Origin: a virus
Strand: one strand, 5' to 3'
Virus genome (UHGV): UHGV-0133447
DNA length: 28,245 nucleotides
In this document: positions 1-28,245 of the stretch, one piece after another
Layout of the letters: each line of letters starts with the position of its first letter
How positions within the stretch are numbered: the stretch's first letter is position 1
Notes under the pieces: generated by a model
Seen by the model: the letters and a program-made list of their open reading frames with translations, nothing else
What the model was told of the DNA's origin: nothing
Databases searched by the model: none
Translations under genes and position numbers: made by a program

Positions 1-205
1 AAGTCGCGATGGTTTCGGATAACAGCCTTACACATGACCACACTGCCGATAACTGCAGGGCTTTATCAACCGTAACGGATTTGCCTGCTGCGGACTGCCC
101 ACCAGCATAAGCAGCCCATAATTCACCGTCGGTAAGTGAGATGGGTACGCCGAGCCACCGGCGAACGGCGCTTTTTATCCGGCCTGGCTTCTTCTCTTTA
201 TTCAT
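1..205 (-). CDS. phage portal protein (HK97-family-like), N-terminal fragment; gene continues past window start
   Basis: Minus-strand ATG at 203-205, just downstream of the TerL stop (212-214), open to position 1. Translation MNKEKKPGRIKSAVRRWLGVPISLTDGELWAAYAGGQSAAGKSVTVDKALQLSAVWSCVRLLSETIAT resembles portal N-termini (memory). Position after terminase fits head-module synteny. Absent from the ORF track because truncated. Confidence 0.7.
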   Translation of the reverse strand, partial: MNKEKKPGRIKSAVRRWLGVPISLTDGELWAAYAGGQSAAGKSVTVDKALQLSAVWSCVRLLSETIAT

Positions 206-211
206 GGTGAC

Positions 212-1948
212 TCACACAATGATGGGATTACTGAAAAAGTCGTCGATATCGCCAGAATCATCCTCATAGCCTTCGGAGGCACCGATTGCCATAGCGCCCG
301 CTACAATGCCGTCGATACGCCCGGTACTTTTTTTCTTGGCAAAAATTCGGTTTTCTTTCTGATCAGCCTCCGTCACTGCTGAAGCCGCATTCCAGCGAAG
401 ACAAGGGTTCGTCCTGATGATAATGACACTGTCATCAAGCAACTCTTCAAACAATTCGATGGAGTGAGGCATCCACAGCCCGGAATCTTTCGCTTTGTAA
501 TACCCTTGCCCATGAGGGATTAACGGAACAGAAACAGATGCTTCCTCAAGCTCCGGCTCAAGATATTTAATGCGATACTGGTCGAAGGCGATGGCCTTGA
601 TATCAAACTTCTGAGTCAGATCTGCAATGCGCTGGGCAACAAAGCCGTATTTCACTGCTTTGCCAGGTGTGGTGTGGATGTGACCATCTCGCTCCCAGGC
701 GTCATAAGGTACCCGGTCCGTTTTGGCCCGTTCCAGTAACGTATCTTTCGGGGTCCAGAACTCCACCAGCAACTTACGTTGTTTTGGAAAAAACAACGCC
801 AGTGCCGTCAAATCACGCGATCCGGACAGGTCTAAACCGCCATAGCATTCCTCACCTTCCAGTTCATCTGGATCAAAGCTCTCCTCACAACCCATCCAGA
901 CATCACTGCTCATCCACGGATTAGCCGCGTCAACCCACTGACAGAAGTTAAGACGTCTGACGATGCTCTCTTTCGATGGCATCCCGCGGGCCTGAGTCAC
1001 CTGCTCACGAAGATAGCTTTCTTCAAAGGTGTGACCCAGCGAAGGGTTAGCTTTCTTCCAGCAGGACTCATCCTTGAAAGGATCGTCTCCTTCATCCAGA
1101 GAACAAATGAAGGCAAAAAAGCTGTCATCTTCTATCGAACCGGCAGAAACCTTTCGGCCGTATTCGTGATAGTCATAGCAGACACTCGTTTTATCGTGCC
1201 CACTGTTGGTGATCATGAAAATCAGCGCCTGCCGACGACCTTTGGTACCGGCACGCATCATTTCAACAACCTGATTGCTTTTATGCTCGTGAACTTCATC
1301 AATAAGAGCACAATGCGGTCGCGGGCCGGACTGCCCGTCATCTGAACTGATTGGACGAAAGAAGGAACCAGACTGAAGAAAAGCCAGGTTCCATTCCTTC
1401 CCGGCACCACCTGATTTCTGAATACGTGCGGAAAGAGCTGGAGACTGATCGACCATCGCCACCGCATCACGGAAAAGGACCATTGCCTGGTCTTTCTTCG
1501 TGGCAGCGGCATAAACTTCAGCGCGTGCTTCTTTATCCGCAGTGAGACAGTAAAGCCCTATACCCGCAGACAGAGGGGATTTACCGGATCCCTTCCCGGA
1601 CTCCACATAGACCATTCGGAACCGGCGAAAACCTCTGGCGTTTTTCCAGCCAAAAATCGAACCGACGATGAAGCACTGCCATGGCAGCAACACGAAAGGC
1701 TCGCCTTCGAAATCACCACCATTGAGCTTCAGAACTTTCGCAAAATAGTCAATCGAGCGTTGCGCCGCCTCAACATCCCAGTGCAGACCACGGGCATGAC
1801 ATGACTGCAGATCGTTGAGGTGGCGCTGGCATGAGTTACGTATGTCAGGACCAGCCAGTTCTTTGCCCGAGGTTACATCCATCGCATATTGGGTTGCTGG
1901 ATCAACCGAAGAACTTATCGAGCGTGTCCTCTTCGGGGTCTTCGCCAT
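212..1948 (-). CDS. terminase large subunit (HK97-like)
   Basis: 578-aa ORF with Walker-A-like GKGSGKS and ATPase/nuclease-sized architecture. GGTGA Shine-Dalgarno 8 nt upstream of the ATG. Sits between the small terminase and portal genes. Confidence 0.9.
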   Translation of the reverse strand: MAKTPKRTRSISSSVDPATQYAMDVTSGKELAGPDIRNSCQRHLNDLQSCHARGLHWDVEAAQRSIDYFAKVLKLNGGDFEGEPFVLLPWQCFIVGSIFGWKNARGFRRFRMVYVESGKGSGKSPLSAGIGLYCLTADKEARAEVYAAATKKDQAMVLFRDAVAMVDQSPALSARIQKSGGAGKEWNLAFLQSGSFFRPISSDDGQSGPRPHCALIDEVHEHKSNQVVEMMRAGTKGRRQALIFMITNSGHDKTSVCYDYHEYGRKVSAGSIEDDSFFAFICSLDEGDDPFKDESCWKKANPSLGHTFEESYLREQVTQARGMPSKESIVRRLNFCQWVDAANPWMSSDVWMGCEESFDPDELEGEECYGGLDLSGSRDLTALALFFPKQRKLLVEFWTPKDTLLERAKTDRVPYDAWERDGHIHTTPGKAVKYGFVAQRIADLTQKFDIKAIAFDQYRIKYLEPELEEASVSVPLIPHGQGYYKAKDSGLWMPHSIELFEELLDDSVIIIRTNPCLRWNAASAVTEADQKENRIFAKKKSTGRIDGIVAGAMAIGASEGYEDDSGDIDDFFSNPIIV

Positions 1949-2366
1949 TCACTTTCACCTTCGTCCTTGCCGCTGGCGTCAGACCGAATTCAACCAGGTA
2001 ACTTTTAAAACGGCGGTCGGCATCGGCCAGCATCGAAACGGCCGGGTTAGCTTTGATAAGAAAACCACCCTCGGTCTGGACGGTATAGGTTCTTCCCTCT
2101 ACTGCGATAGTGTCGCGCAACTGAAGAATATCAGCGTAAATATCGCATAGCCGTTCAAGGGCTAAGGTGTCGGCAACCGTTAAAACCCCCATCCCGTCAA
2201 GGAGAACAGTCAACCTTCCCCAGGCGACCTTTCCCCAGTCGGTCAGGTGCGCCGGCGGGCTTGGAATTTCTCGCGCCGGAGTCGGTTCTTTATCGTTGAG
2301 TTTACGTTTGCCCGGGTTGCCGGAGACCACTTTGAGGTGGGTCGGTTTCGGGCGTCGTCCTGCCAT
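1902..2366 (-). CDS. terminase small subunit (P27-family-like)
   Basis: 154-aa ORF directly upstream of TerL with a 47-nt overlap. GGGAGG RBS upstream of the ATG. N-terminal basic region and LTPAARTKV-type C-terminus typical of P27-type TerS (memory). Confidence 0.8.
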   Translation of the reverse strand: MAGRRPKPTHLKVVSGNPGKRKLNDKEPTPAREIPSPPAHLTDWGKVAWGRLTVLLDGMGVLTVADTLALERLCDIYADILQLRDTIAVEGRTYTVQTEGGFLIKANPAVSMLADADRRFKSYLVEFGLTPAARTKVKVNGEDPEEDTLDKFFG

Positions 2367-2414
2367 CGGAACCTCCCGGAAAAAAACTTTTCATTTCGCG
2401 GTTGTGCACAAAAA

Positions 2415-2470
2415 GGAGGGGCGGCGGTCATTTCGGGTCAGACTTCTGAACTTTTGACCCGCCCCTCCCC
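2415..2470. other. long nested imperfect palindrome in the HNH-TerS intergenic region; candidate cos / terminase recognition element or terminator
   Basis: ggaggggcgg (2415-2424) pairs with ccgcccctcc (2459-2468), and inner gggtca (2435-2440) pairs with tgaccc (2455-2460). Location between the HNH endonuclease and TerS matches where HK97-type phages keep cos. Confidence 0.3.
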
Positions 2471-2483
2471 TATGGAATTGACG

Positions 2484-2825
2484 TCATCTGAACCAGTGAG
2501 AATTTGGATCAAGCGGAATACCGTTTTCATCGCAGCCGATTACGGTGCCGCGCTTCTCCATTCGCTGCTTCGTTGAGTCATGGTGCTGCTTACACAGCCC
2601 TTGCCAGTTCTTCCGGCTCCAGAAAAGCTTTTGCGCTTTCGCTATTGCCTGGCTGTCACCAGAGCGCAGAGCCTCTTTCAGTTTGTGCGGGATGATGTGG
2701 TCAACCACAGTGGCCGCTGTCACCCTGCCTTGCTCCTGGCACATGACGCATAAGGGGTGCGCACGAAGGAATATAAGGCGCTCACGGTCCCATTTGCTGC
2801 CGTATATGCGCGGTTCTTTGTTCAT
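2484..2825 (-). CDS. HNH endonuclease (terminase-associated type)
   Basis: 113 aa with Cys pairs (CVMCQEQG ... CKQHH) and VVDHIIPH HNH core. AAGGGG RBS. Immediately upstream of the terminase genes, as for HK97 gp74-like proteins. Confidence 0.85.
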   Translation of the reverse strand: MNKEPRIYGSKWDRERLIFLRAHPLCVMCQEQGRVTAATVVDHIIPHKLKEALRSGDSQAIAKAQKLFWSRKNWQGLCKQHHDSTKQRMEKRGTVIGCDENGIPLDPNSHWFR

Positions 2826-3191
2826 GTTATCGCCCCTTGAGCATTATCACAGGCACTCAGTGAATGCCTGCTGTAATGCCTTAGCTGGACTGTTCAGCGC
2901 TAGTATCGAATAGCGGCAGCGCTTCAGTTGCTTCCTGCACTGCTTTCATCGTCTTTGCCACCACTTCAGTCTCTGATGTGACACGGCTGTATTGCTGGAT
3001 GAATAACTGATACTTGAGCGTACTATCCTGAACAAATTCTACAGCGACCTTTGCAGCGGCAGTGTCTTAGTTCAGGGTGGAAAGTAGGTTAAGACGAATC
3101 TGCTGGGCGTCGGTGATTTCGACCATGTCGTACCTCTATGCGATGTGGGGAGCATTATCGAAGCCATTCGGCAGAATGGCTCCTGTAATGC

Positions 3192-3392
3192 CTACTGTCG
3201 TTCCAGGTGTTCGTAACGTGAAATTGTCTTGCCGTTTGCGTTCATCACGTAGGCAATCTCTCCCTGCTTCAGGAATACGTTCTGGTCCATTCCAGACACC
3301 GCGATACTCTGCTGGTTGGGGTTGAAACCAACGCTCAGGCCACAATGGATTTCTTCGCCACCATCTGGTGACATCACTTTTACTGTTAACAT
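3192..3392 (-). CDS. hypothetical small protein (66 aa)
   Basis: ORF preceded by AGGAG with about 8-nt spacing. Lies between the lysis cassette and the HNH gene on the late strand. No family recognised. Confidence 0.45.
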   Translation of the reverse strand: MLTVKVMSPDGGEEIHCGLSVGFNPNQQSIAVSGMDQNVFLKQGEIAYVMNANGKTISRYEHLERQ

Positions 3393-3527
3393 GCTTCTTC
3401 TCCTGCTTCTGGTAATAAAAAGCCCCGCTATTGCGAGGCATCACGATTAAAGGCTTCTACAGGGTGGCGGACAACATTTCTCCTCTATACTGTTAAATCG
3501 TCGAACTCAACAGAACAGGTAGAAAAT

Positions 3528-3812
3528 ATGATCGATCATTACTACGTAACTCACGCTCAAATCCTGGCGCTGAGAAACGTTGTTGCTTTTATCGTGCAAA
3601 CGATGCCCGAAGAACAAAAAGAAAATGTCCTTCAGGTTTTGAGAAAATTTGCTGAAATAGAATTAATGGATGGTATCGACACGCCGCCTACGAGTGATAT
3701 CACCCCGAAAACAGTTGAAAAGTTAAATAAAGCCTACAAGGCAGTCTTCAATGACATTATCGATCTTTCAACGCCTGGCAGGGAATCTGCTTCAGCAAGC
3801 TACCTGCAATAG
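3528..3812 (+). CDS. hypothetical protein (94 aa), opposite strand to surrounding late genes
   Basis: Only sizeable ORF in the 3445-3900 gap. Followed by hairpin ggccaga/tctggcc (3835-3857) and a T-rich tail. No family recognised. Confidence 0.4.
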   Translation: MIDHYYVTHAQILALRNVVAFIVQTMPEEQKENVLQVLRKFAEIELMDGIDTPPTSDITPKTVEKLNKAYKAVFNDIIDLSTPGRESASASYLQ

Positions 3813-3834
3813 TTCTCGACCTTATCTCCATGAT

Positions 3835-3857
3835 GGCCAGAACGTTCTTGTCTGGCC
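3835..3857 (+). terminator. hairpin with T-rich tail after the 3528-3812 ORF (weak intrinsic-terminator candidate)
   Basis: 7-bp stem ggccaga/tctggcc with 9-nt loop, followed by ctttctcaagttt. Confidence 0.3.
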
Positions 3858-3902
3858 CTTTCTCAAGTTTGCTCAGTCGAAATTCAATATTCTTTGCCTT
3901 GA

Positions 3903-4133
3903 TCATCGCGTAACCCTGCCGGTTGGTTGCGGGCAGTTAGCCTGCACTGATTTGTTGTGCGCCAGAATGTCGCGCTTCGTCTGCTTATCCAGCACATCGA
4001 TATCGTGGTCAGTAAGGTAGATGATCCGCACCCAGCTGCACGCGGTATCAACCACCACCGGGGCGGGTAAACTTTTCGCGCAGCTCGCGATCAACATCGT
4101 CATCGCCCATACGCTTAACGCTCTCTTCAACAT
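3903..4133 (-). CDS. putative outer-membrane spanin (Rz1-like lipoprotein), overlapping the i-spanin in another frame
   Basis: Internal ATG of the 3903-4292 ORF gives MLKRALSVWAMTMLIASC...: basic n-region, hydrophobic core, lipobox-like IASC. About 76 aa with several Pro and Cys in the mature part. Sits just downstream of the endolysin. Confidence 0.5.
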   Translation of the reverse strand: MLKRALSVWAMTMLIASCAKSLPAPVVVDTACSWVRIIYLTDHDIDVLDKQTKRDILAHNKSVQANCPQPTGRVTR

Positions 4134-4329
4134 CGCTGGCCCCTTTCGTGGCTTCTGCTTTACGTTCTGCCGCGGCGACGCTGGCGGCCGCCTTCTCTTC
4201 GGTGCGCTGCCGGCTGGCTTTCGCTTCTGCTTTACTGGTGCCTCGCGCATGGCCAATGCCGAACGCGCCAGCAATAGCGCCCAGAATGACAACCACCAGC
4301 CCCGCGATAGCTTCTATTCCCATGATCAT
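4048..4329 (-). CDS. putative inner-membrane spanin (Rz-like)
   Basis: 93 aa with N-terminal transmembrane segment (IAGLVVVILGAIAGAFGI) then a charged Ala/Glu/Lys-rich helical region. Start overlaps the endolysin stop (ATGA). The following lipoprotein ORF overlaps its 3' end. Confidence 0.45.
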   Translation of the reverse strand: MIMGIEAIAGLVVVILGAIAGAFGIGHARGTSKAEAKASRQRTEEKAAASVAAAERKAEATKGASDVEESVKRMGDDDVDRELREKFTRPGGG

Positions 4330-4955
4330 CCCACCAGTACCGATTTTGCTTTCAGGAATCGGGCGCGTCGGTCATCAATGCCGTTCTGCCCGCCGTTGAT
4401 AATCTGGGTCACGCGCACTAAATCTCCGTGGTATTTCAAACATCCGTTTGAGGTGTAAAACCAGGCTGCGCTGCGGGCCGCATTAATATATTTCTCCAAC
4501 AACTCAGGGTTGCTGACTAAATCCAGTTTCAGTGCATTACCGCACTTCATATAATTTTCGAGGAAGGTGATCCCGATAATTCCACGCCCGCGGTATTTCC
4601 AGCCATCGCCCGCAGCCTTATTGCCAAAACGATTGTTGTAGACGAGATTAGCGATCGCTCGTTGACGTTCGATCGGTAAAACCTTTTCGTAAGTTTTACG
4701 CCCCAGGGTGTTCGCCTGGTCCTGCGTGATGCGCTTTGCCTTCACAAAACCAGCCAGGCCGGCAACGCTATAGTTAAAACTTTCGACCATCTGGGTAAAT
4801 GACGTGCTTTCGTGTCCACACTGCGCTATGAACATCGCCTGATCGAGTGGAGCTGTAATGCCGAATTCTTTCATCGCAGCATCAATATGCGGAAACCAGC
4901 GCGCAGCTAACCCGGCGCTGATACCAGCCGCCCTTTGAAATTGTGATTGGTTCAT
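4326..4955 (-). CDS. endolysin, glycoside hydrolase family 19 (chitinase-like lysozyme)
   Basis: 209 aa with FIAQCGHESTSF-type motif and overall GH19 endolysin pattern (memory). Flanked by holin-like and spanin-like genes. Confidence 0.85.
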   Translation of the reverse strand: MNQSQFQRAAGISAGLAARWFPHIDAAMKEFGITAPLDQAMFIAQCGHESTSFTQMVESFNYSVAGLAGFVKAKRITQDQANTLGRKTYEKVLPIERQRAIANLVYNNRFGNKAAGDGWKYRGRGIIGITFLENYMKCGNALKLDLVSNPELLEKYINAARSAAWFYTSNGCLKYHGDLVRVTQIINGGQNGIDDRRARFLKAKSVLVG

Positions 4956-5233
4956 CAGTGCCTCAGTGCATCAACCAGTCGCGCCACATTCCCCCTGAAC
5001 CAGAGAACCGCGCCGCAGATAAGAATGTTAGCCAGCACCACCAGCCAGTGGGATGACTCGTACAGGCCAAACAGGAAACGGAAAGGGATGCTGGCATAAA
5101 CCAGCACCATGAGATAAGCCAGAACGGATATGCCCGGACGGTGTCTCGCACTACCTCGTTGGTAGAACATCAATGCCAGCACAATGACGGCGCAAATGAC
5201 TGCATTGGCCAGCGCTGAAGGATCATTTACCAC
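4955..5233 (-). CDS. holin-like small membrane protein
   Basis: 92 aa with three predicted hydrophobic segments and a basic C-terminus. Immediately upstream of the endolysin with a 1-nt start/stop overlap. Confidence 0.55.
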   Translation of the reverse strand: MVNDPSALANAVICAVIVLALMFYQRGSARHRPGISVLAYLMVLVYASIPFRFLFGLYESSHWLVVLANILICGAVLWFRGNVARLVDALRH

Positions 5234-5612
5234 TTGAACCTCCTCCCCGGAACCGGGTCAGCATATTGAACAAGCTATTTAGATCCTGGCTGTTGAGAAA
5301 CGTCAGAACTTTGATGATAAGCGCTGATATTAATACGGCTCCCAACGCATCAAGCGGACGGTCGCTGTAGCCAGTCCAGCTTGAAAGCTTGGAACCCACC
5401 AGACCGGCGCCCAGAACACCAACAATGAATGACGTCATAAAGTATGCCACCAGCTTACCGCGCGATATGTTAGCTGCCGTGGCCACGTAAAAAACCGCCC
5501 CGGCGAACGCACCAAATACCACGCCGTAATCTATTCCGGTAGCCAGACCGAACATGCTAGCCCCCATCAGGCCGCCGGCCGCAACTGAAGTACCAGAGAC
5601 AGGATCGGACAT
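5223..5612 (-). CDS. holin-like membrane protein (possible holin/antiholin partner)
   Basis: 129 aa, Gly/Ala-rich hydrophobic segments, GAGGGGG RBS. First gene of the lysis cassette. Confidence 0.55.
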   Translation of the reverse strand: MSDPVSGTSVAAGGLMGASMFGLATGIDYGVVFGAFAGAVFYVATAANISRGKLVAYFMTSFIVGVLGAGLVGSKLSSWTGYSDRPLDALGAVLISALIIKVLTFLNSQDLNSLFNMLTRFRGGGSSGK

Positions 5613-5657
5613 TTAGCCCCCTCTATTGCTGTGGATCCTCTCAGAACGAGGGGAAAA

Positions 5658-5671
5658 TAGGATGGCCGCCA
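5658..5671. repeat. 14-bp direct repeat copy 1 (taggatggccgcca)
   Basis: Exact 14-mer also at 6271-6284. The two copies bracket an AT-richer segment carrying the opposite-strand ORF 5855-6265. Confidence 0.7.
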
Positions 5672-5854
5672 TGTGACAGCCACCAAAAATCACTGTAAAA
5701 ATATCAGGATTCACCACCCTCTCAGACGGATTTATTCTTCTTGTTCAGTCTCGTCCGCGTACGAAGCCAAGGATGTATCCAAGACCAAAACAAGAAAAAC
5801 CGAATCCCACCACGGGTAATACTGAATAAATAAAATCAGGCATAGGGAAATCTC

Positions 5855-6265
5855 ATGGAAATTATTTCAGTAATCGGAGTGATACTGACACTGCTAGGGC
5901 TCTTTATTCCGTCACTAATCAGTAACCATTCGTCACGTAAGGCAGAGTTCAGGAAGCATTCCGCACCACTGCTGGGAAAGTTGCTAAGCGAAATTGAGGC
6001 TATTGAAGGAGGCTCTTATCCATTCAGGCTTATCAGCGATGCTGATTTCAACCAGTTGCTACCTTACGCCCCGAGGCGCAGGAAAAACGCTCTCCTTGAT
6101 GCTTACACCAGTTATCTCGACGCTCATACGATGGCCACCACGAAGCACTGGCACGATGAACATCCATCCGATGGAATGCTATTTTTCCCGACGGGTTTCT
6201 CAGTCACTAATTCAGATGAGGTACTGAAGAAAATGCAACCTCTGAAAAAAGAACTCAGCAGATAG
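5855..6265 (+). CDS. hypothetical membrane-anchored protein (136 aa), moron candidate
   Basis: N-terminal hydrophobic segment IISVIGVILTLLGLFIPSLI. AGGGAAA upstream of the ATG. Opposite strand to the late operon, in visibly AT-richer DNA bracketed by the 14-bp repeats. Confidence 0.5.
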   Translation: MEIISVIGVILTLLGLFIPSLISNHSSRKAEFRKHSAPLLGKLLSEIEAIEGGSYPFRLISDADFNQLLPYAPRRRKNALLDAYTSYLDAHTMATTKHWHDEHPSDGMLFFPTGFSVTNSDEVLKKMQPLKKELSR

Positions 6266-6270
6266 TCCTT

Positions 6271-6284
6271 TAGGATGGCCGCCA
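6271..6284. repeat. 14-bp direct repeat copy 2 (taggatggccgcca)
   Basis: Exact match to 5658-5671; lies 6 nt after the stop of ORF 5855-6265. Confidence 0.7.
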
Positions 6285-6330
6285 GATGGATTAACGACAA
6301 AGCACAGAGTGAATGATGCTCTGGTGGCAC

Positions 6331-6358
6331 AAATAAAAAAGCCATGCAAATGCATGGC
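6331..6358 (-). terminator. intrinsic terminator-like hairpin (minus strand)
   Basis: Perfect palindrome gccatgca-aa-tgcatggc (6341-6358). On the minus strand it is followed by TTTTTTATTT (complement of 6331-6340). Confidence 0.5.
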
Positions 6359-6462
6359 CTTGTGGTTTGAATCCGTTATTTACAAAATGTATTCGAGACA
6401 GTATCTTTCGACTTCCGGACAAAAAAACATATACCGGGACAAAATCTAAATGTAACTGCCTT

Positions 6463-6493
6463 GCCTGCATGAAACCATGCGGGCTTTTTTTTT
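6463..6493 (+). terminator. intrinsic terminator (plus strand)
   Basis: Stem gcctgcatg/catgcgggc (one mismatch) with loop aaac, followed by nine T (6485-6493). Confidence 0.55.
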
Positions 6494-6496
6494 GGC

Positions 6497-6522
6497 CAAA
6501 GAAAAAGCCCACCGAAGTGGGC
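6497..6522 (-). terminator. intrinsic terminator (minus strand) with UUCG-type tetraloop
   Basis: Minus-strand reading ggcccac-ttcg-gtgggc followed by TTTTCTTTGG. Lies downstream of the TerB-like gene. Confidence 0.5.
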
Positions 6523-6896
6523 CTTACAGCTATCATCATTTTTTATTAGGTGTGGTGCCGGGTGCCTCCCGGTAAGTCGCCGCCAGTCCACAGACGACTC
6601 GCAATGCGCAAAAAAACATATCAGACTGGCAATGCCCCTCCGCATAGGGGGATTCACCACACGGATAATTTAGGATGTAGTCATAGGCGGCGTCAATAAC
6701 TGACACTCTGTCAAAGGCATCATTACGATGCCTTTTGCACAGTGCTAATCACTGGATCTAATAAGGGGCCAGAGCAAAGCGATTACCCCGGCTACCAGCA
6801 CGCCATCAGCCAGGATTGACATCATTTTGCTGGTGAAGTCGATAGCAACCACCAGAAACAAAAGCACCCCGGCTGCGGCCCAGCGAAGTTTACCGA

Positions 6897-7322
6897 TCAC
6901 AGGTACTGGTCCAGAGGAAGTTGCAGAGCCTGGGCAATTTTCTTCAGCTGTTTCTCTTCTTCTTCCCCGATGCCGTCGTTATCAGCTACATCAAGACACA
7001 GGCAAAGAACATCGACAGCGTCATCCGTCCCGGCAACGTCAGCCAGTTCGCGCAACGCCTGAGCGTTGGCTGAACGTGGTGATGCTTCATAGCGAGCGCG
7101 AATATTCGAACTCATCTGGGCAATTTCACCAGCAAATGGCGCGAATGCCGGGAGGGCCGAAATAGTCTTCTCCAGCACTGCAATCTCTTTTGCATCGCAG
7201 GTACCATCGGCGTATGCAATCGAGTACGCTCCCCAGACCGTGGCTTCTACGGCATCGCGGTTTTCCATTTTTTTTACTTCAACAACGGCTTTACGGGCTT
7301 TCTTTTTAAAAATACCGAACAT
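6897..7322 (-). CDS. TerB-like domain protein (tellurite-resistance TerB fold), moron candidate
   Basis: Using the ATG for MFGIFKKK...: two acidic motifs (AYADGTCDAKEIAVLEK and VADNDGIGEEEEKQLKKIAQAL) matching the TerB pattern from memory. The track ORF extends to 7403 with an alternative upstream start. Confidence 0.5.
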   Translation of the reverse strand: MFGIFKKKARKAVVEVKKMENRDAVEATVWGAYSIAYADGTCDAKEIAVLEKTISALPAFAPFAGEIAQMSSNIRARYEASPRSANAQALRELADVAGTDDAVDVLCLCLDVADNDGIGEEEEKQLKKIAQALQLPLDQYL

Positions 7323-7341
7323 AATTACGTCTCTCTTTAGT

Positions 7342-7404
7342 GGTGAGCCAACGCTCAGGGATGGTAACCACAAGGCGACGTAATACCGTCCCTCTTGGCT
7401 CACC
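7342..7404 (-). promoter_or_regulatory. long composite hairpin in the leader of the TerB-like gene
   Basis: Outer 10-bp stem ggtgagccaa (7342-7351) / ttggctcacc (7395-7404). Inner 8-bp stem agggatgg (7357-7364) / ccgtccct (7386-7393) with one wobble. Sits between the HNH-AP2 stop and the TerB-like start. Confidence 0.35.
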
Positions 7405-7453
7405 CTGAAAAGTTGTGGTTTTGATTTTTCCGCCGAGCGAGGCGGCTATGAGC

Positions 7454-7954
7454 TTAAATAGATGAAAAATCACCATGGTACTGCCTGGAAGCAGCTACAT
7501 ACGCCCTGTGCGCTTCTTCTTTAGTGTGGAAGCGACCAAGTCGAATTTTTTTCTTTGCAATACTTATTTGCGCAATCCATTTTTTTCTATTGCGGGGGGA
7601 ATCGTTGAAATAGACCCCTTTAAGTCCAGCTGCGTTATTGCTGTGTATCCGTCGATTGCGAGTGTTCTGGTTTTGTGTGCAGAGCCTGAGATTTGTAATA
7701 CGGTTATTCAACTTGTCGCCATCAATATGATCAACAACAAGGGTTGACGGAATTTCACCGTATTTCAAGACCCAAATTATTCGGTGCACACGTATATTCT
7801 TTCCATTGAAGAATACCCTTAAATACCCAGTATCAGTCTTGACGCCAAGAGTGTCGCCAGGACTTTTACTCCCAAAAGGTGACTTGCAATAAAGGATGCC
7901 CGTAGTTTCATCGTATGAAAAAAAGTTCCTAACCGTTTCAAGAGATAGATTCAT
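7454..7954 (-). CDS. HNH homing-type endonuclease with C-terminal AP2-like DNA-binding domain
   Basis: 166 aa. HNH core VVDHIDGDKLNNRITNLRLCTQNQN. C-terminal GVYF...KKWIAQISIAKKKIRLGRFHTKEEAHRAYVAASRQYHGDF resembles AP2 domains (memory). AGGAG RBS. Gene is visibly AT-richer than its flanks. Confidence 0.8.
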   Translation of the reverse strand: MNLSLETVRNFFSYDETTGILYCKSPFGSKSPGDTLGVKTDTGYLRVFFNGKNIRVHRIIWVLKYGEIPSTLVVDHIDGDKLNNRITNLRLCTQNQNTRNRRIHSNNAAGLKGVYFNDSPRNRKKWIAQISIAKKKIRLGRFHTKEEAHRAYVAASRQYHGDFSSI

Positions 7955-8008
7955 GCCTACTCCTGGTATGGGTCCTGTGCTTAAATAACGCCGAGCGTGG
8001 CGCAGATA

Positions 8009-8033
8009 CGAAAAAGGCCCGCGAATGCGAGCC
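8009..8033 (-). terminator. intrinsic terminator-like hairpin (minus strand) upstream of the HNH-AP2 gene
   Basis: Minus-strand reading ggctcgc-attc-gcgggcc (7-bp stem, one G-U pair) followed by TTTTTCG. Confidence 0.45.
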
Positions 8034-8246
8034 TGATGGATCCGCTTACTGATACGGAGCGACCAACCTAAGTTGTCGCAGATTCAAATTGTGGCCCTGC
8101 CTTTAAGTCACTTTGCGCGCAGCTGGGACATGTAGTTTTCGCATCGTGATCGGGATTCGCTTCAGACGCTGGCCCCGCAGCCATTTAAGTGCCGGTTACG
8201 TTTATCCGGCGGCTTTCGCCCGGTTAAGCCCTAAGGTAAGGGATTT

Positions 8247-8393
8247 GGTTGTGACACCAGGCCGTTACGCCTGCTTACTTCCTGCCGCTCTGTTTTGGTA
8301 TTGGCCGCCAGTAACTGCGACTCAGCCGATTTACAGGTCTTTGCGTCGGCCGGCGCTGCAGCCCACTTGAGCACATCACAACGGAAAGAGCGC
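8247..8393 (-). ncRNA. candidate structured tRNA-like element, copy A (degenerate)
   Basis: Minus-strand leader gcgctctttccgttgtgat resembles the leaders at 21901 and 22159. gttgtga can pair with tcacaac about 130 nt downstream to close the element. Contains gcgccggccgacg internal motif. Region 8036-8505 has no credible ORF. Confidence 0.3.
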
Positions 8394-8505
8394 TTAGTGC
8401 ATTTAAGCCAAACCCCATGTAGGAAGCACTCTTACCTGTTGTGCGCTCCGTTTCGTGGAGCAGACGCCGCCGGAATCGCACCGGCAGAATCATCACATTG
8501 GTATA

Positions 8506-8581
8506 TGGTGCTGGTTGACGGAATCGAACCGCCGACATCCTGCTTACAAGGCAGGCGCTCTACCAGCTGAGCTAAACCAGC
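8506..8581 (-). tRNA. tRNA-Thr (anticodon UGU), phage-encoded
   Basis: Minus-strand 76-nt cloverleaf GCTGGTT-TA-GCTC-AGCTGGTA-GAGC-G-CCTGC-CTTGTAA-GCAGG-ATGTC-GGCGG-TTCGATT-CCGTC-AACCAGC-A-CCA. Acceptor 7 bp, D-loop GG, anticodon loop with U33 and A37, canonical T-loop, encoded CCA. Confidence 0.8.
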
Positions 8582-9621
8582 AAATTACGCATTTCACTGA
8601 CCGTCTGTTCAAATCTCTCGGTTTCCAGTTCGACACCTAGTCCCCTTCGCCCGAGAAGAGCAGCCTGCTTGAGCGTTGAGCCTGATCCAAAAAAGAAATC
8701 AGCTACAACATCACCCGGGCGGCTACTCGCTGTGATTATCTGCTCCAGCATATCCGCAGGCTTTTCACATGGGTGTTTACCTGGATAAAACTGAACAGGC
8801 TTATGAGTCCAGACGTCGGTATATGGCACCGTGACCGATACGCTGAATGGTCGCCGTAAACGGTAATATTCCTGCTGGAGTTCAGAATATTTTCGGCTTA
8901 ACGATTGCCAGGTGCCGACAAGCTGGTGGTGAGGTTTTCCCAGTTCGTTGCGTGAGTGCTTATCCATGGCGATTGTTTGAAACAAAGCCTGCAACTTTAA
9001 ATAATCGGCTTCGTTCGGTAGCTGCCACTGACTAAGGCCAAACCAGTGGGAAACCATATTTTTCTTACCTGTGGCTTCTGCAATCTGAGCCGACGTCACG
9101 CCAAGAGATTCCCGTGCATCACGGAAGTAAGAAATTAAAGGCGTCATGACGTGTTGCTTTAACTCATTACACTTTGCGGCATATCCATCGTCTTTGGGCC
9201 TGTATGGCCCCTGATAATGGTCGGCAAAAATGATACGCTCAGTGGCCGGGAAATAAGCGCGTAAGCTCTCCTTATTGCAGCCGTTCCATCGCCCTGATGG
9301 CTTAGCCCAGATGATATGGTTGAGCAGGTTAAACCGCTCTCTCACCAACAGCTCAATATCCGCTGCCAGGCGGTGCCCACAGAACAGATACATGCTGCCG
9401 GCAGGTTTTAACACTCGCCAGAACTGTGCCAGACAGCTATCCAGCCAACGTAAATAGTCTTCGTCCCCCTTCCATTGGTTATCCCAGCCGTTTGGCTTCA
9501 CCTTAAAATAAGGCGGATCGGTAACAATAAGATCAATGGAGTTATCGGGTAGCGATGGGAGGTATTGCAGGCAATCAGCATTGATTAACTCAATACTGGA
9601 TATTTTTACAGTATTTTTCAT
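8572..9621 (-). CDS. orphan DNA methyltransferase, N6-adenine/N4-cytosine (beta) class
   Basis: 349 aa with TDPPYF catalytic motif near the N-terminus. No adjacent restriction endonuclease. The ORF's last codons overlap the 5' end of the tRNA. Confidence 0.85.
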   Translation of the reverse strand: MKNTVKISSIELINADCLQYLPSLPDNSIDLIVTDPPYFKVKPNGWDNQWKGDEDYLRWLDSCLAQFWRVLKPAGSMYLFCGHRLAADIELLVRERFNLLNHIIWAKPSGRWNGCNKESLRAYFPATERIIFADHYQGPYRPKDDGYAAKCNELKQHVMTPLISYFRDARESLGVTSAQIAEATGKKNMVSHWFGLSQWQLPNEADYLKLQALFQTIAMDKHSRNELGKPHHQLVGTWQSLSRKYSELQQEYYRLRRPFSVSVTVPYTDVWTHKPVQFYPGKHPCEKPADMLEQIITASSRPGDVVADFFFGSGSTLKQAALLGRRGLGVELETERFEQTVSEMRNLLV

Positions 9622-9770
9622 AGATCAGTAAGCGTAACTCTGATAGGCTCACTTTGCTTTTGCGCTAAAGCAGTGGGCCGTGGTTAGCTTGTGACCTGAA
9701 AGCATGAGCTGATGGCTGGCCGGGTGCTACAACACCCACCAGCCGCCCATTTTCACAGCAAAAGCCCCCA

Positions 9771-9992
9771 TTACTGGAGGCGCTTATAACATCCGAACTG
9801 ATAATCAGATAACCCCGCCATTACCAGCTGCGTAAGTATGAGCTGGCAGCGTTCGCGGCTCAGGTGAGTATTCTGAGCAATCTCCCCAGCCGTAGCCGGT
9901 TTGTCACTTAACTCATCAAAAACAGCCTTGGCTGTTTCCGTCATATCTTGCTGATTTAGCATGTCTTTTATCTCAAATAAGTGGTGTGACAT
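9771..9992 (-). CDS. small winged-helix-like DNA-binding protein (hypothetical; PapI/FaeA-like fold only suspected)
   Basis: 73 aa from the ATG (MSHHLFEIK...); the track's longer ORF starts at a TTG. Segment ATAGEIAQNTHLSRERCQLILTQLVMAGL has an HTH-like pattern. First ORF downstream of the late promoter/terminator. Confidence 0.35.
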   Translation of the reverse strand: MSHHLFEIKDMLNQQDMTETAKAVFDELSDKPATAGEIAQNTHLSRERCQLILTQLVMAGLSDYQFGCYKRLQ

Positions 9993-10063
9993 ACAGATAA
10001 CTCTGGTGACGGTATCCAGCAAGAACTAATTGAAAGAGAAGAAGATTTTATCGATTTTATCCC

Positions 10064-10089
10064 ATAAAAAAACCCGCTCGCTGGCGGGT
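10064..10089 (-). terminator. intrinsic terminator just downstream of the putative late promoter (tR'-like)
   Basis: Minus-strand reading acccgc-cagcga-gcgggt followed by seven T (complement of 10066-10072). Confidence 0.5.
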
Positions 10090-10127
10090 TAATCAACGTT
10101 GAACATACAAAGCCCATCGTTATAAAT

Positions 10128-10156
10128 AAAATTACACAAAAGCGGCAACTTTGCAA
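10128..10156 (-). promoter_or_regulatory. candidate late promoter (PR'-like) immediately downstream of Q
   Basis: Minus-strand TTGCAA (10151-10156), 17-nt spacer, TAATTT (10128-10133). About 40-60 nt upstream of the terminator at 10064-10089, analogous to the lambda PR'-tR' arrangement. Confidence 0.35.
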
Positions 10157-10172
10157 GTAACGTGTCGCTAAA

Positions 10173-11003
10173 TTATGCGATATTTATCAAATCAGGCACC
10201 TTTGTCACACGTTTAAGCTGTGAGTCGGTATAACTCTCTTCCTCAAAGCATCTTGTAACCAGACTTTCATAGAAAGGTTTCCAGCTATATCGCCAGGTAC
10301 GTTCTGGCAGACCAGGCAGCTCAGAGAGCATACCCCTGTATGCATTCGAAGACTTAGGACGACTATAACCGCGGCCTTCACAACGTTTACACACTTTGTA
10401 GACAGGCACTCCCTGCAGCTCTGACTCTTTACGGTCCAGGGTTTTTCCCGTACCGCCACACTGGCATCGCTTGCTGATTTTCCCGGTGCCGCCACATTTG
10501 AAGCAAAGAACATGGTCAACCTCTTCCACCTGACGTTTTACTTCAAAATCCGAAGGTGACTGCCTGAGGTCTTTTGCCCATTGCGGTAATCTCATTGTGT
10601 AGTGGCTTTTTTCCACCATTGAGGTTTTTTTTATGAAGCCTGAACCAGAACACTTCCTGCAATCTACGCTGTCAGCTGCAGACGAGGCATAGTCGTTATA
10701 AGCGAACCGAGCTATTATCAGCATACACAGCGGGAACTTCTTCCCTGCTGCTTTTCTTATCGATCGAGGCGCTTTTGATTTTGCATATTCAGCCAACCAA
10801 CTGACGGATGCCTTTCTGTCGTGTTCGCTGATTCCAGCTTTACCCAAAAACATTGACAGGCCTATTCCTGCCTCTGCCTGTGTCATCCCCAGAGCCGCCA
10901 TTACATCTGTCACAGTAAGTTGCTCGCTGGCGGTTGCAAGACCGCTATCGGAAATATGCATTCCTTTGGGCGCAAAAAATTTGGGAATTGATTCAATATT
11001 CAT
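10173..11003 (-). CDS. late-gene antitermination protein Q-like (Cys-rich, zinc-binding type)
   Basis: Repeated Cys pairs CRKCSGSG / CFKCGGTGK / CQCGGTGK / CKRCEGRG. Position directly upstream of promoter plus terminator and adjacent to DUF968 resembles Qin-type Q (memory). ATG at 11003 has a GGAG RBS; the track's GTG at 11021 is an alternative start. Confidence 0.65.
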   Translation of the reverse strand: MNIESIPKFFAPKGMHISDSGLATASEQLTVTDVMAALGMTQAEAGIGLSMFLGKAGISEHDRKASVSWLAEYAKSKAPRSIRKAAGKKFPLCMLIIARFAYNDYASSAADSVDCRKCSGSGFIKKTSMVEKSHYTMRLPQWAKDLRQSPSDFEVKRQVEEVDHVLCFKCGGTGKISKRCQCGGTGKTLDRKESELQGVPVYKVCKRCEGRGYSRPKSSNAYRGMLSELPGLPERTWRYSWKPFYESLVTRCFEEESYTDSQLKRVTKVPDLINIA

Positions 11004-11021
11004 GCTCAGTACTCCATACAC

Positions 11022-12077
11022 TCAAGCTTTTACAATGACGCCGATACCCATTACCCGATCCAGAAAACGAGCCCACAGCTCTAACTGAGTGCCATATTTC
11101 TTTTCGAACTCTGATGTATTGGCGTGTAATTCATCGTGATGCACTCTGCACAGTGGTATCACGAAGAGATCATGGGCCTTGGTGCCAGTTCCCCCCAGAC
11201 CATTCCCTATTATATGGTGTGGATCGTCTGAAGGTTGCCTACAGCATTCACATGGCTGAGTTTTAACCCAACGTGTGTAAACTTCGCAGGTCCAGCGCCG
11301 GCGCTTTGGGCGGCGCATAAATGATTCGGGGCTGTTCGGATCGACACTAAGCCTCAGAATGGGTTTACTTTCAATCTGAGGTTGCTCAATGAGTACACTG
11401 GCGTCCGCCAGGTCTATGCCCTCGACAAGATCCTGAAGGATTTCACCTGCAGCTAATGACGGGACAATATCGCTATCCTTATAAACGGACAGGAAAGGTT
11501 CCTCAGGCAGTCTTAAGGCCTGTTGCGCCATCGTCTCGGTTATTGCGTCAGCAATGCCGGATTTCACGGCCCACCAGCAGAGCTCCGCCATCGATAATTC
11601 GCGCTCCTTATTGTATCCAAGGCTGATCAACACCCTTTCAATCACCCACTGAACCAGATTCTGATAAGCCAGCTCTGACAACATTTCGGTGGTCTGCTCA
11701 CGTAATTCATTATCACAATGCCAGCAGACAACCATGGCGCCAGGCGGATGCCGCATAGTCACTAATTCATGGTGGTGATAGTGGGAATGCGGGTACTGGC
11801 ACTCTCTGACATGTCGTAGAAGCCAGGCCTCAAGAGCGTTAATTCCACCAGCTGCGTTAATAACCCTCTCATCCCTCATGAAAAAACGCAGAATGTCCAT
11901 TTCTGCAAGCGGCTGACGTGCATCGGCGATCCGCCCAGTGGGCAGTGTTTTCATCTTCTCTGGCTGGCGCTCTATCAGGACACGACCGCCGGTAAAGAGA
12001 GACATCAATTCGCGGCCTGGTTTAAAAAGAACAACGCCCAGGCGCGGAACAATTTCCGGAGTTAGCAATGCCCGCAC
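11022..12077 (-). CDS. DUF968-family phage protein (YdfU-like) with C-terminal HNH-like Cys/His motif
   Basis: 351 aa from a GTG start. C-terminal CECC...DPHHII...IPLCRVHHDELH motif. Length and position before Q resemble YdfU of lambdoid prophages (memory). Confidence 0.6.
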   Translation of the reverse strand: MRALLTPEIVPRLGVVLFKPGRELMSLFTGGRVLIERQPEKMKTLPTGRIADARQPLAEMDILRFFMRDERVINAAGGINALEAWLLRHVRECQYPHSHYHHHELVTMRHPPGAMVVCWHCDNELREQTTEMLSELAYQNLVQWVIERVLISLGYNKERELSMAELCWWAVKSGIADAITETMAQQALRLPEEPFLSVYKDSDIVPSLAAGEILQDLVEGIDLADASVLIEQPQIESKPILRLSVDPNSPESFMRRPKRRRWTCEVYTRWVKTQPCECCRQPSDDPHHIIGNGLGGTGTKAHDLFVIPLCRVHHDELHANTSEFEKKYGTQLELWARFLDRVMGIGVIVKA

Positions 12078-12085
12078 AATACCCC

Positions 12086-12610
12086 CTAAACAGTCAGATC
12101 TTTAAGCTTCTGCACGGCTTTTCCAACTTCAGCCATAGCATCTACGAACTCGTCAAACTTCCTGCTGGCCATTCCATATGCCTGGAGAATCTCCAACTTC
12201 AAGGGATCGAGCTGTTTCTTAATTTCTGCACGATCCCCGGCTTTTTTCTCCGCTTCCTCTGCCGCTTTGATCAAGGCGTCGGCCTGTTTACGTAATGCTT
12301 CCGGAGTTACTTCGAGCTGTTTATTCATTTTGCATTCCATCGTCGGCTGAGGAGGTCTCATTACAGGCGCCACAGATTTGTGACCATATTTAGGGTGGTG
12401 CAAGGTAGTAGACCTTCCATCATCTATCACGCAGAGCAGCCCGCTTTCCCGGATAATATCAATCAGAGTCTCTTTGTCTTTTCGATTGAGCCCGCTATAT
12501 GCCGCCACTTTGTGCGTCAGGTGGGTTAGCGTTGCGCCTTCTGGTTGCTTCTCTACAAAACGCTTTACCCTGGAGAGAACTGGTTGCAGGTGTGGAGGTG
12601 TCATTCTCAT
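12086..12610 (-). CDS. hypothetical protein with C-terminal coiled-coil
   Basis: ATG at 12608-12610 preceded by AAGGGG; the track start at 12616 is a GTG. No family recognised. Confidence 0.45.
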   Translation of the reverse strand: MRMTPPHLQPVLSRVKRFVEKQPEGATLTHLTHKVAAYSGLNRKDKETLIDIIRESGLLCVIDDGRSTTLHHPKYGHKSVAPVMRPPQPTMECKMNKQLEVTPEALRKQADALIKAAEEAEKKAGDRAEIKKQLDPLKLEILQAYGMASRKFDEFVDAMAEVGKAVQKLKDLTV

Positions 12611-12619
12611 GTTCACCCC

Positions 12620-13450
12620 TTACTGCGTGACAACGCCAATGAGCTTTAAAAGCTCAGGAAATTTCGATTCGAAGAAGTGCGGTTGCGTCTCACGTGGATT
12701 TGCCGGGCTGGTGATGTTTTTACCGTACAGACAACCTTTTGCCGTAACAGACCAGAATCTTTTCACGCCATTGATACCCGTTCGGCTGCGGCGCTCCTTC
12801 TGCTCGACTATGCCGTGACCAGCCATAAGGTGATAAGCCTGGTTCGCGGTCATTCTGATGTTGTTAGCTTTAAGCAAAGCGCTAAGAGACAGCGTTGGTC
12901 TGCTGGAACCATCCTGCGCGCCAGCTGGTGCATCAATGGCATATGAAGGCATTAAATCAGGCAGCCCTGCTACCTGCTGAAGCTTCTGATATGCCCCGAG
13001 CTTTGACGAATTAGAGAGATTGAGCATTTTGGATGCAGATTCCAGGAGGATTATGCCAGCCTGAATGCGATCGGTATTGACGGTTGCAGCCCCAGCAGTG
13101 TGGAGCGCGTCAAACGTTCTGATGACCTTCAGATTAAAAACAGCGCTGATCCACATCGCGTAGGCATACACCAACTCACGGCAAACATAGGTACCTTGCT
13201 CATTTCCGCCGCGGATGACACTTACAGGTTCTGAAATATCCGAGTTGCTATTTTGCAACTCGCCTATCAATTGCGCAGTTTGTTCGTTACGGAGCCAGAA
13301 TGCAGGCTTATGGCGGTCAAGGGAGCCGGAAGCACGATGGAGATCGTTTAGGCAATAACGACCAAGGACATCACGACGAACAGAAATACCATCAATAACA
13401 AAAAAAGTGTGATTATTGGATGCAGCAGCACCCATGACGTGGTTAGTCAT
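12620..13450 (-). CDS. KilA-N domain protein (antirepressor-like)
   Basis: N-terminal FFVIDGISVRRDVLGRYCLNDLHRASG...KPAFWLRNEQTAQLI matches the KilA-N pattern (memory). ATG at 13450 has a GGAG RBS; the track start 13462 lacks one. Confidence 0.7.
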   Translation of the reverse strand: MTNHVMGAAASNNHTFFVIDGISVRRDVLGRYCLNDLHRASGSLDRHKPAFWLRNEQTAQLIGELQNSNSDISEPVSVIRGGNEQGTYVCRELVYAYAMWISAVFNLKVIRTFDALHTAGAATVNTDRIQAGIILLESASKMLNLSNSSKLGAYQKLQQVAGLPDLMPSYAIDAPAGAQDGSSRPTLSLSALLKANNIRMTANQAYHLMAGHGIVEQKERRSRTGINGVKRFWSVTAKGCLYGKNITSPANPRETQPHFFESKFPELLKLIGVVTQ

Positions 13451-13538
13451 AGCTTTCTCCATACATTTTTATGTGACGAAGGGCCTGCACGCCCGTTTCG
13501 TTTGCACCCTTTGAGATTACTGGCAAGTTGCATAGACT

Positions 13539-13937
13539 TCAACCTACCACTGAACAAACATCCAGCGTTTTTTTATACGCCGATATGGTGATTTCTACCC
13601 GCCCGCCTTTAACATTCTCACCCCACTCTATAGCCATGCGCTTTACCTGGTTGTCGTCCTCCCAGATACCGGCATAAGTCAAAGCATCAAGAAGTGCCTT
13701 GTTGTAATTGTCCAGGTCACGCCGGCGATAGTCTGGCGGATAGAGAATAATTTCTACAGCTGCTGGCGCGGTAGATGGTTTTGGTATTGCACGCAGTTGC
13801 TCAATGATCGCTGAACGTACTGCATGTTTGAATTTACGGCCGGCTGCGCTGACAAGGTGTTTACCTTTTGCGGGCCCCTTATTTGGGGACCGCCAGTAGG
13901 TGTTCACGCTGGGTGGGAATGGAAGAATAAATTTCAT
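13539..13937 (-). CDS. rusA: Holliday-junction resolvase RusA
   Basis: 132 aa. N-terminal MKFILPFPPSVNTYW plus acidic catalytic region typical of RusA. Start overlaps the upstream stop (ATGA). Confidence 0.9.
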   Translation of the reverse strand: MKFILPFPPSVNTYWRSPNKGPAKGKHLVSAAGRKFKHAVRSAIIEQLRAIPKPSTAPAAVEIILYPPDYRRRDLDNYNKALLDALTYAGIWEDDNQVKRMAIEWGENVKGGRVEITISAYKKTLDVCSVVG

Positions 13938-14410
13938 TCTGCCTCCAGCACTATTTTCAACTCAAACGGAACATCTCCTCCGCAATAGCAGAGCGGGCCA
14001 AGGTCAGACATGAGGCTCCACAGGGTCATTGACGTATAGCCATTTTCGTCTGTTATCGGGGGCGAAAAGTCTCCGAAGATCGCCGGGTGCTGGATTCGAT
14101 TCTCTTCGTGCTGGCTTCTCAAGTAACTTAGAGCTTCGGCAGTAAGTTTCACTTTTACGATGCTGTTGAGATTGACCGATATTTCTCTGGCCAACAGCGA
14201 AGAGGTGATACTGATACCGCGAGAAACCCCGCGGGTAATCTTGATGGCCCCTTTTCTCTCCAGCGCCTTGAGGTGCGTTGCTGCTGCATTGGGGGACCGG
14301 CACCCCAGCATGCCGGTCAGTTCGTAAGTTGTAGGCGGAAAACCATGTTTACGCTGATATTCGATCAGGAGGTCAAGGACCTCCTGCTGCCTTAAGGTCA
14401 AGGAAGTCAT
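13934..14410 (-). CDS. LexA-type N-terminal DNA-binding domain protein lacking the S24 peptidase domain
   Basis: From ATG 14410: MTSLTLRQQEVLDLLIEYQRKHGFPPTTYELTGMLGCRSPNAAATHLKALERKGAI closely follows the LexA DNA-binding-domain pattern. The ~90-aa C-terminal part has no Ser/Lys peptidase motifs. Start overlaps the C5-MTase stop (ATGA). Confidence 0.6.
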   Translation of the reverse strand: MTSLTLRQQEVLDLLIEYQRKHGFPPTTYELTGMLGCRSPNAAATHLKALERKGAIKITRGVSRGISITSSLLAREISVNLNSIVKVKLTAEALSYLRSQHEENRIQHPAIFGDFSPPITDENGYTSMTLWSLMSDLGPLCYCGGDVPFELKIVLEAE

Positions 14411-16389
14411 GCTGCCTGCTCCTCTCTGTTCACGCACATTTCGGGTAAGTTGGCGCGTACCAGCGCTTCGGCGAACGGCGGCGGGACGGCATTGCCACAG
14501 CGCGCGACCTGCTTATCTTTCGCGTATTTCACGCCGCGGTAATCCTGGTCAATGATGTACCACTCCGGAAAGCCCTGCGCCCGATAGAGCTCGTGCGGCT
14601 GCAGCATGCGCATGCCGATATCAACGATGCGGTAAGTCACTCCGCCGATTTCCACCAGCCCGGTGCATTCCTCTCCGCAGTATTCCTGCAGGAACGACAG
14701 CACCTGCTGCGCTCGCTCTTCGTCATAGTCCTCGACCGCCAGAGTCGTTTTAACCTCCCCTACATGCTGGCCACCGGCAGTGATAGTCGGCATCGGCTCG
14801 TCAGTTCGCTGGCCATCGCGGCAGGTTCCGCGCAGCTTAACCAGATGAGAAGCGACTAATGCATGGTGATCGACAGTCGTTACTGAATGCGCTGGCTCAT
14901 CCAGCCCCACGCCAGCGCCCTGATAATTCCCTCCGTAGTGTTTTGCCAGGAACGCACCAACTACAGCATGTTTCCCGCCACCAGCCACAACGGTGCCCAG
15001 CGGCTTATCCAGTCCTGGCACGCGAGGTGCCTGTCCTGGCCGTTCCCCGTATCCCATTTGAATGAGCGTCGGCACAACCAGCTGCGATTTACCTCCGCCG
15101 CCCGCGGTGATTGTTGCGCTAGGCTCATCCGCCCGGTGTCCGATGCTGGCGCCGAACTGCCGGGCGATAACCGGAGCGACGACACAGGCGCGCGATTCTT
15201 TCAGGATGGTGTGAGCGGGTTTATCGAGCGGGCGTGGTTTAGCCTGGTACTCGCTGCCGCCATTGCCAGCCAGGAACGGCGCCAGCTCTGCTTCAACAAT
15301 ACCCAGAGCGTGACCATTCCCGCCCGGGCGTTTTGCGGTACCGGCCGTCACCGTCGGCAACGGATCGGTGACTTCCTGCCCGGTAGCTCCAGTTCGGAAT
15401 TTTGTCAGATGAGGTACCGCAATTGCGTAGCCGTGGGTTTTCGTAATCGTCTGTAGCGGATCGTCCAGCGCCTGTCCCCGGAAACAGTCGTATTTGCCGC
15501 GTGTCGTTGTGTGATTGCACTTCACGATGAACGGCGAAGCGCTTTCGATAACAAAGCGCTGAATGCCGCGGGCAATCCGTTTTAGCGTATTCTCTGCCAG
15601 TGACTTTTTGCGACCGAAGATGCTCGGCGCGGGGATTGACCAGTCTATGCATTCCGCAGCTGTACGCCACGGCTCAAGCTGGCCCGCCAGCACGGCGGCA
15701 GACTTCGGATCCCCGTGCGTGGCTTCCGGCCAGACTATCAGTTTCCCGTCCCGGCGCATCACCATGAAGAACCGCTTACGGATGGTCGGCGCGCCATAAT
15801 CGCAGGCGCGCAGCTCGCGAAAATCGACGACATAACCCAGCCCGGCAATTAAGCGCTTGGCCTGCTCGCTATCCGGTGAAAACTCCAGAAACTCGCAACA
15901 CTCCACCAGTGCAGGATGATCTGCTGGAATACCGGTGGTAAGCATCCCGACAAATGCATTGAAAGTTTCACCGATGCGTGCCGGATCCGGTCGCATTTCT
16001 GCCGCGAGTAACGGACCCCACGTCTTAAACTCTTCGACGTTTTCCAGCATCATGACTCGCGGGCCAACATCCAGCGCCCAACGAATGACGATCCATGCCA
16101 GCCCTCGAATAGCTTTCTCTACTGGTTTAGCACCTTTCGCTTTAGAAAAGTGACGACAGTCAGGCGAGAACCATGCCAGGCCGACAGGCTTGCTACTGGT
16201 AGCGGCTAATGGGGATACATCAAACACACTTTCGCAATAGTGAAGCGTGTCGGGATGGTTAGTGCGGTGCATAGCAACGGCGTTAACATCGTGGTTAATA
16301 GCGATATCAACACTGCGCCCTATTGCCAGTTCAATACCTGTACTGGCTCCACCGCCGCCAGCGAAATTATCGACAATAATCTCACGCAT
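14407..16389 (-). CDS. DNA (cytosine-5)-methyltransferase with long repeat-containing variable region
   Basis: 660 aa. DNFAGGGG (motif I), SPDCRHFS (catalytic Cys), MMLENVEEF (ENV), C-terminal QGFP and GNAV motifs. The intervening ~250 aa carries about six related modules of the form P-x-x-T-I/V-T-A-G-G. GAGGGGG RBS. Confidence 0.8.
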   Translation of the reverse strand: MREIIVDNFAGGGGASTGIELAIGRSVDIAINHDVNAVAMHRTNHPDTLHYCESVFDVSPLAATSSKPVGLAWFSPDCRHFSKAKGAKPVEKAIRGLAWIVIRWALDVGPRVMMLENVEEFKTWGPLLAAEMRPDPARIGETFNAFVGMLTTGIPADHPALVECCEFLEFSPDSEQAKRLIAGLGYVVDFRELRACDYGAPTIRKRFFMVMRRDGKLIVWPEATHGDPKSAAVLAGQLEPWRTAAECIDWSIPAPSIFGRKKSLAENTLKRIARGIQRFVIESASPFIVKCNHTTTRGKYDCFRGQALDDPLQTITKTHGYAIAVPHLTKFRTGATGQEVTDPLPTVTAGTAKRPGGNGHALGIVEAELAPFLAGNGGSEYQAKPRPLDKPAHTILKESRACVVAPVIARQFGASIGHRADEPSATITAGGGGKSQLVVPTLIQMGYGERPGQAPRVPGLDKPLGTVVAGGGKHAVVGAFLAKHYGGNYQGAGVGLDEPAHSVTTVDHHALVASHLVKLRGTCRDGQRTDEPMPTITAGGQHVGEVKTTLAVEDYDEERAQQVLSFLQEYCGEECTGLVEIGGVTYRIVDIGMRMLQPHELYRAQGFPEWYIIDQDYRGVKYAKDKQVARCGNAVPPPFAEALVRANLPEMCVNREEQAA

Positions 16390-17335
16390 GAGCGGTCCCC
16401 CTCATGCTGCCGACCAGCCCACCAGCAACGGTGATGATTTCGCTGGTGGGCACGCGCTCCAGCCACAACTGGTTAATGTGGGCCTTCAGCTTGTTCTGCT
16501 GGGAGAACTCCAGATCCTCTGCGCCTTGTACCTGTCCAAAGACGAGTCCAACTTCCAGTGGCCAGATCCGGGATTCAGGCTCAGCCAATGATGCAACAGC
16601 ATCGGGGATGATCACTTCAGGAGACTGAACTGGCGAAACTGGTGACAGGAATTTTCCTGCAGCAAACTCAGCCAGCGCCATACTTGCGCGCCCTTTTGCT
16701 TCCAGCTCAACGCGATCGATATAGCTAAAATGTTCACCGCGCCAGGTCTTATCAAATACCGCAATGGCCCCGGCAAAGAATGCGCTGGTGGGCTTCTGCT
16801 TTTCGTCGGCCGGCACAAACCACGTTGGGAGATCGAATCCAATACGACCACGAATAAACATGATGTGATCGGCATATTCCGGCCACCATGTTTCACTTGT
16901 TGCTGACTTCACGAGGTAAATGTAACGACCACCCTTTTCACGCTGCTCGGCGGTATAGTTCATAATATGAGTCATGCCAGTGATGGCTTGTTTTTCATGG
17001 TACTGCGAACGGCTATACGGCGGATTAGCAAAGGCCGCTCCTCCGAGTTCTACCAAACGACCAGACCAGTCCTGCGTCAGCGCATTATCTTCAGCGGTAT
17101 ACCATGCCGGACATTTTGTATTGCTGTCGTCTGCAAACAGGTCCAGTACCAGCGGGCCAAACATAGCGTTAACGCCCCAGAACAGCAGATCAGGGGTACG
17201 CCATTGATCCCCGACTTCTTTTAAATAATGCGCACTACGCTGGCGCTGTTCCTCAAGTGCCAGGCAATAAGGGCTGACGGTTTTTGTTAAAGTTTGCTCT
17301 TCTGCGGTCATAGCTTCTTGTACTTCCTGACTCAT
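16382..17335 (-). CDS. phage Dam-like N6-adenine DNA methyltransferase with C-terminal extension
   Basis: 317 aa. WRTPD...FANPPYS motif characteristic of the phage N6-adenine methyltransferase family (memory). AGGGGA RBS. Confidence 0.8.
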   Translation of the reverse strand: MSQEVQEAMTAEEQTLTKTVSPYCLALEEQRQRSAHYLKEVGDQWRTPDLLFWGVNAMFGPLVLDLFADDSNTKCPAWYTAEDNALTQDWSGRLVELGGAAFANPPYSRSQYHEKQAITGMTHIMNYTAEQREKGGRYIYLVKSATSETWWPEYADHIMFIRGRIGFDLPTWFVPADEKQKPTSAFFAGAIAVFDKTWRGEHFSYIDRVELEAKGRASMALAEFAAGKFLSPVSPVQSPEVIIPDAVASLAEPESRIWPLEVGLVFGQVQGAEDLEFSQQNKLKAHINQLWLERVPTSEIITVAGGLVGSMRGTAHA

Positions 17336-17513
17336 AGTTTTCCCCTGCGCTGATCAGCATCAACAAGTGCTCTCAGTAACCAGTAACGGCGATCAAAGCT
17401 GAAAAGGTCATTTCTGAGGAGTGCATATTTTCTGCGAAAAATAACGTCGTGCTGCCACCAGTAACGCCAGTGATGCAAACGCATAAGGCGCCGGAGACTT
17501 ATCAAAATCTTCT

Positions 17514-17972
17514 TCAATCGGAGCACAAGTCACCTCCGCAGTAATTTCCGGCCAGATAGCATGACCCGGCGGAATCATTCATGTTTCTGGCGTTTCGAAC
17601 AGAAGCATTCTTAAGACGCAGGTATCGCTCTCTTGCTTTAGCCGTACAGTTGCTGTCACAAAGTTGCTGCCATACCGTCGCCGCACGGCGGTAATAGCGT
17701 TTCTCTTCCAGCTTTTTGGCTGTCGCTTCAAGGGCGAGAATCTCCCCCGAAAGCCCACCTGGCAGGTACTCTTCAATATCAATGGATCCCGCTACGAAGT
17801 AGATAAACCCACCAGTAACTTCAACGCTGGCAAGTTCCCCGTCGTAGTAAAGGCGATGAACAGCGCTCTTCACTGTTACCGGTTTGGTTTCAGGAAATGC
17901 CGCAGTGATATCGCGCAGCATTTTGCCTGGATTCTTCTCAATAAATTCAAAGATCGACTTGGCTATGTTCAT
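17514..17972 (-). CDS. hypothetical protein with PerC-like C-terminal motif
   Basis: KRYYRRAATVWQQL resembles the RRAA-x-RW signature of PerC-family activators (memory, uncertain). Start overlaps the replication-protein stop (ATGA). Confidence 0.4.
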   Translation of the reverse strand: MNIAKSIFEFIEKNPGKMLRDITAAFPETKPVTVKSAVHRLYYDGELASVEVTGGFIYFVAGSIDIEEYLPGGLSGEILALEATAKKLEEKRYYRRAATVWQQLCDSNCTAKARERYLRLKNASVRNARNMNDSAGSCYLAGNYCGGDLCSD

Positions 17973-18880
17973 CCCCGGAACCCCCGTGGAATCGTGGTTT
18001 GTACTGGACTAATTGAATTAACATCCCGCGGTCTGGTTTTGTCCCACGACTCCCTTGGCGGGCGGCCTTTAGCATCCCAGCGGATGGCGCTTTGCAGATA
18101 TCCCTCGAATTTTTTAGGGCCGAAAAGTGTCTCGGGTCGCATGTACTGGTATTGCTCGTCGTTGCCATGCCAGTGCTCATGCTTGACGTCGATTACCAGA
18201 TTCAAGTCGCTAACGGTATGACCTTCGCGGAGGCGGGCGCGAATGTTCTCCAGTGAGGTCTTAGATTTCTGGTAACGGGAACCGCTGACCAGATTCAGGT
18301 GTGCCAGAACTTCGATCGCGTTATCGGTAATAACAACTTCAGGATCCGGCTTATCGTCGGGTTCCGCAGGAGCCCGACAAGAAGGTTTTTTAGATGACGG
18401 ATCTAATGACGGATCTAATGACGGATCGCCTTCAACCATTGAGGGGTCCTCCCGCAATATTTGAGGGGGTACAGACCCATTATTTGAGGCATCAGAATTT
18501 GACCCCTCAAATTTTGAACCCTCAAATTCTGAGGCATCAAATTTTGATTGTTCACGTGGCGTTGCGTAGAAGATTTTTGCTTCAGCTGCTGCACGTTCAA
18601 GCATGTCCACATTGAGTTTATAAACGTTCGAATTATTCTTTCCACCCACGCGCCGTTCCTGCTTCTTCAGCCAGCCTTTAGCCTGAAGCTTTTTGATAGC
18701 GCTGCGGACAGTATTCTCGCTCTTGGCGCCGATCTGTCGCTGAATAGTGGTTACCGCTGGCCATGACACACCTTCGTCATTACTGAAATCTGCCAGGCGA
18801 GCCATGACCGCTATTTCTGAGATTATCAGCCCTTTGAAAGCGCATGCTTCCCATACGAGGCCGTGTAATTTACTGCTCAT
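17969..18880 (-). CDS. replication initiator / replisome organiser (lambda O-like) containing the origin iterons
   Basis: N-terminal winged-HTH-like domain, low-complexity linker (DPSLDPSLDPS), conserved-looking C-terminal domain. The linker-coding DNA carries tandem and inverted short repeats. GAGGG RBS. Confidence 0.65.
   Translation of the reverse strand: MSSKLHGLVWEACAFKGLIISEIAVMARLADFSNDEGVSWPAVTTIQRQIGAKSENTVRSAIKKLQAKGWLKKQERRVGGKNNSNVYKLNVDMLERAAAEAKIFYATPREQSKFDASEFEGSKFEGSNSDASNNGSVPPQILREDPSMVEGDPSLDPSLDPSSKKPSCRAPAEPDDKPDPEVVITDNAIEVLAHLNLVSGSRYQKSKTSLENIRARLREGHTVSDLNLVIDVKHEHWHGNDEQYQYMRPETLFGPKKFEGYLQSAIRWDAKGRPPRESWDKTRPRDVNSISPVQTTIPRGFRG
18393..18540. repeat. iteron cluster (candidate origin of replication) inside the replication gene
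   Basis: Tandem 12-mers atgacggatcta (18393-18430, about 2.5 copies). Multiple ATTTGAGGG-type repeats in both orientations, e.g. tttgaggggg 18460-18469, ccctcaaatt 18503-18512 and 18519-18528, tgaggcatca twice. Confidence 0.5.
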
Positions 18881-18889
18881 GGCTGCCCT

Positions 18890-19216
18890 CTACTTCCCTG
18901 AACTTGCGTTGAAACTGATCGAGTGGGCTAAAGCACTCGTGGGAATAGCCTTCCCGCAGGTAGATGACGCGACGTGTCTCAGGCTCCCAGCGGATAACTC
19001 TGACTGGATTGCCATAGTGGTCTTTGAACTTCCGGTTAACTTCTCGCATAACGCTTTTGCCCTCCGGTTAAAGACCCCCACAACTCCGCGTGCCCGACTG
19101 TGGTTACACTCGACCCATTTACCGCATACCATGCGCTCATACCGAAACGACGAAACGCCCGGGATCGGGTACATCCGTAGTTGCGGTAATTGAAGATTTA
19201 CGATTAAATTGCTCAT
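18890..19216 (-). CDS. hypothetical protein
   Basis: ATG at 19216 with GGAG RBS; the track start at 19237 is a GTG. Lies between the CII-like and replication genes. No family recognised. Confidence 0.35.
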   Translation of the reverse strand: MSNLIVNLQLPQLRMYPIPGVSSFRYERMVCGKWVECNHSRARGVVGVFNRRAKALCEKLTGSSKTTMAIQSELSAGSLRHVASSTCGKAIPTSALAHSISFNASSGK

Positions 19217-19221
19217 GCGGA

Positions 19222-19773
19222 TTATTTCTCCATACACAAAGATTTATTCGCCACGACGCCCGGAGCTGCACACTCGCGGGCGTCACTCTTTTCTGGCTGA
19301 CAAAAGACACGGAACAGTAACGTTAAATGTTCCTGCCATTTCGCCATCACCTGATAGCTGTTCTCCTCAATTTGCTCGCGTTCTGCCTGGTCAATTACCC
19401 CATCAGCTGTAGCTTTACGCAGGTACTGCGAGTGTTTTCCTATCCACTCAATGGACTCCATAAGACGCTGGTTAATATCTGCGTTGTCCACGTCTTCAAT
19501 ATCTGCCAACGGAACAAAAACGCCGTTCGAGTGACGCGCTATAGCATTGGCAATATGATTTGACCCACCAGCACGCTGCAGCACCATTGCCCAGCCGAGA
19601 GGGAAAATCTGATCACCATCGGCACGTAAACGGTTAAACAATGCGTTTTCAGTAACGCCCAGCCACTCCGCAGCTTCCACGTAACCACCGTCCAGTTCGG
19701 TGATAGTCTTTTTAATCGCGGCCACCAGCCACGCCGGTTGCTTCTCTACTTTCCATTCAGGTTCTATACCCAC
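19222..19773 (-). CDS. CII-like / YdaT-like early regulatory protein
   Basis: GTG start with strong AGGAGG RBS. Segment ITELDGGYVEAAEWLGVTENALFNRLRADGDQIFPLGWAMVLQ matches the CP76/CII-like HTH pattern (memory). Position immediately after cro. Confidence 0.5.
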   Translation of the reverse strand: MGIEPEWKVEKQPAWLVAAIKKTITELDGGYVEAAEWLGVTENALFNRLRADGDQIFPLGWAMVLQRAGGSNHIANAIARHSNGVFVPLADIEDVDNADINQRLMESIEWIGKHSQYLRKATADGVIDQAEREQIEENSYQVMAKWQEHLTLLFRVFCQPEKSDARECAAPGVVANKSLCMEK

Positions 19774-19817
19774 GGCTTACCTCCTACTTCTGTGGTTAAC
19801 GCTGCTAAAACCAAATG

Positions 19818-20018
19818 TTATTGTTTGGAATAGATATCTGGTCGGAGATCAAACTTGGTGATCGCACCGGATGTGCTTTTTTCCAGTTTTTTTGCCAGAT
19901 CAAATCCAGCTTTTTTGTAGCCGTTAAAAACTAAACGCAGATAACCGGGTGTAGAGCCAACGTTTGCAGCTAAATTGCTCTGTTGCTCTTTAGTTAATGA
20001 ATCCCAGAACTCTTTCAT
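19818..20018 (-). CDS. cro: Cro-like repressor
   Basis: 66 aa from the ATG at 20018, preceded by AGGAGG. Divergent from cI across an operator-rich spacer. Small HTH-like protein. Confidence 0.7.
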   Translation of the reverse strand: MKEFWDSLTKEQQSNLAANVGSTPGYLRLVFNGYKKAGFDLAKKLEKSTSGAITKFDLRPDIYSKQ

Positions 20019-20029
20019 ATATGTACCTC

Positions 20030-20105
20030 CTGTGTACATATTACACGAAAGAAATGAACCTTCAAGGTACTTGTACCTTGAAGGTACACACGGTTTAATT
20101 TCAAT
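20030..20105. promoter_or_regulatory. divergent cI/cro promoter-operator region
   Basis: Palindromic operators gtaccttgaaggtac (20074-20088) and accttcaaggtac (20058-20070). Minus-strand TTGAAG-16-TAATAT promoter candidate toward cro. Plus-strand TTTAAT -10 candidate immediately before the cI ATG. Confidence 0.5.
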
Positions 20106-20780
20106 ATGAAAACAATCCAGGAAATCAGGCGGTTAAACGCCAGAAAATTGCGTGATGGTGTTGGCGGTAATATTTACTTCGCCAATATGATTGATCGCGA
20201 GCCTACTCAAACCAGCCGGTTCATGGGAGATGGCGCCACTAAAAACATCGGCGATGCAATGGCAAGGCACATTGAAAAGTGTTTTGACTTACCTACTGGG
20301 TGGTTAGATCAGGAACATCAAACCACTAATGTTGCTAAAACGCCCGATGTCTCTGATACAAATAGAAATATCACCATGGTTCCGGTTATATCCTGGGTAC
20401 AAGCAGGAGCATGGACCGAAGTTGGCTATGCTGAGGTTGATTTGAATAGCACTGAAAACTATCCATGCCCTGTGCCTTGTGGGCCGATGACTTATATTCT
20501 TCGTGTTATTGGCGACTCAATGATCGACGAATATAGGCCCGGTGATATGATTTTTGTTGATCCCGAAGTTCCAGCAGTGCATGGAGATGATGTGATCGCC
20601 TTAATGCACGCTTCTGGTGAGACTACATTTAAACGGTTGATTGAAGATGCAGGACAACGCTATCTAAAAGCACTTAACTCAAATTGGCCAGAACCTTACA
20701 TCAAAATCAATGGTAATTGCTCTATCATTGGCACCGTAATTTTTTCCGGTAAACCAAGACGATACCGAACGAAAACATAA
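20106..20780 (+). CDS. cI: CI-like phage repressor (HTH plus S24 LexA-type peptidase domain)
   Basis: 224 aa. C-terminal VIGDSMIDEYRPGDMIFVD...FKRL carries the Ser/Lys S24 signature. N-terminal HTH region. Divergent from cro. Confidence 0.9.
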   Translation: MKTIQEIRRLNARKLRDGVGGNIYFANMIDREPTQTSRFMGDGATKNIGDAMARHIEKCFDLPTGWLDQEHQTTNVAKTPDVSDTNRNITMVPVISWVQAGAWTEVGYAEVDLNSTENYPCPVPCGPMTYILRVIGDSMIDEYRPGDMIFVDPEVPAVHGDDVIALMHASGETTFKRLIEDAGQRYLKALNSNWPEPYIKINGNCSIIGTVIFSGKPRRYRTKT

Positions 20781-20794
20781 CAAAGACTATTAAA

Positions 20795-20815
20795 CCTGCT
20801 TCGGCGGGTTTTTTT
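20795..20815 (+). terminator. intrinsic terminator after cI
   Basis: cctgc-ttcg-gcggg (5-bp stem with one G-U pair, UUCG loop) followed by seven T. Confidence 0.55.
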
Positions 20816-20819
20816 ACAC

Positions 20820-20848
20820 TTGACAATGTACCTCAACGGTACATAATG
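20820..20848 (+). promoter_or_regulatory. strong sigma70-like promoter with embedded operator (PL analogue driving the early-left operon)
   Basis: TTGACA (20820-20825), 16/17-nt spacer, CATAAT/ATAATG (20842-20848). The spacer contains gtacctcaacggtac, the same GTACC-N5-GGTAC operator type as in the cI/cro region. Confidence 0.55.
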
Positions 20849-20953
20849 TACCTAAAAGAAACAGCGAACAGGCAGGACGCCCACGAAGTAGCCGCCCGGG
20901 GCATATGAAGTCCGGGATGATTCGCTGACAGATAAACCAAATAGGAACAGATC

Positions 20954-21187
20954 ATGGCAAGCAAAGGCATTGAAAACCTTATCAAGGACGCATTGGCAAA
21001 CGGCTGTCATGTAGTCCGTAAAGCGCATCGCTTCGAGGTAAGCAAGAAAGGCCAAAAATCAATCACTCTTATTATTTGTGAAGATGGCACAGCTTACCGG
21101 GGAGATATTGACCTAACGATCGCCATAGCCATTCGCACTCAAAAAGAAATGCGCAGAATCCTCGGCCTGCCAGCCAAGGCAAGTTAA
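20954..21187 (+). CDS. hypothetical early protein (77 aa)
   Basis: First ORF after the PL-like promoter; AGGA about 8 nt upstream. No family recognised. Confidence 0.45.
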   Translation: MASKGIENLIKDALANGCHVVRKAHRFEVSKKGQKSITLIICEDGTAYRGDIDLTIAIAIRTQKEMRRILGLPAKAS

Positions 21188-21900
21188 TTACCACAGGTGT
21201 CTTCGGGAGGGGTTGCGGAGCTGGATTGACCACCAGCAACAGAAACTCACCCGACATACAGCAGCCGTTTAGCCCACGGCGTCGGGGGTCCAGTAGACCT
21301 GGATTAATACTGTAGGGGTTGTGCCGGTTGGTCGCCGGCGCCCCGCCCGAAGATTCCTGATCGAACATGGCGAAAGCCGACAGCGTTGAAGGCGATTTTC
21401 TCGGTTTGCGCGCTAAACAATAGCGGGGGTGAAATCGGGGCGGAGAAGCAGAATCCGCGATGTCGGGACTTGATACTTCCGGCCAGACCAACAAGCCGAA
21501 TGATCGCGTAACGGTCCTTTGCATCTGCCCCGGCGAGGTGGCGCCGCCGGACCGGGGCAGATGAATCGTACACAACATGAAAGCGCATTCCATCTTCATC
21601 CGTCGTGGGGACTGGTTTGTAACTGAAGGAGTGCGCTTCCAGTTGTGAACGGCAATATTCACGACCGTTGTATGGCACATGCAGCGTTAGCAGCCCGGAT
21701 GGTTCCCTTGAAGTTCCATGCGCTATCCGGACAACTGGAATGTGCAAGCCAAGTGTTTCAGGCACGACGTGCGCCCCACCAGCGCGGCGAAAAGGTGTGA
21801 CCCCCGGGAAGAGTCCGGGACACAACAGGAAAGAGTACTGAAGATGCCAGGAAACGCCCTACCGCCAGGCAGATAGACGGGTTATCCCGCAAGGGGTGGC

Positions 21901-22043
21901 GGCAGTGCTCTTACCGTTGTGGTGTAGCTCAAATGGATAGAGCGCCCCTTATGTGGGGAGTTGAGCACTAACCAATGTTCGCAACACAGGTTATCTCATG
22001 CGGCCGGCCGGACGTTATGCGGGTTCAAATCCCGTCACCACAG
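21901..22043 (+). ncRNA. candidate tRNA-like structured element, copy B1
   Basis: Leader ggcagtgctcttaccgttgtggt. TGTGGTG (21918-21924) pairs with CACCACA (22036-22042). D-arm-like GCTC-AAATGGATA-GAGC. T-arm-like GCGGG-TTCAAAT-CCCGT (22019-22035). About 60 extra nt between the anticodon-like region and the T-arm. No encoded CCA. Confidence 0.3.
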
Positions 22044-22080
22044 CGCACAACGATGAGGGCATTGACGAGCAAGGCACAGA

Positions 22081-22099
22081 GTCTGGTTCGATTCCAGAC
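22081..22099 (+). other. tRNA T-arm-like hairpin (loop TTCGATT)
   Basis: gtctgg-ttcgatt-ccagac, a 6-bp stem with a loop identical to the tRNA-Thr T-loop at 8506-8581. Confidence 0.4.
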
Positions 22100-22138
22100 G
22101 CCAGGATAGCTCTATATCTGGTGATGGGCAGGGAAAAG

Positions 22139-22155
22139 GTCCGTTCGATTCGGAC
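22139..22155 (+). other. tRNA T-arm-like hairpin (loop TTCGATT)
   Basis: gtccg-ttcgatt-cggac, a 5-bp stem with the same loop sequence. Confidence 0.4.
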
Positions 22156-22158
22156 ACC

Positions 22159-22290
22159 GGCAGTGCTCTCTTCGTTGTGGTAATTGCGGCTATGCGCACG
22201 TGACGAGCCAACCCGTTCATGGAATGCGTTTCCGGGCAGTGTACGTCGCCGGTTATGGCTTAACCCGGCAGGTGGAGGCACCACCGCCAC
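22159..22290 (+). ncRNA. candidate structured element, copy B2
   Basis: Leader ggcagtgctctcttcgttgtggt matches the 21901 leader at 20 of 23 positions. gttgtgg (22173-22179) can pair with ccacaac (22284-22290). Internal cgtcgccgg motif. Confidence 0.25.
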
Positions 22291-22529
22291 AACCTAGTTA
22301 ACTGTGCTGTGTGTAGTCTTGGCGGTTATCCAGTTTTCCACTATCCAAAGGAGGAAGAGGATAACGTTCTGATGGATAACCGCCCTTTTTACACAATACA
22401 AAAGAGCATCACCGGGCGACGGGCTCATTACCCAATCCACCCGGGCGGCGTCCTAACCGCAGGTGCTCTTCTGTGTTGTGTACGGAGAAATTCCCGGCGG
22501 TGGCAGCCGCCTTTCGAGAGGGTAAAACC

Positions 22530-22901
22530 ATGAGTAATGATCGCATGACAGTAGTGCCCGATTTCCTGGGTGAACTGGACGCCGGCGTATTCATGAACAA
22601 GATTGCGGCGGCTCTTAATACCACCGCGCTCGGCGTTCTGAACAACGGCAACAAAGGCAAGGTTGTCCTCACCTTTGATTTTGAGCGTATGGGCAACTCT
22701 GTTGAAGAGAAGCGCGTCAAGATTAAGCACAAGCTGAACTACAGCACCCCAACTCCCCGCGGCAAAGCGTCGGAGGAGGACACCACCGAAACACCAATGT
22801 GGGTTAACAAAGGTGGCAAGCTCACAATCCTGCAGGAGGATCAGGGGCAACTCTTCGGTATCACCGGCGCGGTGGACGGAAAGCTTAAAGCGGCTCAGTG
22901 A
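22530..22901 (+). CDS. conserved phage early-region protein (possibly YfdP-like)
   Basis: 123 aa from ATG 22530 (GAGAGGG upstream); the track ORF starts earlier at 22473. Precedes the DUF2303-like and HD-domain genes, as in the CPS-53 yfdPQR block (memory, uncertain). Confidence 0.5.
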   Translation: MSNDRMTVVPDFLGELDAGVFMNKIAAALNTTALGVLNNGNKGKVVLTFDFERMGNSVEEKRVKIKHKLNYSTPTPRGKASEEDTTETPMWVNKGGKLTILQEDQGQLFGITGAVDGKLKAAQ

Positions 22902-22957
22902 ACCGCACGTACAAATTCACTGATACCACTTCGCTAATCAGTTAATAAGGAATTTTT

Positions 22958-23785
22958 ATGTCTCAGTTAGACAGCGGTACTTTTCAGCAGGTTAAAGATC
23001 TGGTGCTTTCCGGTTATCACCTGAACGATATCCCCGGCCTGGCCTGTCCGACCGCCCTGCTACCGCAGAATACCAGCATTGAAAGCCTGGAGCGTTTTGC
23101 TCTTGAGCGTTTCCGTTTCCGCGGTGCAATGGACACGACTAGCATTGATGATTTCGTTCGCTATTCTGTCGCTTATGCCCTGGAAGAAGAAAAAGCACGT
23201 TGCTTTATTGATGCCGATAACATGCTGGCTCGTTCTATCTTCAACATCGGTACGCTGGATAATCCCGGCCACGCTGATAACGTCGCCTCGATCAAGCTAA
23301 AGAAAACAGCGCCCTTCCGCGCGTTACTGGCGATCAACGGCGATCACCTTAATCAGAAGCAAATCGCCGAATGGCTTGAAGACTGGAGCGACTATCTCAC
23401 TGCGTTCGATGCTGACGGTAACACGATGAAAATCGCCCAGGCCGCTCAGGCAGTTCGCCGCGTCACCATCCAGCAAACTAATGCCTCCGACCATGAAGAT
23501 GGTGATTTCAGTGGCAAAAAATCGCTGATGCAGAGTATTGAAGCCAGCAGTAAAGAGGTTATGCCGGTAGCGTTTGAGTTTAAGTGTGTACCCTATGAAG
23601 GCTTGGGCGAACGTCGTTTCAGTCTGCGCAACAGTCTGCTGAAAAGTAATGACCCGGTATTCGTCCTGCGTATCGTCCAGTTGGAAGCCCAGGAAGAAGC
23701 GATCGCCAATGAGTTCCGTGATCTGCTGGTTGGCAAGTTCGCCGGCAAGCCGGTAGAAACCTTTATCGGCAACTTCAAGGCCTGA
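22958..23785 (+). CDS. DUF2303-like protein (YfdQ-like)
   Basis: 275 aa with AAGGA RBS. Size and position relative to the HD-domain gene match YfdQ-type prophage proteins (memory). Hairpin aaatccccg/cggggattt follows at 23797-23822. Confidence 0.55.
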   Translation: MSQLDSGTFQQVKDLVLSGYHLNDIPGLACPTALLPQNTSIESLERFALERFRFRGAMDTTSIDDFVRYSVAYALEEEKARCFIDADNMLARSIFNIGTLDNPGHADNVASIKLKKTAPFRALLAINGDHLNQKQIAEWLEDWSDYLTAFDADGNTMKIAQAAQAVRRVTIQQTNASDHEDGDFSGKKSLMQSIEASSKEVMPVAFEFKCVPYEGLGERRFSLRNSLLKSNDPVFVLRIVQLEAQEEAIANEFRDLLVGKFAGKPVETFIGNFKA

Positions 23786-23917
23786 TTGCTCTCCATTAAA
23801 TCCCCGTCGTTGCGGGGATTTATTAAAGCGTAATCCTGCAATTAATCGCCACCTGGCGAGGGATTCCTACACCCAAAAATCAGCGCTGTGCAGAGCGCAA
23901 TTAAATGGAGAAATACG

Positions 23918-24445
23918 ATGAGCTTTATTCAAACGTTCACAGGCAAGCACTTTAACTATCTCGATATCCAGCTGGATGCCATTGAGATCGAAGATATCGC
24001 TAACGCACTCTCGAATATTTGCCGCTTTGCTGGCCATCTTCCGGAGTTCTACAGCGTCGGTCAGCACAGCGTGTTAACCAGTCACCTGGTACCACAGGAG
24101 TTTGCACTTGAAGCACTGCTGCACGATGCCGCAGAGGCTTATTTGCAGGATATTCCAGCACCGCTTAAACGCCTGCTCCCGGACTACCGCGCCATTGAGG
24201 ATCGGGTTGATGCTGCTATCCGTCAAAAATTTGGCCTGCCATCTGAGCAGCACCCGACCGTGAAGTATGCCGACCTTGTGATGCTGGCCAGCGAACGTCG
24301 CGACTTTGAAATCGACGACGGCACCCACTGGCCGATGCTCGAAGGCATTATTCCTACCGACCAATTTGTGATTAATCCCGTCCGACCTGGTCAGTCTTAC
24401 GGCATGTTTATGAACCGCTTTAACCAACTGATGGAGCGGCGCTAA
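23918..24445 (+). CDS. HD-domain phosphohydrolase (YfdR-like 5'-deoxynucleotidase)
   Basis: About 175 aa from ATG 23918 (GGAG 7 nt upstream). H...HD motif LLHDAAEAY and downstream Asp residues typical of HD-domain hydrolases. Confidence 0.7.
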   Translation: MSFIQTFTGKHFNYLDIQLDAIEIEDIANALSNICRFAGHLPEFYSVGQHSVLTSHLVPQEFALEALLHDAAEAYLQDIPAPLKRLLPDYRAIEDRVDAAIRQKFGLPSEQHPTVKYADLVMLASERRDFEIDDGTHWPMLEGIIPTDQFVINPVRPGQSYGMFMNRFNQLMERR

Positions 24446-24645
24446 TGGCACATGTGAAAGTGAAAGAATTGGTTGCTGCAGCATACGCTGCAGCACCTGA
24501 CCTACCACCAGCAGCAGCACAATTAATGCAAGACATAGCGTCAAGGCTGGATGTGACCTTTGTCGCCCTTACAGAGGCAATGGACCAGAACACCGCTATG
24601 GCCGCGATGATAGCGAACCTGAGCGAGGAAAACAGAAATGGCTAA
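24445..24645 (+). CDS. hypothetical small protein (66 aa)
   Basis: Start overlaps the upstream stop (TAATG) and its own end overlaps the ParB-like start by 8 nt, so it is translationally coupled on both sides. Confidence 0.45.
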   Translation: MAHVKVKELVAAAYAAAPDLPPAAAQLMQDIASRLDVTFVALTEAMDQNTAMAAMIANLSEENRNG

Positions 24646-25426
24646 AAACTCGATCGATGCTTATGGCGCCAGCGGCAAGACAAACGTTCTGATGTTCGAG
24701 CCGAAAAATCTGCATATTGTCACTGACAAGGCTCACCCGCTTTACGATGAGCGTATTCACTTACCTCTCAGTGAGGCAATGGTGCTGAACATCATGGATC
24801 AAGGTGTTCTGGAGCCGATTATTGTGTGGAAAGACCCGGAAACGGGGCTGTCCTGTGTGGTCGATGGCCGTCAGCGTGTCCGCCATACCCTGGAAGCTAA
24901 CAGGCGTCTGGCAAAAGAGGGAAAAACCCCACTGCTGGTTCCGGCTGTCACTAAACGCGGTTCTGCTGTTCGTATGGCGCAGGCAATGGTCAGCGCAAAC
25001 GAAATCCGCCAGGCCGATACACCGCTGGGCCGAGCCAAAAAGATGGCTGATGCACTGGAGCGCGGGCATGACGAGGAAGACCTCGCGCTGATGTTCGGCG
25101 TCAGCGTCCCCACTGTACGCGCTACGCTATCCCTTCTGGATGCCACTCAGGCAGTCAAAGACGCGGTAGAGTCCGGCACAGTAACAGTTACCCAGGCACG
25201 TCAACTGGCATCACTAAAACCCGAAGAACAGCGGGAAAAGGTAGCCGAAATCGAAGCGGCGACCGCTGGCACTACTGGTCATGAAAAAGCGCGTCGTCAG
25301 CGCCAGGTTCTCGGCGATAAGAAACCGCGCCTTAAAACTCGCAAAGAAATCACTAAAGCCCTCGAAGCTGCCAGCGGTGAATACGCTGATGCTCTCCGCT
25401 GGGTACTTGGGGAGGTAACATTATGA
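24638..25426 (+). CDS. ParB-like nuclease-domain protein with HTH
   Basis: 262 aa. N-terminal LEPIIVWKDPETGLSCVVDGRQRV matches the ParB/Srx GxxR core. Central EEDLALMFGVSVPTVRATLSLL is HTH-like. GAGGAA RBS. Confidence 0.7.
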   Translation: MAKNSIDAYGASGKTNVLMFEPKNLHIVTDKAHPLYDERIHLPLSEAMVLNIMDQGVLEPIIVWKDPETGLSCVVDGRQRVRHTLEANRRLAKEGKTPLLVPAVTKRGSAVRMAQAMVSANEIRQADTPLGRAKKMADALERGHDEEDLALMFGVSVPTVRATLSLLDATQAVKDAVESGTVTVTQARQLASLKPEEQREKVAEIEAATAGTTGHEKARRQRQVLGDKKPRLKTRKEITKALEAASGEYADALRWVLGEVTL

Positions 25427-26499
25427 GTAAAGTAGGAGATCATTTCTTTGAGTTTCCTGCATCACGTGGAACTCAGGGCGTTTCAATCGTCCTGATGCTG
25501 AGTGTTCCTGCACGGACCCTTACGCGAGTTCTCGCCAGCGATAATTACGGGGACACTCTTGAACGCTCGCAGCGAGAACTGAACCCAGCCAGGGCGAAAA
25601 AGTTTTATCAGTATCTTGTTGAAGCATACGAAAACAAAGAGCCATTTATCATTCCACCGCTGGTAGGTAACTGCGATTCGTATGTTGAATTCGAAGAGTT
25701 CGGAAACACTAATGTCGGGGTGGCCCGATTCCCAATGGATGCAGAGATTAAATTGTTTGATGGTCAGCATCGCGCAGCAGGTATTGCGGAATATTGTCGC
25801 ACCATTGATGAACCGATCCATGTCCCGATGATGCTTACTCTCCAGTTGCCACTGAAAACGCGGCAGCAGTTTTTCTCGGACATTAACAACAATGTTTCGA
25901 AGCCATCTGCGGCAATCAACATGGCCTATAACGGGCGCGATAAGAACGCGCAGGTGATGGTCAGCTTTATCAGTTCACACGACGTCTTTTCTGAAGTCAC
26001 CGATTTTGAGCATAACGTCGTTCCCGCGAAAAACGATAAGTGGGTGAGCTTCAAGGCCCTTAGTGATGCCACAGCAAAATTTTCAGGTTCCTGCTCGCAG
26101 GATGATCTTGAAGGATTATGGAATGCGTGGCTTATGCTGACAGGTTTAGATGATATTCGCCGCGGTACGAATCAAGCCGAATATAAACGCGAGTATATCC
26201 AGTTCCATGCCGTGATGATTAATGCCTTCGGTTACGCAGTGCAGCGGCTAAGCGAAGGCCGGGGAGTTCGTGGGGTCACGCTGATGATTGAGGATCTGGT
26301 AATGAATACCGGCATTGCCGATCGTGAAGATTTCTTTCTTATTTCATCATGGGTCGGAATTTGCGCCAGCTGTGAGAAAGCTAGGCCAACGGTCATTGCG
26401 AATGTATCCGCTCAAAAGGCTGCAGCATCACGCCTGATGGATGCCATCGTGAATAAAAGCTTGTCTGTTAGTCGCGGTAAGGAGGCCAGCCATGACTGA
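25423..26499 (+). CDS. DGQHR-domain protein (DndB-like)
   Basis: 358 aa with the literal motif LFDGQHRAAGIAE. Size similar to DndB-family proteins. Start overlaps the ParB-like stop by 4 nt. Confidence 0.7.
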   Translation: MSKVGDHFFEFPASRGTQGVSIVLMLSVPARTLTRVLASDNYGDTLERSQRELNPARAKKFYQYLVEAYENKEPFIIPPLVGNCDSYVEFEEFGNTNVGVARFPMDAEIKLFDGQHRAAGIAEYCRTIDEPIHVPMMLTLQLPLKTRQQFFSDINNNVSKPSAAINMAYNGRDKNAQVMVSFISSHDVFSEVTDFEHNVVPAKNDKWVSFKALSDATAKFSGSCSQDDLEGLWNAWLMLTGLDDIRRGTNQAEYKREYIQFHAVMINAFGYAVQRLSEGRGVRGVTLMIEDLVMNTGIADREDFFLISSWVGICASCEKARPTVIANVSAQKAAASRLMDAIVNKSLSVSRGKEASHD

Positions 26500-27073
26500 G
26501 GCTGAATTAGCGCTTGAACGAGCAAAAAAGCTGGCGTTCTTAATGACAGAGCGTTTCAGTATGAACCCCATTAGCGCCAAACTGCTTAATGAAGCATGGC
26601 GTCTTGCATTCCCTGACGAAGTTGCAGTGGCCAGGCGCATGAGGGCGCTGGTAGAGGCGCTGGAGAAGGCGCAGACCAAAAACGCACTCGTTGCCGGCGG
26701 CATTGAGGCTACAGCAAAGCTACATGAGCGCATCGCCGAGCTGGAAGAAGCAGAGCAAAAACTCTGTGCCGCTAACGTGACGCTTGATGCTCGCGCGGAA
26801 TTGGCTGAGCGCCGGTTGGCAGAGATGGAGTCCCGTACCGTCACCATTGAGCCATTCCGCTCGTTTGTCACTGATGCCGACTTAGCAGCGCTCCACCGCT
26901 TCGCCGAATGCTGTGATGACCCTGAATCTGGCGGTCACGATTTGGAACAAGAGCAGGTAAGGCGGCTTGAGGCAATCGGAGCATTGCAGCGTTCGGGGCG
27001 AATTAGCTACATCACGAGCTTTGGTGATGTCCTGATTTCGATTACCGCTGGCATCAAGTGGGAGGCTAAGTGA
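26492..27073 (+). CDS. hypothetical coiled-coil protein
   Basis: 193 aa. Start overlaps the DGQHR stop by 8 nt. Ala/Glu/Leu-rich heptad-like central region. Confidence 0.45.
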   Translation: MTEAELALERAKKLAFLMTERFSMNPISAKLLNEAWRLAFPDEVAVARRMRALVEALEKAQTKNALVAGGIEATAKLHERIAELEEAEQKLCAANVTLDARAELAERRLAEMESRTVTIEPFRSFVTDADLAALHRFAECCDDPESGGHDLEQEQVRRLEAIGALQRSGRISYITSFGDVLISITAGIKWEAK

Positions 27074-27249
27074 TGGCAGAACGCTGGAAAATTTATCTCA
27101 CTATCGCATTCATCGCCCTTGGCGCTACACCGATAAGCATGGTAGCTGCAAAGATTTATGTACCCTCATGGGCGCTTATTTGCGGGCACTGTGGCGCGAT
27201 AATAGCCGGATTTATTTGTGCAGAATTAGGAAGGGGAGCCGACCAATGA
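27073..27249 (+). CDS. small hydrophobic protein (58 aa)
   Basis: ATG overlaps the upstream stop (TGATG) and its stop overlaps the next ATG (ATGA). Two hydrophobic segments and a CGHCG motif. Below the ORF-track size cutoff, translated by hand. Confidence 0.35.
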   Translation: MAERWKIYLTIAFIALGATPISMVAAKIYVPSWALICGHCGAIIAGFICAELGRGADQ

Positions 27250-28154
27250 CCAGCAAAATATCCATAACCGACGAGCGACTTGCATCAATCCAGGCGACAA
27301 CAGTCGGGGTAAAACAGCGCGGGGCAATGCCGCGTGGTTTTTCAAAGTATCTTGTTGAAAACCTGGCCGCAATACTGGCAGAGCTACAGGAACGTCGCAA
27401 TGCCGCAAAAGGTCTTGACCTGGCGGGCTGGCAATTCAAATCAGTAAACGGTGACTGGTTGGGCCTAATTGACGAACACGGAAAGAATCAGGCCTTTCGT
27501 GAGGGTTGCGAAGTTCGCGAGGTTTTCGCTATGGCCGATGGCGTCAATGAACGCGACCAGGTACGCCGCGAGCACGCCGAGTGGTCACAGGCTACATTCG
27601 GCAATGTTGGTCCGGTTGGCCCATTGAAGCACCTGAGCAAAGAAGCGCTGGAAGCTGCTGCCGAGCCTGGCGACCTGTCGGAGTTTGCTGATATGCAGTT
27701 CCTGCTTTGGGACGCCCAGCGCCGGGCTGGTATCACTGATGATCAGATTACCCAGGCGATGATCGAGAAACTGGCGGTGAACAAACAGCGCGAATGGCCT
27801 GAGCCGAAAGACGGTGAGCCACGGTTGCACATTAAAGATCAGCCATCGGCGGTAGGGCCAGTAACAGACGCTATGGCTTACGCATTCCATCATGCGCTAA
27901 CCGATGGTCCCCTGGGTGATGACGATGTGGAGGATATTAAGATCGGATTGAGAGCAGCTTTCGCTAATGTAACCACCTATCAGCCATTACCAGTAGTGCT
28001 GAAAGAGCATCAAATCCGCGAACTAGTCAATAAACTGCGTGATATAGCTATTGAATATCACGGTACACAACAATTGCGTGAGCATATTGCTTGTGTTGTC
28101 CGCGCCGCTATGATCGCGGTCGCACAACCAGCGCCAAAAAGCGAAGTGAATTAG
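27246..28154 (+). CDS. DUF550-like (MazG-type dATP/dGTP pyrophosphohydrolase domain) protein
   Basis: About 302 aa from ATG 27246; the track ORF starts upstream at 27168. Central HAEWSQATFGN...LSKEALEAAAEPGDLSEFADMQFLLWDAQRRAGI has MazG-like acidic spacing (memory). Confidence 0.5.
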   Translation: MTSKISITDERLASIQATTVGVKQRGAMPRGFSKYLVENLAAILAELQERRNAAKGLDLAGWQFKSVNGDWLGLIDEHGKNQAFREGCEVREVFAMADGVNERDQVRREHAEWSQATFGNVGPVGPLKHLSKEALEAAAEPGDLSEFADMQFLLWDAQRRAGITDDQITQAMIEKLAVNKQREWPEPKDGEPRLHIKDQPSAVGPVTDAMAYAFHHALTDGPLGDDDVEDIKIGLRAAFANVTTYQPLPVVLKEHQIRELVNKLRDIAIEYHGTQQLREHIACVVRAAMIAVAQPAPKSEVN

Positions 28155-28196
28155 TAATATTCCCCGGGTGCAGCCGGGCTGTATGGAGATCCTGTC

Positions 28197-28245
28197 ATGG
28201 CAAAACTTATGAAAGCGAGTCAATGGGGAAAACGCGAATTTACCA
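28197..28245 (+). CDS. start of a further ORF (MAKLMKASQWGKREFT...), truncated by window end
   Basis: ATG at 28197 with GGAG about 9 nt upstream, after hairpin cccgg-gtgcag-ccggg (28163-28178). Confidence 0.3.
   Translation, partial: MAKLMKASQWGKREFT

Follow-up and report, generated by a model that had tools for sequence, protein, structure and literature searches.

A seven-module C5-cytosine methyltransferase beside two other orphan DNA methyltransferases in a Klebsiella lambdoid prophage

Gene content of the prophage region

The window (the whole 28 kb stretch of DNA analyzed here) is part of a Klebsiella lambda-like (lambdoid) prophage, and a deposited Klebsiella phage genome matches the region at 97% identity. 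The minus-strand gene order is cro, cII, an O-like gene, an activator gene, Dam, C5 methyltransferase, LexA-like gene, RusA, KilA-N, DUF968 and Q, followed by a terminator-like hairpin and a beta-class methyltransferase (Table 1). A preliminary description had reported three DNA methyltransferases of different classes here. The three ORFs lie exactly where it put them, all on the minus strand; matches to PF01555, PF00145 and PF05869/TIGR01712 agree with its three classes, and the catalytic motifs are undisrupted in each ORF. The gene order also bears out its assignment of one gene to the late set and of the other two to the early-right operon.

Table 1. Features of the window
Feature	Position	Strand	Evidence or remark
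Terminase-associated HNH	2484–2825		Nuclease-type domain
HNH_3+AP2 gene, homing endonuclease-like	7454–7954		Nuclease-type domain
Beta-class N6/N4 DNA methyltransferase, 349 aa	8572–9621	-	PF01555 N6_N4_Mtase, E 2.2e-40
Lambda pR'/tR'-like region	10071–10172	-	Directly 3' of the Q stop codon
DUF968	11022–12077		Nuclease-type domain
RusA			Nuclease-type domain
LexA-type DNA-binding protein, that domain only	13934–14410	-	PF01726, E 2.6e-20
C5-cytosine DNA methyltransferase, 660 aa	14407–16389	-	PF00145, E 7.8e-19, two stretches at the protein ends
Seven tandem TRD-like modules, 32–48 aa each	14695–15468 (aa 308–565)	-	Motif scan, scored against shuffles
Phage Dam-type N6-adenine methyltransferase, 317 aa	16382–17335	-	PF05869 Dam, E 1.1e-42

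The three genes had also been called orphans, and a scan of the roughly 40 window ORFs against Pfam, PHROGs, NCBIfam or PADLOC found no restriction endonuclease family. The four nuclease-type domains in Table 1, the only ones in the window, belong to ordinary lambdoid phage genes. GATC frequency is not unusual in the window, and no restriction-site pattern there is informative for or against a protective role. The trio is in itself ordinary, contrary to the rarity first implied: Dam plus an M.EcoGII-like gene is standard in Stx and other E. coli lambdoid phages, and there are likewise three methyltransferases in Pectobacterium phage ZF40 and in Pseudomonas phage F116.

Reading of the junction sequences shows that the end of the Dam gene and the start of the C5 gene share 8 nt, and that the LexA-like gene (likely start ATG 14410–14408) is coupled translationally to both the C5 gene and rusA through ATGA overlaps. 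The LexA-like protein has 48% identity to a 108-aa ‘LexA’ encoded after Dam in phage 1720a-02; in Stx phages of E. coli, such a gene is conserved as the partner 3' of Dam.

The two adenine methyltransferases

In the beta-class enzyme, DPPY (aa 35–38, nt 9508–9519) precedes F-x-G-x-G (aa 310–314, nt 8680–8694), which is the beta-class order, with a target-recognition domain (TRD) of about 165 aa in the middle; the nearest solved structures are likewise beta-class methyltransferases. It matches the methyltransferase of phage 1720a-02 at 269 of 348 residues (77%; 89% positives) in a gapless alignment that includes the TRD. The 1720a-02 enzyme is described as “very similar” to M.EcoGII, also of 349 aa (Murray et al. 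2018, PMC5778455), and through this link the window enzyme is, as judged by sequence, a member of the M.EcoGII family. M.EcoGII is non-specific, methylating adenine in any context; it blocks many restriction enzymes, is silent in the lysogen and is harmful when expressed (PMC5778455). More than 85% of DNA adenines are methylated by it in vivo, and related prophage genes in E. coli ST131 are transcriptionally silent. The gene family is carried by 37% of complete E. coli genomes.

By analogy with the type member, the beta enzyme is probably an adenine methyltransferase of weak or absent sequence preference. Identity of 77% is no proof that this trait has been kept. The 1720a-02 enzyme has other residues at about 23% of positions, including some in the TRD. 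M.EcoGII and M.EcoGI, from E. coli O104:H4 prophages, share with it the 349-aa length, the DPPY–TRD–FxGxG layout and a position 3' of Q in a lambdoid prophage, whereas the window enzyme comes from a Klebsiella phage. Q was identified by PF03589. The pR'/tR'-like region after it holds a terminator-like hairpin at 10090–10071 (AACCCGCCAGCGAGCGGGTTTTTTT, from a terminator scan and reading of the sequence) and a promoter-like TTGCAA...TAATTT, found by eye and not called by the scanner. The succession of Q, hairpin and beta methyltransferase assigns this last gene to the Q-dependent late transcript. In phage 1720a-02, Q and the methyltransferase come in the same order, ahead of stx2.

The Dam-like enzyme classifies by sequence as an ordinary PF05869/TIGR01712 member. 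It scores 187 bits with TIGR01712 phage_N6A_met (cut-off 97), and a phrog_111 match spans its full length. The catalytic domain covers aa 36–216 and includes NPPY (aa 104–107, nt 17015–17026); aa 21–220 are 68% identical to Stx2c-phage enzymes. Of the 467 phage records that match the enzyme, only 12 reach over its C-terminal extension of about 100 aa. With NPPY and scores exceeding both curated cut-offs, it resembles the phage Dam family (T1 type and Stx-phage Dam), and an early-right Dam with a LexA-like gene 3' is shared with phage 1720a-02 and Stx2c phages. The window differs in having the C5 gene inserted between Dam and the LexA-like gene. Klebsiella encodes its own Dam, so a phage Dam specific for GATC, which we take to be the specificity of this family, would add little protection.

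The C5 enzyme and its module array

The main point of interest at the locus, absent from the preliminary description, is that the 660-aa C5 enzyme is modular. The catalytic core is split (aa 1–285 and 560–655) around a very long variable region. Motifs I, IV, VI, VIII, IX and X are present: FAGGGG (9–14), P-D-C (76–78), ENV (116–118), R-K-R (204–206), QGFP (605–608) and GNAV (632–635). Motif IV is P-D-C rather than the canonical P-C, so activity is assumed and not guaranteed. A simple pattern search finds P-D-C in about 105 of 150 family representatives, making it a family-wide form, and the Cys, ENV and R-x-R are invariant throughout the family. In an AlphaFold model the core has pLDDT above 90, and its Foldseek matches are DNMT1, MET1, 3g7u, M.HhaI and M.HaeIII. 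GC content of the gene is 0.58, compared to 0.51 for the window.

The array sits between motifs VIII and IX. Its seven units share a common core in a MAFFT alignment, D-x-P-x-x-T-[IV]-T, within the consensus L-D-E-P-x-x-T-[IV]-T-A-G-G-x-x-h-A-h-V-x-x-h-L-x-x-x-x-G-x-x-x-G, and all seven score 24–56 bits with module HMMs. An initial HMM built from the window modules alone found 877 units, and one trained on the family found 1,066 units in 151 family representatives; each found a single unit in shuffled copies. Family members carry 1–12 units, and each added unit lengthens the protein by about 36 aa. Whole modules vary among close relatives: Klebsiella relatives more than 85% identical differ by exact gain, loss or swap of one module (653, 660, 695 and 703 aa), and a variant 89% identical has three modules fewer.

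Modules fall into twelve classes, each with a strongly conserved class-specific motif. Among 153 family proteins there are 148 distinct arrays, and the module pair G-D may come before or after the pair B-H. The terminal modules A-C-E are near-constant in the family and therefore may be structural rather than specificity cassettes; the window protein lacks the terminal E module that most members have. No Pfam family or PDB sequence match was found over the module region, where pLDDT is 30–50, so the model does not support an independent TRD fold for each module. A module profile had no significant match to the TRDs of proven multispecific enzymes (best 2.4 bits). The SPR, rho11s, H2 and phi3T enzymes do give weak module-HMM matches, located at T-[IVL] motifs (SPTITT, EPAFTVNTIDRHGV).

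Clustering at 50% identity divides the C5 family into at least 2,520 clusters, and 594 or more IMG/VR loci encode a relative; as a large phage-borne family with module arrays, it seems to be undescribed. Upstream of the C5 gene, 24 of 70 analyzed loci have a PF05869 Dam, and up to about 13 more have another methyltransferase-type Pfam domain (some family counts overlap). Downstream, the 70 loci have ordinary phage genes and no restriction enzyme. Homologs in ZF40 and F116 (717 and 687 aa, with 8–9 modules each) are also flanked by other orphan methyltransferases in three-methyltransferase clusters, with a LexA-like gene nearby in F116, but these neighboring methyltransferases have no homologs among those in the window.

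Interpretation and alternatives

A likely functional parallel is with temperate Bacillus phages, in which several TRDs arrayed in one polypeptide protect against many RM systems (PMC12707154). M.SPRI, M.Phi3TI, M.Rho11sI and M.H2I likewise have one C5 core with short tandem units between motifs VIII and IX built around T-[IVL]. They too are orphans borne by temperate phages, and related phages differ by gain, loss or exchange of units. The Bacillus enzymes have about two to three active TRDs, whereas the window enzyme has seven units and its family 1–12. They also differ in having P-C at motif IV, and their TRDs have no significant sequence similarity to the window modules; the window family is found in Proteobacteria hosts. 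The Bacillus enzymes are multispecific, the window enzyme putatively so. Phage P1 Dmt similarly combines adenine and cytosine methylation under phage repressor control. It is a bifunctional, non-homologous protein whose N-terminal C5 domain has the canonical TPCQAFS and whose C-terminal Dam domain is of another class; it has no module array.

We favor, at somewhat better than even confidence, a three-part self-methylation kit that protects progeny DNA and includes a C5 enzyme of SPR/phi3T type. The best reading of the C5 enzyme is by analogy with those phages: one core would serve seven modules, each module or pair directing it to a different target sequence, which would make it multispecific like the SPR, phi3T, rho11s and H2 enzymes. 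The Dam-type enzyme would be made from the early-right operon, translationally coupled to the C5 enzyme. As first gene of the Q-dependent late transcript, the M.EcoGII-family enzyme would be made only in lytic growth, a timing we infer from gene position. Together the three may place m6A and m5C at many sites in progeny DNA before packaging, and the marked DNA could then enter new hosts with diverse restriction systems, presumably protected. In the lysogen, repression would keep heavy methylation from poisoning the host. The anti-restriction role proposed at the outset gains support for the late enzyme, from its M.EcoGII kinship, and for the C5 enzyme, from its variable TRD-like array; the Dam-like enzyme adds nothing obvious in a Dam host. 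Such protection is not universal: ZF40 from a host without PcaI is still fully restricted by the CCNGG-specific PcaI system, despite its 8–9-module homolog.

The array could instead be a single large repeat-built DNA-binding domain with one specificity, in which repeat number tunes affinity and methylation is relaxed, short-motif or processive. The shared core, low pLDDT and unresolved fold of the modules, their lack of significant similarity to proven TRDs and the near-constant A-C-E (as expected of a structural scaffold) are consistent with this, and the co-resident M.EcoGII family is an example of prophages using non-specific enzymes. We consider it rather unlikely, since class-specific motifs are strongly conserved among proteins at most about 50% identical, and unit order is shuffled, giving nearly as many arrays as proteins, where single folds usually keep a fixed order. 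Fully non-specific cytosine methylation is further opposed by the CCNGG sites that the ZF40 homolog leaves unprotected. A mainly regulatory role, in replication or packaging timing, lysis-lysogeny control or host expression, is unlikely. It would suit the place of Dam and C5 among early-right regulators, their coupling to a protein whose sole domain is a LexA-type DNA-binding one, the conserved Dam and LexA-like pair of Stx phages and the redundancy of a GATC-specific Dam for protection in a Dam host. There is precedent in P1 pac cleavage, which needs Dam methylation, and many orphan methyltransferases may regulate viral cycles (PMC12707154). However, regulation leaves unexplained both the hypervariable arrays and a family whose type member is non-specific, and neither target sites nor unusual GATC content were identified in the window.

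It is very improbable that one or more of the enzymes act on RNA such as rRNA. In a Stx prophage, an MT-A70 ‘DNA adenine methyltransferase’ does methylate 16S rRNA, as a holoenzyme with the winged-helix protein encoded next to it (PMC10810198). M.EcoGII also methylates rA, and immediately upstream of the beta methyltransferase in the window is a winged-helix ORF of 64 aa. [quoted passage not shown] That the genes are inactive relics in a decaying prophage is hardly credible. The non-canonical motif IV, the missing E module and the existence of fragmentary or fused C5 derivatives (phrog_29443 and short remnants in E. coli) would fit decay, but none of the three ORFs is truncated or has lost its catalytic motifs, P-D-C is typical of the family as a whole and the region closely matches a deposited phage genome. 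Many C5 relatives are likewise 660 aa long: one cluster has 55 members and another 1,123.

Catalytic core and module array of the C5 enzyme

The C5-cytosine methyltransferase of this prophage (the C5 enzyme) belongs to a very large family carried by phages, whose members bear a hypervariable array of recognition-like modules. It is 660 aa long, against 324-348 aa for the solved bacterial C5 methyltransferases from a fold search. Its motifs stand in canonical order, FAGGGG (9-14), ENV (116-118), RKR (204-206), QGFP (605-608) and GNAV (632-635), and these positions (motifs I, VI, VIII, IX and X) are invariant across 94 family members. The canonical Pro-Cys dipeptide of motif IV is not found in the protein, which reads S-P-D-C-R-H-F-S there (P-D-C at aa 76-78). 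The cysteine is present and invariant, preceded by aspartate rather than proline, and the S-P-D-C-x-H-F-S form is family-wide: a simple pattern search finds P-D-C-x-H-F-S in about 105 of 150 family representatives. PF00145 matches with an E-value of 7.8e-19, and matches to Pfam and PDB are restricted to the two ends of the protein. An AlphaFold model based on a 94-sequence alignment gives the core the fold of DNMT1, M.HhaI and M.HaeIII at pLDDT above 90. In the same model modules 1-6 reach a pLDDT of only 30-50, too low to show independently folded target-recognition domains (TRDs).

Between motifs VIII and IX lie some 300 residues in which the core [LVTA]-[DT]-x-P-x-x-[TS]-[IV] occurs seven times, at residues 308, 340, 388, 420, 460, 496 and 529. 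All seven units, together covering aa 308-565, have a P-x-x-T-[IV] core. Each is 32-48 aa long, and their shared pattern consists of the core, in many cases A-G-G, a short run of hydrophobic residues and a glycine-rich segment. Motif and HMM methods were used to find them; a BLASTP self-comparison of the protein reveals no repeats. At the DNA level the gene shows only brief chance repeats, which makes the module duplications old rather than recent. The module region matches no Pfam family at E-values up to 10, and a profile of the modules matches no PDB sequence up to the same value. In C5 methyltransferases the region between motifs VIII and IX is the site of the target-recognition domain, and a T-[LIV] dipeptide is the conserved element of such domains. 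From this position and motif, we infer that the modules are TRDs.

The design proposed here, one core with several short tandem TRDs, is that of the multispecific enzymes of the Bacillus phages SPR, phi3T, rho11s and H2. A recent review presents the design as a means of guarding against many restriction systems with a single enzyme (PMC12707154). Scanned with the module HMM, M.SPRI, M.Phi3TI, M.Rho11sI and M.H2I give 2.4 bits at best, which is not significant, and the weak matches fall at their T-[IVL] motifs, SPTITT and EPAFTVNTIDRHGV. We therefore describe the likeness as architectural and claim no homology of the modules. P1 Dmt was rejected as a homologue, as BLASTP similarity is confined to generic motifs.

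Family variation and possible function

Relatives of the C5 enzyme number 8,141 in 1.84 billion representative proteins (2,520 at E < 1e-30), with lengths from 403 to 1,113 aa among the matches listed. With a module HMM trained on the family, 151 family proteins yield 1,066 units, and shuffled copies a single one. The number of units per protein ranges from 1 to 12 (6-8 being commonest), and each unit adds about 36 aa. A literature search for a proteobacterial multi-module C5 family returned no description, and as far as we could find in the searchable literature the family is undescribed.

Modules behave as exchangeable cassettes: whole modules are inserted, deleted or replaced in proteins that are more than 85% identical, and their order is shuffled family-wide. 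Klebsiella relatives above this identity are mostly 695 aa long, with exactly one extra module, of one or the other of two sequence types, at a clean in-frame junction of the window protein. A 653-aa relative is missing exactly module 5, and an 89%-identical variant is missing three modules. Module classes were defined as Louvain communities; single-linkage clustering had merged nearly everything. About 1,080 modules fall into 12 classes, each with a signature strongly conserved even between proteins about 50% identical (for example PTLvQTGYGERxGQaPR, GGxHxaEVrAFLxKYYG and LvGvGGRagQsxPR). Arrays usually finish with classes A-C-E. Their internal part is combinatorial, with 148 different arrays in 153 proteins, and the frequent pairs G-D and B-H are found in either order. 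The window protein has the array B-H-A-G-D-A-C, without the usual terminal E module, in whose place a helix is confidently predicted. The extra module of the natural 695-aa variant is of class I.

Multispecific self-protection against restriction is the most likely function of the C5 enzyme, and on the sequence evidence we would give it about an even chance. The main rival takes the array to be a single repeat-built DNA-binding domain, which we consider unlikely. Multispecific self-protection can be extended, more tentatively and with somewhat less than an even chance of being right, to a fuller account. The C5 enzyme would represent a very large and, as far as we found, undescribed family of Proteobacteria phages, in which one catalytic core is programmed by up to 12 exchangeable cassettes from about a dozen classes, and in-frame recombination reshuffles lineage-specific sets of protected sites. 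If this is true, they would exceed all known DNA methyltransferases in multispecificity.

Two published cases limit such readings. Pectobacterium phage ZF40, which carries a homologue, is completely restricted by the CCNGG-specific PcaI system when grown without the host PcaI methylase (Birkholz et al., PMC8989522). The ZF40 homologue thus fails to protect every cytosine motif, which argues against fully non-specific methylation and shows protection to be partial. The product of a Stx-prophage gene that carries a DNA adenine methyltransferase annotation methylates 16S rRNA together with a winged-helix partner (PMC10810198), a case that warns against reading the substrate from the annotation. 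We rejected this rRNA methyltransferase as a relative of the window enzymes because it belongs to a different family (MT-A70).

If several specificities are indeed encoded in the array, a single prophage gene could shield many restriction sites simultaneously, and the set of shielded sites could change by gain or loss of a 35-aa cassette. This would help explain the spread of temperate phages among Klebsiella strains with different restriction systems, would bear on host-range prediction for phage therapy and would make the cassettes a natural parts list for engineering methyltransferase specificity. C5 activity would be easy to miss in published methylomes, since 5mC is poorly detected by SMRT sequencing and the genes, like those of related prophage methyltransferases, are probably silent in lysogens.

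The beta-class and Dam-like enzymes

In the late enzyme DPPY (aa 35-38) precedes FFGSG (aa 310-314), the beta-class order (catalytic motif N-terminal, central TRD, AdoMet-binding FxGxG C-terminal), and the protein matches PF01555 over aa 29-340 (E 2.2e-40). It is 77% identical (269/348) and 89% similar, with zero gaps, to the methyltransferase of the Escherichia Stx phage 1720a-02, whose gene likewise follows Q, ahead of stx2. The 1720a-02 enzyme has been named as very similar to M.EcoGII, a 349-aa beta-class enzyme from an E. coli O104:H4 prophage (Murray et al., PMC5778455). M.EcoGII acts on adenine whatever the sequence context, with 86% of dA methylated in vivo, and blocks many restriction enzymes; it is unexpressed in the lysogen and harmful to cells upon expression (PMC5778455). 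We place the beta enzyme in the M.EcoGII family on its length of 349 aa, the gapless 77% identity to the 1720a-02 enzyme and the shared position, a likeness that runs through the 1720a-02 enzyme and not the M.EcoGII sequence itself. Its non-specific adenine methylation is presumed. The M.EcoGII-type family has a copy in 2,027 of 5,426 complete E. coli genomes, and homologues in ST131 prophages are transcriptionally silent.

Directly 3' of the Q stop codon lie a promoter-like sequence and a strong terminator hairpin, followed in order by a 64-aa winged-helix ORF, a second, weaker hairpin and the beta methyltransferase gene. This is an arrangement of the lambda pR'/tR' type, from which we infer that the methyltransferase should need Q antitermination. 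The 64-aa ORF, between the tR'-like terminator and the methyltransferase, has a small ORF at the same place in phage 1720a-02, and could encode a controller protein or a partner subunit.

The Dam-like enzyme matches PF05869 at 146 bits (cut-off 28.1; E 1.1e-42) and TIGR01712 at 187 bits (cut-off 97), has NPPY at aa 104-107 and is 68% identical to Stx2c-phage enzymes in its catalytic part. The phage Dam family (PF05869/TIGR01712) comprises, going by the literature on phage T1 and VT2 Dam, GATC-specific N6-adenine methyltransferases. M.EcoGIX was rejected as a relative of the Dam-like gene on the ground that it is plasmid-borne. A C-terminal extension of about 100 residues (aa 217-317) has no Pfam match and is covered by 12 of 467 matching phage records, such as that of Salmonella phage 118970_sal3. 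A fusion of this Dam domain to a PAPS-reductase domain occurs in other phages (phrog_33262). The beta and Dam-like enzymes matter less than the C5 enzyme, extending well-known E. coli prophage families to Klebsiella.

In phage 1720a-02 a Dam-type gene is followed directly by the gene for a 108-aa LexA-domain protein and then by RusA. The LexA-domain protein of the window is 48% identical to this 108-aa protein. Gene order and identity together point to a Stx-phage backbone in which the C5 gene was inserted between Dam and its usual neighbor. In composition the C5 gene stands out (GC 0.58, GC3 0.61, against 0.51 for the window), and it is joined to both neighbors by overlapping start and stop codons. 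In E. coli its full-length form is rare (15 of 5,426 genomes) and there too adjoins a phage N6-adenine methyltransferase gene. Composition, codon overlaps and rarity in E. coli are consistent with insertion of the gene or with its separate origin. In Klebsiella and Raoultella it is abundant.

The LexA-like gene is linked by translational coupling both to the C5 gene and to rusA, and its product has the LexA-type DNA-binding domain only, without the S24 protease domain. Its homologue directly follows the Dam gene in E. coli Stx phages, and phrog_29443 appears to fuse the first 155 aa of the C5 enzyme to the C-terminal part of the LexA-like protein. The protein could regulate the methyltransferases or act as an SOS mimic.

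Prophage layout and gene neighborhoods

The 28-kb window belongs to a Klebsiella lambda-like prophage. Family scans give it a classical lambdoid layout (Table), and nt 8000-18000 match Klebsiella phage Kp4866-6 at 97% identity over 95% of the length. The preliminary description had reported three orphan methyltransferases of different classes, one late and two in the early-right operon. The three ORFs are where it placed them and match PF01555, PF00145, or PF05869 and TIGR01712 strongly; the classes and operon placement were right, and the catalytic motifs, whose disruption was to count against the claim, are intact in all three translations. Orphan status also holds, as far as known domains go: about 40 window ORFs compared with Pfam, PHROGs, NCBIfam or PADLOC yield no restriction endonuclease family, and the HNH, DUF968 and RusA genes are normal lambdoid components. 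Such a trio is not unusual in a temperate phage, and two of the three enzymes belong to well-studied prophage families. Restriction-site avoidance in the window was uninformative, with only the usual depletion of CTAG and TATA.

Features of the window, with strand and content
Feature	Position	Strand	Content or match
TerB-like gene	6897-7403	-	
HNH_3+AP2 gene	7454-7954	-	Homing-endonuclease-like
tRNA-Thr	8506-8581	-	Anticodon TGT
Beta enzyme	8572-9621	-	Beta-class N6/N4 methyltransferase
64-aa ORF	9771-9965	-	Weak winged-helix matches (DprA_WH, TrmB, MarR-like; phrog_331)
Strong terminator hairpin	10090-10071		
LexA-like protein	13934-14410	-	
C5 enzyme	14407-16389	-	C5-cytosine methyltransferase
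Module array	14695-15468	-	Seven TRD-like units
Motif IV P-D-C	16156-16164	-	
Dam-like enzyme	16382-17335	-	317 aa
C-terminal extension of Dam-like enzyme	16382-16690	-	
S24 repressor	20106-20780	+	Family scans
Counter-oriented ORF	3528-4458	+	
Counter-oriented ORF	5855-6265	+	
Counter-oriented ORF	21072-21680	-	
Raised GC	21000-22500		GC about 0.55-0.56
Early-left operon	24638-28154	+	ParB-like (PF17762); DndB/DGQHR-domain protein (PF14072, TIGR03187); 193-aa protein without family; PF04447 dATP/dGTP pyrophosphohydrolase-domain protein
Early-right operon		-	cro-like, cII-like, O-like replication protein, activator, Dam, C5 methyltransferase, LexA-domain protein, RusA, KilA-N, DUF968, Q
Late genes after Q			Beta-class methyltransferase, tRNA-Thr, HNH gene, TerB-like gene, holin, endolysin, HNH, small and large terminase subunits

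Orphan-methyltransferase clusters around the C5 family are a recurrent phage feature, judging from IMG/VR neighbors and from ZF40 and Pseudomonas phage F116. IMG/VR holds at least 594 loci with a C5 relative. Among 70 loci analyzed, a PF05869 Dam lies next upstream in 24, and in up to about 13 more the upstream neighbor has a different methyltransferase-type Pfam domain, with some overlap between family counts; Dam and C5 commonly occur together as a two-gene cassette. Downstream neighbors are ordinary phage genes (LexA-domain, DinI, antirepressor, RusA, DUF968, integrase, RecA), and no restriction enzyme family, as far as known domains go, is found among the immediate neighbors of the 70 loci. 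ZF40 and F116 carry a homologous enzyme of 8-9 modules amid other orphan methyltransferases, which are unrelated to those of the window. Homology to the Dam-like, LexA-like and beta proteins of the window was rejected for ZF40 gp20, gp22 and gp27 and for genes 9 and 11 of F116. An RdgC gene and a LexA-like gene lie upstream in F116, and the P1 dmt operon has an RdgC-family gene and an NTP pyrophosphohydrolase gene, which suggests a recurrent functional neighborhood.

Several other window features were observed. The tRNA-Thr gene, in the late operon, overlaps the final 10 nt of the beta methyltransferase ORF. The HNH_3+AP2 and TerB-like genes lie between the methyltransferase and the lysis genes and look like lineage-specific insertions, as in several E. 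coli phages the methyltransferase is directly followed by holin. Several ORFs oriented against their surrounding operons, in the three stretches tabulated, have no family match or match only a PHROG of unknown function; they are possible morons or defense genes. The early-left families PF17762, PF14072/TIGR03187 and PF04447 are linked elsewhere to DNA modification or nucleotide-pool editing, and the early-left genes may form a further DNA-modification or anti-defense module of the same phage.

Follow-up and report, generated by a model that had tools for sequence, protein, structure and literature searches.

A putative promoter, a pause element and a terminator packed behind a Q gene probably form a lambda/P22-type late cassette in a lambdoid Klebsiella-type prophage

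We analysed a 28,245-nt stretch of the virus genome UHGV-0133447 (hereafter the window), on the minus strand of which a gene for a Q antiterminator is followed, 3' of its stop codon, by a compact block that contains a putative promoter, a pause element and an intrinsic terminator, all inside 10064-10172 (Table 1). Further downstream on the same strand lie a small winged helix-turn-helix (wHTH) ORF, a DNA methylase gene, tRNA-Thr(UGU), an HNH/AP2 gene followed by a TerB-like gene 3' of the tRNA gene, and the holin, endolysin and terminase genes. The original prediction had described a promoter and terminator pair right after Q, and every element that it listed was found there, on the minus strand.

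Table 1. Features of the Q gene, the block behind it and the late region of the window
Feature	Position	Strand	Basis or remark
Q antiterminator gene	10173..11003	(-)	276 aa from ATG at 11003; Pfam PF03589 Antiterm
Q stop TAA	10175-10173	(-)	
Conserved 16-nt block TTTAGCGACACGTTAC, Q stop to -35	10157..10172	(-)	column conservation in relatives
-35 hexamer TTGCAA	10156-10151	(-)	4/6 vs TTGACA; starts 16 nt after Q stop
16-nt spacer AGTTGCCGCTTTTGTG, putative Q-binding element (QBE)	10135..10150	(-)	inferred
-10 hexamer TAATTT	10134-10129	(-)	3/6 consensus; includes A2 and T6
Sigma70-dependent pause element AACGATGGG (-10-like AACGAT + GGG)	10121-10113	(-)	identity to lambda PR'
TNYG pause motif TATG, +15..+18	10104..10107	(-)	match to the T-N-Y-G consensus
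CGTT, 3' arm of predicted 5'-terminal RNA hairpin, +24..+27	10095..10098	(-)	RNAfold, RNAalifold, covariation
Intrinsic terminator (tR'-like)	10066..10090	(-)	terminator scan; stem AACCCGC/GCGGGTT, loop CAGCGA, T7
Predicted terminated leader RNA, ~53-56 nt	10066..10121	(-)	from predicted start + terminator
Small wHTH ORF	9771-9992	(-)	
DNA methylase	8572-9621	(-)	
tRNA-Thr(UGU)	8506-8581	(-)	
Rfam STnc100	6494-6691	(-)	100.7 bits
Holins	5223-5612 and 4955-5233	(-)	
Glycoside hydrolase 19 endolysin	4326-4955	(-)	
TerS/TerL	212-2366	(-)	
Five more terminator-like hairpins + T-runs	9764-9781, 8015-8034, 6504-6525, 6338-6361, 3422-3439	(-)	

The ORF list starts the Q reading frame at a GTG (11021), 5' of the ATG from which we count the protein. 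Its product matched the Pfam family PF03589, 'Antitermination protein Q', with an E value of 3.5e-45 and 152.5 bits, the cut-off being 26.7; lambda Q is assigned to this family too, and a full-length BLASTP alignment of the two proteins gave 31% identity (E 3e-38), with an insertion of ~75 aa in the window Q. Q proteins fall into the families Q-lambda (PF03589), Q21 (PF06530) and Q82 (PF06323) (PMC9388147). In Pfam, PF03589 was the only antiterminator family matched by the window Q, and PF06323 was not matched. Because the window Q lies outside the 82 family, the comparison with phage 82 that had been proposed for this site is less relevant; the site is lambda/P22-like. We also noticed that the window Q carries four CXXCXGXG-like motifs (CRKCSGSG, CFKCGGTG, CQCGGTG and CKRCEGRG; the 'long form') in place of the two found in lambda and P22 Q, with the extra pair inside the ~75-aa insertion. 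The four motifs suggest a second zinc site in the window Q. The long form is common, and is present in SfV, Stx2c phages, SPN3UB, YeP3 and many Enterobacterales prophages.

The Q stop is separated from the -35 hexamer by 16 nt, TTTAGCGACACGTTAC, most columns of which are 90-100% conserved among 66 distinct relatives, with a few variable; they could be the upstream portion of the promoter or of the Q site. TTGCAA is unchanged in all clade-A relatives. The promoter-like hexamers had been named correctly as TTGCAA and TAATTT, but the spacer, given as 17 nt, is 16 nt long and reaches 17 only if the -10 element is read as AATTTT. A generic sigma70 scan made no call at TTGCAA-16-TAATTT, the score being under the threshold, because the -10 hexamer matches the consensus at only 3 of 6 positions. 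The promoter assignment therefore rests on homology and conservation: the hexamers (4/6 and 3/6 consensus) are conserved and occupy a position equivalent to PR' of lambda and P22. In lambda the QBE is located between the -35 and -10 elements, and the corresponding spacer of the window, AGTTGCCGCTTTTGTG, is a putative QBE.

TAATTT is separated by TATTTAT from the most diagnostic element of the site, AACGATGGG, which the original prediction lacked. This sequence is identical to +1..+9 of lambda PR', stands 29 nt from the -35 hexamer in both, and occurs as a single exact copy within the window. In lambda, region 2 of sigma70 rebinds AACGAT in the early transcribed region and thereby holds polymerase at +16/+17, and DNA-bound Q loads onto the paused complex (PMC4005639, PMC9388147, bioRxiv 10.1101/2022.01.24.477500); the lambda QBE adjoins the pause element (PMC9388147). 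By analogy, transcription in the window is predicted to start at the first A of AACGATGGG, at 10121 +/-1. Downstream, TATG at +15..+18 matches T-N-Y-G, the consensus for a scrunched paused state, for which lambda has TTCG at +14..+17 (bioRxiv 10.1101/2022.01.24.477500), and a pause is predicted with the RNA 3' end at +17. The -35-like element beside the pause element is degenerate in the window (TTTATT vs TTGACT in lambda), a difference that might make the sigma region 4 / Q step less effective than in lambda.

The stretch CTTTGTATGTTCAACGTTGATT leads from AACGATGGG to the terminator hairpin, in which AACCCGC (10090-10084) pairs with GCGGGTT (10077-10071) around a 6-nt loop, and the last two T of the hairpin open a T7 run (10072-10066). 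The hairpin and the T7 run agree with the intrinsic terminator described earlier, but its stem comprises 7 bp with five G-C pairs (dG -10.6 kcal/mol) and not 6 bp of G-C. As the terminator spans +32..+56, the terminated RNA is predicted to be ~53-56 nt long.

Conservation of the block was followed in 80 viral contigs whose Q shares 75-99% identity with the window Q. Of 69 distinct downstream sequences, the window among them, 66 keep the block, with near-complete conservation between the Q stop and the last T of the T-run, past which similarity collapses. Where Q is 70-85% identical, the block shares 82% of its nucleotides with the window, the Q coding sequence 73% and the following 150 nt 37%, so that the 107-nt block is better conserved than the coding sequence of Q itself. 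In most relatives the -10 hexamer is TAAATT, as in lambda, and TAATTT is found in the window's own subgroup; likewise, most relatives have TTGACG or TTGACA 2 nt before AACGAT (in relatives at 75-79%), and the window's own subgroup has TTTATT. The terminator stem is conserved and its loop variable, with compensatory changes at 3 pairs (RNAalifold, 24 distinct leaders); some relatives carry a different terminator at the equivalent place. A few nt past the T-run (10066) we noticed a tandem direct repeat, ATAAAATCG then ATAAAATCT (10043-10060, minus strand), which the closest relatives share (CTAAAATCGATAAAATCT) but more distant ones lack.

Terminator-like matches are common, with 39 in 20 kb vs 20.7 expected. 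The composite TTGNNN-15..18-TANNNT-5..8-AACGAT is found once in the window, at the site downstream of Q, and anywhere on either strand in ~5% of Markov-resampled windows, a figure that takes no account of conservation or of the Q stop and the terminator, which lie 16 nt before and 31 nt after the composite. AACGATGGG is what raises the site above chance. An alternative is that the hairpin and T7 merely end the early or Q transcript, that the hexamers and AACGATGGG are there by chance and that there is no late promoter. A terminator just 82 nt past the Q stop, the frequency of terminator-like sites in the window and the failure of the promoter in a generic consensus scan would all fit such a plain terminator, but it would leave unaccounted for a AACGATGGG identical to the lambda pause element at an equal distance from the -35 hexamer, a 107-nt block conserved above the Q coding sequence, and a layout that recurs with four divergent Q clades and in the P22 annotation. 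Because of the pause element and the conservation we regard a plain Q-gene terminator as very unlikely.

The four Q clades emerged when the first 19 transcribed nt were used as a search pattern: one leader was found behind four groups of Q with 72-100%, ~42% and, in two groups, ~35% identity to the window Q. Each group has its own -35/-10 spacer and its own -10 hexamer: the spacer core GTTGCCG(C/T)TTTTG is near-invariant where Q is 72-100% identical, and Qs that are 35-43% identical have unrelated spacers with the same leader. The spacer AGTTGCCGCTTTTGTG is thus group-specific, as expected of a putative QBE that co-evolves with Q. The part common to the four clades starts exactly at the pause element and diverges again past the T-run; a promoter/Q-site part and a leader/terminator part behave as separately exchangeable modules joined at the pause element.

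A species-level sample, with one genome per species, covered Q-lambda relatives across Enterobacterales (80 loci, 75 usable). An intrinsic terminator was found within 320 nt of the Q stop in 70 of the 75 usable loci and within 150 nt in 65, and the distance from Q stop to terminator had a median of 97 nt, compared with 82 nt in the window. In the window's class, leader lengths fall into two clusters, 54-57 nt and 63-68 nt, and lambda's 194 nt is unusual. As far as this sample goes, a compact leader of ~55-70 nt is the norm for the Q-lambda family in Enterobacterales, and the 194-nt 6S RNA of lambda the exception.

The original prediction had also proposed a small constitutive RNA. By analogy with lambda 6S RNA and StxS (PMC7547250), such an RNA is a reasonable prediction. 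The leader is predicted to fold into a 5' hairpin and the terminator hairpin (MFE -18.8 kcal/mol, z -2.8). Rfam at gathering thresholds gave no family at 10064-10172, and at E values up to 10 it gave sub-threshold matches only, for example Trp_leader (25 bits vs 41) and isrK (13.5 vs 50), which we attribute to the terminator-containing stretch. In complete E. coli genomes, megablast with the region returned no match; sensitive blastn found copies of the leader, at ~76% identity, in 377 E. coli genomes, in none of which it is annotated.

A further reading makes this short RNA the main selected product, a trans-acting and possibly Hfq-binding prophage sRNA that lysogens would produce constitutively, with the Q switch kept too. 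It would account for a leader that is ~85% identical behind Qs only 35% identical, where the promoter spacer is unalignable, and for the occurrence of a related leader in 377 of 5,426 E. coli genomes; the RNA combines a 5' hairpin with an A/U-rich linker and a U7-tailed terminator, and precedents are known in StxS and in the short PR' RNAs made by lambda, 21, phi80, 82 and P22 (PMC7547250). Yet the best-conserved segment, +1..+19, is also needed for pausing (the -10-like element, GGG and TNYG), the single-stranded linker before the terminator, which is the usual seed position, is the part most variable in sequence and length, and the leader has no Rfam family match. We consider this reading rather unlikely. 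The leader could also encode a small protein, from an ATG inside AACGATGGG (10117) through the terminator to 9968, and an open frame does exist there as part of a 62-aa ORF (9968..10156). However, this ATG lies 4 nt from the predicted 5' end with no ribosome-binding site, its frame crosses the terminator into DNA that is not conserved among the relatives, and the equivalent ATG of lambda meets a stop after two codons; such a protein is extremely improbable, and we rejected it.

In the predicted 5'-terminal hairpin of the leader (10095-10121) we observed that AACG at +1..+4, the RNA copy of the pause element, can pair with CGUU at +24..+27. Lambda and P22 have an equivalent 5' hairpin, AACGA/UCGUU. 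Across the Q-lambda family the pause hexamer takes the forms AACGAT, AATGAT, AACAAT, AATAGT, AATCGT, AATCAT, GATTAT, AATTGT and AAGGAT. In the species-level sample, a stretch near +19..+30 varies in step with the hexamer and stays complementary, partly by G-U pairs. Examples of a pause segment and its downstream complement are AACAAT with ATTGTT, AATGA with TCATT, TAGTG with CACTA, TCGTG with CACGA, AATCAT with ATGATT, GATTAT with ATAATT, and AAGGA with UUCUU (one G-U pair). Permutation across 19 pause-element classes, which are not phylogenetically independent, gave a mean own stem of 4.77 nt vs 4.07 +/- 0.16, with none of 5000 permutations reaching the observed value. An exact reverse complement of at least 4 nt was present in 16 of the 19 classes (controls: reversed 2/19, complemented 8/19, direct 4/19). 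The hairpin test as a whole is weakened because an automatic caller misplaced the pause element in some species-level loci, and twelve positions were corrected by hand. No earlier description of covariation between the pause element and a 5' hairpin was found in the papers searched. Tentatively, these patterns may reflect a double constraint on the pause element, as DNA read by sigma and as one arm of an RNA stem formed by the first ~27 nt. The stem might shield the 5' end of the late mRNA, and of the ~56-nt terminated RNA, from 5'-end-dependent decay, or else reduce backtracking after the pause, and the terminated RNA, found behind four divergent Q clades, might besides be an StxS-like sRNA; we hold this as a possibility and not as the likelier case. 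Should the covariation hold, a DNA element known from decades of work would prove to be constrained at the RNA level as well.

Downstream of the block, the wHTH gene, the DNA methylase gene and tRNA-Thr lie between the presumed Q-dependent promoter and the lysis genes, and by position they would therefore be Q-controlled. At least five more terminator-like sites on the minus strand between Q and the terminase genes (Table 1) fit an operon that needs a processive antiterminator, and the extra terminators are consistent with inserted gene cassettes that each brought a terminator and depend on processive antitermination.

Several other features of the window were recorded. The tRNA-Thr(UGU) gene sits inside what would be the Q-controlled leader region, and Yersinia phage YeP3 also has tRNA genes soon after its Q terminator. 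The ~550 nt past tRNA-Thr (7955-8581 region) contain no convincing ORF or Rfam match and end in a terminator-like hairpin (8034-8015). In a tRNA-like element at 21918-22043 on the plus strand (Rfam tRNA, 40 bits), the acceptor, D and T arms are intact; a 68-nt insertion replaces its anticodon arm, and ARAGORN made no call. STnc100, a prophage sRNA related to PasD (bioRxiv 10.64898/2026.05.13.724894), has a promoter-like TTGACG-18-TAAATT of its own (6696-6667) and its own terminator (6525-6504), and thus forms a second compact promoter/terminator pair in the late region, just upstream of the holins and downstream of the TerB-like ORF. We rejected it as a second late promoter with a Q, as the ORF upstream is TerB-like and not Q and no -10-like pause element was seen after the promoter; STnc100 is a separate prophage sRNA.

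Taken together, the site is very probably a Q-dependent late cassette of the lambda/P22 (Q-lambda) kind, belonging to a lambdoid Klebsiella-type prophage. What the sequence shows is the elements themselves, how they are spaced, how far they are conserved and to which family Q belongs. The Q-utilisation site proposed originally fits the Q family, the promoter geometry, the pause element, the P22 layout and the downstream genes, all at the level of sequence. By analogy with lambda we infer where transcription starts, that it pauses and terminates, and that Q binds the spacer and allows read-through; the steps would be as follows. Host sigma70 RNA polymerase would initiate at about 10121 on the minus strand from the weak-consensus promoter TTGCAA-16-TAATTT, and sigma region 2 would then rebind AACGAT(GGG) at +1..+9 and hold the complex at about +16/+17. 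Without Q, polymerase would escape, terminate at the hairpin and T7 (+32..+56) and release an RNA of ~56 nt. Q, when present, would bind the promoter spacer and the paused complex and make polymerase termination-resistant; the modified polymerase would read through the leader terminator and at least five more minus-strand terminators and reach the wHTH ORF and the DNA methylase, tRNA-Thr, holin, endolysin and terminase genes. Since the window Q is only 31% identical to lambda Q and has the ~75-aa insertion, the DNA site and the details of loading may differ. The prophage would use the textbook lambda/P22 late switch. For annotation, such a cassette marks the start of the late operon, and it predicts a short RNA in lysogens.

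Comparison with named systems places the site as follows. Lambda has, like the window, the order Q gene, promoter, sigma-dependent pause element, terminator and late genes, and a TTG 2 nt after the -35 hexamer in the spacer. The lambda sequence reads TTGACT-17-TAAATT-TGACTC-AACGATGGG, with a TTGACT 1 nt before the pause element, and its spacing is 17+6 nt where that of the window is 16+7 nt. The spacer (QBE) sequence of the window differs from lambda's, its leader is ~56 nt long in contrast to 194 nt, and both lambda tR' and P22 t late have stronger hairpins than its terminator (-10.6 kcal/mol). P22 has a gene 23 (Q), promoter and spacer that are nearly lambda's and a pause element AACGATGGA, whereas beyond +8 its initial transcribed sequence, like its terminator, is unrelated to the window's. 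Phages 82 and 21, whose Q proteins belong to unrelated families, have different QBE arrangements and pause positions. The P22 record NC_002371 annotates the same compact layout, with P late, a qut-like site, an RNA 5' nt and t late, which ends ~59 nt downstream of that annotated nt.

StxS of Stx1/Stx2a phages is an sRNA made from the constitutive PR' and ended at tR' in lysogens; its 258-nt transcript is cut by RNase E to 74 nt, binds Hfq and targets rpoS and stx1B (PMC7547250). Like the RNA predicted here, StxS is a by-product of Q antitermination control, but we rejected it as a homologue, as its leader is different (258 nt -> 74 nt) and no sequence relationship was seen. Among the named phages, SfV and the Stx2c-converting phages, members of one of the ~35% Q groups, are close in their leader: their pause element is identical to the window's AACGATGGG, and their leader and terminator, AACGATGGGCTTTGTATGT..CGTTGAT..AACCCGCC....GCGGGTTTTTTT, are almost the window's, whereas their spacer and -10 hexamer (TAAGAT) differ and their linker is ~9 nt longer. 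The only annotation there in the SfV record is a 'putative rho-independent terminator'. Because P22 has the same layout and the terminator follows Q this closely in most of the Enterobacterales loci (<=150 nt in 65/75), the site, previously uncharacterised, is on sequence grounds a typical example of a textbook system, and of the lambda/P22 type, not the 82 type.

Follow-up and report, generated by a model that had tools for sequence, protein, structure and literature searches.

Among described C5 DNA cytosine methyltransferases, the Bacillus phage enzymes M.SPRI, M.Phi3TI, M.Rho11sI, M.H2I, and M.SPbetaI come closest to the 660-aa protein analyzed here. Like it, they have a single catalytic core, and their variable region, which separates motifs VIII and IX, is enlarged and made up of contiguous modules that each bear a T-[LIV] core. 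Their target-recognition domains (TRDs) reportedly measure about 38–54 aa, a figure attributed to Trautner et al. in 1996; natural variants are said, from work in the Trautner laboratory, to differ by whole TRDs, and Lange et al. reportedly described inactive "pseudo" TRDs in Bacillus phage methylases in 1991. M.BssHII, a chromosomal C5 methyltransferase that is multispecific and has five target sequences, was reportedly described by Schumann et al. in 1996 (cited in PMC7653180). Compared by description, it is likewise a single C5 enzyme with several specificities assigned to the variable region, but it belongs to a restriction-modification system and is not a phage orphan, and its five specificities are fewer than the seven modules found here. 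Canonical monospecific C5 enzymes, e.g., M.HhaI, M.HaeIII, and the prophage CP-933R enzyme (3g7u), have the catalytic fold and the motifs in common with the 660-aa protein. In M.HhaI, the Thr250-Leu251 (T-L) dipeptide sits against the flipped target cytosine. The canonical enzymes contain the module-head element described below once, just before motif IX and in a small domain of ~80 aa, whereas the 660-aa protein contains seven such elements in ~250 aa.

The Bacillus phage enzymes are phage-borne orphans with a presumed anti-restriction role (PMC12707154, PMC8936443), and the 660-aa protein is likewise. Phage orphan Dam-type (PF05869) enzymes and M.EcoGII are also prophage-encoded in an early/nin-like region and have no partner endonuclease. 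Broad protection is the presumed role of phage orphan methylases (PMC12707154), and M.EcoGII, cited in that source, exemplifies non-specific methylases that are carried by prophages and silent during lysogeny. Both Dam-type enzymes and M.EcoGII are adenine methylases whose breadth comes from short or absent recognition, whereas the breadth of the 660-aa enzyme would come from its module array. Another phage enzyme, the 237-aa Dcm trigger of retron Ec86, was rejected as having no bearing on the question. In the literature, neither a description of the array family as multi-TRD nor methylation data for the 660-aa protein or any family member were found.

The window analyzed in this study is a 28,245-nt stretch of viral DNA (UHGV-0133447), in which the methylase gene belongs to a lambdoid prophage of Klebsiella/Raoultella type. 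An E. coli prophage was rejected, since complete E. coli genomes yielded just two megablast matches, both at 76%. The gene lies in an early/nin-like operon with two further methylase genes (Dam-type and N6/N4-type), and no partner restriction endonuclease gene is adjacent to it in the prophage. The gene and its neighbors are:

16382..17335, minus strand: upstream gene for a Dam-family N6-adenine methyltransferase (PF05869, E = 1e-42)
14407..16389, minus strand: C5 DNA cytosine methyltransferase gene, 660 aa plus stop (from the ORF and profile matches)
13934..14410, minus strand: downstream gene for a LexA-DNA-binding-domain protein (PF01726 match from aa 10 of a longer ORF)
13539..13937: RusA (PF05866), after the LexA-domain gene

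The Dam-family gene and the start of the C5 gene overlap by 8 nt, and the likely ATG of the LexA-domain gene at 14410 overlaps the TGA stop of the methylase (ATGA).

The 660-aa protein is a C5 DNA methyltransferase. It scores 68.7 bits with PF00145 in a profile search (E = 7.8e-19; curated cut-off, 22), also matches phrog_116 and phrog_23072, both "DNA methyltransferase", and shares 84–98% identity with clusters named "DNA cytosine methyltransferase" from Klebsiella/Raoultella; the match to the TIGR00675 superfamily model falls under the model's own cut-off. Motifs I, IV, VI, VIII, IX, and X are all present in canonical order, namely FAGGGG (I, aa 9–14), SPDC (IV, aa 75–78), ENV (VI, aa 116–118), PTIRKRFF (VIII, PTIRKR at aa 201–206), MRMLQPHELYRAQGFP (IX, aa 593–608, including QGFP at aa 605–608), and GNAV (X, aa 632–635), and the catalytic motif residues are invariant or near-invariant across 150 relatives. 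The ENV, QGFP, and GNAV motifs and the four repeat peptides quoted in a first-pass annotation of this DNA all occur in the protein. Motif IV reads P-D-C, compared with the usual P-C. The protein has the two-domain C5 fold, with the small (TRD) domain towards the catalytic cleft. Foldseek with the AlphaFold model matched DNMT1, 3g7u, and M.HhaI, in each case over the catalytic domain only, and PDB sequence matches cover aa 593–646.

The stretch separating motif VIII from motif IX contains seven contiguous tandem modules of 30–48 aa each (aa 308–558), which agrees with the first-pass annotation in placing the repeats where TRDs are located. The parts of the gene, from the N-terminus of the protein to its C-terminus, are:

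15520..16389, minus strand: N-terminal catalytic part, aa 1–290, with motifs I, IV, VI, and VIII; AlphaFold pLDDT mostly 80–98
15373..15468, minus strand: module 1, aa 308–339, LDDPLQTITKTHGYAIAVPHLTKFRTGATGQE, starting LDDPLQTITKTH (module HMM, i-E 4e-15)
15229..15372, minus strand: module 2, aa 340–387, VTDPLPTVTAGTAKRPGGNGHALGIVEAELAPFLAGNGGSEYQAKPRP, with an enlarged turn (module HMM)
15133..15228, minus strand: module 3, aa 388–419, LDKPAHTILKESRACVVAPVIARQFGASIGHR (module HMM)
15013..15132, minus strand: module 4, aa 420–459, ADEPSATITAGGGGKSQLVVPTLIQMGYGERPGQAPRVPG, a widespread type with the tail PTLIQTGYGER (module HMM)
14905..15012, minus strand: module 5, aa 460–495, LDKPLGTVVAGGGKHAVVGAFLAKHYGGNYQGAGVG, a widespread type (module HMM)
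14806..14904, minus strand: module 6, aa 496–528, LDEPAHSVTTVDHHALVASHLVKLRGTCRDGQR, a hybrid of two modules of 8-module relatives
14716..14805, minus strand: module 7, aa 529–558, TDEPMPTITAGGQHVGEVKTTLAVEDYDEE, the sole module that AlphaFold places (module HMM)
14614..14715, minus strand: junction, aa 559–592, a helix (ERAQQVLSFLQEYCG) and a beta-hairpin (GLVEIGGVTYRIVDIG) leading into motif IX
14410..14613, minus strand: C-terminal catalytic part, aa 593–660, with motif IX and motif X (CGNAVPPP); pLDDT 88–96

The repeats that had been proposed are real, although they number seven and not about six: the span that had been assigned to them (14712–15402, aa 330–560) holds six modules, and module 1 begins just outside it. 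They had also been called short and Gly-rich; each does contain a Gly-rich turn, but "short" is misleading, the true unit being 30–48 aa and not 13–16 aa. Every module opens with a head (D-x-P-x-x-T-[IV]-T and the Gly-rich turn), continues with a hydrophobic strand and then a loop containing G, and bears its own P..T[IV] element, i.e., the T-[LIV] core of tandem-TRD enzymes. From module 1 to module 7, the conserved Thr positions are T314, T346, T394, T426, T466, S502/T504, and T535. The P-x-x-T-[IV] element is taken here to be the counterpart of M.HhaI Thr250-Leu251. A monospecific enzyme for which WDKPSPTITT has been printed (PMC11954522) is matched by the module HMM at DKPSPTITTQ (i-E 1e-4). 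The head of module 7 resembles the penultimate module type of the family, and the junction stands in place of the terminal half-module PxHTxTTKDRxGLV that is present in most family members; the same junction type occurs in three relatives (P0188, P0236, and P0250).

The module pattern is far above chance. The expression [DEK]P..[TS][IV][TLV] occurs seven times in the protein, compared with a mean of 0.017 and a maximum of two in 20,000 shuffles, and the modules align pairwise with a mean score of 32.9, which drops to 18.2 ± 0.86 when they are shuffled (z = 17). The modules are only 18–46% identical to one another and Tandem Repeats Finder detected no DNA-level tandem repeat, from which it follows that the duplications are old; a recent duplication or slippage was rejected as the origin of the array on the latter ground.

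The family to which the protein belongs is large (2,520 clusters at 50% identity, E ≤ 1e-30), and its hosts are mainly Proteobacteria, with further members from Firmicutes, Myxococcus, and actinobacteriophages. Phages with such arrays include Pseudomonas F116 (8 modules), Pectobacterium ZF40 (8), and Myxococcus Mx4 (6), while PVJ1 and P0260 represent the minimal enzymes. Loss of the repeats among homologues had been named beforehand as the outcome that would speak against them; in 150 representatives they are kept, with 986 modules in total, 1–12 copies per protein (mode 6–7), and the consensus LDEPLGTVTAGGGHHALVAAFLVKYYGGRIGQA. Among the 218 near-full-length modules, the frame residues P, T, and the distal G are conserved at 100%, 93%, and 96%, respectively, and the residue after T is V, I, or L in 87%. 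The positions that define module types are grouped around this invariant frame, at 11–15 in the turn behind T-[IV]-T and at 25 and 28–30 in the loop that follows the tail. Types were defined by average-linkage clustering, as single linkage merged all modules into one cluster. One protein almost never repeats a module type (5 duplicated types versus 41 ± 5 expected), i.e., the arrays are non-redundant. This argument is weakened, however, by the preferred relative array positions of the types, e.g., the penultimate type EVRAFLxKYYG is found in 79/150 proteins at a relative position of 0.85 ± 0.16; such preferences would be expected equally of cassettes and of a fixed multi-part domain passed on vertically. 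Modules 4 and 5 have counterparts in distant proteins that are 65–75% identical, compared with 47–58% for the catalytic domains: those of module 4 reach 72% at other array positions where the catalytic domains are ~53% identical, and those of module 5 reach 75% over the whole module at positions 2of6, 6of9, and 2of5. Judging from these recurrences, module types are shuffled between array positions.

Gain and loss of modules were also observed among close homologues (the 120 closest clusters with ≥84% identity plus the query, i.e., 121 proteins). Five architectures occur among these proteins, which are 84–98% identical, and they differ by in-register insertions or deletions of whole modules, even where two proteins share more than 85% identity. 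P0012 is an eight-module allele, and in P0001 module 6 is duplicated. P0117 has a 39-aa in-register deletion of the module 4 tail and the module 5 head, leaving one hybrid module. The commoner 695/696-aa relatives with eight modules show a 35/36-aa in-register difference at module 6, and alignment with them resolves module 6 as the head of one of their modules (x1) joined to the tail of the other (x2). Natural sequence variation of this kind indicates that the modules behave as independent, separable cassettes.

The array resembles the Bacillus phage enzymes in several respects. Its core spacing (32–48 aa) includes the 44 aa between the two cores of M.SPbetaI, and the module size of 30–48 aa is similar to that reported for Bacillus phage TRDs. 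It differs from them in module count (seven, and up to 12 in relatives, versus two to four), in its regularity (a 33-aa consensus repeat whose strand "tail" is conserved and which has a distal G-Q), and in the hosts of the family (mainly Proteobacteria versus Bacillus for SPR/phi3T/SPbeta-type enzymes); the catalytic cores are barely alignable. The two best matches of the module HMM in M.SPbetaI fall on SPTLTTMGGGH and EPAFTVNTIDRHGV, but these are non-significant (i-E 0.47 and 0.67) and were rejected as homology, being a resemblance. In BLASTP of the whole protein against M.SPbetaI, the best segment lies in the module-like region (E = 0.02), where the tail of module 4 aligns with the TRD core PTLTTMGGGHR. 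Since neither the module HMM against M.SPbetaI nor whole-protein BLASTP detected homology of the array to the Bacillus phage enzymes, any likeness in how they work would be one of analogy and not of membership.

The reading preferred here, at a probability of about 0.5, is that of an orphan phage C5 methylase in which seven diverged TRD modules would serve one catalytic domain, with methylation of several motifs as an anti-restriction measure. As seven different modules are built around the universal TRD motif, several target sequences are probably methylated, and by analogy the enzyme probably evades host restriction enzymes by methylating different DNA sequences. We infer that the modules function as TRDs, differ in specificity, and take turns in docking. 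Each would contribute I) the P-x-x-T-[IV] element, as the counterpart of the T-L dipeptide at the flipped cytosine; II) the type-specific Gly-rich turn; and III) the beta-strand "tail" with a second type-specific loop. A single module at a time would face the catalytic cleft and read its own short DNA sequence, and one enzyme would then methylate several motifs. It would be produced in lytic growth, alongside the prophage's Dam-type and N6/N4-type methylases, and progeny DNA would thus be pre-protected from many host restriction systems. The stronger version, in which at least most of the modules function as TRDs of distinct specificity and members of this family would be the most multispecific DNA methyltransferases known (7–12 target motifs), is advanced tentatively. 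If the modules are working TRDs, one phage enzyme could disarm many restriction systems simultaneously, with a bearing on phage host range, Klebsiella phage therapy, and prophage-mediated gene transfer. The natural series of 1–12 modules, together with near-isogenic single-module alleles, could then settle the old Bacillus phage question of how several recognition domains share one catalytic center; the 33-aa modules would be natural recombining cassettes that reprogram cytosine-methylation specificity, and being short and regular, they could supply parts for the engineering of 5mC specificity. Otherwise, a very common phage methylase would have, in this array, an accessory structure not described before.

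Structure prediction had been proposed in the first-pass annotation as a check. AlphaFold, run with a 45-sequence alignment, placed module 7 together with the module 6 tail (aa 510–556, pLDDT ~70–78) and left modules 1–6 unplaced (pLDDT <50), so it gives no support for the latter reaching the active site. Against PDB sequences, the module profile found nothing beyond a chance match to TetR (E = 0.97), and there is consequently no sequence-level link to a solved TRD. A closed repeat fold (beta-propeller or solenoid) was rejected in view of copy numbers of 1–12 with no preferred closure and the low pLDDT over modules 1–6. The docking of only the last module agrees with a single-specificity enzyme, a rather unlikely alternative in which the C-terminal-most module(s) would be the working TRD. 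Modules 1–6 would then extend the small domain, adding non-specific DNA affinity, processivity, or scaffolding, and would not read sequences of their own. In the minimal member P0260, the tails and the terminal hairpin form one beta-sheet that extra tails could extend, and the near-universal, position-fixed penultimate type could, with the terminal half-module, alone be the working TRD; other types hold preferred positions as well. However, a P..T[IV] element is present in every module and, going by M.HhaI Thr250, is tied to the flipped base and not to general DNA binding. Moreover, whole modules are gained and lost with the reading frame intact, which would be unexpected for a closed fold, and the type-defining loop residues of distant proteins are better conserved than their catalytic domains. 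The processivity version, raised in the first-pass annotation, could apply but is without positive support.

The modules could also be of low specificity and jointly methylate most cytosines, making the enzyme a relaxed or near-non-specific C5 analogue of M.EcoGII. At ~33 aa, compared with ~80 aa for the canonical small domain, each may read only two to three bases; the gene neighbors other methylase genes, and M.EcoGII, cited in PMC12707154, is a precedent for relaxed specificity. This is considered improbable, being without direct support, and the strong loop conservation within types suggests defined recognition and not a loss of specificity. Wholesale 5mC would, in addition, lay the phage open to McrBC-, McrA-, and Mrr-type restriction. 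Very improbable is the idea that the upstream modules are decayed old duplicates, i.e., pseudo-TRDs or linker that are functionless now, even though such pseudo-TRDs are reported for Bacillus phage methylases, AlphaFold confidence is low across modules 1–6, and a module is missing from some natural alleles. Decay fits poorly with frame residues that are invariant family-wide and with module types that persist where catalytic domains are only ~50% identical. Identity among the 120 close homologues is 94.3% in the module region and 89.6% in the N-terminal catalytic domain, showing that the modules are under purifying selection.

The minus-strand ORF at window positions 14407..16389 encodes a protein of 660 aa (N-terminal start MREIIVDNFAGGGG) that belongs to the C5 methylase family, matching Pfam PF00145 (C-5 cytosine DNA methylase; E = 7.8e-19) and containing motifs I, IV, VI, VIII, IX, and X, all in canonical order. 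Anchoring on P-x-x-[TS]-[IVM]-[TLV] delimits seven modules between motifs VIII and IX, at aa 308-558 (window 15468 down to 14716). The first-pass annotation had described about six repeats of 13-16 aa at 14712-15402 (aa 330-560); all peptides quoted there are found in the protein and the repeats themselves are confirmed, but they number seven, module 1 lying just upstream of the start proposed, and the true unit is 30-48 aa long.

Modules of the C5 methylase, as bounded by motif anchoring
aa 308-339, minus strand, module 1
aa 340-387, minus strand, module 2
aa 388-419, minus strand, module 3
aa 420-459, minus strand, module 4
aa 460-495, minus strand, module 5
aa 496-528 (window 14806-14904), minus strand, module 6
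aa 529-558, minus strand, module 7

Within each module, a head (D-x-P-x-x-T-[IV]-T plus a Gly-rich turn) leads into a hydrophobic strand, which is followed by a loop that contains G. The pattern [DEK]P..[TS][IV][TLV] occurs 7 times in the protein versus a mean of 0.017 (maximum 2) in 20,000 shuffles, and module pairs score, on average, 17 standard deviations higher than pairs of shuffled modules; the pattern is therefore not due to chance. Pairwise identity between the modules is only 18-46% and no tandem repeat is detectable in the sequence at the DNA level, indicating that the duplications are old and that the copies have been kept distinct. In most family members, the last element of the array is a half-module (PxHTxTTKDRxGLVxV) that is fused to the hairpin entering motif IX. 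The predicted structure of the protein studied here has a helix (aa 557-571) in its place; its junction (aa 559-592, window 14614-14715, minus strand), an acidic stretch and helix ('...VRAFLxEYCG...') followed by the final hairpin, is an alternative type that is also seen in a minority of relatives (representatives P0188, P0236, and P0250).

Scanned in full with HMMER, 1.84 billion representatives yielded 2,520 homologous clusters at E <= 1e-30, and the best 150 of these range from 403 to 1113 aa. With a module HMM built from the query and iterated once (consensus LDEPLGTVTAGGGHHALVAAFLVKYYGGRIGQA), 1-12 modules per protein are found (mode 6-7), the array span scaling with the count. The repeats are thus conserved across the family, and the first refuting outcome named in the first-pass annotation, a lack of conservation among homologues, does not hold. 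For example, eight modules are present in Pectobacterium ZF40 and Pseudomonas F116, six in Myxococcus Mx4, and three each in Gordonia phage Wizard, Vibrio K473, and Marinobacter AS1. Four long representatives (P0134, P0174, P0222, and P0267; ~1050-1113 aa) carry ~400-450 aa extra at the N-terminus, their arrays beginning near residue 680, and may be fusions with another domain, for which a Dam-type methylase (cf. Dmt of phage P1) is one candidate.

When 726 modules were clustered by average linkage, 190 types resulted at a mean identity of at least 50%. Duplication of a type within a single protein is seen only 5 times, versus 41 +/- 5 by random assortment (35 versus 104 +/- 7 for 40% types). 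Modules 4 and 5 have counterparts in 12-14 distant representatives; the identity of these counterparts exceeds that of the corresponding catalytic domains by 10 points or more (e.g., 72-75% versus 53-58%), and they occupy other array positions, e.g., 1 of 4, 2 of 9, 2 of 6, and 6 of 9. Module types also favour particular relative positions, the 'EVRAFLxKYYG' type being penultimate in 79/150 proteins, and part of the non-redundancy may thus be a legacy of an old multi-module ancestor and not the outcome of selection for distinct functions.

Across 218 near-full-length modules, the invariant frame consists of P at position 4 (100%), T at position 7 (93%), and a distal G at position 31 (96%), with V, I, or L following the T in 87%; the type-defining positions are 11-15, in the turn that follows T-[IV]-T, and 25 and 28-30, in the loop after the strand. 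The module-head element is the counterpart of the T-L dipeptide of the target-recognition domain (TRD), Thr250-Leu251 of M.HhaI, which is the sole TRD element known to be conserved across C5 methylases. Canonical monospecific C5 methylases contain this element once, immediately before motif IX, e.g., 'WDKPSPTITT...RAISLREAALIQTFP' in an enzyme whose sequence is printed in PMC11954522. The module HMM matches the element of that enzyme with an i-E of 1e-4. A few tail classes recur family-wide, namely, TLIQTGYGERxGQxPR, FLAKHYGGxxG, HLxKLRGTCxDGQ, FLVKYYG, HLTKFRxGATG, and QRQFGxSIGH. The 'PTLIQTGYGER' class, which forms the tail of module 4 (window 15013-15075, minus strand), holds a second P-T-L element that aligns with the M.SPbetaI TRD core 'PTLTTMGGGHR', and some modules may therefore contain two T-L-like elements.

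Closest to the protein are 'DNA cytosine methyltransferase' clusters of Klebsiella/Raoultella (84-98% identical) and Klebsiella phage Kpn_R1 (89%); only two complete E. coli genomes have a DNA match (76%). In alignments, relatives more than 87% identical differ by in-register whole modules: those of 695/696 aa have one additional module in two distinct alleles, and representative P0117 (653 aa) lacks 39 aa in register, having lost the module 4 tail together with the module 5 head. Five architectures occur among 121 proteins (the 120 closest clusters and the query), of which eight modules is the commonest (97 clusters) and the 7-module form a minority (5/121). Module 6 is a hybrid: its head corresponds to that of x1 and its tail to that of x2, both modules of the commoner 8-module Klebsiella alleles, pointing to in-register deletion or recombination between adjacent modules. 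Identity to the query among close homologues is 94.3% in the module region versus 89.6% in the N-terminal catalytic domain, so that the modules are under purifying selection and not a decaying linker. These conservation data contradict the view that the modules are non-functional remnants, which is very improbable.

The first-pass interpretation is supported in part: the modules are TRD-like and act as cassettes, while the suggestion of processivity found no positive support. The protein may be read, with a probability of roughly 0.5, as a tandem-TRD, putative multispecific orphan methylase, in which a single module at a time would dock facing the catalytic cleft, provide its own Thr-[IV], and read its own DNA motif. 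This could confer broad anti-restriction protection in lytic growth, beside the two other methylases of the prophage. It is possible, but rather doubtful, that only the last module(s) form the working TRD and that those upstream serve as an accessory extension, either binding DNA or playing a structural part. AlphaFold, which models the catalytic domain confidently, places module 7 alone (moderate, pLDDT ~70-78; modules 1-6 unplaced, pLDDT < 50), and both this placement and the positional preferences of module types favour such a division; against it, every module has the invariant catalysis-linked Thr, copy number is open-ended, and whole modules are lost or gained. Relaxed, near-global cytosine methylation seems less likely still.

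In Bacillus temperate phages, it is established that a single polypeptide can carry an array of TRDs (PMC8936443), and no other cases are cited in a 2025 review (PMC12707154). Two T-[LV] cores, 'SPTLTTMGGGH' and 'EPAFTVNTIDRHGV', lie 44 aa from each other in the variable region of M.SPbetaI (L003:2916-4247, 443 aa). Both cores rank as the top two matches of the module HMM in that protein, albeit non-significant (i-E ~0.5), and the best BLAST segment falls in the same region (E = 0.02); architecture and spacing are thus the same, whereas shared ancestry of the arrays cannot be demonstrated. By analogy, the query would at most work like the Bacillus multispecific enzymes, outside their family. 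In the literature, no paper calling this family multi-TRD and no methylome for any member was found. Precedents for the multi-TRD principle exist in a handful of Bacillus phage enzymes; an array whose modules are far more numerous and more regular, in a phage family that is very large and mostly Gram-negative, seems previously undescribed.

The gene lies in a lambdoid prophage with the following genes.

Genes of the prophage (window positions)
20106-20780, plus strand, CI-like repressor
19222-19773, minus strand, CII-like activator
17969-18880, minus strand, O-like replication protein
16382-17335, minus strand, Dam-family adenine methylase (PF05869)
14407-16389, minus strand, C5 methylase (PF00145)
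13934-14410, minus strand, LexA-DNA-binding-domain protein (PF01726)
13539-13937, minus strand, RusA
12620-13462, minus strand, KilA-N protein
11022-12077, minus strand, DUF968/HNH protein
10173-11021, minus strand, Q-like antiterminator
8572-9621, minus strand, third methylase, N6/N4 (PF01555), just downstream of the Q-like antiterminator
212-1948, minus strand, large terminase

No restriction endonuclease is found beside the C5 gene, making its product an orphan methylase. The Dam stop and C5 start overlap by 8 nt (16382-16389), and the TGA stop of the C5 gene shares an ATGA (14407-14410) with the ATG start of the LexA-like gene, suggesting translational coupling of the three genes; the LexA-like gene and RusA overlap by 4 nt. 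The LexA-like protein directly downstream of the C5 methylase (~158 aa; ORF 13934-14437, minus strand) has no recognisable LexA/S24 peptidase domain. Its listed GTG start at 14437 is probably wrong, the ATG at 14410 being favoured because the Pfam match starts at aa 10. One profile, PHROG 29443, joins the methylase N-terminus with the LexA-like protein, so that there are fused or mis-joined versions elsewhere. With three DNA methyltransferases (Dam-family, C5, and PF01555), the prophage makes an unusually heavy investment in DNA modification, and phage F116 is alike in that two adenine methylase genes flank its C5 gene.

Follow-up and report, generated by a model that had tools for sequence, protein, structure and literature searches.

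The replication initiator gene rep and the repeat array inside it are carried by a Klebsiella prophage. The analysis covered a stretch of 28,245 nucleotides, which is called the window below. The gene, the elements within it and its neighbours are as follows.

17969–18880, minus strand: rep, replication initiator gene, 303 amino acids (Pfam, PHROG and NCBIfam)
18563–18880, minus strand: N-terminal winged-helix domain of Rep, aa 1–106 (AlphaFold2 pLDDT 91–98; Foldseek)
18347–18562, minus strand: disordered interdomain linker, aa 107–178, which holds every repeat element (AlphaFold2 pLDDT)
17972–18346, minus strand: C-terminal helical domain (Phg_2220_C) and a low-confidence tail ending IPRGFRG (Pfam, AlphaFold2)
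18488–18547, minus strand: four tandem 15-bp iteron units (repeat finding, sequence reading)
18432–18487, minus strand: three degenerate iteron-like units at 22–23 bp spacing (inverted-repeat pairs, direct sequence reading)
18394–18429, minus strand: tandem 12-mers, about 3 copies, each with a GATC (repeat finding, GATC positions)
17514–17972, minus strand: PerC/YfdN-like gene (PHROG 1324, 3.1e-49; Pfam PerC 0.0016, below cut-off)
16382–17335, minus strand: phage gene for a Dam-family N6-adenine methyltransferase (Pfam Dam, 1.1e-42)
18870–19049, minus strand: small DUF4222 gene overlapping the start of rep (Pfam DUF4222, 2.9e-17)

Rep matches the Pfam families HTH_36 (aa 22–71; 1.1e-8, 35.2 bits against a cut-off of 25) and Phg_2220_C (aa 191–263; 1.5e-22 to 3.2e-23, 79.9 bits against a cut-off of 27). 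It also matches the PHROG profiles 428 “replication initiation protein” (1.5e-62) and 391 “O-like” (1.7e-30), and NCBIfam TIGR02220 (67.6 bits against a cut-off of 66.65). By these profiles, Rep is a phage replication initiator of the HTH_36 plus Phg_2220_C type (PHROG 428), in line with the first-pass annotation, which had called rep a replication gene. The closest protein cluster of Rep has about 1000 member sequences, and a megablast search of rep against complete E. coli genomes returned zero matches.

The AlphaFold2 model of Rep has pLDDT above 90 at residues 1–106 and 180–271, with 93–98 in the helical core of the C-domain; the linker (about aa 110–175) is at about 47–56 and has no secondary structure. 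Foldseek with the whole of Rep returned MarR-type winged-helix proteins exclusively, that is, only the winged helix was found again, and no significant structural neighbours were found for the C-domain. Among PDB entries, the DnaD N-domain 2vn2 matched the Rep family profile with E=9e-5 and 2v79/8ojj with 0.03; Pfam DnaD_N scores 19.2 bits on Rep, under its cut-off of 27, and PHROG 1701 “DnaD-like helicase loader” matches the C-domain at 3.3e-8. The winged-helix N-domain is presumed to be the candidate iteron-binding domain, and the C-domain is presumed to be a candidate for recruitment of the host replisome.

The gene order cro, cII-like, DUF4222, rep is that of an early-right operon, and DUF4222 lies directly upstream of rep in 13 of 13 sequences (the window and 12 homologous loci). 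The gene that follows rep had been described as PerC-like, which is supported by PHROG 1324 and by 26% identity of its product to K-12 YfdN (E=9e-12); its start overlaps the rep stop. This gene is optional, being found after rep in some homologues and missing in others, and in Salmonella phage 118970_sal3 the PerC/YfdN-like part is fused in frame to rep. The Dam-family methyltransferase gene is downstream of rep in the same operon. At homologous loci, DNA methyltransferases or a PerC-like gene come after rep, and in most relatives the methyltransferase is placed directly after rep or after the PerC-like gene. The observation that no P- or DnaC-like loader follows rep was borne out by Pfam annotation of every gene from rep to the Q antiterminator, none of which was P-, DnaC- or DnaB-like. 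A loader elsewhere in the prophage, suggested as a point to check, was sought by tblastn with lambda P, phiP27 DnaC and the phiP27 helicase, and no match with E<0.2 was found in the window or in Kp4866-6, a related phage of 45.5 kb.

The repeats within rep stand out from the rest of the window. When the commonest 8-mer and its reverse complement were counted in every 120-bp scanning window, 18306–18601 ranked first in repeat density over the 28 kb, at a multiplicity of 4. One further region reached 3, and 20 block-shuffles used as a control gave a maximum of 2–3. Tandem Repeats Finder reports an array with a 15-bp (and 30-bp) period at 18482–18547. The 15-bp unit consists of an 11-bp palindromic core, TCAAAATTTGA, and a 4-nt spacer; on the coding (minus) strand the near-palindromic core reads TCA[A/G]AAT[T/C]TGA and is followed by four variable bases. 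The cores of the four tandem units are at 18537–18547, 18522–18532, 18507–18517 and 18492–18502. Three degenerate units (units 5–7), at 18477–18487, 18454–18464 and 18432–18442, share the motif (C)CCTCAA(A)T and match the core weakly, with 2–4 mismatches; the orientation of their G/C-rich flanks is the reverse of that in units 2 and 3. The iteron array is set at 18432–18547 because the four tandem and three degenerate units span those positions, and it encodes about aa 112–150 of Rep. The exact 8-mer ATTTGAGG has 4 copies in the 28,245 bp, all inside 18459–18527 and 2 per strand, while the chance expectation by our own estimate is about 0.9 for the whole window and both strands. No promoters or terminators were found inside the array.

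Beside the array, the 12-mer ATGACGGATCTA occurs in 2.8 tandem copies at 18394–18429, where the coding strand reads GATCCGTCATTA and encodes about aa 151–163. GATC is found at 18400, 18412 and 18424, or one per 12-mer copy and three in 36 bp, and the AT content of these repeats is 53%. The first-pass annotation had thus seen the tandem 12-mers correctly, and had rightly placed the repeats in a low-complexity linker, since pLDDT is below about 55 where the array and 12-mers are encoded. Its span of 18393–18540 has the right location, but the array reaches 18547, 7 bp past that end. Its ATTTGAGGG-type repeats are likewise seen in both orientations, but they are halves of the core together with G-rich spacers, and the real unit is 15 bp.

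Absence of the repeats from homologues would speak against a role in replication. Instead, the core-motif array is kept in the linker, and only there, in 77 of 77 distinct homologous genes, with 3 to 7 units, and its conservation is at the level of DNA. Codons were tallied in 16 representative homologous genes with units defined at the protein level. The first Ser of the core is TCA in 77 of 82 units compared to 24% of the Ser codons in the rest of these genes (Fisher 3e-34), the core Lys is AAA in 51 of 51 units compared to 67% elsewhere (Fisher 1e-8), and the third-codon Ser is TCT in 57 of 59 units compared to 15% elsewhere (Fisher 5e-37), with p-values that overstate significance because the compared sequences share ancestry and the repeat units are not independent of one another. 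The fifth (spacer) codon is free, and encodes Ala, Pro, Gly, Val, Thr, Leu and others. Moreover, when the Rep of the window was compared with relatives of 50–62% amino-acid identity, codon identity at conserved residues reached 67% in the linker, as against 43% for the N-domain and 50% for the C-domain. On this codon evidence, the constraint on the array acts on DNA and not on protein; the linker peptide is a side effect of the DNA element and can vary wherever the DNA can. Such synonymous-site conservation in a disordered linker offers a clean example of how an overlapping DNA function can be read.

A similar pattern is seen at the GATC sites. In the 16 representative genes, Asp-Pro pairs after the array are GAT-CC, which contains GATC, in 37 of 37 cases, whereas pairs in or before the array are GAC-CC in 24 of 24 cases, with GATC in 0 of 24. 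The spacing of the GATC sites is 12 bp in the window, 24 bp in most relatives, and 21 and 24 bp in phiP27. Only this local, position-specific conservation is meaningful, because the GATC count across the window (116 compared to 109 expected) is at chance level. The GATC-bearing 12-mers are treated as a candidate Dam/SeqA-sensitive or unwinding element, and the Dam-family methyltransferase of the phage is a possible partner of the sites.

The N-domain and the array travel together between different C-domains. The N-domain with the TCAAAATCTGA array is joined to Phg_2220_C in the window and in phiNP. In SfIV gp41, Klebsiella phage P7641 and K-12 YfdO its partner is a lambda-O-C-like domain, and in phiP27 L17, which has DnaC and helicase genes after it, the partner is a third C-domain. 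The N-domain, iterons and GATC pair can thus be described as an exchangeable cassette found on three different C-domains. Conversely, Salmonella phage 118970_sal3 has a C-domain that is 78% identical and a different N-domain, and its linker contains tandem repeats of its own (23 bp in 4.1 copies and 12 bp in 3.7 copies). Aeromonas phage 56 (31% identical) has 22-bp repeats in 3.4 copies in the linker. Relatives with other N-domains bring other repeats to the same place; that is, the array covaries with the N-domain.

Taken from sequence comparison, it is likely that 18394–18547 is the prophage origin of theta replication, embedded in rep as ori-lambda is in gene O. The element is most likely a lambda-style in-initiator origin in a family for which sequence comparison detected no relationship to lambda O. 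In the proposed mechanism, Rep is produced from the early-right operon, as the gene order shows, and dimers of its winged-helix N-domain would bind the 11-bp palindromic cores (TCA-N5-TGA) every 15 bp, in addition to the looser units. As the co-variation and DNA-level conservation suggest, this binding would give an O-some-like complex, which would then strain the adjoining DNA. Opening would probably occur in or beside the GATC 12-mers, a speculative placement made because there is no lambda-type AT tract. GATC methylation by host Dam and the phage Dam-family enzyme may, also speculatively, tune firing or SeqA sequestration. Finally, the Phg_2220_C C-domain would recruit host DnaB, directly or via host DnaC; the host protein is invoked since P, DnaC, DnaB and G39P-type proteins are all missing from the phage.

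Iteron plasmids are known to have iteron clusters that lie outside their origins. The array could be a cluster of Rep-binding sites for autoregulation, copy control or handcuffing, with strand opening elsewhere in the genome, and the missing of a clear AT-rich unwinding element beside the array fits this idea as well. It is nevertheless considered unlikely. Core-like motifs (≤2 mismatches) number 15 compared to 11.1 expected, the 9 in the array make up the excess, and outside the rep gene they are at no more than chance level; the 8-mer scan found no second repeat cluster of the array's kind in the window. In addition, in-gene iterons have been the origin in every lambdoid case studied (PMC7466680).

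It is quite improbable that the repeats are simply a slippage-prone low-complexity linker (SKFDA/SEFEG, DPSL) whose regularity comes from recent duplication and concerted evolution. The variable copy number of 3–7 among relatives is what slippage predicts, the encoded segment is disordered in the AlphaFold2 model, and units within one gene are not independent samples. However, concerted evolution should make whole units alike inside each genome while the genomes diverge from one another, and the reverse is observed: the 11-bp core is the same across genomes with only 43% N-domain codon identity at conserved residues, whereas within one genome the 4-nt spacer differs from one unit to the next. 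The choice of GAT or GAC for Asp-Pro is position-specific, unrelated N-domains have unrelated repeats at the same place, and the core is palindromic, as expected for the site of a dimeric winged-helix protein. Recognition of the repeats by another protein (PerC/YfdN-like, cII-like, DUF4222 or a host factor) or at the RNA level, unrelated to the Rep N-domain, is highly improbable: the PerC-like gene is often next to rep and is fused to it in one phage, and DUF4222 always adjoins rep, but the array type follows the rep N-domain, the TCAAAATCTGA array occurs with or without a PerC-like gene, and in 118970_sal3 the array changes with the N-domain while the C-domain and PerC-like part stay.

Within the preferred reading of an origin in rep, a more specific proposal is doubtful. 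It describes a loader-less, methylation-gated lambdoid origin, including a GATC opening site and switch, loader-free helicase capture, and help from YfdR and the PerC/YfdN-like protein. The phased GATC repeats, kept by synonymous-codon selection, would be both the opening site and a Dam/SeqA switch, which the Dam-family methyltransferase encoded downstream would serve. The Rep C-domain or its conserved IPxGFRG tail would capture host DnaB(-DnaC) directly. A phage YfdR homologue might help by detaching DnaB from DnaA; K-12 YfdR is reported to bind DnaA and to inhibit its interaction with DnaB (PMC4776307). The PerC/YfdN-like protein, which is fused to Rep in one phage, would act in replication as an accessory factor and would not be a transcription activator.

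The array marks the probable replication origin in a widespread group of prophages from Klebsiella, Enterobacter, Escherichia and Salmonella. If it is an origin, the array together with rep is a candidate minimal replicon, and prophage replication could be blocked by targeting it. This also raises the question of how DnaB is loaded by a lambdoid initiator without P, DnaC, a helicase gene, an AT tract or DnaA boxes.

Dam-dependent origins include those with the 13-mers of E. coli oriC and the GATC heptamer repeats of P1 oriR. Unlike these, the window has only 2–3 GATC sites in repeats that are not AT-rich, and it has no DnaA boxes at the locus: the box TTATCCACA with ≤1 mismatch has 4 matches in the window, which is the chance level, and the nearest (19791–19799) is about 1.2 kb away. 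Like oriC and P1 oriR, the window has GATC sites that are clustered, phased and set in short tandem repeats beside sites of the initiator-binding type. Like Dam-dependent origin systems, it has a Dam-family methyltransferase, here encoded in the rep operon.

Among relatives of the C-domain, Fhv_0043 of Francisella phage KIRK combines a Phg_2220_C C-domain with an internal amino-acid repeat, and its predicted in-gene iterons were compared to those of lambda (PMC7924643). The repeats of Aeromonas phage 56 and 118970_sal3 fit this pattern of a predicted in-gene origin. In KIRK a G39P-type loader gene lies beside the initiator and the repeats are in an AT-rich region, whereas the Klebsiella element has neither; all of these in-gene origins, that of KIRK included, are predictions.

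Close parallels for the N-domain are the SfIV/SfV/SfII module and E. coli K-12 CPS-53 (yfdO-yfdN-yfdM), whose N-domains are 49–50% identical to that of the window. The SfIV-type module and CPS-53 share the TCAAAATCTGA array and the GATCCGTCA pair with the window. They differ in the C-domain, which is lambda-O-C-like in SfIV gp41 and YfdO and Phg_2220_C in the window. A PerC/YfdN-like gene follows rep in the SfIV-type module, and in CPS-53 a methyltransferase gene comes next; homologues of yfdQ/yfdR are another shared feature, in the early-left operon. The SfIV genome paper reports a methylase in the SfII and SfV module and not in SfIV, and describes the replication module without mention of an origin or iterons.

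Membership of Rep in the lambda O family was considered and rejected: BLASTP to lambda O gave E>1, and hhalign against a 16-sequence lambda-O C-domain alignment gave a probability of about 0.6% (below 1%), with one aligned stretch, the shared motif region RxxDG...W...P..L. Lambda O matches Pfam Phage_rep_O (PF04492) only, whereas the window Rep matches HTH_36 and not Phage_rep_O. HHpred in PMC5509034 gives O HTH_36 and Phg_2220_C, a link that was not reproduced in this analysis.

The two elements also differ in layout. The window has a 15-bp period and an 11-bp core, while lambda has 18-bp sites at 20–24 bp from start to start. Unlike lambda, the window phage has no P gene, and GATC-bearing repeats are conserved beside its iterons. 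In lambda an 80% AT 40-mer lies immediately right of iteron 4, whereas the flanks of the window array are 51–55% AT and no lambda-like AT tract lies beside it; the richest 40-mer in rep (70% AT) is about 55 bp off and codes for the N-domain, and nearest-neighbour stability minima reach a z of only about 2, without a clear unwinding element. The window units contain CCCTCAAA, which is also present in the lambda TCCCTCAAA half-site; this may be coincidence.

In its placement, the window element resembles lambda, where iterons lie within gene O (PMC7466680), and the first-pass comparison with lambda O/ori holds. As in ori-lambda of lambda and Stx lambdoid phages, the iterons of the window lie midway along the initiator gene, where the linker is encoded, and their relative position is almost the same (nt 334–449 of 912 in rep; nt 349–433 of 900 in the O gene). 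Both lie in an early-right operon; in the window, cro and a cII-like gene precede the element. The single sites are dyad-symmetric in both systems, and in the lambda and window families alike the N-domain and iterons are swapped as a module apart from the C-domain.

The lambda O/ori-like reading proposed in the first-pass annotation stands, for a candidate origin, on the basis of repeat anatomy, linker position, DNA-level conservation and co-variation with the initiator N-domain. These features, like the absence of a helicase loader gene, are directly observed. The window belongs to a lambdoid-type Klebsiella prophage, whose replication region is 96-99% identical to that of Klebsiella phage Kp4866-6. 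Its minus-strand genes are ordered as follows, with the repressor listed last.

19818-20039 (-), cro-like gene, first in the order
19222-19773 (-), cII-like gene (Pfam Phage_CP76)
18870-19049 (-), DUF4222 gene (Pfam 2.9e-17), just ahead of rep
17969-18880 (-), rep, the replication initiator gene
17514-17972 (-), PerC/YfdN-like gene
16382-17335 (-), Dam-family methyltransferase gene
10173-11021 (-), Q antiterminator gene
20106-20780, S24 repressor gene, on the other side of the replication genes

Between the Dam-family gene and Q lie, in order, genes for a C5 methyltransferase, a LexA-DNA-binding-domain protein, RusA, a KilA-N protein and a DUF968 protein. Beyond Q come the terminase and the lysis genes, the latter unannotated here and presumably so placed. 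The early-left operon on the repressor side contains YfdQ/YfdR-like, ParB-like and DndB-like genes.

Two overlapping frames upstream of rep (18870-19237, -) are open in most diverged relatives, at 10 of 13 sequences with the window included. These are DUF4222 (18870-19049) and an ORF of 108-115 aa (18890-19237), which has a conserved N-half (LPQLRM.PVPG..FRYER...W..CNHSRA) and no match in a family search; they may represent either two overlapping genes or the product of a frameshift. The prophage encodes three DNA methyltransferases (N6/N4, C5 and Dam-family, at 8572-9621, 14407-16389 and 16382-17335, all -) and a ParB-HTH, DndB-like and dATP/dGTP-pyrophosphohydrolase gene set (24638-28154, +), suggesting that it invests heavily in modifying DNA or countering restriction. 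An Rfam tRNA match (21918-22043, +; 40 bits over 126 nt; no ARAGORN call) falls in an ORF-poor stretch, ~20950-22450, between the repressor and early-left genes. An STnc100 sRNA match (100.7 bits) and a tRNA-Thr(TGT) gene are found on the late-region side at 6494-6691 (-) and 8506-8581 (-), respectively.

A repeat search and Tandem Repeats Finder agree on a perfect 12-mer tandem at 18394-18429 and on an array with 15/30-bp periodicity at 18482-18547. The window (28 kb) contains four exact copies of the 8-mer ATTTGAGG, all inside 69 bp and two per strand. When all 120-bp windows were scanned without bias for their commonest 8-mer and its reverse complement, 18306-18601 ranked first with a multiplicity of 4, compared to a maximum of 2-3 in 20 block-shuffles. 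The tandem 12-mers and the short repeats in both orientations that were first reported at 18393-18540 are therefore real, while the right limit was set slightly short, as the whole element spans 18394-18547. On the coding strand, four 15-bp units consist of the 11-bp near-palindromes TCAAAATTTGA, TCAGAATTTGA, TCAAAATTTGA and TCAAATTCTGA, each followed by 4 variable bases. A further three, looser units are spaced 22-23 bp apart and have (C)CCTCAA(A)T in common, and the 12-mer GATCCGTCATTA is present in ~3 copies with one GATC per copy. The sole other locus with an 8-mer multiplicity of at least 3 is 24475-24519 (+), between the YfdR-like and ParB-like genes, where GCTGCAGCA occurs three times at spacings of 12 and 24 bp.

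Rep (303 aa) contains HTH_36 (aa 22-71) and Phg_2220_C (aa 191-263) domains, both above Pfam cut-offs, and matches PHROG 428/391 (replication initiation, O-like). An AlphaFold2 model based on 65 diverse relatives has a confident winged-helix domain (aa 1-106) and a confident helical domain (aa 180-271), between which the chain is without structure (pLDDT 47-56). The array encodes ~aa 112-150 and the 12-mers ~aa 151-163; thus, every repeat lies inside the disordered linker, in agreement with the original placement. A profile of the N-domain matches that of DnaD (2vn2, E=9e-5), and the C-domain is modelled with confidence (pLDDT 87.6) but has no significant neighbour in a structural search. The Rep tail (17969-17995, -), just ahead of the next gene's overlapping start, has the motif IPxGFRG (or SGFRS/T). 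It is common to rep proteins with otherwise unrelated C-domains (Phg_2220_C, lambda-O-C-like), and might either serve as a short motif for binding or be imposed by the ribosome-binding site downstream.

A viral-contig scan provided 80 loci, in three Rep-identity tiers (~99%, 88-93% and 61-63%), to which the annotated phages phiNP, SfIV, phiP27 and Klebsiella P7641 were added (N-domains 42-50% identical). At least three in-frame core motifs, confined to the linker, are present in 77/77 distinct genes; absence of the repeats from homologues had been named as evidence against the element. Units in the more distant tiers consist of TCAAAATCTGA and 4 further bases, in 3-7 copies. Downstream of their array, these relatives retain another spaced core, TCAGAATCTGG, as well as two or three motifs of the form GATCCRTCA or GATCCRCAA, mostly 24 bp apart (21 and 24 bp for the GATCC motifs of phiP27).

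Codon choice was compared in 16 representative genes, with units defined by the peptide pattern S-x-x-[D/E/G]-x alone; as these are related sequences, p-values calculated from the following counts are inflated. The first Ser of the unit is TCA in 77/82 cases compared to 24% of Ser codons elsewhere in the same genes, the third-codon Ser is TCT in 57/59 (15% elsewhere), and the Lys is AAA in 51/51 (67% of Lys codons elsewhere). Asp-Pro pairs in or ahead of the array are all GAC-CC (24/24), and those past it, two or three per gene, are all GAT-CC, creating GATC (37/37). The wobble base of codon 4 and all of codon 5 are variable, the latter encoding Ala, Pro, Gly, Val, Thr, Leu and others. Slippage with concerted evolution might be proposed as the source of the repeats, but a fixed core with a free spacer within one array, the same across genomes, is the opposite of what this process would produce. 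Between the window and nine relatives (50-62% identity), identical residues use the same codon in 67% of cases in the linker compared to 43% and 50% in the N- and C-domains, respectively, so silent-site conservation is strongest where the protein is least structured. Taken across these genes, codon use indicates that the constraint acts on DNA rather than protein.

The N-domain, the TCAAAATCTGA array and the GATC pair travel as a set, joined to three C-domain types. These are Phg_2220_C (the window and phiNP), a domain that aligns to the lambda O C-terminal domain (SfIV gp41, P7641 and the K-12 CPS-53 remnant YfdO), and that of phiP27 L17, a protein whose gene has DnaC and helicase genes after it. 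Salmonella phage 118970_sal3 has a window-type C-domain (78% identical) and an unrelated N-terminal part. Its linker contains 23-bp iterons (x 4.1, rep nt 380-473), then a 12-bp tandem (x 3.7, nt 523-565) of ACAGGAGATTAC, with no GATC, just ahead of the C-domain; this layout therefore recurs independently of sequence. In Aeromonas phage 56, whose Rep is 31% identical, the linker contains 22-bp x 3.4 repeats. By sequence comparison, the pattern is the classical lambdoid signature, in which an initiator DNA-binding domain and its putative cognate sites are exchanged together.

Pfam searches of all genes from rep to Q detected no P-, DnaC- or DnaB-like gene, and tblastn with lambda P, phiP27 DnaC and phiP27 helicase found nothing in the window or the whole 45.5-kb related phage Kp4866-6. 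The first-pass annotation was correct that no loader follows rep and that the next gene is PerC-like, and its proposed check for a loader elsewhere in the prophage gave none in these two sequences. Relatives have methyltransferase genes immediately after rep, or a PerC-like gene and then Dam. The PerC/YfdN-like gene directly follows rep genes with differing C-domains (17514-17972, -, in the window; 4439-4933 and 8388-8882 in relatives' loci L083 and L088), including as SfIV gp42 and in the K-12 yfdO-yfdN pair. It is fused in frame to rep in 118970_sal3 (locus L087, 2392-3705; 437-aa product), and is missing after rep in many other relatives. The product of 23888-24445 (+) shares 66% identity with E. 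coli K-12 YfdR, which is reported to bind DnaA and inhibit the DnaA-DnaB interaction (PMC4776307), and 22958-23785 (+) encodes a YfdQ-like DUF2303 protein. This may be relevant to the way in which a phage with no loader of its own acquires DnaB.

In the proposed mechanism, Rep dimers would bind the palindromic cores to form an O-some-like complex, and strands would open in or beside the GATC 12-mers. Firing may be modulated through methylation, both by host Dam and by the Dam-family enzyme of the phage, and the Rep C-domain would recruit host DnaB, with or without DnaC.

The arrangement resembles that of lambda, in which iterons lie inside the initiator gene (PMC7466680): four annotated iterons occupy nt 349-433 of 900 in O, and the array occupies nt 334-449 of 912 in rep. 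Lambda is 80% AT beside its iterons, whereas rep contains no such AT tract (best 40-mer 70% AT, away from the array); its duplex-stability minima reach only z ~2, and no DnaA box is near the array. Rep and lambda O have no pairwise similarity, and in Pfam lambda O matched Phage_rep_O alone. Profile comparisons were not significant (probability ~0.6%), with alignment limited to the motif R-x-x-[D/E]-G ... W ... P-x-x-L, and did not confirm an HHpred-based drawing of O as HTH_36 plus Phg_2220_C (PMC5509034). The element is best filed as a candidate lambda-style origin inside an initiator gene of the HTH_36/Phg_2220_C family. It is notable for its short 15-bp period with an 11-bp palindromic core, for GATC repeats kept via synonymous-codon selection instead of an AT tract, and for the lack of a phage-encoded helicase loader, though none of these particulars is categorically new. 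A precedent is Francisella phage KIRK, where an origin is predicted inside the gene of a Phg_2220_C protein; unlike this prophage, KIRK has a G39P-type loader gene (PMC7924643).

Follow-up and report, generated by a model that had tools for sequence, protein, structure and literature searches.

The segment at positions 21190 to 22529 of the window, by which we mean the whole analyzed stretch of 28,245 nucleotides from the virus genome UHGV-0133447, is a mosaic of about 10 self-contained, recurring structured modules and not junk. Our results point to conserved, structured RNAs of the + strand. Judged by sequence, parts of the segment are homologous to the untranslated, dicF-bearing stretch of the Qin dicBF operon of Escherichia coli K-12. 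The segment probably represents the noncoding body of an early-left, pL-type transcript from a lambdoid prophage, whose independently folding RNA cassettes would be cut into separate small RNAs that act in trans.

RESULTS

Genomic context of the segment

A pL-like sigma-70 promoter is present at positions 20820 to 20847 of the + strand (TTGACA, 16 nt, and CATAAT; 11 of 12 consensus matches). It is overlapped by the palindromic operator ATGTACC-N5-GGTACAT (20826 to 20844), whose half-sites, GGTAC/GTACC, are found again in the cro/repressor intergenic palindrome at 20058 to 20085. The S24 repressor gene (20106 to 20780) and a terminator are both located upstream of the promoter. A conserved 5' transcript leader, designated M0 (20861 to 20925, + strand), immediately follows the promoter in 48 of the 109 related arrays; among 31 distinct copies of M0, compensatory change is seen at 3 of 13 predicted pairs. 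M0 is separated from the RNA cassettes by ORF77 (20954 to 21187, + strand), a genuine small gene that matches phrog_12911 (E value of 1e-36) and displays codon-phase counts of 16/10/46 (p 2e-7), but is carried by only 6 of the 109 arrays. The first gene past the array is yfdP-like (22530 to 22901, + strand; phrog_204, E value of 1e-41; codon-phase p 8e-12), followed by yfdQ (DUF2303) and a yfdR-like gene.

An earlier note on this DNA had regarded a noncoding stretch of this length as atypical for a phage operon. The stretch is real, but a gap of 0.75 to 1.3 kb between repressor and yfdP turns out to be the rule in this phage group. The order of repressor, 0.75 to 1.3 kb of gene-free DNA, and early-left genes is shared by IAI39, Stx2a_1447, phiNP, ST64B, and 118970_sal3, as well as by most of 114 IMG/VR loci, some of which harbor downstream genes other than yfdPQ. 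The modules recur, in varying combinations, across Enterobacterales prophages, and their location is nearly always the interval that separates an S24-type repressor from the first genes of the early-left operon. E. coli K-12 CPS-53 was rejected as a model; the DNA upstream of its yfdP is unrelated, and the array has been lost. The Pas sRNAs described in a 2026 preprint are located in the late region and not at this array.

The segment displays no sign of protein coding

The description of the segment as ORF-poor, GC-rich, and noncoding was upheld in each respect. Only overlapping frames are present (202, 173, and 91 amino acids on the - strand and 74 amino acids on the + strand), and none of them has a Pfam or PHROGs match, whereas the neighboring ORF77, yfdP-like gene, and yfdQ do. 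The GC content is 0.55 to 0.59 over positions 21150 to 22500, compared with 0.39 to 0.47 over positions 19800 to 21000. Among relatives, the variable sites of the segment are distributed over the three codon phases as 192/175/188 (p 0.65), and substitutions lack codon periodicity in any frame (p 0.24 to 0.69). In contrast, periodicity is strong in all four flanking genes (p 1e-7 to 1e-29), with counts of 51/36/114 for yfdP, 145/109/265 for yfdQ, and 58/35/179 for the repressor gene, in addition to those of ORF77 given above. The majority of indels in the segment are not multiples of three.

These results bear on the possibility that the segment is a pseudogenized or unrecognized protein-coding gene. 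The two longer - strand ORFs of 202 and 173 amino acids, and the "hypothetical proteins" called over homologous DNA in some GenBank records, would be in accordance with such a gene. Against it stand the absence of Pfam and PHROG matches to these frames, the lack of periodicity, and the indel lengths, and we consider this explanation exceedingly improbable. The relatives hold the same noncoding modules and no intact gene of which the segment could be a decayed copy, and codon-phase counts detected no coding-type conservation in the segment. The "hypothetical proteins" placed over array modules in several GenBank records are spurious. Three shorter candidates, an 18-codon ORF at 21368, an SD-AUG-like motif within long T modules, and the 74-amino-acid ORF that overlaps the yfdP start via ATGA, were each rejected, being neither conserved as ORFs nor periodic.

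An array of exchangeable RNA modules

The boundaries of the modules are sharp, and their set and order are shuffled between phages, as seen in the 109 related arrays. The whole region folds better than shuffled sequences (z of -4.8 and -4.0), and alignments of the individual modules reveal compensatory pairs together with a strong excess of G-U over A-C on the + strand. All modules described below are on the + strand.

M1 (21193 to 21359) is a closed structured domain, with a stem formed by positions 21194 to 21212 and 21341 to 21359. For its 58 pairs, 54 G-U cells are opposed to 2 A-C cells, with sequence diversity too low for covariation. In ST64B, the M1 homolog adjoins M0 directly. M2 (21363 to 21566) has a homolog in phiNP, and 11 distinct copies provide 56 pairs, 7 of them compensatory, with G-U outnumbering A-C by 78 to 4. 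Its 3' end is a perfect 12-bp hairpin at 21522 to 21563. This is the inverted repeat that had been noticed earlier; the repeat is real, but its coordinates had been shifted by one base, the arms being catctgccccgg at 21522 to 21533 and ccggggcagatg at 21552 to 21563. By our own arithmetic, a perfect 12-bp repeat at that spacing is expected by chance about 0.004 times per 1.3 kb.

Four units, designated A, B, C, and D, possess a CACAAC...GUUGUG stem of about 20 bp, and all four fold into 8 bp, a 1x1 mismatch, and 10 to 11 bp, with or without a bulged A. Unit A (21571 to 21647; fold z of -4.74) is a long hairpin and a putative RNase III site, and its two arms can each be aligned with the hairpin that precedes dicF in Qin. 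It is followed by M3b (21653 to 21819), which ends in a small CCCGG-GAAGAGU-CCGGG hairpin and also occurs in Klebsiella phages and SPN9TCW. Its 18 distinct copies, with a mean identity of 76%, provide 28 pairs, of which 12 are compensatory, and a G-U to A-C ratio of 63 to 3. Unit B (21821 to 21921) has an interior of about 55 nt; its 5 homologs are 98% identical and thus too alike for a covariation test. Unit D (22390 to 22482; fold z of -5.41) is present in 72 of the 109 arrays. It starts on the last U of a U-run and stops about 48 nt short of the yfdP-like start codon. Among 40 distinct copies, 8 of its 33 pairs are compensatory, and G-U exceeds A-C by 165 to 7. Unit C is described below.

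Module boundaries coincide with short CACAAC/GTTGTG repeats, and in Kp4866-6, exactly positions 21827 to 22045 are missing, with a CACAAC repeat at the junction; the indel is flanked by two CACAAC copies. This would be expected if the modules acted at the DNA level, as linkers in recombination, as decoy attachment sites that mimic tRNA T-arms, or as repeats bound by proteins. However, the excess of G-U over A-C, exemplified by the counts for unit D and M2, is found on the + strand only, which is a signature of RNA and not of duplex DNA, and we give very little credence to DNA-level elements. Integron attC sites have the cores RYYYAAC/GTTRRRY. Although the arms in the array end in AAC...GTT, by eye the cores do not fit, and the G-U bias again indicates RNA; attC sites were therefore rejected. 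Pfam scans of the 16 larger ORFs in the window identified no integrase.

A long tRNA-like RNA and a double-T-arm RNA

A tRNA-like element had been proposed previously, and our analysis supports it. The RNA at 21918 to 22043 (126 nt) scores 40 bits against the Rfam tRNA model RF00005 (gathering threshold of 29), with a 68-nt insertion, and its L046 homolog scores 45.9 bits. It has acceptor, D, and T arms and two extra hairpins, and a short hairpin replaces the anticodon arm. The 7-nt anticodon loop on a 5-bp stem that decoding requires is absent, and the site holds CCCC-UUAUGU-GGGG; in relatives, the pseudo-anticodon loops are 4 nt long (UGAA or AGCA). ARAGORN calls no tRNA at these positions. 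Three types of this RNA are found among the collected loci (14 distinct sequences, including that of this phage), and only type 3 relatives encode CCA, which is absent here. The stems of the acceptor, T, and pseudo-anticodon arms display compensatory changes, and the insertion is almost invariant. Genuine tRNAs also occur within related arrays, namely, tRNA-Arg(UCU) in L046 and a tRNA-Arg in SPN9TCW, and in each case a GUUGUG arm immediately precedes the 5' end of the tRNA. This arrangement is compatible with a processing logic like that of tRNA operons.

Unit C (22046 to 22179) is an RNA of about 135 nt with a four-way junction, closed by a stem of about 20 bp. It contains T-arm 1 (22082 to 22098), a variable hairpin (22101 to 22121), and T-arm 2 (22139 to 22155). 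Both T-arm-like hairpins with the loop TTCGATT, which the earlier note had pointed out, are present. The sequence GTTCGATTC occurs in three copies in the whole window, compared with 0.2 expected, and the third copy belongs to a genuine tRNA-Thr. Covariation in unit C is extensive, with 98.3% of cells paired, compared with 35 to 50% in slid controls; 13 pairs display double changes, and none of 500 shuffles reached the observed values. T-arm 2 likewise covaries. Both T-loops retain the tRNA consensus residues G53, U54, U55, C56, R57, A58, and C61 in all copies, and the junction sequences are invariant across 32 diverse copies. In SPN9TCW-type phages, unit C is found beside a tRNA, between virion genes. 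Unit C matched no Rfam family, and the Rfam Y-RNA models gave no hit at E values up to 10 even when unit C was searched alone. An annotation of it as RNA was not found in the GenBank phage records searched.

The overall design of unit C resembles that of YrlA-type Y RNAs, which are about 100 to 130 nt long, have ends paired in a long stem, and carry a consensus T-arm, then a stem-loop of variable sequence, and then a further highly conserved element; some are phage-borne (Chen et al. 2014, PMC4201824). In unit C, however, this third element is a second T-arm, whereas in YrlA it is a D-arm, and the 5' motif reads GACGAGC instead of GNCGAAN0-1G. With no Rfam hit, no D-arm, a deviating 5' motif, and no Ro60 gene, identity with YrlA/Y RNA was rejected; the TROVE (Ro60) domain had no Pfam match among 20 ORFs scanned, four of which are frames within the segment.

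The presence of T-arm sequences, the rejection of the tRNA-like element by ARAGORN, and the genuine tRNAs in related arrays raise the possibility that the segment is a decaying tRNA-gene cluster or another relic, in which what is left of tRNA genes and spacers no longer has a function. This is very improbable, as compensatory changes maintain the stems across genera from Yersinia to Edwardsiella, the insertion of the tRNA-like RNA is conserved while its stems covary, and the unit C junctions do not vary.

A DicF-like module and relation to Qin

Between unit C and the end of the array are the spacer module M6 (22185 to 22305), which is present in 40 of the 109 arrays, and the T module (22306 to 22390), a DicF-like sRNA or terminator. 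M6 has 30 pairs, 2 of them compensatory, and a G-U to A-C ratio of 41 to 0; in position, it corresponds to the long DicF precursor. The T module consists of a hairpin (22321 to 22385) and a U-run (22386 to 22390), with the tail GCUGUGUGUAGUC. It is one of a family in which 29 distinct forms, including K-12 DicF, share the scaffold UUGGCGG...CCGCCCUUUUU, and it includes 6 compensatory pairs. A graded series of relatives connects it to K-12 dicF. It also shares the context of DicF: the prophage operon is under repressor control, an untranslated stretch precedes the module, and a hairpin and U-run form its end.

The homology with Qin comprises a unit-A-like hairpin, the stretch after it (which follows unit C in relatives), and dicF itself. 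This phage and the Qin dicBF operon (ydfABC-dicF-dicB) have in common an immunity-region operon with a repressor-controlled promoter, the unit-A-type hairpin, flanking sequences, and the scaffold mentioned above. The differences are equally clear. Qin harbors one hairpin and dicF in about 570 nt, whereas this phage harbors about 10 modules in 1.3 kb; the tRNA-like RNA and the double-T-arm unit C are both absent from Qin; and the downstream genes are yfdPQR in this phage and dicB in Qin. Unlike DicF, the sRNA of this phage falls below the Rfam threshold for DicF (RF00039; 16.5 bits and E value of 2.2, threshold of 48) and lacks complementarity to ftsZ. With the translation start region of E. 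coli ftsZ, used in place of the host's own sequence, the predicted duplex (-27.0 kcal/mol) is worse than those of shuffled sequences (mean of -36.2 kcal/mol, z of +2.1), while DicF itself gave -38.5 kcal/mol (z of -1.35). On present evidence, the target of the T module sRNA is not ftsZ. Between the array and other transcripts of the window, the only complementary stretches were 13- to 14-mers at chance level.

In Qin, a 190-nt DicF species owes its 5' end to RNase III, which also produces a 72-nt 3' end; the 53-nt form is a product of RNase E (PMC10448788, PMC5069750, PMC9438474). Counting back 190 nt from the 3' end of dicF leads, by our own arithmetic, into the 3' arm of the conserved Qin hairpin. 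The published "813/814" RNase III site was not convertible, as a consensus scan for the dicB promoter found no + strand promoter, and only the 190-nt length was usable. From homology to this single mapped hairpin and the gel-estimated length, we infer that RNase III cleaves stems A to D.

DISCUSSION

Our preferred reading is that the array is a source of small RNAs. Upon derepression, RNA polymerase starting at 20820 to 20847 would transcribe the entire array. RNase III would then cut the CACAAC...GUUGUG stems of units A, B, C, and D, as in the homologous Qin hairpin, and the tRNA-like element would be processed by RNase P and 3' trimming. RNase E and the intrinsic terminator at 22386 to 22390 would release a DicF-like, probably Hfq-dependent, sRNA, and the yfdP-yfdQ-yfdR mRNA would acquire its 5' end through read-through of this terminator and cleavage of unit D. 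As immediate-early products, the released RNAs, namely, unit C, the long tRNA-like RNA, and the DicF-like sRNA, would act in trans on the host.

The main alternative is a cis-acting leader, in which the structured RNA stays in the pL transcript and either keeps Rho and nucleases from acting on the long untranslated stretch or modifies RNA polymerase so that it reads through the internal terminator. The put RNA of phage HK022 and rrn-type antitermination modify RNA polymerase for read-through of terminators, and related copies of put are located downstream of both early promoters. A leader function is suggested by the position of the cassettes, above all M0 and unit C, which are nearly always within a few hundred bases of a repressor-controlled promoter, whichever genes lie downstream; by the intrinsic terminator within the array, before the first downstream gene; and by the fact that no N-like gene is evident. 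However, the set and order of the cassettes vary freely among phages, SPN9TCW-type phages carry unit C beside a tRNA among the virion genes, genuine tRNAs are interspersed, and, unlike the case of put, no second copy is found downstream of the cro-side promoter. We therefore regard a cis-acting leader as rather unlikely. No second copy of any module was found elsewhere in the 28,245-nt window, and put-like twin elements were rejected. An involvement of boxA/Nus antitermination was also rejected; the 3' arms read GUGCUCUU, yet this boxA-like sequence is base-paired and covaries (for example, GUGAUAUU), and is therefore not a single-stranded boxA.

Should the RNAs be released, a tentative and more specific proposal is that unit C and the tRNA-like RNA represent two undescribed families of phage immediate-early tRNA mimics, which might serve as decoys or sponges during prophage induction. 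Cut from the pL transcript, they would engage partners that recognize the tRNA elbow or T-arm, and candidates in the host are RNase P, TruB/TrmA, the CCA-adding enzyme, Ro-type proteins, and tRNA-targeting defense nucleases. Neither RNA is included in Rfam 15 as a family (the score of the tRNA-like RNA being against RF00005), and several modules of the array are undescribed in Rfam, GenBank annotation, or the papers searched. We found no literature on the tRNA-like or T-arm modules; they could be among the roughly 10,000 anonymous phage RNA candidates catalogued in 2023 (PMC10690425).

The species 1 and 2 RNAs of phage T4 are stable RNAs that are cotranscribed with a tRNA operon and whose role is unknown. 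As in T4, we are dealing with small RNAs, tRNA-shaped or tRNA-adjacent, that would be released from a polycistronic transcript by host tRNA-processing enzymes; phage type, genomic position, and sequence differ.

DicF has so far been treated as the lone sRNA of one cryptic-prophage operon. Our results indicate that this stretch is a minor example of a modular system that is widespread, in which exchangeable structured-RNA cassettes would be the first to be transcribed from the repressor-controlled leftward promoter in lambdoid prophages of Escherichia, Klebsiella, Salmonella, Citrobacter, Yersinia, Edwardsiella, and Pantoea, among others. If released and acting in trans, they would constitute a new layer of host takeover or counterdefense by temperate phages; if acting in cis, they would constitute a new kind of leader.

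In the Salmonella prophage ST64B, an uncharacterized noncoding RNA, STnc1310, has been reported with two genes downstream of the CI repressor, and it is expressed under conditions associated by the authors with prophage induction (Owen et al. 2020, PMC7067206). The comparison with STnc1310 is made at the level of these genes and not of any particular module. Of the modules of this phage, M0, M1, T, D, and part of M6 are found in the ST64B gap, which lacks unit C and the tRNA-like element.

Genomic setting

The window is phage DNA throughout, with an S24-peptidase repressor gene on the plus strand (20106-20780, followed by its own terminator) and a cro-like gene on the minus strand (19818-20039). 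A near-consensus plus-strand promoter (20820-20847; 11/12 consensus matches) lies 3' of the repressor terminator and is overlapped by a palindrome, ATGTACC-N5-GGTACAT. Given this overlap and the recurrence of the palindrome's half-sites in the cro/repressor intergenic region, the promoter is repressor-controlled and of the pL type. Downstream follow ORF77, the segment at 21190-22529, and the yfdP-like (phrog_204), yfdQ (DUF2303), and yfdR-like genes.

The segment is non-coding

The segment had been described as GC-rich and devoid of credible ORFs. Its G+C content is indeed 0.55 to 0.59, against 0.39 to 0.47 just upstream, and the ORFs inside it have no Pfam or PHROG match. Coding potential was evaluated by counting, for each codon phase, the sites that vary among relatives. 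The four flanking genes were strongly three-periodic (P values of 2e-7 to 2e-29); the segment was flat (192/175/188; P = 0.65), as was each third of it, and coding-type conservation is not seen. The segment is non-coding, and the idea that it hides a protein gene is contradicted by the absent codon periodicity. A 74-codon plus-strand ORF (22309-22533) spans both the T and the D module, and its stop overlaps the start of the yfdP-like gene as ATGA; it has no family match, and codon periodicity is absent from its region.

The structural elements listed in the earlier note are also present. The perfect 12-bp inverted repeat exists, but one base away from where it had been placed, at 21522-21533 / 21552-21563. 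The Rfam tRNA model matches the tRNA-like element at 21918-22043 (40 bits, with a 68-nt insertion); ARAGORN makes no call. The two T-arm-like hairpins with the loop TTCGATT are located at 22082-22098 and 22139-22155, and the window contains GTTCGATTC three times, for an expected number of 0.2.

Modular architecture and distribution

BLAST matches to related phages were patchy, with sharp edges. Comparison loci were collected by two IMG/VR scans with patterns from the region, together with GenBank phage hits; the first scan gave 114 loci, 109 with distinct flanking sequence. The coverage map of these 109 shows step-like module boundaries. The leader M0 (20861-20925) is found in 48 of the 109 arrays, M1 (21193-21359) in 8 to 10, M2 (21363-21566) in 13, unit A with M3b (21570-21826) in about 23, unit B with the tRNA-like RNA (21827-22045) in 7 to 10, unit C (22046-22179) in all, by selection of the loci, M6 with the DicF-like T module (22185-22380) in about 40, and unit D (22381-22490) in 72. 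ORF77 (20954-21187, plus strand; 77 codons, phrog_12911), the first gene after the promoter, is present in only 6 arrays; its codon-phase bias marks it as a real gene, and it looks like a moron that has inserted downstream of the conserved leader M0, ahead of the RNA cassettes. Klebsiella phage Kp4866-6 matches the window at 99% identity, yet the interval 21827-22045 is precisely absent from it; the junction falls within the hexamer CACAAC with which both unit B and unit C start.

The position of the cassettes is constant. The repressor-yfdP gap is gene-free and 0.75 to 1.3 kb long in IAI39, Stx2a_1447, phiNP, ST64B, and 118970_sal3, and where other genes (e.g., an RdgC-like gene) lie downstream, the cassettes are still directly 3' of the S24 repressor and promoter. 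The exception is the SPN9TCW group, in which unit C adjoins a genuine tRNA-Arg between virion genes. Unit C occurs in 15 of 50,697 GenBank phage records, none of which annotates it as RNA, and hypothetical proteins are drawn over it in some. Among GTDB species representatives, it is found in Brenneria, Yersinia, Pantoea, Rouxiella, Buttiauxella, Ewingella, Symbiopectobacterium, Izhakiella, and Edwardsiella. The 77-kb record of Salmonella phage 118970_sal3 (NC_031940.1 / KU927493.2) contains it twice. In Stx2a_1447 and ST64B, the cro-side arm, opposite the array within the same immunity regions, has Rfam matches to C4 antisense RNA and IsrK (L003 537-725, L006 179-367); both early arms of these phages thus bear structured RNAs.

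Conserved plus-strand RNA structures

The region folds more stably than its dinucleotide-shuffled versions, with z = -4.8 over 21560-22500 and -4.0 over 21188-21566; folding energy did not discriminate between the strands. In the comparative data, the predicted pairs are retained in 93 to 99% of cells in every module. G-U cells greatly outnumber A-C cells (165 versus 7 in unit D, 78 versus 4 in M2, and 63 versus 3 in M3b), which is not expected of a minus-strand RNA or of duplex DNA and thus argues for RNA of the plus strand; this bias contradicts an explanation by repeats acting at the DNA level. Pairs changed on both sides number 3 in M0, 7 in M2, 12 in M3b, 5 in the tRNA-like RNA, 6 in T, and 8 in unit D, the diversity of M1, unit A, and unit B being too low for this test. 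That the segment holds relic tRNA genes is contradicted by such covariation.

Among 32 diverse copies of unit C, 98.3% of cells were paired and double changes occurred in 13 of 35 pairs. None of 500 shuffles reached the observed values by any measure, and sliding the partners by 1 to 3 columns left only 35 to 50% pairing. The second T-arm, having served to seed the search, is invariant in this set; the second scan shows that it covaries as well (GGUCCG/CGGAC, GGUUCG/CGAAC, GGUCUG/CAGAC, GCUCCG/CGGAG). Our results show that the segment consists of conserved plus-strand RNA structures in the position of a pL leader.

The closing stem common to units A, B, C, and D runs from CACAAC to GUUGUG and consists of 8 bp, a 1x1 mismatch, and 10 to 11 bp, in some cases with a bulged A. 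Unit C, an RNA of about 135 nt, is a four-way junction in which the closing stem is followed by the invariant UUGACGAGCAAGGCAYA, a T-arm, a hairpin of free sequence, the invariant UGGGCARGGAAAAG, and the second T-arm. The tRNA consensus, with U, U, C, R, A after a closing G-C pair, is retained in both T-loops. The tRNA-like RNA occurs as three types, between which its acceptor, D, and T arms show covariation. A short hairpin with a 4- to 6-nt loop occupies the anticodon-arm position, and the insertion, comprising two further hairpins, is almost invariant. CCA is encoded in one of the three types. This third type (L204, L205, and L209, all IMG/VR contigs) has an 8-bp acceptor stem and discriminator A, is preceded by a U-run, and looks like a free-standing RNA that is possibly chargeable. 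The T module family comprises 29 distinct forms with GCUGUGUGUAGUC-UUGGCGG...CCGCCCUUUUU, and in each of them the 5' arm of a unit D comes next. Within the hairpin of the long DicF-like modules (window 22340-22375; L105, L019, L112), GGAGG-N8-AUG-UUC is conserved and forms a perfect Shine-Dalgarno/start arrangement. It does not open a conserved ORF: the AUG is ACG in the window, and in L112 a stop codon comes immediately after.

Relationship to dicBF

The sequences show partial homology between the segment and the dicF locus of the E. coli K-12 Qin prophage. DicF and the T module share the hairpin and terminator part (UUGGCGG...CCGCCCUUUUU), but the 5' tail of DicF is different and no unit D comes after it. 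The Qin operon also contains a hairpin whose arms align to unit A (CAUAACGCGAAAGCGCAUGG / CCGUGCGCUUCCGGUUGUGG), then a sequence found after unit C in other phages, dicF itself, and further sequence that follows unit C in other phages. DicF is excised from the dicBp polycistronic RNA; RNase III cleavage sets where a 190-nt species starts and where a 72-nt species ends, and RNase E generates the 53-nt DicF, whose 3' end is an intrinsic terminator (PMC10448788; PMC5069750; PMC9438474). By coordinate arithmetic, the point 190 nt upstream of the dicF 3' end would fall at about 2746-2751 of the Qin locus (L122), within the 3' arm of the conserved hairpin (2736-2758). By analogy, the stretch of about 220 nt from the unit C 3' arm to the U-run at 22390 corresponds to the long precursor of DicF.

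Against Rfam, the region gave only the tRNA match and a sub-threshold DicF match in the T module. Since the T module fails the DicF threshold and its pairing with the start region of E. coli ftsZ is poorer than that of shuffled controls, we regard it as a scaffold of the DicF type that carries another seed. Unit C had no family match in Rfam 15, even when searched alone. Its outline resembles that of the Y RNA YrlA; every specific criterion tested failed. The literature searched contains no account of the modules; a large catalogue of anonymous phage RNA candidates may list them. Two RNA families of the locus appear to be undescribed.

Proposed processing model

We classify the locus as a much expanded version of a dicBF-type processed polycistronic sRNA locus. 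Upon derepression, the array would be transcribed and its long stems cut by RNase III, the tRNA-like element would be acted on by RNase P and 3' trimming, and the DicF-like sRNA would be shaped by RNase E and termination. Read-through and cleavage in unit D would set where the yfdPQR mRNA begins. Genuine tRNAs in related arrays have 5' ends that abut GUUGUG arms; in L046, a tRNA-Arg(UCU) with CCA (6839-6914) lies inside a related array, and its first four bases double as part of the 3' arm of a unit-A-type hairpin. The main alternative, a leader acting purely in cis, would suit the fixed position of the array and its internal terminator. We regard it as unlikely, as cassette content differs freely from phage to phage, genuine tRNAs are interspersed, SPN9TCW has unit C in a different context, and a second copy on the cro side is absent. 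A processed sRNA locus remains our preferred reading. In ST64B, the noncoding RNA STnc1310 and two genes 3' of the CI repressor are up under conditions that the authors tie to prophage induction (PMC7067206), which fits expression of a homologous array.

Other features of the window

The minus strand also carries a cII-like gene, replication and methylase genes, and the large terminase. STnc100 (6494-6691, minus strand; Rfam RF02076, 100.7 bits, full-length) is a prophage sRNA in the late region, and a phage-borne tRNA-Thr(UGU) (8506-8581, minus strand) is called by ARAGORN as well as by Rfam; it shares about 10 bases at its end with the end of an N6/N4 DNA-methylase ORF (8572-9621). C5 and Dam-type methylases lie at 14407-17335, and a ParB-HTH protein, a DndB-like protein, and a dATP/dGTP pyrophosphohydrolase-like protein are encoded at 24638-28154. 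This suggests that the phage invests heavily in DNA modification or counter-defence.

Follow-up and report, generated by a model that had tools for sequence, protein, structure and literature searches.

Two arrays of non-coding RNA genes

The window, by which we mean the whole stretch of 28,245 nucleotides of UHGV virus genome UHGV-0133447 that was analysed, harbours two arrays of non-coding RNA genes, each within the untranslated leader of a different prophage operon (Table 1). The early array comprises, in order from the early-left promoter PL, the spacer hairpin U0, a structured segment, the spacer hairpin U1, the RNA body B1, hairpin U2, body B2, a terminator, hairpin U3 and the first protein gene; the late array comprises, in order from the Q gene and PR', tRNA-Thr, hairpin UC, body C and, later, STnc100. 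In a promoter scan, PL is the sole sigma-70-like site within 20700-22600, with no promoter-like site found between PL and B2, and the transcript carrying U0-B1-B2-U3 is predicted to begin there.

Table 1. Positions of the array elements and of neighbouring genes in the window.
Feature	Position	Strand	Evidence and remarks
STnc100 (Rfam RF02076)	6494..6691	-	Rfam 100.7 bits; promoter-like site 6696-6667, terminator 6525-6504
HNH endonuclease gene	7454-7954	-	adjoins late array
C, third structured RNA type	8248..8382	-	homologue alignment, compensatory changes
Spacer hairpin UC	8376..8453	-	5' arm CACAACAGGUAAGAGUGCUU, 3' arm is the C leader motif; 18/20 pairs; fold -26.1 kcal/mol, z -2.3
tRNA-Thr(UGU), genuine	8506..8581	-	ARAGORN; Rfam tRNA 74 bits; head of late-operon RNA array
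Q antiterminator gene	10173-11021	-	C lies downstream of Q, inside the late operon
cI-like repressor gene	20106-20780		own terminator; gene and terminator both before PL
PL-type early-left promoter	20820..20847	+	TTGACA, 16 nt, CATAAT; palindromic operators
Spacer hairpin U0	21569..21649	+	5' arm 21569-21593, 3' arm 21626-21649; 19/20 pairs; minimum-free-energy hairpin -35.7 kcal/mol, z -4.7; repeat families D1, D2, I12
Spacer hairpin U1	21819..21923	+	5' arm CACAACAGGAAAGAGUACUG, 3' arm is the B1 leader motif; 18/20 pairs; fold -42.1 kcal/mol, z -2.9
B1, tRNA-derived RNA	21916..22044	+	Rfam tRNA score, homologue alignment
Spacer hairpin U2	22046..22181	+	18/20 pairs; fold -58.6 kcal/mol, z -4.5
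B2, STnc100-like RNA core	22174..22293	+	covariance model R1, homologue alignment
Long-stem intrinsic terminator	22310..22400	+	GGCGGUUAUCCA...UGGAUAACCGCC then CUUUUU; inverted repeat I4
Spacer hairpin U3	22390..22482	+	18/20 pairs; -45.5 kcal/mol, z -5.8; inverted repeat I2
First protein gene, sb37-like	22530-22901		PHROG 204; U3 directly 5' of it

The terminator closes the early array, with its U-tract extending into the 5' arm of U3, and was overlooked by a simple terminator scan because its loop exceeds 8 nt; the same terminator module comes after the last RNA body, or cargo, in phiNP, SPN9TCW and Stx2a_1447. The U2 loop, of 90 nt, comprises two T-arm-like hairpins (GUCUGGUUCGAUUCCAGAC and GUCCGUUCGAUUCGGAC) and one variable hairpin. 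U0 overlaps an ORF at 21072-21680 on the minus strand, for which no PHROG or Pfam match was found.

The arrays are sense-oriented and stand at operon starts. As the initial annotation had it, each of the copies that it reported reads in the sense of its operon: B1 and B2 lie downstream of PL and upstream of plus-strand genes, and C occupies the corresponding strand of the late operon. Across phages, long ORFs in the 3 kb downstream share the strand of the RNA in 18/20, 59/68 and 83/88 distinct contexts, together 160 of 176; in 2 contexts they have the opposite strand.

Three different RNAs

B1, B2 and C had been described as three copies of one homologous family of tRNA-like elements. This is not the case: the model built from B2 misses B1 and C, and the model built from B1 misses B2 and C. 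The copies are three different RNAs, and common to them is only the junction module, formed by a spacer hairpin and a closing helix. The GCCGGCCG-type motif, also regarded as shared, is indeed found in the sequence but falls in non-equivalent helices of the three RNAs, and so is no common feature.

B1 derives from a tRNA and carries a conserved insert of three helices. The proposed tRNA-like fold is recovered by the Rfam tRNA model (RF00005), which gives 40 bits at 21918-22043 (gathering threshold 29); of the proposed cloverleaf, the acceptor, D-arm and T-arm are present, but there is no anticodon arm at the canonical position, and ARAGORN, put forward as a check, makes no call. In the Rfam tRNA alignment, 68 nt replace the 15-nt core of the anticodon arm. 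The molecule comprises (i) a 9-bp acceptor-like helix, (ii) a D-arm, (iii) a short-loop hairpin at the anticodon position, (iv) a UGAG/CUCA helix round a hairpin with a 7-nt anticodon-like loop, (v) a small hairpin with a GGCC loop, and (vi) a T-arm; the conserved insert (variable region) accounts for ~55 nt and three helices. Across 14 distinct homologues 99.8% of cells are paired, with helices 1, 2 and 7 reaching 99-100%, and 8 pairs carry double changes, two covarying pairs belonging to the T-arm, whereas 0/500 shuffles reach that number. Hairpin A, at the anticodon place, has a loop of 4-6 nt in 14/14 variants and is not a canonical 5-bp/7-nt anticodon arm; the 7-nt NUCAUAA loop stands on a different, inserted arm.

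B1 thus resembles tRNA in its acceptor helix, its GG-bearing D-arm and a T-arm with UUCAAAU, and differs by the short loop at the anticodon place, the insert and the lack of an encoded CCA. On B2 and C the tRNA model gives no match at E 10, and these RNAs show no more than an acceptor-like helix and a 3' hairpin that lacks T-loop sequence. The JK004 homologue of B1 scores 27.7 bits with the Rfam tRNA model, just under the threshold, and R2, a model derived from B1, gives 146 bits on B1 and 31-37 bits on other insert-bearing tRNA-like cargos. The long-range helix attributed to B1 exists: in the homologues GTTGTGGTG pairs with CACCACA(A/G)C right after the T-arm. The next CACAAC, at 22046, is not the partner and forms part of the following hairpin.

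B2 comprises an 8-bp closing helix, which is present as proposed (GTTGTGGT / GCCACAAC), and four arms, including a 3' arm GGUGG-AGGCA-CCACC and a hypervariable central arm. Its homologues occur in at least 120 viral contigs, with 65-84 distinct variants, 98.2% of cells paired and 3 pairs with double changes. B2 is a divergent relative of the STnc100/PasD prophage sRNA core. The Rfam STnc100 model gives no match to 22174-22293 up to E 10; R1, the model derived from B2, detects the STnc100 core of the window at 6550-6662(-) with 33 bits (E 2e-7) and P7 2718-2837 with 52 bits, a region that is a partial Rfam STnc100 match of 43 bits. The window STnc100 core and B2 display one architecture, including (i) a 5' GUGGU(G/A)AAU followed by a hairpin, (ii) a 3' hairpin with an identical GAGGCAC loop and a covarying stem (CCGG/CCGG vs GGUG/CACC), and (iii) a closing helix with a terminator ~20 nt downstream; both are placed in prophage operons near Q (bioRxiv 10.64898/2026.05.13.724894). 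On the other hand, B2 has no recognisable promoter of its own, stands behind a spacer hairpin in the PL leader and has the hypervariable central arm. The function of STnc100 is itself described as unclear (PMC12370729).

A role of B2 as an antisense regulator of the hairpins, suggested by a duplex of its central arm with the U0 5' arm (-30.4 kcal/mol, z -4.4), was rejected: over 83 contexts the best upstream duplex reaches -28.9, against -29.7 for the downstream control, and the match is therefore confined to close relatives.

C comprises a closing helix, present as proposed (GTTGTGA / TCACAAC), together with three hairpins, an unpaired segment CCAAUACCAAAACAGA and a domain at the 3' end. It is found in 86 viral contigs as 37 distinct variants, with 96.7% of cells paired and 6 pairs with double changes, a number that 0/500 shuffles reach, and has no match in Rfam. 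The earlier statement that no described family carries such a signature holds for C and for the hairpin module, neither of which is in Rfam 15 or was found in the searchable literature; it does not hold for B2, a divergent relative of STnc100/PasD, or for B1, which lies above the Rfam tRNA threshold. When twenty cargo loci were compared with Rfam at gathering thresholds, only true tRNAs were returned, and among the Rfam families AgvB, AsxR, C4, isrK and YrlA none match the elements.

The spacer hairpins and all three bodies are conserved structures with compensatory changes, so that the covariation asked of homologues is found in each body; the closing helix never varies and its covariation is therefore uninformative. 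None of the three codes for protein, the alternative named at the outset: no credible family matches were obtained, and homologue indels break the frame. The one candidate, at 22035-22220(-), was rejected: its match to phrog_36251 (E 1e-10) lies over the U2 loop, where the frame is broken because the homologue hairpins differ in length (26, 19, 23 and 24 nt). Some hypothetical-protein families over the arrays, phrog_36251 for example, appear to be artefacts.

The elements could also be decayed tRNA genes, pseudogenes left over from an earlier phage tRNA cluster that took up random insertions and now serve no function. The missing anticodon loop at the canonical position of B1, its rejection by ARAGORN and the T-arm-like fragments scattered in hairpin loops would agree with such an origin; against it, the inserts are conserved and compensated among distinct variants that number 14 for B1, at least 65 for B2 and 37 for C and come from many genera, and one such unit is carried by 846/5426 complete E. 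coli genomes, annotated in none. Decay is largely refuted by covariation, and we regard it as scarcely credible.

The junction module and its cargos

The leader motif GYGCTCTYWYCGTTGTGR, on which the grouping of the three copies relied, is present exactly at 21905-21922(+), 22163-22180(+) and 8376-8393(-), and it withstands the shuffled control (5 matches with at most 3 mismatches vs 0.39 expected; 0/100 shuffles reach 5). It constitutes the 3' arm of an imperfect hairpin of ~20 bp with the 5' arm CACAAC(A)GGUAAGAGCAYUG; this upstream complement of each leader is absent from the initial annotation, and two further units, U0 and U3, lie beyond the copies that it listed. Five hairpins with at least 18/20 pairs occur in the window, against 0.065 expected (0/200 shuffles reach 5), and all five fold as long hairpins. 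A genome-wide scan with the leader motif served as a control: half of its matches are chance occurrences in unrelated phyla, without a hairpin partner.

For comparison across phages, leaders were reached via patterns internal to the cargos, so that the leader itself was not pre-selected. In this set, at least 15/20 pairs form in 91/101 distinct arm pairs, with a mean of 18.2 pairs vs 15.7 with shuffled partners (maximum 16.25 in 500 shuffles), and alternative Watson-Crick pairs occur at several positions. The hairpin has 18-20 bp, interrupted by a bulged A that is conserved and by a mismatch near the middle that is kept across genera, and its loops range from 7 to 151 nt. Both arms are strongly conserved in sequence (AGUGCUCU / AGAGCAYU), the 5' arm being purine-rich and the 3' arm pyrimidine-rich. 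The hairpin base (CACAAC/GUUGUG) and the closing helix of the cargo compete for one GUUGUG.

These properties bear on two further readings. According to the first, the hairpins would be passive structural spacers that deny Rho loading, block exonucleases and allow independent folding, with no specific cleavage. The 741-nt region 21790-22530 is far more structured than its shuffles (z -6.85), pairing is kept by compensation and the hairpins also precede mRNAs, all in keeping with passive spacing; structure alone, however, leaves unexplained the sequence conservation of both arms, their purine-rich and pyrimidine-rich character, the bulged A and the cross-genus mismatch, and we consider this reading distinctly unlikely. 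According to the second, the 5' arms would act as sponges for GcvB, comparable to the prophage anti-sRNA AgvB, since CACAACA is the target consensus of the GcvB R1 seed (PMC4104026) and occurs in U0, U1, UC and the family consensus. The CACAACA is nevertheless predicted to be paired, U2 and U3 lack the final A, which is the bulged base of the hairpin, and AgvB is a terminator-bearing sRNA of 51-60 nt with unrelated sequence and no Rfam match here; GcvB sponging thus retains hardly any plausibility.

The module precedes tRNA-Arg(UCU), tRNA(CAU), B1, B2, C and STnc100-like RNAs, as well as about a dozen other RNA types and the ribosome-binding sites of protein genes. Hairpin types and cargos are reassorted among phages: U1-type hairpins stand before B1 or B2 homologues in other phages, B2 stands behind U0-, U1- or U2-type hairpins depending on the phage, and the cargo that follows a U2-type hairpin is tRNA-Arg(UCU) in SPN9TCW, a C-type RNA in phiNP and yet another RNA body in Stx2a_1447. 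One and the same junction accepts bodies that share no homology and can replace one another. As far as could be found, this junction module, spacer hairpin plus closing helix, is undescribed.

Hundreds of enterobacterial phages carry the module, including lambdoid, P1/P7, Stx and Klebsiella phages across Enterobacterales, with P1/P7 themselves and Stx2 prophages of O157:H7 among the carriers. The leader of the P7 ban operon has spacer units surrounding the tRNAs of the phage, with a UC-type unit directly after its tRNA-Thr. The K-12 cryptic prophages Qin and DLP12 were searched and contain no spacer hairpin of the module type.

The exchange of cargos and hairpin types exactly at GTTGTGG and CACAAC could alternatively reflect DNA-level recombination joints, in which GTTGTG/CACAAC flanks or an attC-like single-stranded DNA hairpin would exchange RNA-gene cassettes. 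The extrahelical bases and the loop of 7-151 nt are superficially attC-like, and an HNH endonuclease gene adjoins the late array. However, neither GTTGTGG nor ACACAAC fits its attC core (GTTRRRY and RYYYAAC, respectively), the loci read and the window ORFs examined showed no integron integrase, and mosaic phages are expected to reassort wherever a sequence is conserved. The sense-strand mismatches in the hairpins (G.U 150 vs A.C 42), the consistent sense orientation and the coincidence of tRNA 5' ends with the junction point to RNA, which renders DNA joints highly improbable. The preference for an RNA-level function expressed in the initial annotation is upheld by the same mismatch bias, by the same-strand ORFs and by the compensatory changes in all bodies.

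Possible processing or antitermination, and related systems

Our preferred reading, to which we assign a probability of about 0.5, is that the array would be transcribed as a single leader from which, much as in tRNA and rRNA operons, RNase III and RNase P would excise separate stable RNAs that act in trans. Each cargo would be closed by an acceptor-like helix GUUGUGG...CCACAAC, with neighbours parted by the imperfect spacer hairpin; RNase III would cut this hairpin, the core of which, GAGCAYU/AGUGCUC, appears to copy the E. coli 16S processing-stalk duplex, and RNase P would trim the acceptor-like 5' end, 2-3 nt inside the hairpin base for true-tRNA cargos. Among the released RNAs, true tRNAs would serve translation, those of the B1 type might mimic tRNAs, and those of the B2/STnc100 type would be small RNAs with a regulatory role.

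Sequence likeness of the hairpin core to the 16S stalk suggests RNase III, and the acceptor-like ends point to RNase P. The spacer hairpin has the form expected of an RNase III substrate, namely about two duplex turns, often with an internal loop or bulge. In rrnH of E. coli, the 16S 3' flank GCAGTGCTCACACAG pairs with the leader TGTGTGGGCACT, and the 9-nt GCAGTGCTC is identical to the window leaders GGCAGTGCTCT, with the same duplex polarity; this 9-nt identity is suggestive only, because no strong positive sequence consensus exists for RNase III (PMC1540722). [quoted passage not shown] In B1 the acceptor helix is set on a T-arm-like hairpin; the 3' hairpins of B2 and C, which adjoin the closing helix, give a looser version of this geometry, and recognition of these two RNAs by RNase P would be a conjecture, because they have no T-loop or D-loop sequence. 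Most cargos have no encoded 3' CCA. Release of tRNA-like RNAs would not be the sole role of the hairpins, because they also precede protein genes.

Besides the stalk duplex GRGCAYU/AGUGCUC, the phage leaders share with the E. coli rrn leader a boxA-like motif, a G/U-rich strand closing a long-range helix round a structured RNA and the complementary strand, in this order. The main rival to processing, in our judgement an improbable one, is accordingly rrn-like antitermination: the leader would provide a boxA (the NusB/NusE site) and a boxC-like GUUGUGG, and a Nus complex loaded on RNA polymerase would read through the array and the terminator 22310-22400 and keep Rho off, as in rRNA operons and CRISPR arrays. 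The commonest leader variant, GTGCTCTTTCC, contains TGCTCTTT, the 8 nt with which the E. coli rrn boxA TGCTCTTTAACAA begins; the GUUGUGG that comes next is the 5' strand of a long-range helix closing a structured RNA, as in rrn; the units stand at operon starts, upstream of the terminator; and the PL operon contains no recognisable N-like gene. BoxA is known to shield long untranslated RNAs from Rho (PMC7665894), a function that would suit these leaders.

In the unbiased set, however, TGCTCTTT occurs in only 13/91 leaders and GCTCTT in 20/91, and the boxA core is broken by the frequent variants GTGCGCTTCCAG, GCGCCGTTTCCG, GTGTTCTCTTCG and GTGCCTTTCTCG, for which the opposite arm compensates; within the window, GCTCTT occurs in B1 (GTGCTCTTACC) and C (GCGCTCTTTCC), and GCTCTC in B2 (GTGCTCTCTTC). 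BoxA is bound as a single strand, whereas the motif is predicted to be paired in the 20-bp helix; a persistent polymerase modification would not need as many as five copies in 28 kb; and the conserved AG 5' of the core fits the rrn stalk and not boxA. The rrn system differs further in that its stalk encloses an RNA, whereas here the duplex is a local hairpin between two RNAs and its cleavage is predicted.

If the processing model is true, one short conserved hairpin would mark where hundreds of phage RNA genes, so far unannotated, begin and end, and would offer a simple annotation handle for them, the origin of the STnc100/PasD sRNAs would be explained, and B1 would represent a new class of tRNA-derived RNAs with conserved inserts. 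The role of the tRNA-like stable RNAs of phages would become approachable, as would transcription by N-less lambdoid phages across long untranslated, terminator-bearing leaders. More tentatively, and with greater doubt than confidence, the arrays may form an unrecognised cassette system for non-coding RNAs in temperate enterobacterial phages (P1/P7, Stx2, Klebsiella and Salmonella prophages), in which interchangeable, often hypervariable RNAs on tRNA- or STnc100-like scaffolds would exploit an rRNA-stalk-mimicking hairpin to hijack RNase III and RNase P, and would act as mimics, decoys or guide-like regulators in phage-host conflict. Action against anticodon nucleases would be one example, which the displaced CAU anticodon-like loop of B1 would fit.

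Several known systems share individual traits with the arrays, and two of them, DicF and the T4 species 1 and 2 RNAs, are taken as precedents for the processing model. Phage tRNA clusters, for which we take Stx-phage ileZ-argN-argO as a comparison together with P1/P7 tRNA-Asn, -Thr and -Ile, resemble them in that the junction module precedes true tRNA-Arg(UCU) and tRNA(CAU). DicF, like B1 and B2, is a non-coding RNA within a repressor-proximal early operon of a lambdoid prophage (the Qin dicB operon), out of which, as Faubladier et al. reportedly described in 1990, RNase III and RNase E cut it; it is, however, a 53-nt antisense RNA of unrelated sequence. T4 species 1 and 2, phage RNAs of 120-137 nt, come immediately behind a tRNA gene of the T4 tRNA cluster (X03016.1), where they adjoin tRNA-Arg, and species 1 ends in a T-arm and an acceptor-like strand; it scores 13.8 bits (E 0.08) with the B1 model, which gives no clear sign of a relationship, and T4, a virulent phage with another operon context, has no such spacer hairpins.

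By analogy only, the eukaryotic or synthetic tRNA-like processing signals of the mascRNA/MALAT1 type and engineered tRNA scaffolds are comparable as tRNA-shaped modules of longer transcripts, which would attract RNase P and yield a stable small RNA, B2 and related cargos corresponding to a conserved scaffold with a variable insert. HK022 put is a two-stem RNA of ~70 nt just downstream of the early promoter, whereas B1, B2 and C lie 1-1.4 kb from PL and have another form. A separate element at 20856-20930 lies just downstream of PL, at the position of HK022 put.

The leader motif as an arm of a spacer hairpin

The degenerate leader motif of the initial annotation is confirmed by exact matches at its three sites, ahead of the RNA bodies, or cargos, B1, B2 and C, and five matches with ≤3 mismatches occur in the window against 0.39 expected. 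The motif (consensus nnAGUGCUCUyyyCGUUGUG) constitutes the 3' arm of a hairpin whose upstream 5' arm, RCACAAC(A)GGUAAGAGCAYUG, had been missed, the two arms enclosing a loop of 7-151 nt. The five spacer hairpins of the window (U0, U1, U2, U3 and UC) form 18-19 of 20 pairs each, compared with 0.065 such hairpins expected (five were reached in 0/200 shuffles), and all five are the minimum-free-energy fold of their own segment; the 741 nt at 21790-22530 show folding far above shuffles (z -6.85).

To avoid circularity, leaders were taken upstream of B1, B2 and C homologues fetched by cargo-internal patterns. Among these, 91 of 101 distinct arm pairs form ≥15 of 20 pairs, with a mean of 18.2 pairs versus 15.7 upon random re-pairing (maximum 16.25, 500 trials). 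Hairpin positions 7, 8, 10, 13, 16 and 19 display two or three alternative Watson-Crick pairs; as an example of compensated arms, the compared locus L129 combines GUGUUCUC with GAGAACAU, versus GUGCUCUC with GAGGGCAU in the window. G.U mismatches exceed A.C mismatches (150 vs 42), and the helix is therefore read on the sense strand.

The main rival explanation is an rrn-like boxA/Nus antitermination site, since the commonest leader variant contains TGCTCTTT, the start of rrn boxA, in a suitable position upstream of a terminator in an N-less operon, and boxA has a precedent in the protection of other long untranslated RNAs (PMC7665894). On the other hand, just 13 of the 91 leaders collected without bias retain TGCTCTTT, core substitutions have their compensation in the opposite arm, and structure prediction places the motif in a helix. 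Two lesser rivals would explain the hairpins as purely structural spacers or as sponges of GcvB acting via CACAACA (PMC4104026).

Isolated T-arm-like hairpins of the GGUUCGAUUCC type lie at 22078-22096(+) and 22138-22156(+), within the U2 loop, and at 8472-8497(-), just 3' of tRNA-Thr; the U2-loop pair recurs in SPN9TCW, phiNP, Stx2a_1447 and others, and the hairpin separating its two members is variable and covarying. An antisense ORF across the U2 hairpin, 22035-22220(-), matches phrog_36251 (E 1e-10), a family of unknown function probably built from ORFs miscalled on conserved RNA, because the U2-loop homologues carry frame-breaking indels.

Three different RNA bodies

B1, B2 and C had been proposed as one family, sharing closing helices. 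The helices are present, but the three are different RNAs, the B1 and B2 covariance models each missing the other two copies. The tRNA-like character of B1 holds, with 40 bits to the Rfam tRNA model (threshold 29) and 68 nt replacing the anticodon-arm core; ARAGORN makes no tRNA call for it. The B1 consensus structure comprises (i) an acceptor-like helix of 9 bp, (ii) a D-arm, (iii) a T-arm, (iv) a hairpin at the anticodon position with a loop of just 4-6 nt, and (v) a UGAG/CUCA helix around a hairpin whose loop has 7 nt. This last loop reads NUCAUAA in most variants, resembling a CAU anticodon loop, and UUCGCAA in the window, with the stem change compensated. A further small hairpin, its loop reading GGCC, accounts for the 'GCCGGCCG' palindrome seen earlier in B1. 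In the alignment of the 14 distinct homologues 99.8% of cells are paired, both-sided changes occur at 8 pairs (reached in 0/500 shuffles), and hits of the B1 model extend to other insert-bearing tRNA-like cargos at 31-37 bits and to true tRNAs at 20-32 bits; B1 is therefore a tRNA derivative, with its insert under selection. The tRNA pseudogene explanation, a lesser rival, would make B1 a decayed tRNA gene, which the compensatory changes largely refute.

B2 (84 distinct sequences with the upstream flank included, 65 for the element alone) folds into four arms closed by a helix of 8 bp; length and sequence of the central arm are hypervariable, and 98.2% of aligned cells are paired. Its model matches the core of the window STnc100 (33 bits, E 2e-7) and, at 52 bits, a P7 RNA that is itself a partial STnc100 hit in Rfam. 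Both B2 and STnc100 display the loop GAGGCAC on covarying stems and are then followed by a terminator, in B2 a long-stem one 20 nt on (22310-22400). B2 thus belongs, as a divergent member, to the STnc100/PasD lineage, described as prophage sRNAs near Q (bioRxiv 10.64898/2026.05.13.724894); the role of STnc100 is still unclear (PMC12370729). The B2 central arm (22219-22245) is also strongly complementary to the U0 5' arm, 21567-21593(+) (-30.4 kcal/mol, z -4.4), in a duplex that almost equals U0's own arm partner; across 83 contexts this complementarity is confined to close relatives.

C, which has no Rfam match, folds into several hairpins and keeps a conserved single-stranded CCAAUACCAAAACAGA; 96.7% of its aligned cells are paired, with double changes at 6 pairs. 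Further 3', 8015-8247(-) holds ~210 nt more of conserved non-coding sequence, including CCGGAUAAACGUAACCGG, also found upstream of hairpins in P7 and the compared loci L070 and L078, and terminating in an intrinsic terminator (8034-8015).

Genomic setting of the arrays

A lambdoid prophage makes up the window; in this region it shares 99% identity with Klebsiella phage Kp4866-6. Each copy lies in the sense orientation of its operon, as had been stated, with B1 and B2 in the early-left leader and C in the late operon.

Positions of the RNA elements and neighbouring genes in the window
Feature	Position	Strand	Remarks
cI-like repressor gene	20106-20780	+	followed by its terminator
PL-type promoter, strong	20820-20847	+	sole sigma-70-like site within 20700-22600
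77-codon ORF	20954-21187	+	phrog_12911
U0 spacer hairpin	21569-21649	+	
U1 spacer hairpin	21819-21923	+	
B1	21916-22044	+	14 distinct homologues (Cronobacter phage JK004, IMG/VR contigs)
U2 spacer hairpin	22046-22181	+	
B2	22174-22293	+	at least 120 viral contigs
U3 spacer hairpin	22390-22482	+	
sb37-like and DUF2303 genes	from 22530	+	
Q antiterminator gene	10173-11021	-	PF03589; first in late-segment transcription order
tR'-like terminator		-	after Q gene
DNA methylase gene		-	between tR'-like terminator and tRNA-Thr
tRNA-Thr	8581-8506	-	between methylase gene and C
UC spacer hairpin	8453-8376	-	
C	8248-8382	-	86 viral contigs, 37 distinct variants
HNH endonuclease gene, then TerB-like gene	7454-7954 (HNH)	-	after C
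STnc100 (Rfam sRNA)	6691-6494	-	100.7 bits; lysis genes next

Between the 77-codon ORF and the sb37-like gene extend ~1340 nt without a credible gene; the ORFs 21072-21680(-) and 21304-21825(-) have no PHROG match, and the former, the one scanned against Pfam, matches no family there. Of 176 distinct contexts, 160 have their downstream long ORFs on the strand of the unit and 2 have them on the other strand, and upstream ORFs are often divergent, which places the arrays at the starts of transcription units.

Directly 3' of PL, 20856-20930(+) forms a stem-enclosed structure of ~70 nt (-24 kcal/mol, z -2.2), kept in SfV, SfII, SfIV, ST64B, phiNP, Yersinia YeP1, Pectobacterium ZF40 and mEp237; given its position, as in HK022 putL, it is a candidate cis-acting antiterminator of the N-less operon. 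An insertion relative to the phiNP leader, 20925-21360(+), holds the 77-codon ORF, whose PHROG is of unknown function and which has no relative in Pfam or the PDB. The non-coding sequence beside it, 21360-21566, homologous to phiNP (L003) about 1700-1920, is probably another structured RNA. Between U0 and U1, 21650-21818(+) comprises a conserved segment, GUAUGGCACAUG...GGAAUGUGCAAG...GGUGUGAC, and then a hairpin; its homologue is the first element after the promoter in SPN9TCW and Stx2a_1447. In the late operon, a sub-threshold Rfam 'Trp_leader' match (25 bits) at 10064-10153(-) is in fact the terminator just 3' of Q, presumably tR'.

The junction module, its proposed processing and its distribution

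A scan of viral contigs discloses the leader motif at ≥120 loci, with cargos that include genuine tRNA-Arg(UCU), tRNA(CAU), B1-, B2- and C-type RNAs, the very frequent GGUGAAU...CACCAC type, and several further tRNA-like RNAs with true T-arms; at some loci, as at U3, ribosome-binding sites of protein genes follow instead. Hairpins and cargos are modular: the U2 type lies before B2 in the window, before tRNA-Arg in SPN9TCW and before a C-type RNA in phiNP, and B2 stands behind U0-, U1- or U2-type hairpins depending on the phage. Cassette exchange at the DNA level is a lesser rival for this modularity.

The spacer 5' arm begins directly 3' of the preceding RNA (in P7, after ...GGCACCA of tRNA-Thr), and the 3' arm reaches 2-3 nt into the next one, the mature 5' end of tRNA-Arg in SPN9TCW lying at GTT|GTGG; a cut within the hairpin stem would consequently free the RNAs on either side. 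Structure, modularity and orientation are established by the analysis, and from them and the features below we infer that the arrays are processed into separate RNAs. The upper stem GAGCAYU/AGUGCUC matches the E. coli 16S processing stalk GGGCACU/AGUGCUC in sequence and polarity, GCAGTGCTC of that stalk sharing a 9-nt identity with the window leaders, and RNase III cuts the stalk a few base pairs from this duplex. RNase P, whose substrates combine an acceptor-like helix with an adjoining T-arm or T-arm-like hairpin, could recognise the cargos in this manner. GUUGUG is contested between the base of the spacer hairpin and the closing helix of the cargo. Precedents include (i) T4 species 1 and 2 RNAs, which adjoin tRNA-Arg, and (ii) DicF, positioned in the dicB operon of prophage Qin and processed from its transcript.

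Phage tRNA clusters, tRNA-like stable RNAs and operon-processed prophage sRNAs are already known in kind. Rfam 15 contains neither the B1 and C families nor the spacer hairpin or the cassette-like arrangement, and none of these was found in the searchable literature. The initial view that no described RNA family is involved stands for the spacer hairpin and the C type; it fails for B2, a divergent STnc100/PasD relative. There is a substantial chance that the arrays represent a distinct, widespread system. One unit occurs, unannotated, in 846 of 5426 complete E. coli genomes, with 237 occurrences on plasmids. With one genome per species, the hairpin partner is present at 47 of 97 motif matches, Enterobacterales accounting for 37 of the 40 partner-bearing matches listed by title; the 50 partner-less matches, mostly from unrelated phyla, are chance background.

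The P7 ban-operon leader (dam, Op(ban), tRNA-Asn, tRNA-Thr, terB) is full of units and cargos, all unannotated. Window 6897-8581(-), with methylase, tRNA-Thr, hairpin, TerB-like gene and STnc100, is syntenic with this leader (L334), where dam, tRNA-Asn, tRNA-Thr, hairpins, terB and an STnc100-like RNA are the counterparts, the HNH endonuclease gene being the window's insertion. P7 2523-2607, in the same leader, is an unannotated class II tRNA-like gene with a UGA anticodon loop, a long variable arm and a GCCA end (tRNA-Sec model 46.6 bits, threshold 47). In Stx2a_1447, a phage also carrying hairpin arrays, 537-738(-) of the compared locus, upstream of an antirepressor gene, matches C4 antisense RNA (83.6 bits), isrK (67 bits) and, weakly and below the gathering score (25.6 bits against 46.7), the c4 a1/b1 target family, and is an immI-type RNA immunity module.

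Follow-up and report, generated by a model that had tools for sequence, protein, structure and literature searches.

A conserved structured RNA with two T-arm-like hairpins in a modular array of Enterobacterales prophage early leaders

The early-leader locus

The window analysed here is the whole 28,245-nt stretch of the virus genome UHGV-0133447. The RNA of interest, called module B in this work, has the gene of an S24 CI-like repressor on one side, about 1.5 kb upstream and in the same orientation, and the DUF2303/YfdQ early genes on the other. This arrangement is found in 106 of 133 loci. Transcription is repressor-controlled: the operator TGTACC-N5-GGTACA (20827–20843) overlaps the promoter and has three further copies between cI and cro (20022–20088). 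The features of the region and of a second array are as follows.

20820–20847, plus strand: sigma-70-like promoter TTGACA-16-CATAAT, 11 of 12 matches, the only one found in 20700–22960
21571–21647, plus strand: stem module M0, a CACAAC...GTTGTG frame with its own apical part
21821–21921, plus strand: stem module A, the same CACAAC...GTTGTG frame with its own apical part (covariance model R1, 30.9 bits, E 9e-7, from the stem alone)
21918–22043, plus strand: tRNA-like RNA in which acceptor stem, D-arm and T-arm are present and the anticodon/variable region holds a 68-nt insert
22046–22179, plus strand: module B, a four-way junction of basal stem, hairpin 1, variable hairpin and hairpin 2 (RNAalifold consensus and pair counts)
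22174–22293, plus strand: payload C, immediately 3′ of module B, a structured RNA with GUUGUGG...CCACAAC as its closing helix
22308–22390, plus strand: DicF-like hairpin with U-run, GGCGG...CCGCCCUUUUU (from the sequence and a weak DicF match)
22392–22480, plus strand: stem module D, CACAAU...GUUGUG, in the 5′ UTR of the yfdP-like ORF
8377–8485, minus strand: part of a second array, downstream of the phage tRNA-Thr (8506–8581)
8469–8485, minus strand: T-arm-like hairpin GCCGG-UGCGAUU-CCGGC of the second array, a match to GGTGCGATTCC
8377–8443, minus strand: stem module of the second array (R1 24.2 bits, E 7e-5, at 8375–8445)

Stems of the CACAAC...GTTGTG frame thus occur four times in the early leader (M0, A, B and D), and among the loci their cargo falls into 16 clusters, the type carried by module D recurring in 23 loci. 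The tRNA-like RNA reaches 40 bits with the Rfam tRNA model, against a gathering threshold of 29, and is the only cmscan tRNA match in 21500–23000; ARAGORN makes no call there. Payload C is 93.5% identical to a stretch of Klebsiella phage LASTA situated directly 5′ of tRNA-Arg(TCT). The DicF-like hairpin is probably an intrinsic terminator. Its match to DicF (RF00039), taken over 22308–22385, at 16.5 bits and E 1.7 is below the gathering threshold of 48 and is to be read as a resemblance only, and a consensus terminator scan does not list a plus-strand site around it.

The same layout, with a covarying stem, is found in LASTA, in arrays that follow the lysis genes. In SPN9TCW, module B ends three bases into tRNA-Arg(TCT), among structural genes. 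A general role as leader of a tRNA was considered and rejected, as ARAGORN finds a tRNA downstream in only a handful of 115 loci, in each case tRNA-Arg(TCT). Payloads differ between otherwise similar phages, and in one minimal leader (locus L005) module B is kept with an 18-nt hairpin as its sole downstream payload. Stem modules devoid of T-loops occupy equivalent positions, so punctuation as such does not require T-loops.

Architecture of module B

Module B is about 135 nt in size. Covariance model R1 recognizes it with 149 bits (E 2.5e-40), and its parts are the following.

22046–22067, plus strand: 5′ strand of basal stem P1, CACAAC-GAUGAGGGCAUUG-A-CG, pairing with 22158–22179
22068–22080, plus strand: unpaired conserved 5′ joiner, AGCAAGGCACAGA, whose GAG.A.G shows little or no variation in alignments A1 and A2
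22081–22099, plus strand: hairpin 1, T-arm-like, with a 4–6 bp stem and loop UUCGAUU (covariation, loop invariance)
22101–22121, plus strand: variable hairpin, placed where a tRNA has its anticodon arm, with the strongest covariation of all helices
22122–22138, plus strand: conserved purine-rich joiner, UGAUGGGCAGGGAAAAG, in which U.GGCA..AA is invariant in A2
22139–22155, plus strand: hairpin 2, T-arm-like, with a 5-bp stem and loop UUCGAUU, 99.4% of cells paired
22158–22179, plus strand: 3′ strand of P1, CG-G-CAGUGCUCUC-UUC-GUUGUG (consensus fold, pair counts)

P1 comprises 21 pairs and one bulge, with 95.5% of cells paired and 7 pairs changed on both sides; a U·U or C·U mismatch is conserved at alignment column 12/132. 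The GUUGUG that ends its 3′ strand is also the start of the next RNA in the array.

The two T-arm-like hairpins have the sequences given in the earlier note, namely gtctgg-ttcgatt-ccagac for hairpin 1 and gtccg-ttcgatt-cggac for hairpin 2. A scan of both strands for a 5-bp stem with a G-C closing pair and a TTCRAYT loop yields exactly three matches in the window: hairpin 1, hairpin 2 and the T-arm of tRNA-Thr. This number is far above chance (mean 0.0165; two or more in 0 of 2000 dinucleotide-preserving shuffles). Likewise, GGTTCGATTCC with at most one mismatch has 4 matches where 0.52 are expected. The same note described the hairpins as isolated and devoid of an acceptor-stem partner. Neither description holds: together with the variable hairpin they form a four-way junction, and the helix of about 21 bp formed by 22046–22067 and 22158–22179 closes the whole unit, hairpin 2 being only two bases from its 3′ strand.

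Outside the loops, the helices drift in a compensated manner. In hairpin 1, pairs 41-55 and 42-54 covary (UA, AU, CG, GU); the two outer pairs are open in about one-third of the copies, and pair 42-54 is mismatched in 11. Its G53, U54, C56, A58 and C61 are invariant, with G or A at position 57. The stem of hairpin 2 exists as GUCUG/CAGAC, CUCCG/CGGAG, GUUCG/CGAAC and AUUCG/CGAAU around a loop that is constant throughout; an anchor search that did not require hairpin 2 recovered it every time, again with compensated stems and a constant loop. Variation within the two loops is confined to positions 57, 59 and 60, except for one U55-to-G change in hairpin 1 (1 of 65 copies). Pairs 60-80, 61-79 and 62-78 of the variable hairpin change on both sides, in 21–32 sequences each, and its loop varies freely in length and sequence. 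When the window copy is folded as a single sequence, hairpin 1 is absent from the minimum-free-energy structure and part of it is paired otherwise; this alternative pairing was discarded, being without support in homologues.

Conservation and RNA nature

The covariation set consists of 65 distinct aligned copies out of 133 fetched loci. Of the cells assigned to pairs, 93.2% are paired, as against 36–55% when the partners are slid by 1–3 columns. The covariation score is 0.252 (0.05–0.07 when slid, 0.111 when shuffled), a value reached by 0 of 500 shuffles. Seventeen pairs are changed on both sides, and the RNAalifold consensus contains 13 compensatory pairs, with compensatory substitutions in all four helices; many of the 65 copies are close relatives, so that counts of covarying cells exceed the number of independent events. 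An all-against-all scan of column covariation for tertiary pairs or pseudoknots was too noisy, its sole clean extra pair (columns 33-83, C-G to U-A) belonging to a single clade.

Paired positions hold 113 G·U cells and 17 A·C cells, and module B is therefore an RNA read from the plus strand. Copies are 131–140 nt long, so a reading frame is not kept. The ORFs 21998–22183 (plus), 22015–22290 (minus) and 22035–22220 (minus) were ruled out as coding by indels of 1, 2, 4 and 5 nt and by the stem-wise covariation.

The excess of G·U over A·C also bears on an explanation at the level of DNA, in which the inverted repeats of about 19 bp (CACAAC...GTTGTG) would be ends of mobile elements or recombination sites of cassettes, and the hairpins incidental. 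An inverted-repeat frame around many inserts, with 16 cargo clusters, and the exchange of payloads between similar phages are what such a mechanism predicts. We nevertheless consider it very improbable, given that the internal helices covary too, that orientation relative to promoter and terminator is constant, that each array has one copy and that target-site duplications are absent. The cassettes are probably shuffled all the same by homologous recombination at their conserved frame, which is compatible with a function as RNA.

Module B is widespread. A 20-mer from it is present in 110 viral contigs and its core in 133 loci; hosts include phages of Klebsiella, Escherichia, Salmonella and Citrobacter as well as genomes of Yersinia, Erwinia, Edwardsiella and others. 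Six further genera of Enterobacterales give 136–160 bits, and 44 phage records match, among them Uetakevirus and Stx2 phages. The earlier note had raised lack of conservation across related prophages as grounds for dismissing the hairpins; they are conserved in these 133 loci and 65 distinct copies. A 351-base stretch comprising the module and sRNA-17 finds partial matches in 1781 of 5426 complete E. coli genomes, and in E. coli records the annotation under the module match reads "none". The spread across genera excludes a single recent clone behind the alignment and, as the aligned copies indicate, module B is under purifying selection.

Rfam assigns no family to module B, whether the whole window is searched at gathering thresholds, 21500–23000 permissively, or five related loci; at E ≤ 10, cmscan of 21500–23000 gives nothing over 22044–22181. 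The literature consulted on prophage DicF and tRNA-like RNAs, structured T-loop RNAs, ST64B sRNAs and tRNA decoys does not describe it. The Pas sRNA (preprint) was considered as a possible description and is unrelated, as are SPN9TCW_003 and YfdP to each other.

Relation to tRNA

Hairpins 1 and 2 share with T-arms a stem of about 5 bp, the G53-C61 closing pair and a 7-nt loop UUCRAYU, invariant at 53, 54, 55, 56, 58 and 61 and variable at 57, 59 and 60. The canonical T-loop pattern is thus present twice, and column composition over the 65 copies follows the conservation pattern of tRNA. Hairpin 2 moreover stands in the position of the last arm beside the closing helix, as in a cloverleaf. Module B differs from a tRNA in having two T-arms in one four-way junction and neither a D-arm nor an anticodon arm. 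It also lacks a CCA end, and its closing helix has about 21 bp where that of a tRNA has 7. The proposal that the hairpins are functional T-arm mimics is supported as far as sequence goes, since stems covary and G53, U54, U55, C56, R57, A58 and C61 are kept.

That both hairpins carry the T-loop of the resident tRNA-Thr, as first noticed, is true and yet uninformative, because TTCGATT is a generic T-loop, homologues have TTCAATT about equally often, and identity to tRNA-Thr is limited to 11 nt (GGTTCGATTCC) for hairpin 1 and 9 nt (GTTCGATTC) for hairpin 2, with different flanks. The tRNA-Thr gene, the only tRNA that ARAGORN finds in the window, lies on the minus strand behind a DNA methylase gene, not an integrase gene, and heads the second array.

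The hairpins could in principle lack a function of their own and be what is left of one or two decaying tRNA genes, or of an attachment site derived from a tRNA, as had initially been suggested. Some observations agree with this. A tRNA-like unit of degenerate appearance occurs in the arrays alongside true tRNAs; AGAGCA with a T-arm about 21 nt behind it loosely recalls the 3′ two-thirds of a tRNA; and the CTGGTTCGATTCCAG T-arm is common to the LASTA tRNA-like payload and hairpin 1. An evolutionary origin of the module from tRNA is plausible. As an account of its present state, decay is extremely improbable. All four helices are compensated in the 65 copies, the joiners are invariant over at least six genera and several phage types, the anticodon arm is missing, and neither ARAGORN nor the Rfam tRNA model (E ≤ 10) detects the module. 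A relic of tRNA-targeted integration fits no better, as module B, flanked by the CI-like repressor gene and by early genes of the yfdP/yfdQ type, is in mid-prophage and not at an end, with no adjacent integrase, and tRNA-Thr shares the loop only.

A hammerhead ribozyme was also considered and rejected. UUGACGAG and GAAAAG resemble its core, which is CUGANGA...GAAA at a junction of three helices, but C3 is U, Rfam has no match, the GAAA G is not conserved (CCAAAU in L152 and L154, CUAAAU in L142) and the helices do not abut the core.

sRNA-17 and processing at the stem

sRNA-17 of E. coli K1 RS218 is a stable 193-nt RNA defined by RACE and Northern blotting (PMC7719688). It shares with module B both the prophage family and the intergenic region. 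In E. coli IHE3034, which we take to be of the same sequence type as RS218 (ST95), sRNA-17 corresponds exactly to GTTGTGGTGA...CTCTTTTT at 3624–3816 of locus L116, where the module B stem spans 3497–3631. Its 5′ end is the G of GUUGUG in the 3′ strand of that stem, and the DicF-like terminator hairpin occupies the position of its 3′ end. sRNA-17 is hence the neighbouring unit and not the double T-arm module, which is undescribed in PMC7719688; the corresponding payload of the window (22174–22293) differs from it in sequence.

A start inside the module stem suggests processing there; a point against this reading is that the RACE was of a circularization type, in which primary and processed 5′ ends are not separated. 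The ArcA-regulated promoter placed upstream of sRNA-17 is its authors' interpretation (PMC7719688); in the window, the scan of 20700–22960 gives no promoter-like site at the position of the sRNA-17 start. As a potential RNase III substrate, P1 has the required duplex of about 20 bp or more, mostly Watson-Crick (21 pairs, one mismatch, one bulge). The 5′ end of sRNA-17 also fits an RNase P cut at the first pair of the downstream helix.

Proposed mechanism and alternatives

The best explanation, which we hold to be about evenly balanced between right and wrong, is that module B is a T-arm RNA unit of a modular array, released through its stem acting as processing frame. Upon prophage induction, module B would be transcribed from the repressor-controlled early promoter (20820–20847). 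In the array, CACAAC...GUUGUG units with different apical cargo alternate with RNAs closed by the opposite pairing, GUUGUGG...CCACAAC, which, depending on the phage, are a tRNA-like RNA, other structured RNAs or true tRNAs, and the array ends at the DicF-like terminator upstream of the yfdP-like early genes. An endonucleolytic cut at the base of the stem would have two outcomes: module B would be freed as a stable RNA, and the downstream RNA would acquire its 5′ end. Candidate enzymes are RNase III, acting on the long duplex, or RNase P, acting at the first acceptor-like pair downstream. With the conserved joiners that contain GG probably acting as caps, the T-loops would form one or two surfaces resembling the tRNA elbow; the purine-rich joiner at 22122–22138 might be the D-loop-like donor of the GG. 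Such surfaces could engage RNase P, TruB/TrmA or other tRNA-binding factors. The fold and its conservation, the strand read, the layout of the array and the repressor-controlled promoter are established; the cutting enzyme, the accumulation of module B and the binding partners of its T-loops are inferred.

The position of module B leaves room for a different, cis-acting role as an early-operon leader element, affecting its own transcript and not working as a released RNA, for example by antitermination across the DicF-like terminator, by stabilization of the mRNA or by RNase III-dependent control of translation. About 80% of the copies lie downstream of the repressor-controlled promoter and ahead of the yfdP/yfdQ early genes, with a terminator-like hairpin between module B and yfdP; the minimal leader of L005 amounts to a 5′ hairpin and module B followed by coding genes, and module D places the same stem in the 5′ UTR of yfdP. 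Replacement of sRNA-17, hairpin included, raised yfdP about 2^6.6-fold and yfdR as well (PMC7719688). The resistance cassette of the deletion could by itself explain the rise of yfdP, and module B also resides in stand-alone units elsewhere in phages of other types (among the SPN9TCW structural genes, directly 5′ of tRNA-Arg). Arrays of the same frame occur behind the LASTA lysis genes. We judge a cis-acting role unlikely. Processive antitermination by an RNA is exemplified by the HK022 put RNA, which is not known to have T-loops or any resemblance to module B.

Alternatively, module B could, once released, act in trans as a tRNA mimic or decoy that binds or titrates a host or phage factor recognizing the T-arm or elbow, its place in the array being incidental. 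Strict conservation of the loops at the T-loop positions of tRNA, against drifting stems and third hairpin, speaks for this, as do the movement of the module between unrelated phage backbones, in promoter-to-terminator units with true tRNAs, and its retention in L005 in the absence of a payload. A search of ORF clusters within about 3 kb of the 133 loci for a conserved partner protein nevertheless found the CI-like repressor and the usual early genes only, the repressor being the one family that co-occurs consistently. We judge a decoy function unlikely. Its conceivable targets are RNase P, the ribosomal site that contacts the elbow, a modification enzyme, or a nuclease or toxin of a defence system directed at tRNA; the best-known anticodon nucleases target the anticodon arm, which module B does not have.

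A bolder version of the array proposal sees an unrecognized array of non-coding RNA cassettes. A common frame of about 21 bp, CACAAC...GUUGUG, would carry exchangeable structured domains in alternation with tRNAs and tRNA-shaped RNAs, and the double T-arm cargo would be a two-elbow mimic or elbow-docking platform, or else a self-cleaving punctuation motif; we regard it as decidedly unlikely.

Significance

Module B would represent a new, well-supported structured RNA family of about 135 nt with strong covariation in Enterobacterales prophages, absent from Rfam and from genome annotation. If processing occurs as proposed, the virulence-linked sRNA-17 would be a processed unit of a larger phage early-leader array and not a free-standing gene. 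RNase P, the ribosome and modification enzymes all take hold of tRNA by its T-loop. Two strictly selected T-loops in a prophage-induced RNA suggest an undescribed way in which phages manipulate or borrow the tRNA-handling machinery. The cassette layout with a shared frame may account for the way in which tRNAs and small RNAs are put together and swapped by phages. If the bolder version were true, the double T-arm cargo would be a new functional class of RNA that could recruit or titrate a machine reading tRNA elbows, for instance RNase P or a factor for defence or modification directed at tRNA.

Comparison with known systems

RNase III hairpins of phages and rRNA include T7 R0.3–R1.3, the lambda N leader and the spacer stems of rRNA. 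The stem modules resemble them as repeated, related and imperfect duplexes of about 20 bp with an internal mismatch, located between functional RNAs of a polycistronic early transcript and with one copy in a downstream 5′ UTR. They differ in their apical parts, which are large conserved structured domains and not small loops; cleavage of the modules is a prediction.

The species 1 and 2 RNAs of T4, the C4 RNAs of P1/P7 and the CI RNA of P4 are structured non-tRNAs, co-transcribed with tRNAs or tRNA-shaped, freed by the tRNA-processing machinery and encoded near immunity or early regions. Module B is likewise a structured non-tRNA, found near tRNAs or tRNA-like RNAs and in phage early regions. 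It has no similarity in sequence or model to these RNAs, the Rfam C4 model matching instead at 37–124 of locus L002.

YrlA is associated with Rsr/Ro60, and the long stem formed by its ends carries a multi-helix tRNA-like domain with a T-arm. PMC4201824 presents bacterial Y RNAs as widespread mimics of tRNAs. Module B is similar to YrlA in architecture only, by its terminal stem of about 21 bp and its T-arm-like hairpins. It differs by having two T-arms instead of one and no evident mimic of the D-arm, and by its location in a phage early leader and not in an rsr-rtc operon; its neighbourhood showed no rsr gene on casual inspection. The Y RNA family models of Rfam 15 do not match the module at E ≤ 10, nor its relatives at gathering thresholds.

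In the interdigitated double T-loop motif, found in T-box stem I, the S-domain of RNase P and the L1 stalk, two interlocking T-loops make up a platform for the tRNA elbow. Module B, as read from its sequence, carries two T-loops in one junction, and these might make such a contact.

Fold and distribution of module B

The two T-arm-like hairpins described in the earlier note, gtctgg-ttcgatt-ccagac at 22081-22099 (hairpin 1) and gtccg-ttcgatt-cggac at 22139-22155 (hairpin 2), are both present. A scan of both strands for a 5-bp stem, a G-C closing pair and a TTCRAYT loop finds exactly three such hairpins in the window, namely these two and the T-arm of tRNA-Thr, while 2000 dinucleotide-preserving shuffles contain 0.0165 on average and none has two or more. 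Their description as isolated elements devoid of an acceptor-stem partner is contradicted by the complementarity of 22046-22067 (CACAAC-GATGAGGGCATTG-A-CG) with 22158-22179 (CG-G-CAGTGCTCTC-TTC-GTTGTG), which closes both hairpins in a stem of ~21 bp. A third, variable hairpin (22101-22121) sits between them, which makes the whole a four-way junction on this stem and not a pair of orphan hairpins. For this RNA unit of ~135 bases, called module B, the RNAalifold consensus of 57 copies consists of the stem plus three hairpins and includes 13 compensatory pairs. The joiners GAGCAAGG and UGGGCA..GAAA, both unpaired, are nearly invariant as well.

BLAST searches with 22048-22197 retrieve Uetakevirus phages (SPN1S/SPN9TCW), Stx2 phages, phage 1720a-02 and ~100 E. 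coli genomes at ~81-82% identity, and one Klebsiella phage at 98%; phiNP and other phages match further 3′. A 20-mer from hairpin 2 has matches in 110 viral contigs, and another anchor, placed in the 5′ joiner and not requiring hairpin 2, recovers more variants amid many chance matches. Six species-representative genomes (Yersinia, Rouxiella, Ewingella, Erwinia, Izhakiella and Edwardsiella) contain a degenerate core pattern and all score 136-160 bits with R1, the covariance model of module B built here. The core is carried by 133 fetched loci in total, so that the conservation across related prophages on which the earlier proposal was made to depend is observed.

Selection on structure and T-loops

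With an explicit structure applied to 65 distinct copies, 93.2% of cells are paired; a shift of the partners by 1-3 columns lowers this to 36-55%. Both-sided changes occur at 17 pairs. The covariation score of 0.252 compares with 0.05-0.07 for slid and 0.111 for shuffled partners, and is reached by 0 of 500 shuffles. Because many of the copies are closely related, cell counts exceed the number of independent events, a bias that leaves the count of pair types and the range of genera untouched. Pairing in hairpin 2 reaches 99.4% of cells, with stem variants GUCUG/CAGAC, CUCCG/CGGAG, GUUCG/CGAAC and AUUCG/CGAAU recovered from the anchor that does not require it, and the variable hairpin keeps its pairing through near-complete sequence turnover.

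Both 7-nt loops retain G53, U54, U55, C56, A58 and C61 in these 65 copies, the sole exception being one U55-to-G change in hairpin 1 of one copy. Variation falls on position 57 (G in 39, A in 26) and, slightly, on 59 and 60, the same pattern of constant and variable positions as in the T-loops of real tRNAs. This strictness in both hairpins supports, at the level of sequence, the suggestion that they may be functional T-arm mimics.

Among paired cells G·U outnumbers A·C by 113 to 17 and copies vary in length from 131 to 140 nt, which identifies RNA of the plus strand as the selected object; the same values exclude selection on a protein-coding sequence or on a palindrome at the DNA level. A DNA-level cassette site, poorly compatible with these data, is thus very improbable.

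Relationship to tRNA

Neither ARAGORN nor the Rfam tRNA model detects a tRNA at module B, identity between tRNA-Thr and the hairpins is confined to the loop, and the helices show compensatory changes. These observations speak against the suggested relic of a tRNA gene, and a decaying tRNA, poorly compatible with the data, has hardly any likelihood left. Nor does a relic of tRNA-targeted integration fit, since the element lies away from the prophage end and tRNA-Thr(TGT), at 8506-8581 (−), is phage-encoded and not a host attachment-site tRNA. No other Rfam family matches module B at E<=10, and no description of it is found in Rfam or in the literature searched. Tests against the tRNA, Y RNA, C4, DicF and hammerhead classes were all negative, and what is left is resemblance in architecture.

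Array architecture

Module B belongs to an array in which a shared stem, the CACAAC-(~13 bp)...(~13 bp)-GTTGTG frame, occurs in four plus-strand copies with a different apical part (cargo) in each. Between frames lie RNAs (payloads) closed by the reverse pairing GTTGTGG...CCACAAC.

Features of the array
21571-21647 (+), stem module, CACAAC...GTTGTG frame with its own apical part
21821-21921 (+), stem module A, CACAAC...GTTGTG frame with its own apical part
21918-22043 (+), tRNA-like RNA, Rfam tRNA model 40 bits, GTTGTGG...CCACAAC closure
22046-22179 (+), stem module B, CACAAC...GTTGTG frame with double T-arm cargo
22174-22293 (+), payload C, GTTGTGG...CCACAAC closure
22308-22390 (+), weakly DicF-like hairpin and U-run at the array end, 16.5 bits, GGCGG...CCGCCC
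22392-22480 (+), stem module, CACAAC...GTTGTG frame with its own apical part

Related loci contain 16 cargo clusters, the commonest being the double T-arm (88), partly because the loci were gathered through it. In the tRNA-like RNA, the acceptor stem, D-arm and T-arm (loop TTCAAAT) are well formed, and the anticodon/variable region carries a 68-nt insertion; this RNA is missed by ARAGORN, and the 3′ strand of stem module A serves as its 5′ leader. Payload C shares 93.5% identity with L114 2400-2523 from LASTA (Lastavirus), an unrelated Klebsiella phage in which the counterpart lies directly 5′ of a real tRNA-Arg(TCT); this likeness suggests exchange of array units between phage types. LASTA has an equivalent layout behind its lysis genes, including one frame with a covaried stem (CATAACGGGTAGCTCACTTG / CGAGTGAGCTACTCGTTGTG). 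True tRNAs adjoining module B are rare among the loci; in SPN9TCW, tRNA-Arg(TCT) starts three bases before the module B end. The hairpin at 22308-22390, which lies midway along the early leader and upstream of yfdP, is read as a putative terminator; the consensus terminator scan does not list it. As GTTGTG/CACAAC hexamers can pair inward (module stems) or outward (payload stems), alternative foldings are inherent in the array.

A second array (8010-8581, minus strand) is headed by tRNA-Thr(TGT), behind a DNA methylase gene (8572-9621, Pfam N6_N4_Mtase), and also contains a small hairpin.

Further features of the second array
8469-8485 (−), T-arm-like hairpin GCCGG-TGCGATT-CCGGC, following tRNA-Thr
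8377-8443 (−), stem module with CACAAC...GTTGTG frame, R1 24.2 bits
~8248-8382 (−), payload of phiNP type
near 8008-8035 (−), terminator-like hairpin

With tRNA, hairpin, frame and payload together on the minus strand, the phage thus has two such arrays.

Transcription and neighbouring genes

An S24 CI-like repressor gene (20106-20780, +) precedes the plus-strand array, and the repressor lies ~1.5 kb upstream on the same strand in 106 of 133 loci. A Cro-like and a CII-like gene flank on the minus strand; a yfdP-like ORF and a DUF2303/YfdQ gene follow downstream. After the repressor gene, the sequence reads as a hairpin with a T-run ahead of a sigma-70-like promoter (20820-20847), the only one found within 20700-22960. 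The operator TGTACC-N5-GGTACA occurs in one perfect copy overlapping this promoter (20827-20843) and in three copies between the Cro-like and CI-like genes (20022-20088), so that the array promoter and the cI/cro region are probably under the same repressor. A lone promoter overlapped by a cI/cro-type operator makes the array an early, repressor-controlled (PL-like) transcript. That module B acts purely in cis within it, in a leader or antitermination role, is considered unlikely.

The leader contains a 77-aa ORF (20954-21187, +) that has no Pfam match and looks like an inserted moron; similar sequence lies on either side (~20915-20930 and 21348-21375), and phiNP, devoid of the ORF, continues directly from ...gatgattcgctcagaacatggcgaaagcc. 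Elsewhere in the genome, the prophage-associated sRNA STnc100 of Rfam scores 100.7 bits at 6494-6691 (−). The module B locus of phage 1720a-02 also contains C4 antisense RNA (37-124, 82 bits) and isrK (149-225, 59 bits), adjoining an antirepressor gene; this phage family therefore has several RNA-based regulators.

Relationship to sRNA-17

In E. coli K1 RS218, sRNA-17 is a 193-nt RNA defined by 5′/3′ RACE and Northern blotting in a prophage intergenic region of >1 kb; its replacement raised yfdP (log2 ~6.6, ~96-fold) and yfdR, and its supplementary alignment rows start with gttgtggtgaatgcgcaggc and end with ggtaccgctctttt (PMC7719688). In the E. coli IHE3034 locus (L116), this stretch is 3624-3816, exactly 193 nt, and module B is 3497-3631; from this overlap, sRNA-17 is payload plus terminator hairpin. 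Its 3′ end is the counterpart of the DicF-like hairpin (L116 3762-3816) and its 5′ end falls on the G of GUUGUG at the bottom of the module B stem. No promoter-like sequence is found at this 5′ end, 20700-22960 of the window having only the single upstream promoter, and we read the end as a putative processing site, the circularisation-type RACE giving primary and processed ends alike. The yfdP rise fits loss of a terminator; the inserted cassette could also cause it. Of 5426 complete E. coli genomes, 77 have module and sRNA-17 contiguously over the full 351-nt stretch that spans both, and 1781 have matches to parts of it, with 241 of the matching places on plasmids; the listed E. coli matches carry no annotation. 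Module B reframes a published sRNA.

Proposed mechanism and comparison with known systems

In the best supported reading, module B is a structured RNA domain of an early, polycistronic non-coding transcript, in which the ~21-bp frame common to the modules would serve as a processing element, cleavage at the foot of the frame freeing the domain and setting the 5′ end of the next RNA. RNase III is a candidate suited by the long duplex with its conserved internal mismatch; RNase P is another, as the mapped end is the first paired base of a downstream 10-bp acceptor-like helix, as this enzyme would leave it. Other frames carry other cargo, and a minimal leader (L005) retains module B with its payload reduced to an 18-nt hairpin; therefore, the T-loops are part of a cargo with its own function and not punctuation. 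They may adopt a genuine T-loop fold with the conserved GG joiners as caps, in the manner of the D-loop on the T-loop of tRNA, and could offer tRNA-elbow-like surfaces to a T-arm reader; candidates for this reader are RNase P, TruB/TrmA, a defence factor or neighbouring parts of the same transcript. A decoy acting in trans is a rather doubtful alternative.

Two canonical T-loops under strict selection in one RNA form a solid and unusual structure. We rate module B as a tRNA-like structured RNA or processing module, a function that we infer. Its nearest known counterparts include the tRNA T-arm for its hairpins, the RNase III sites of phage early transcripts, and the stable RNAs of phage tRNA operons together with RNase P-processed phage RNAs (C4, CI); YrlA-type bacterial Y RNAs resemble it in combining a long stem with a tRNA-like domain.
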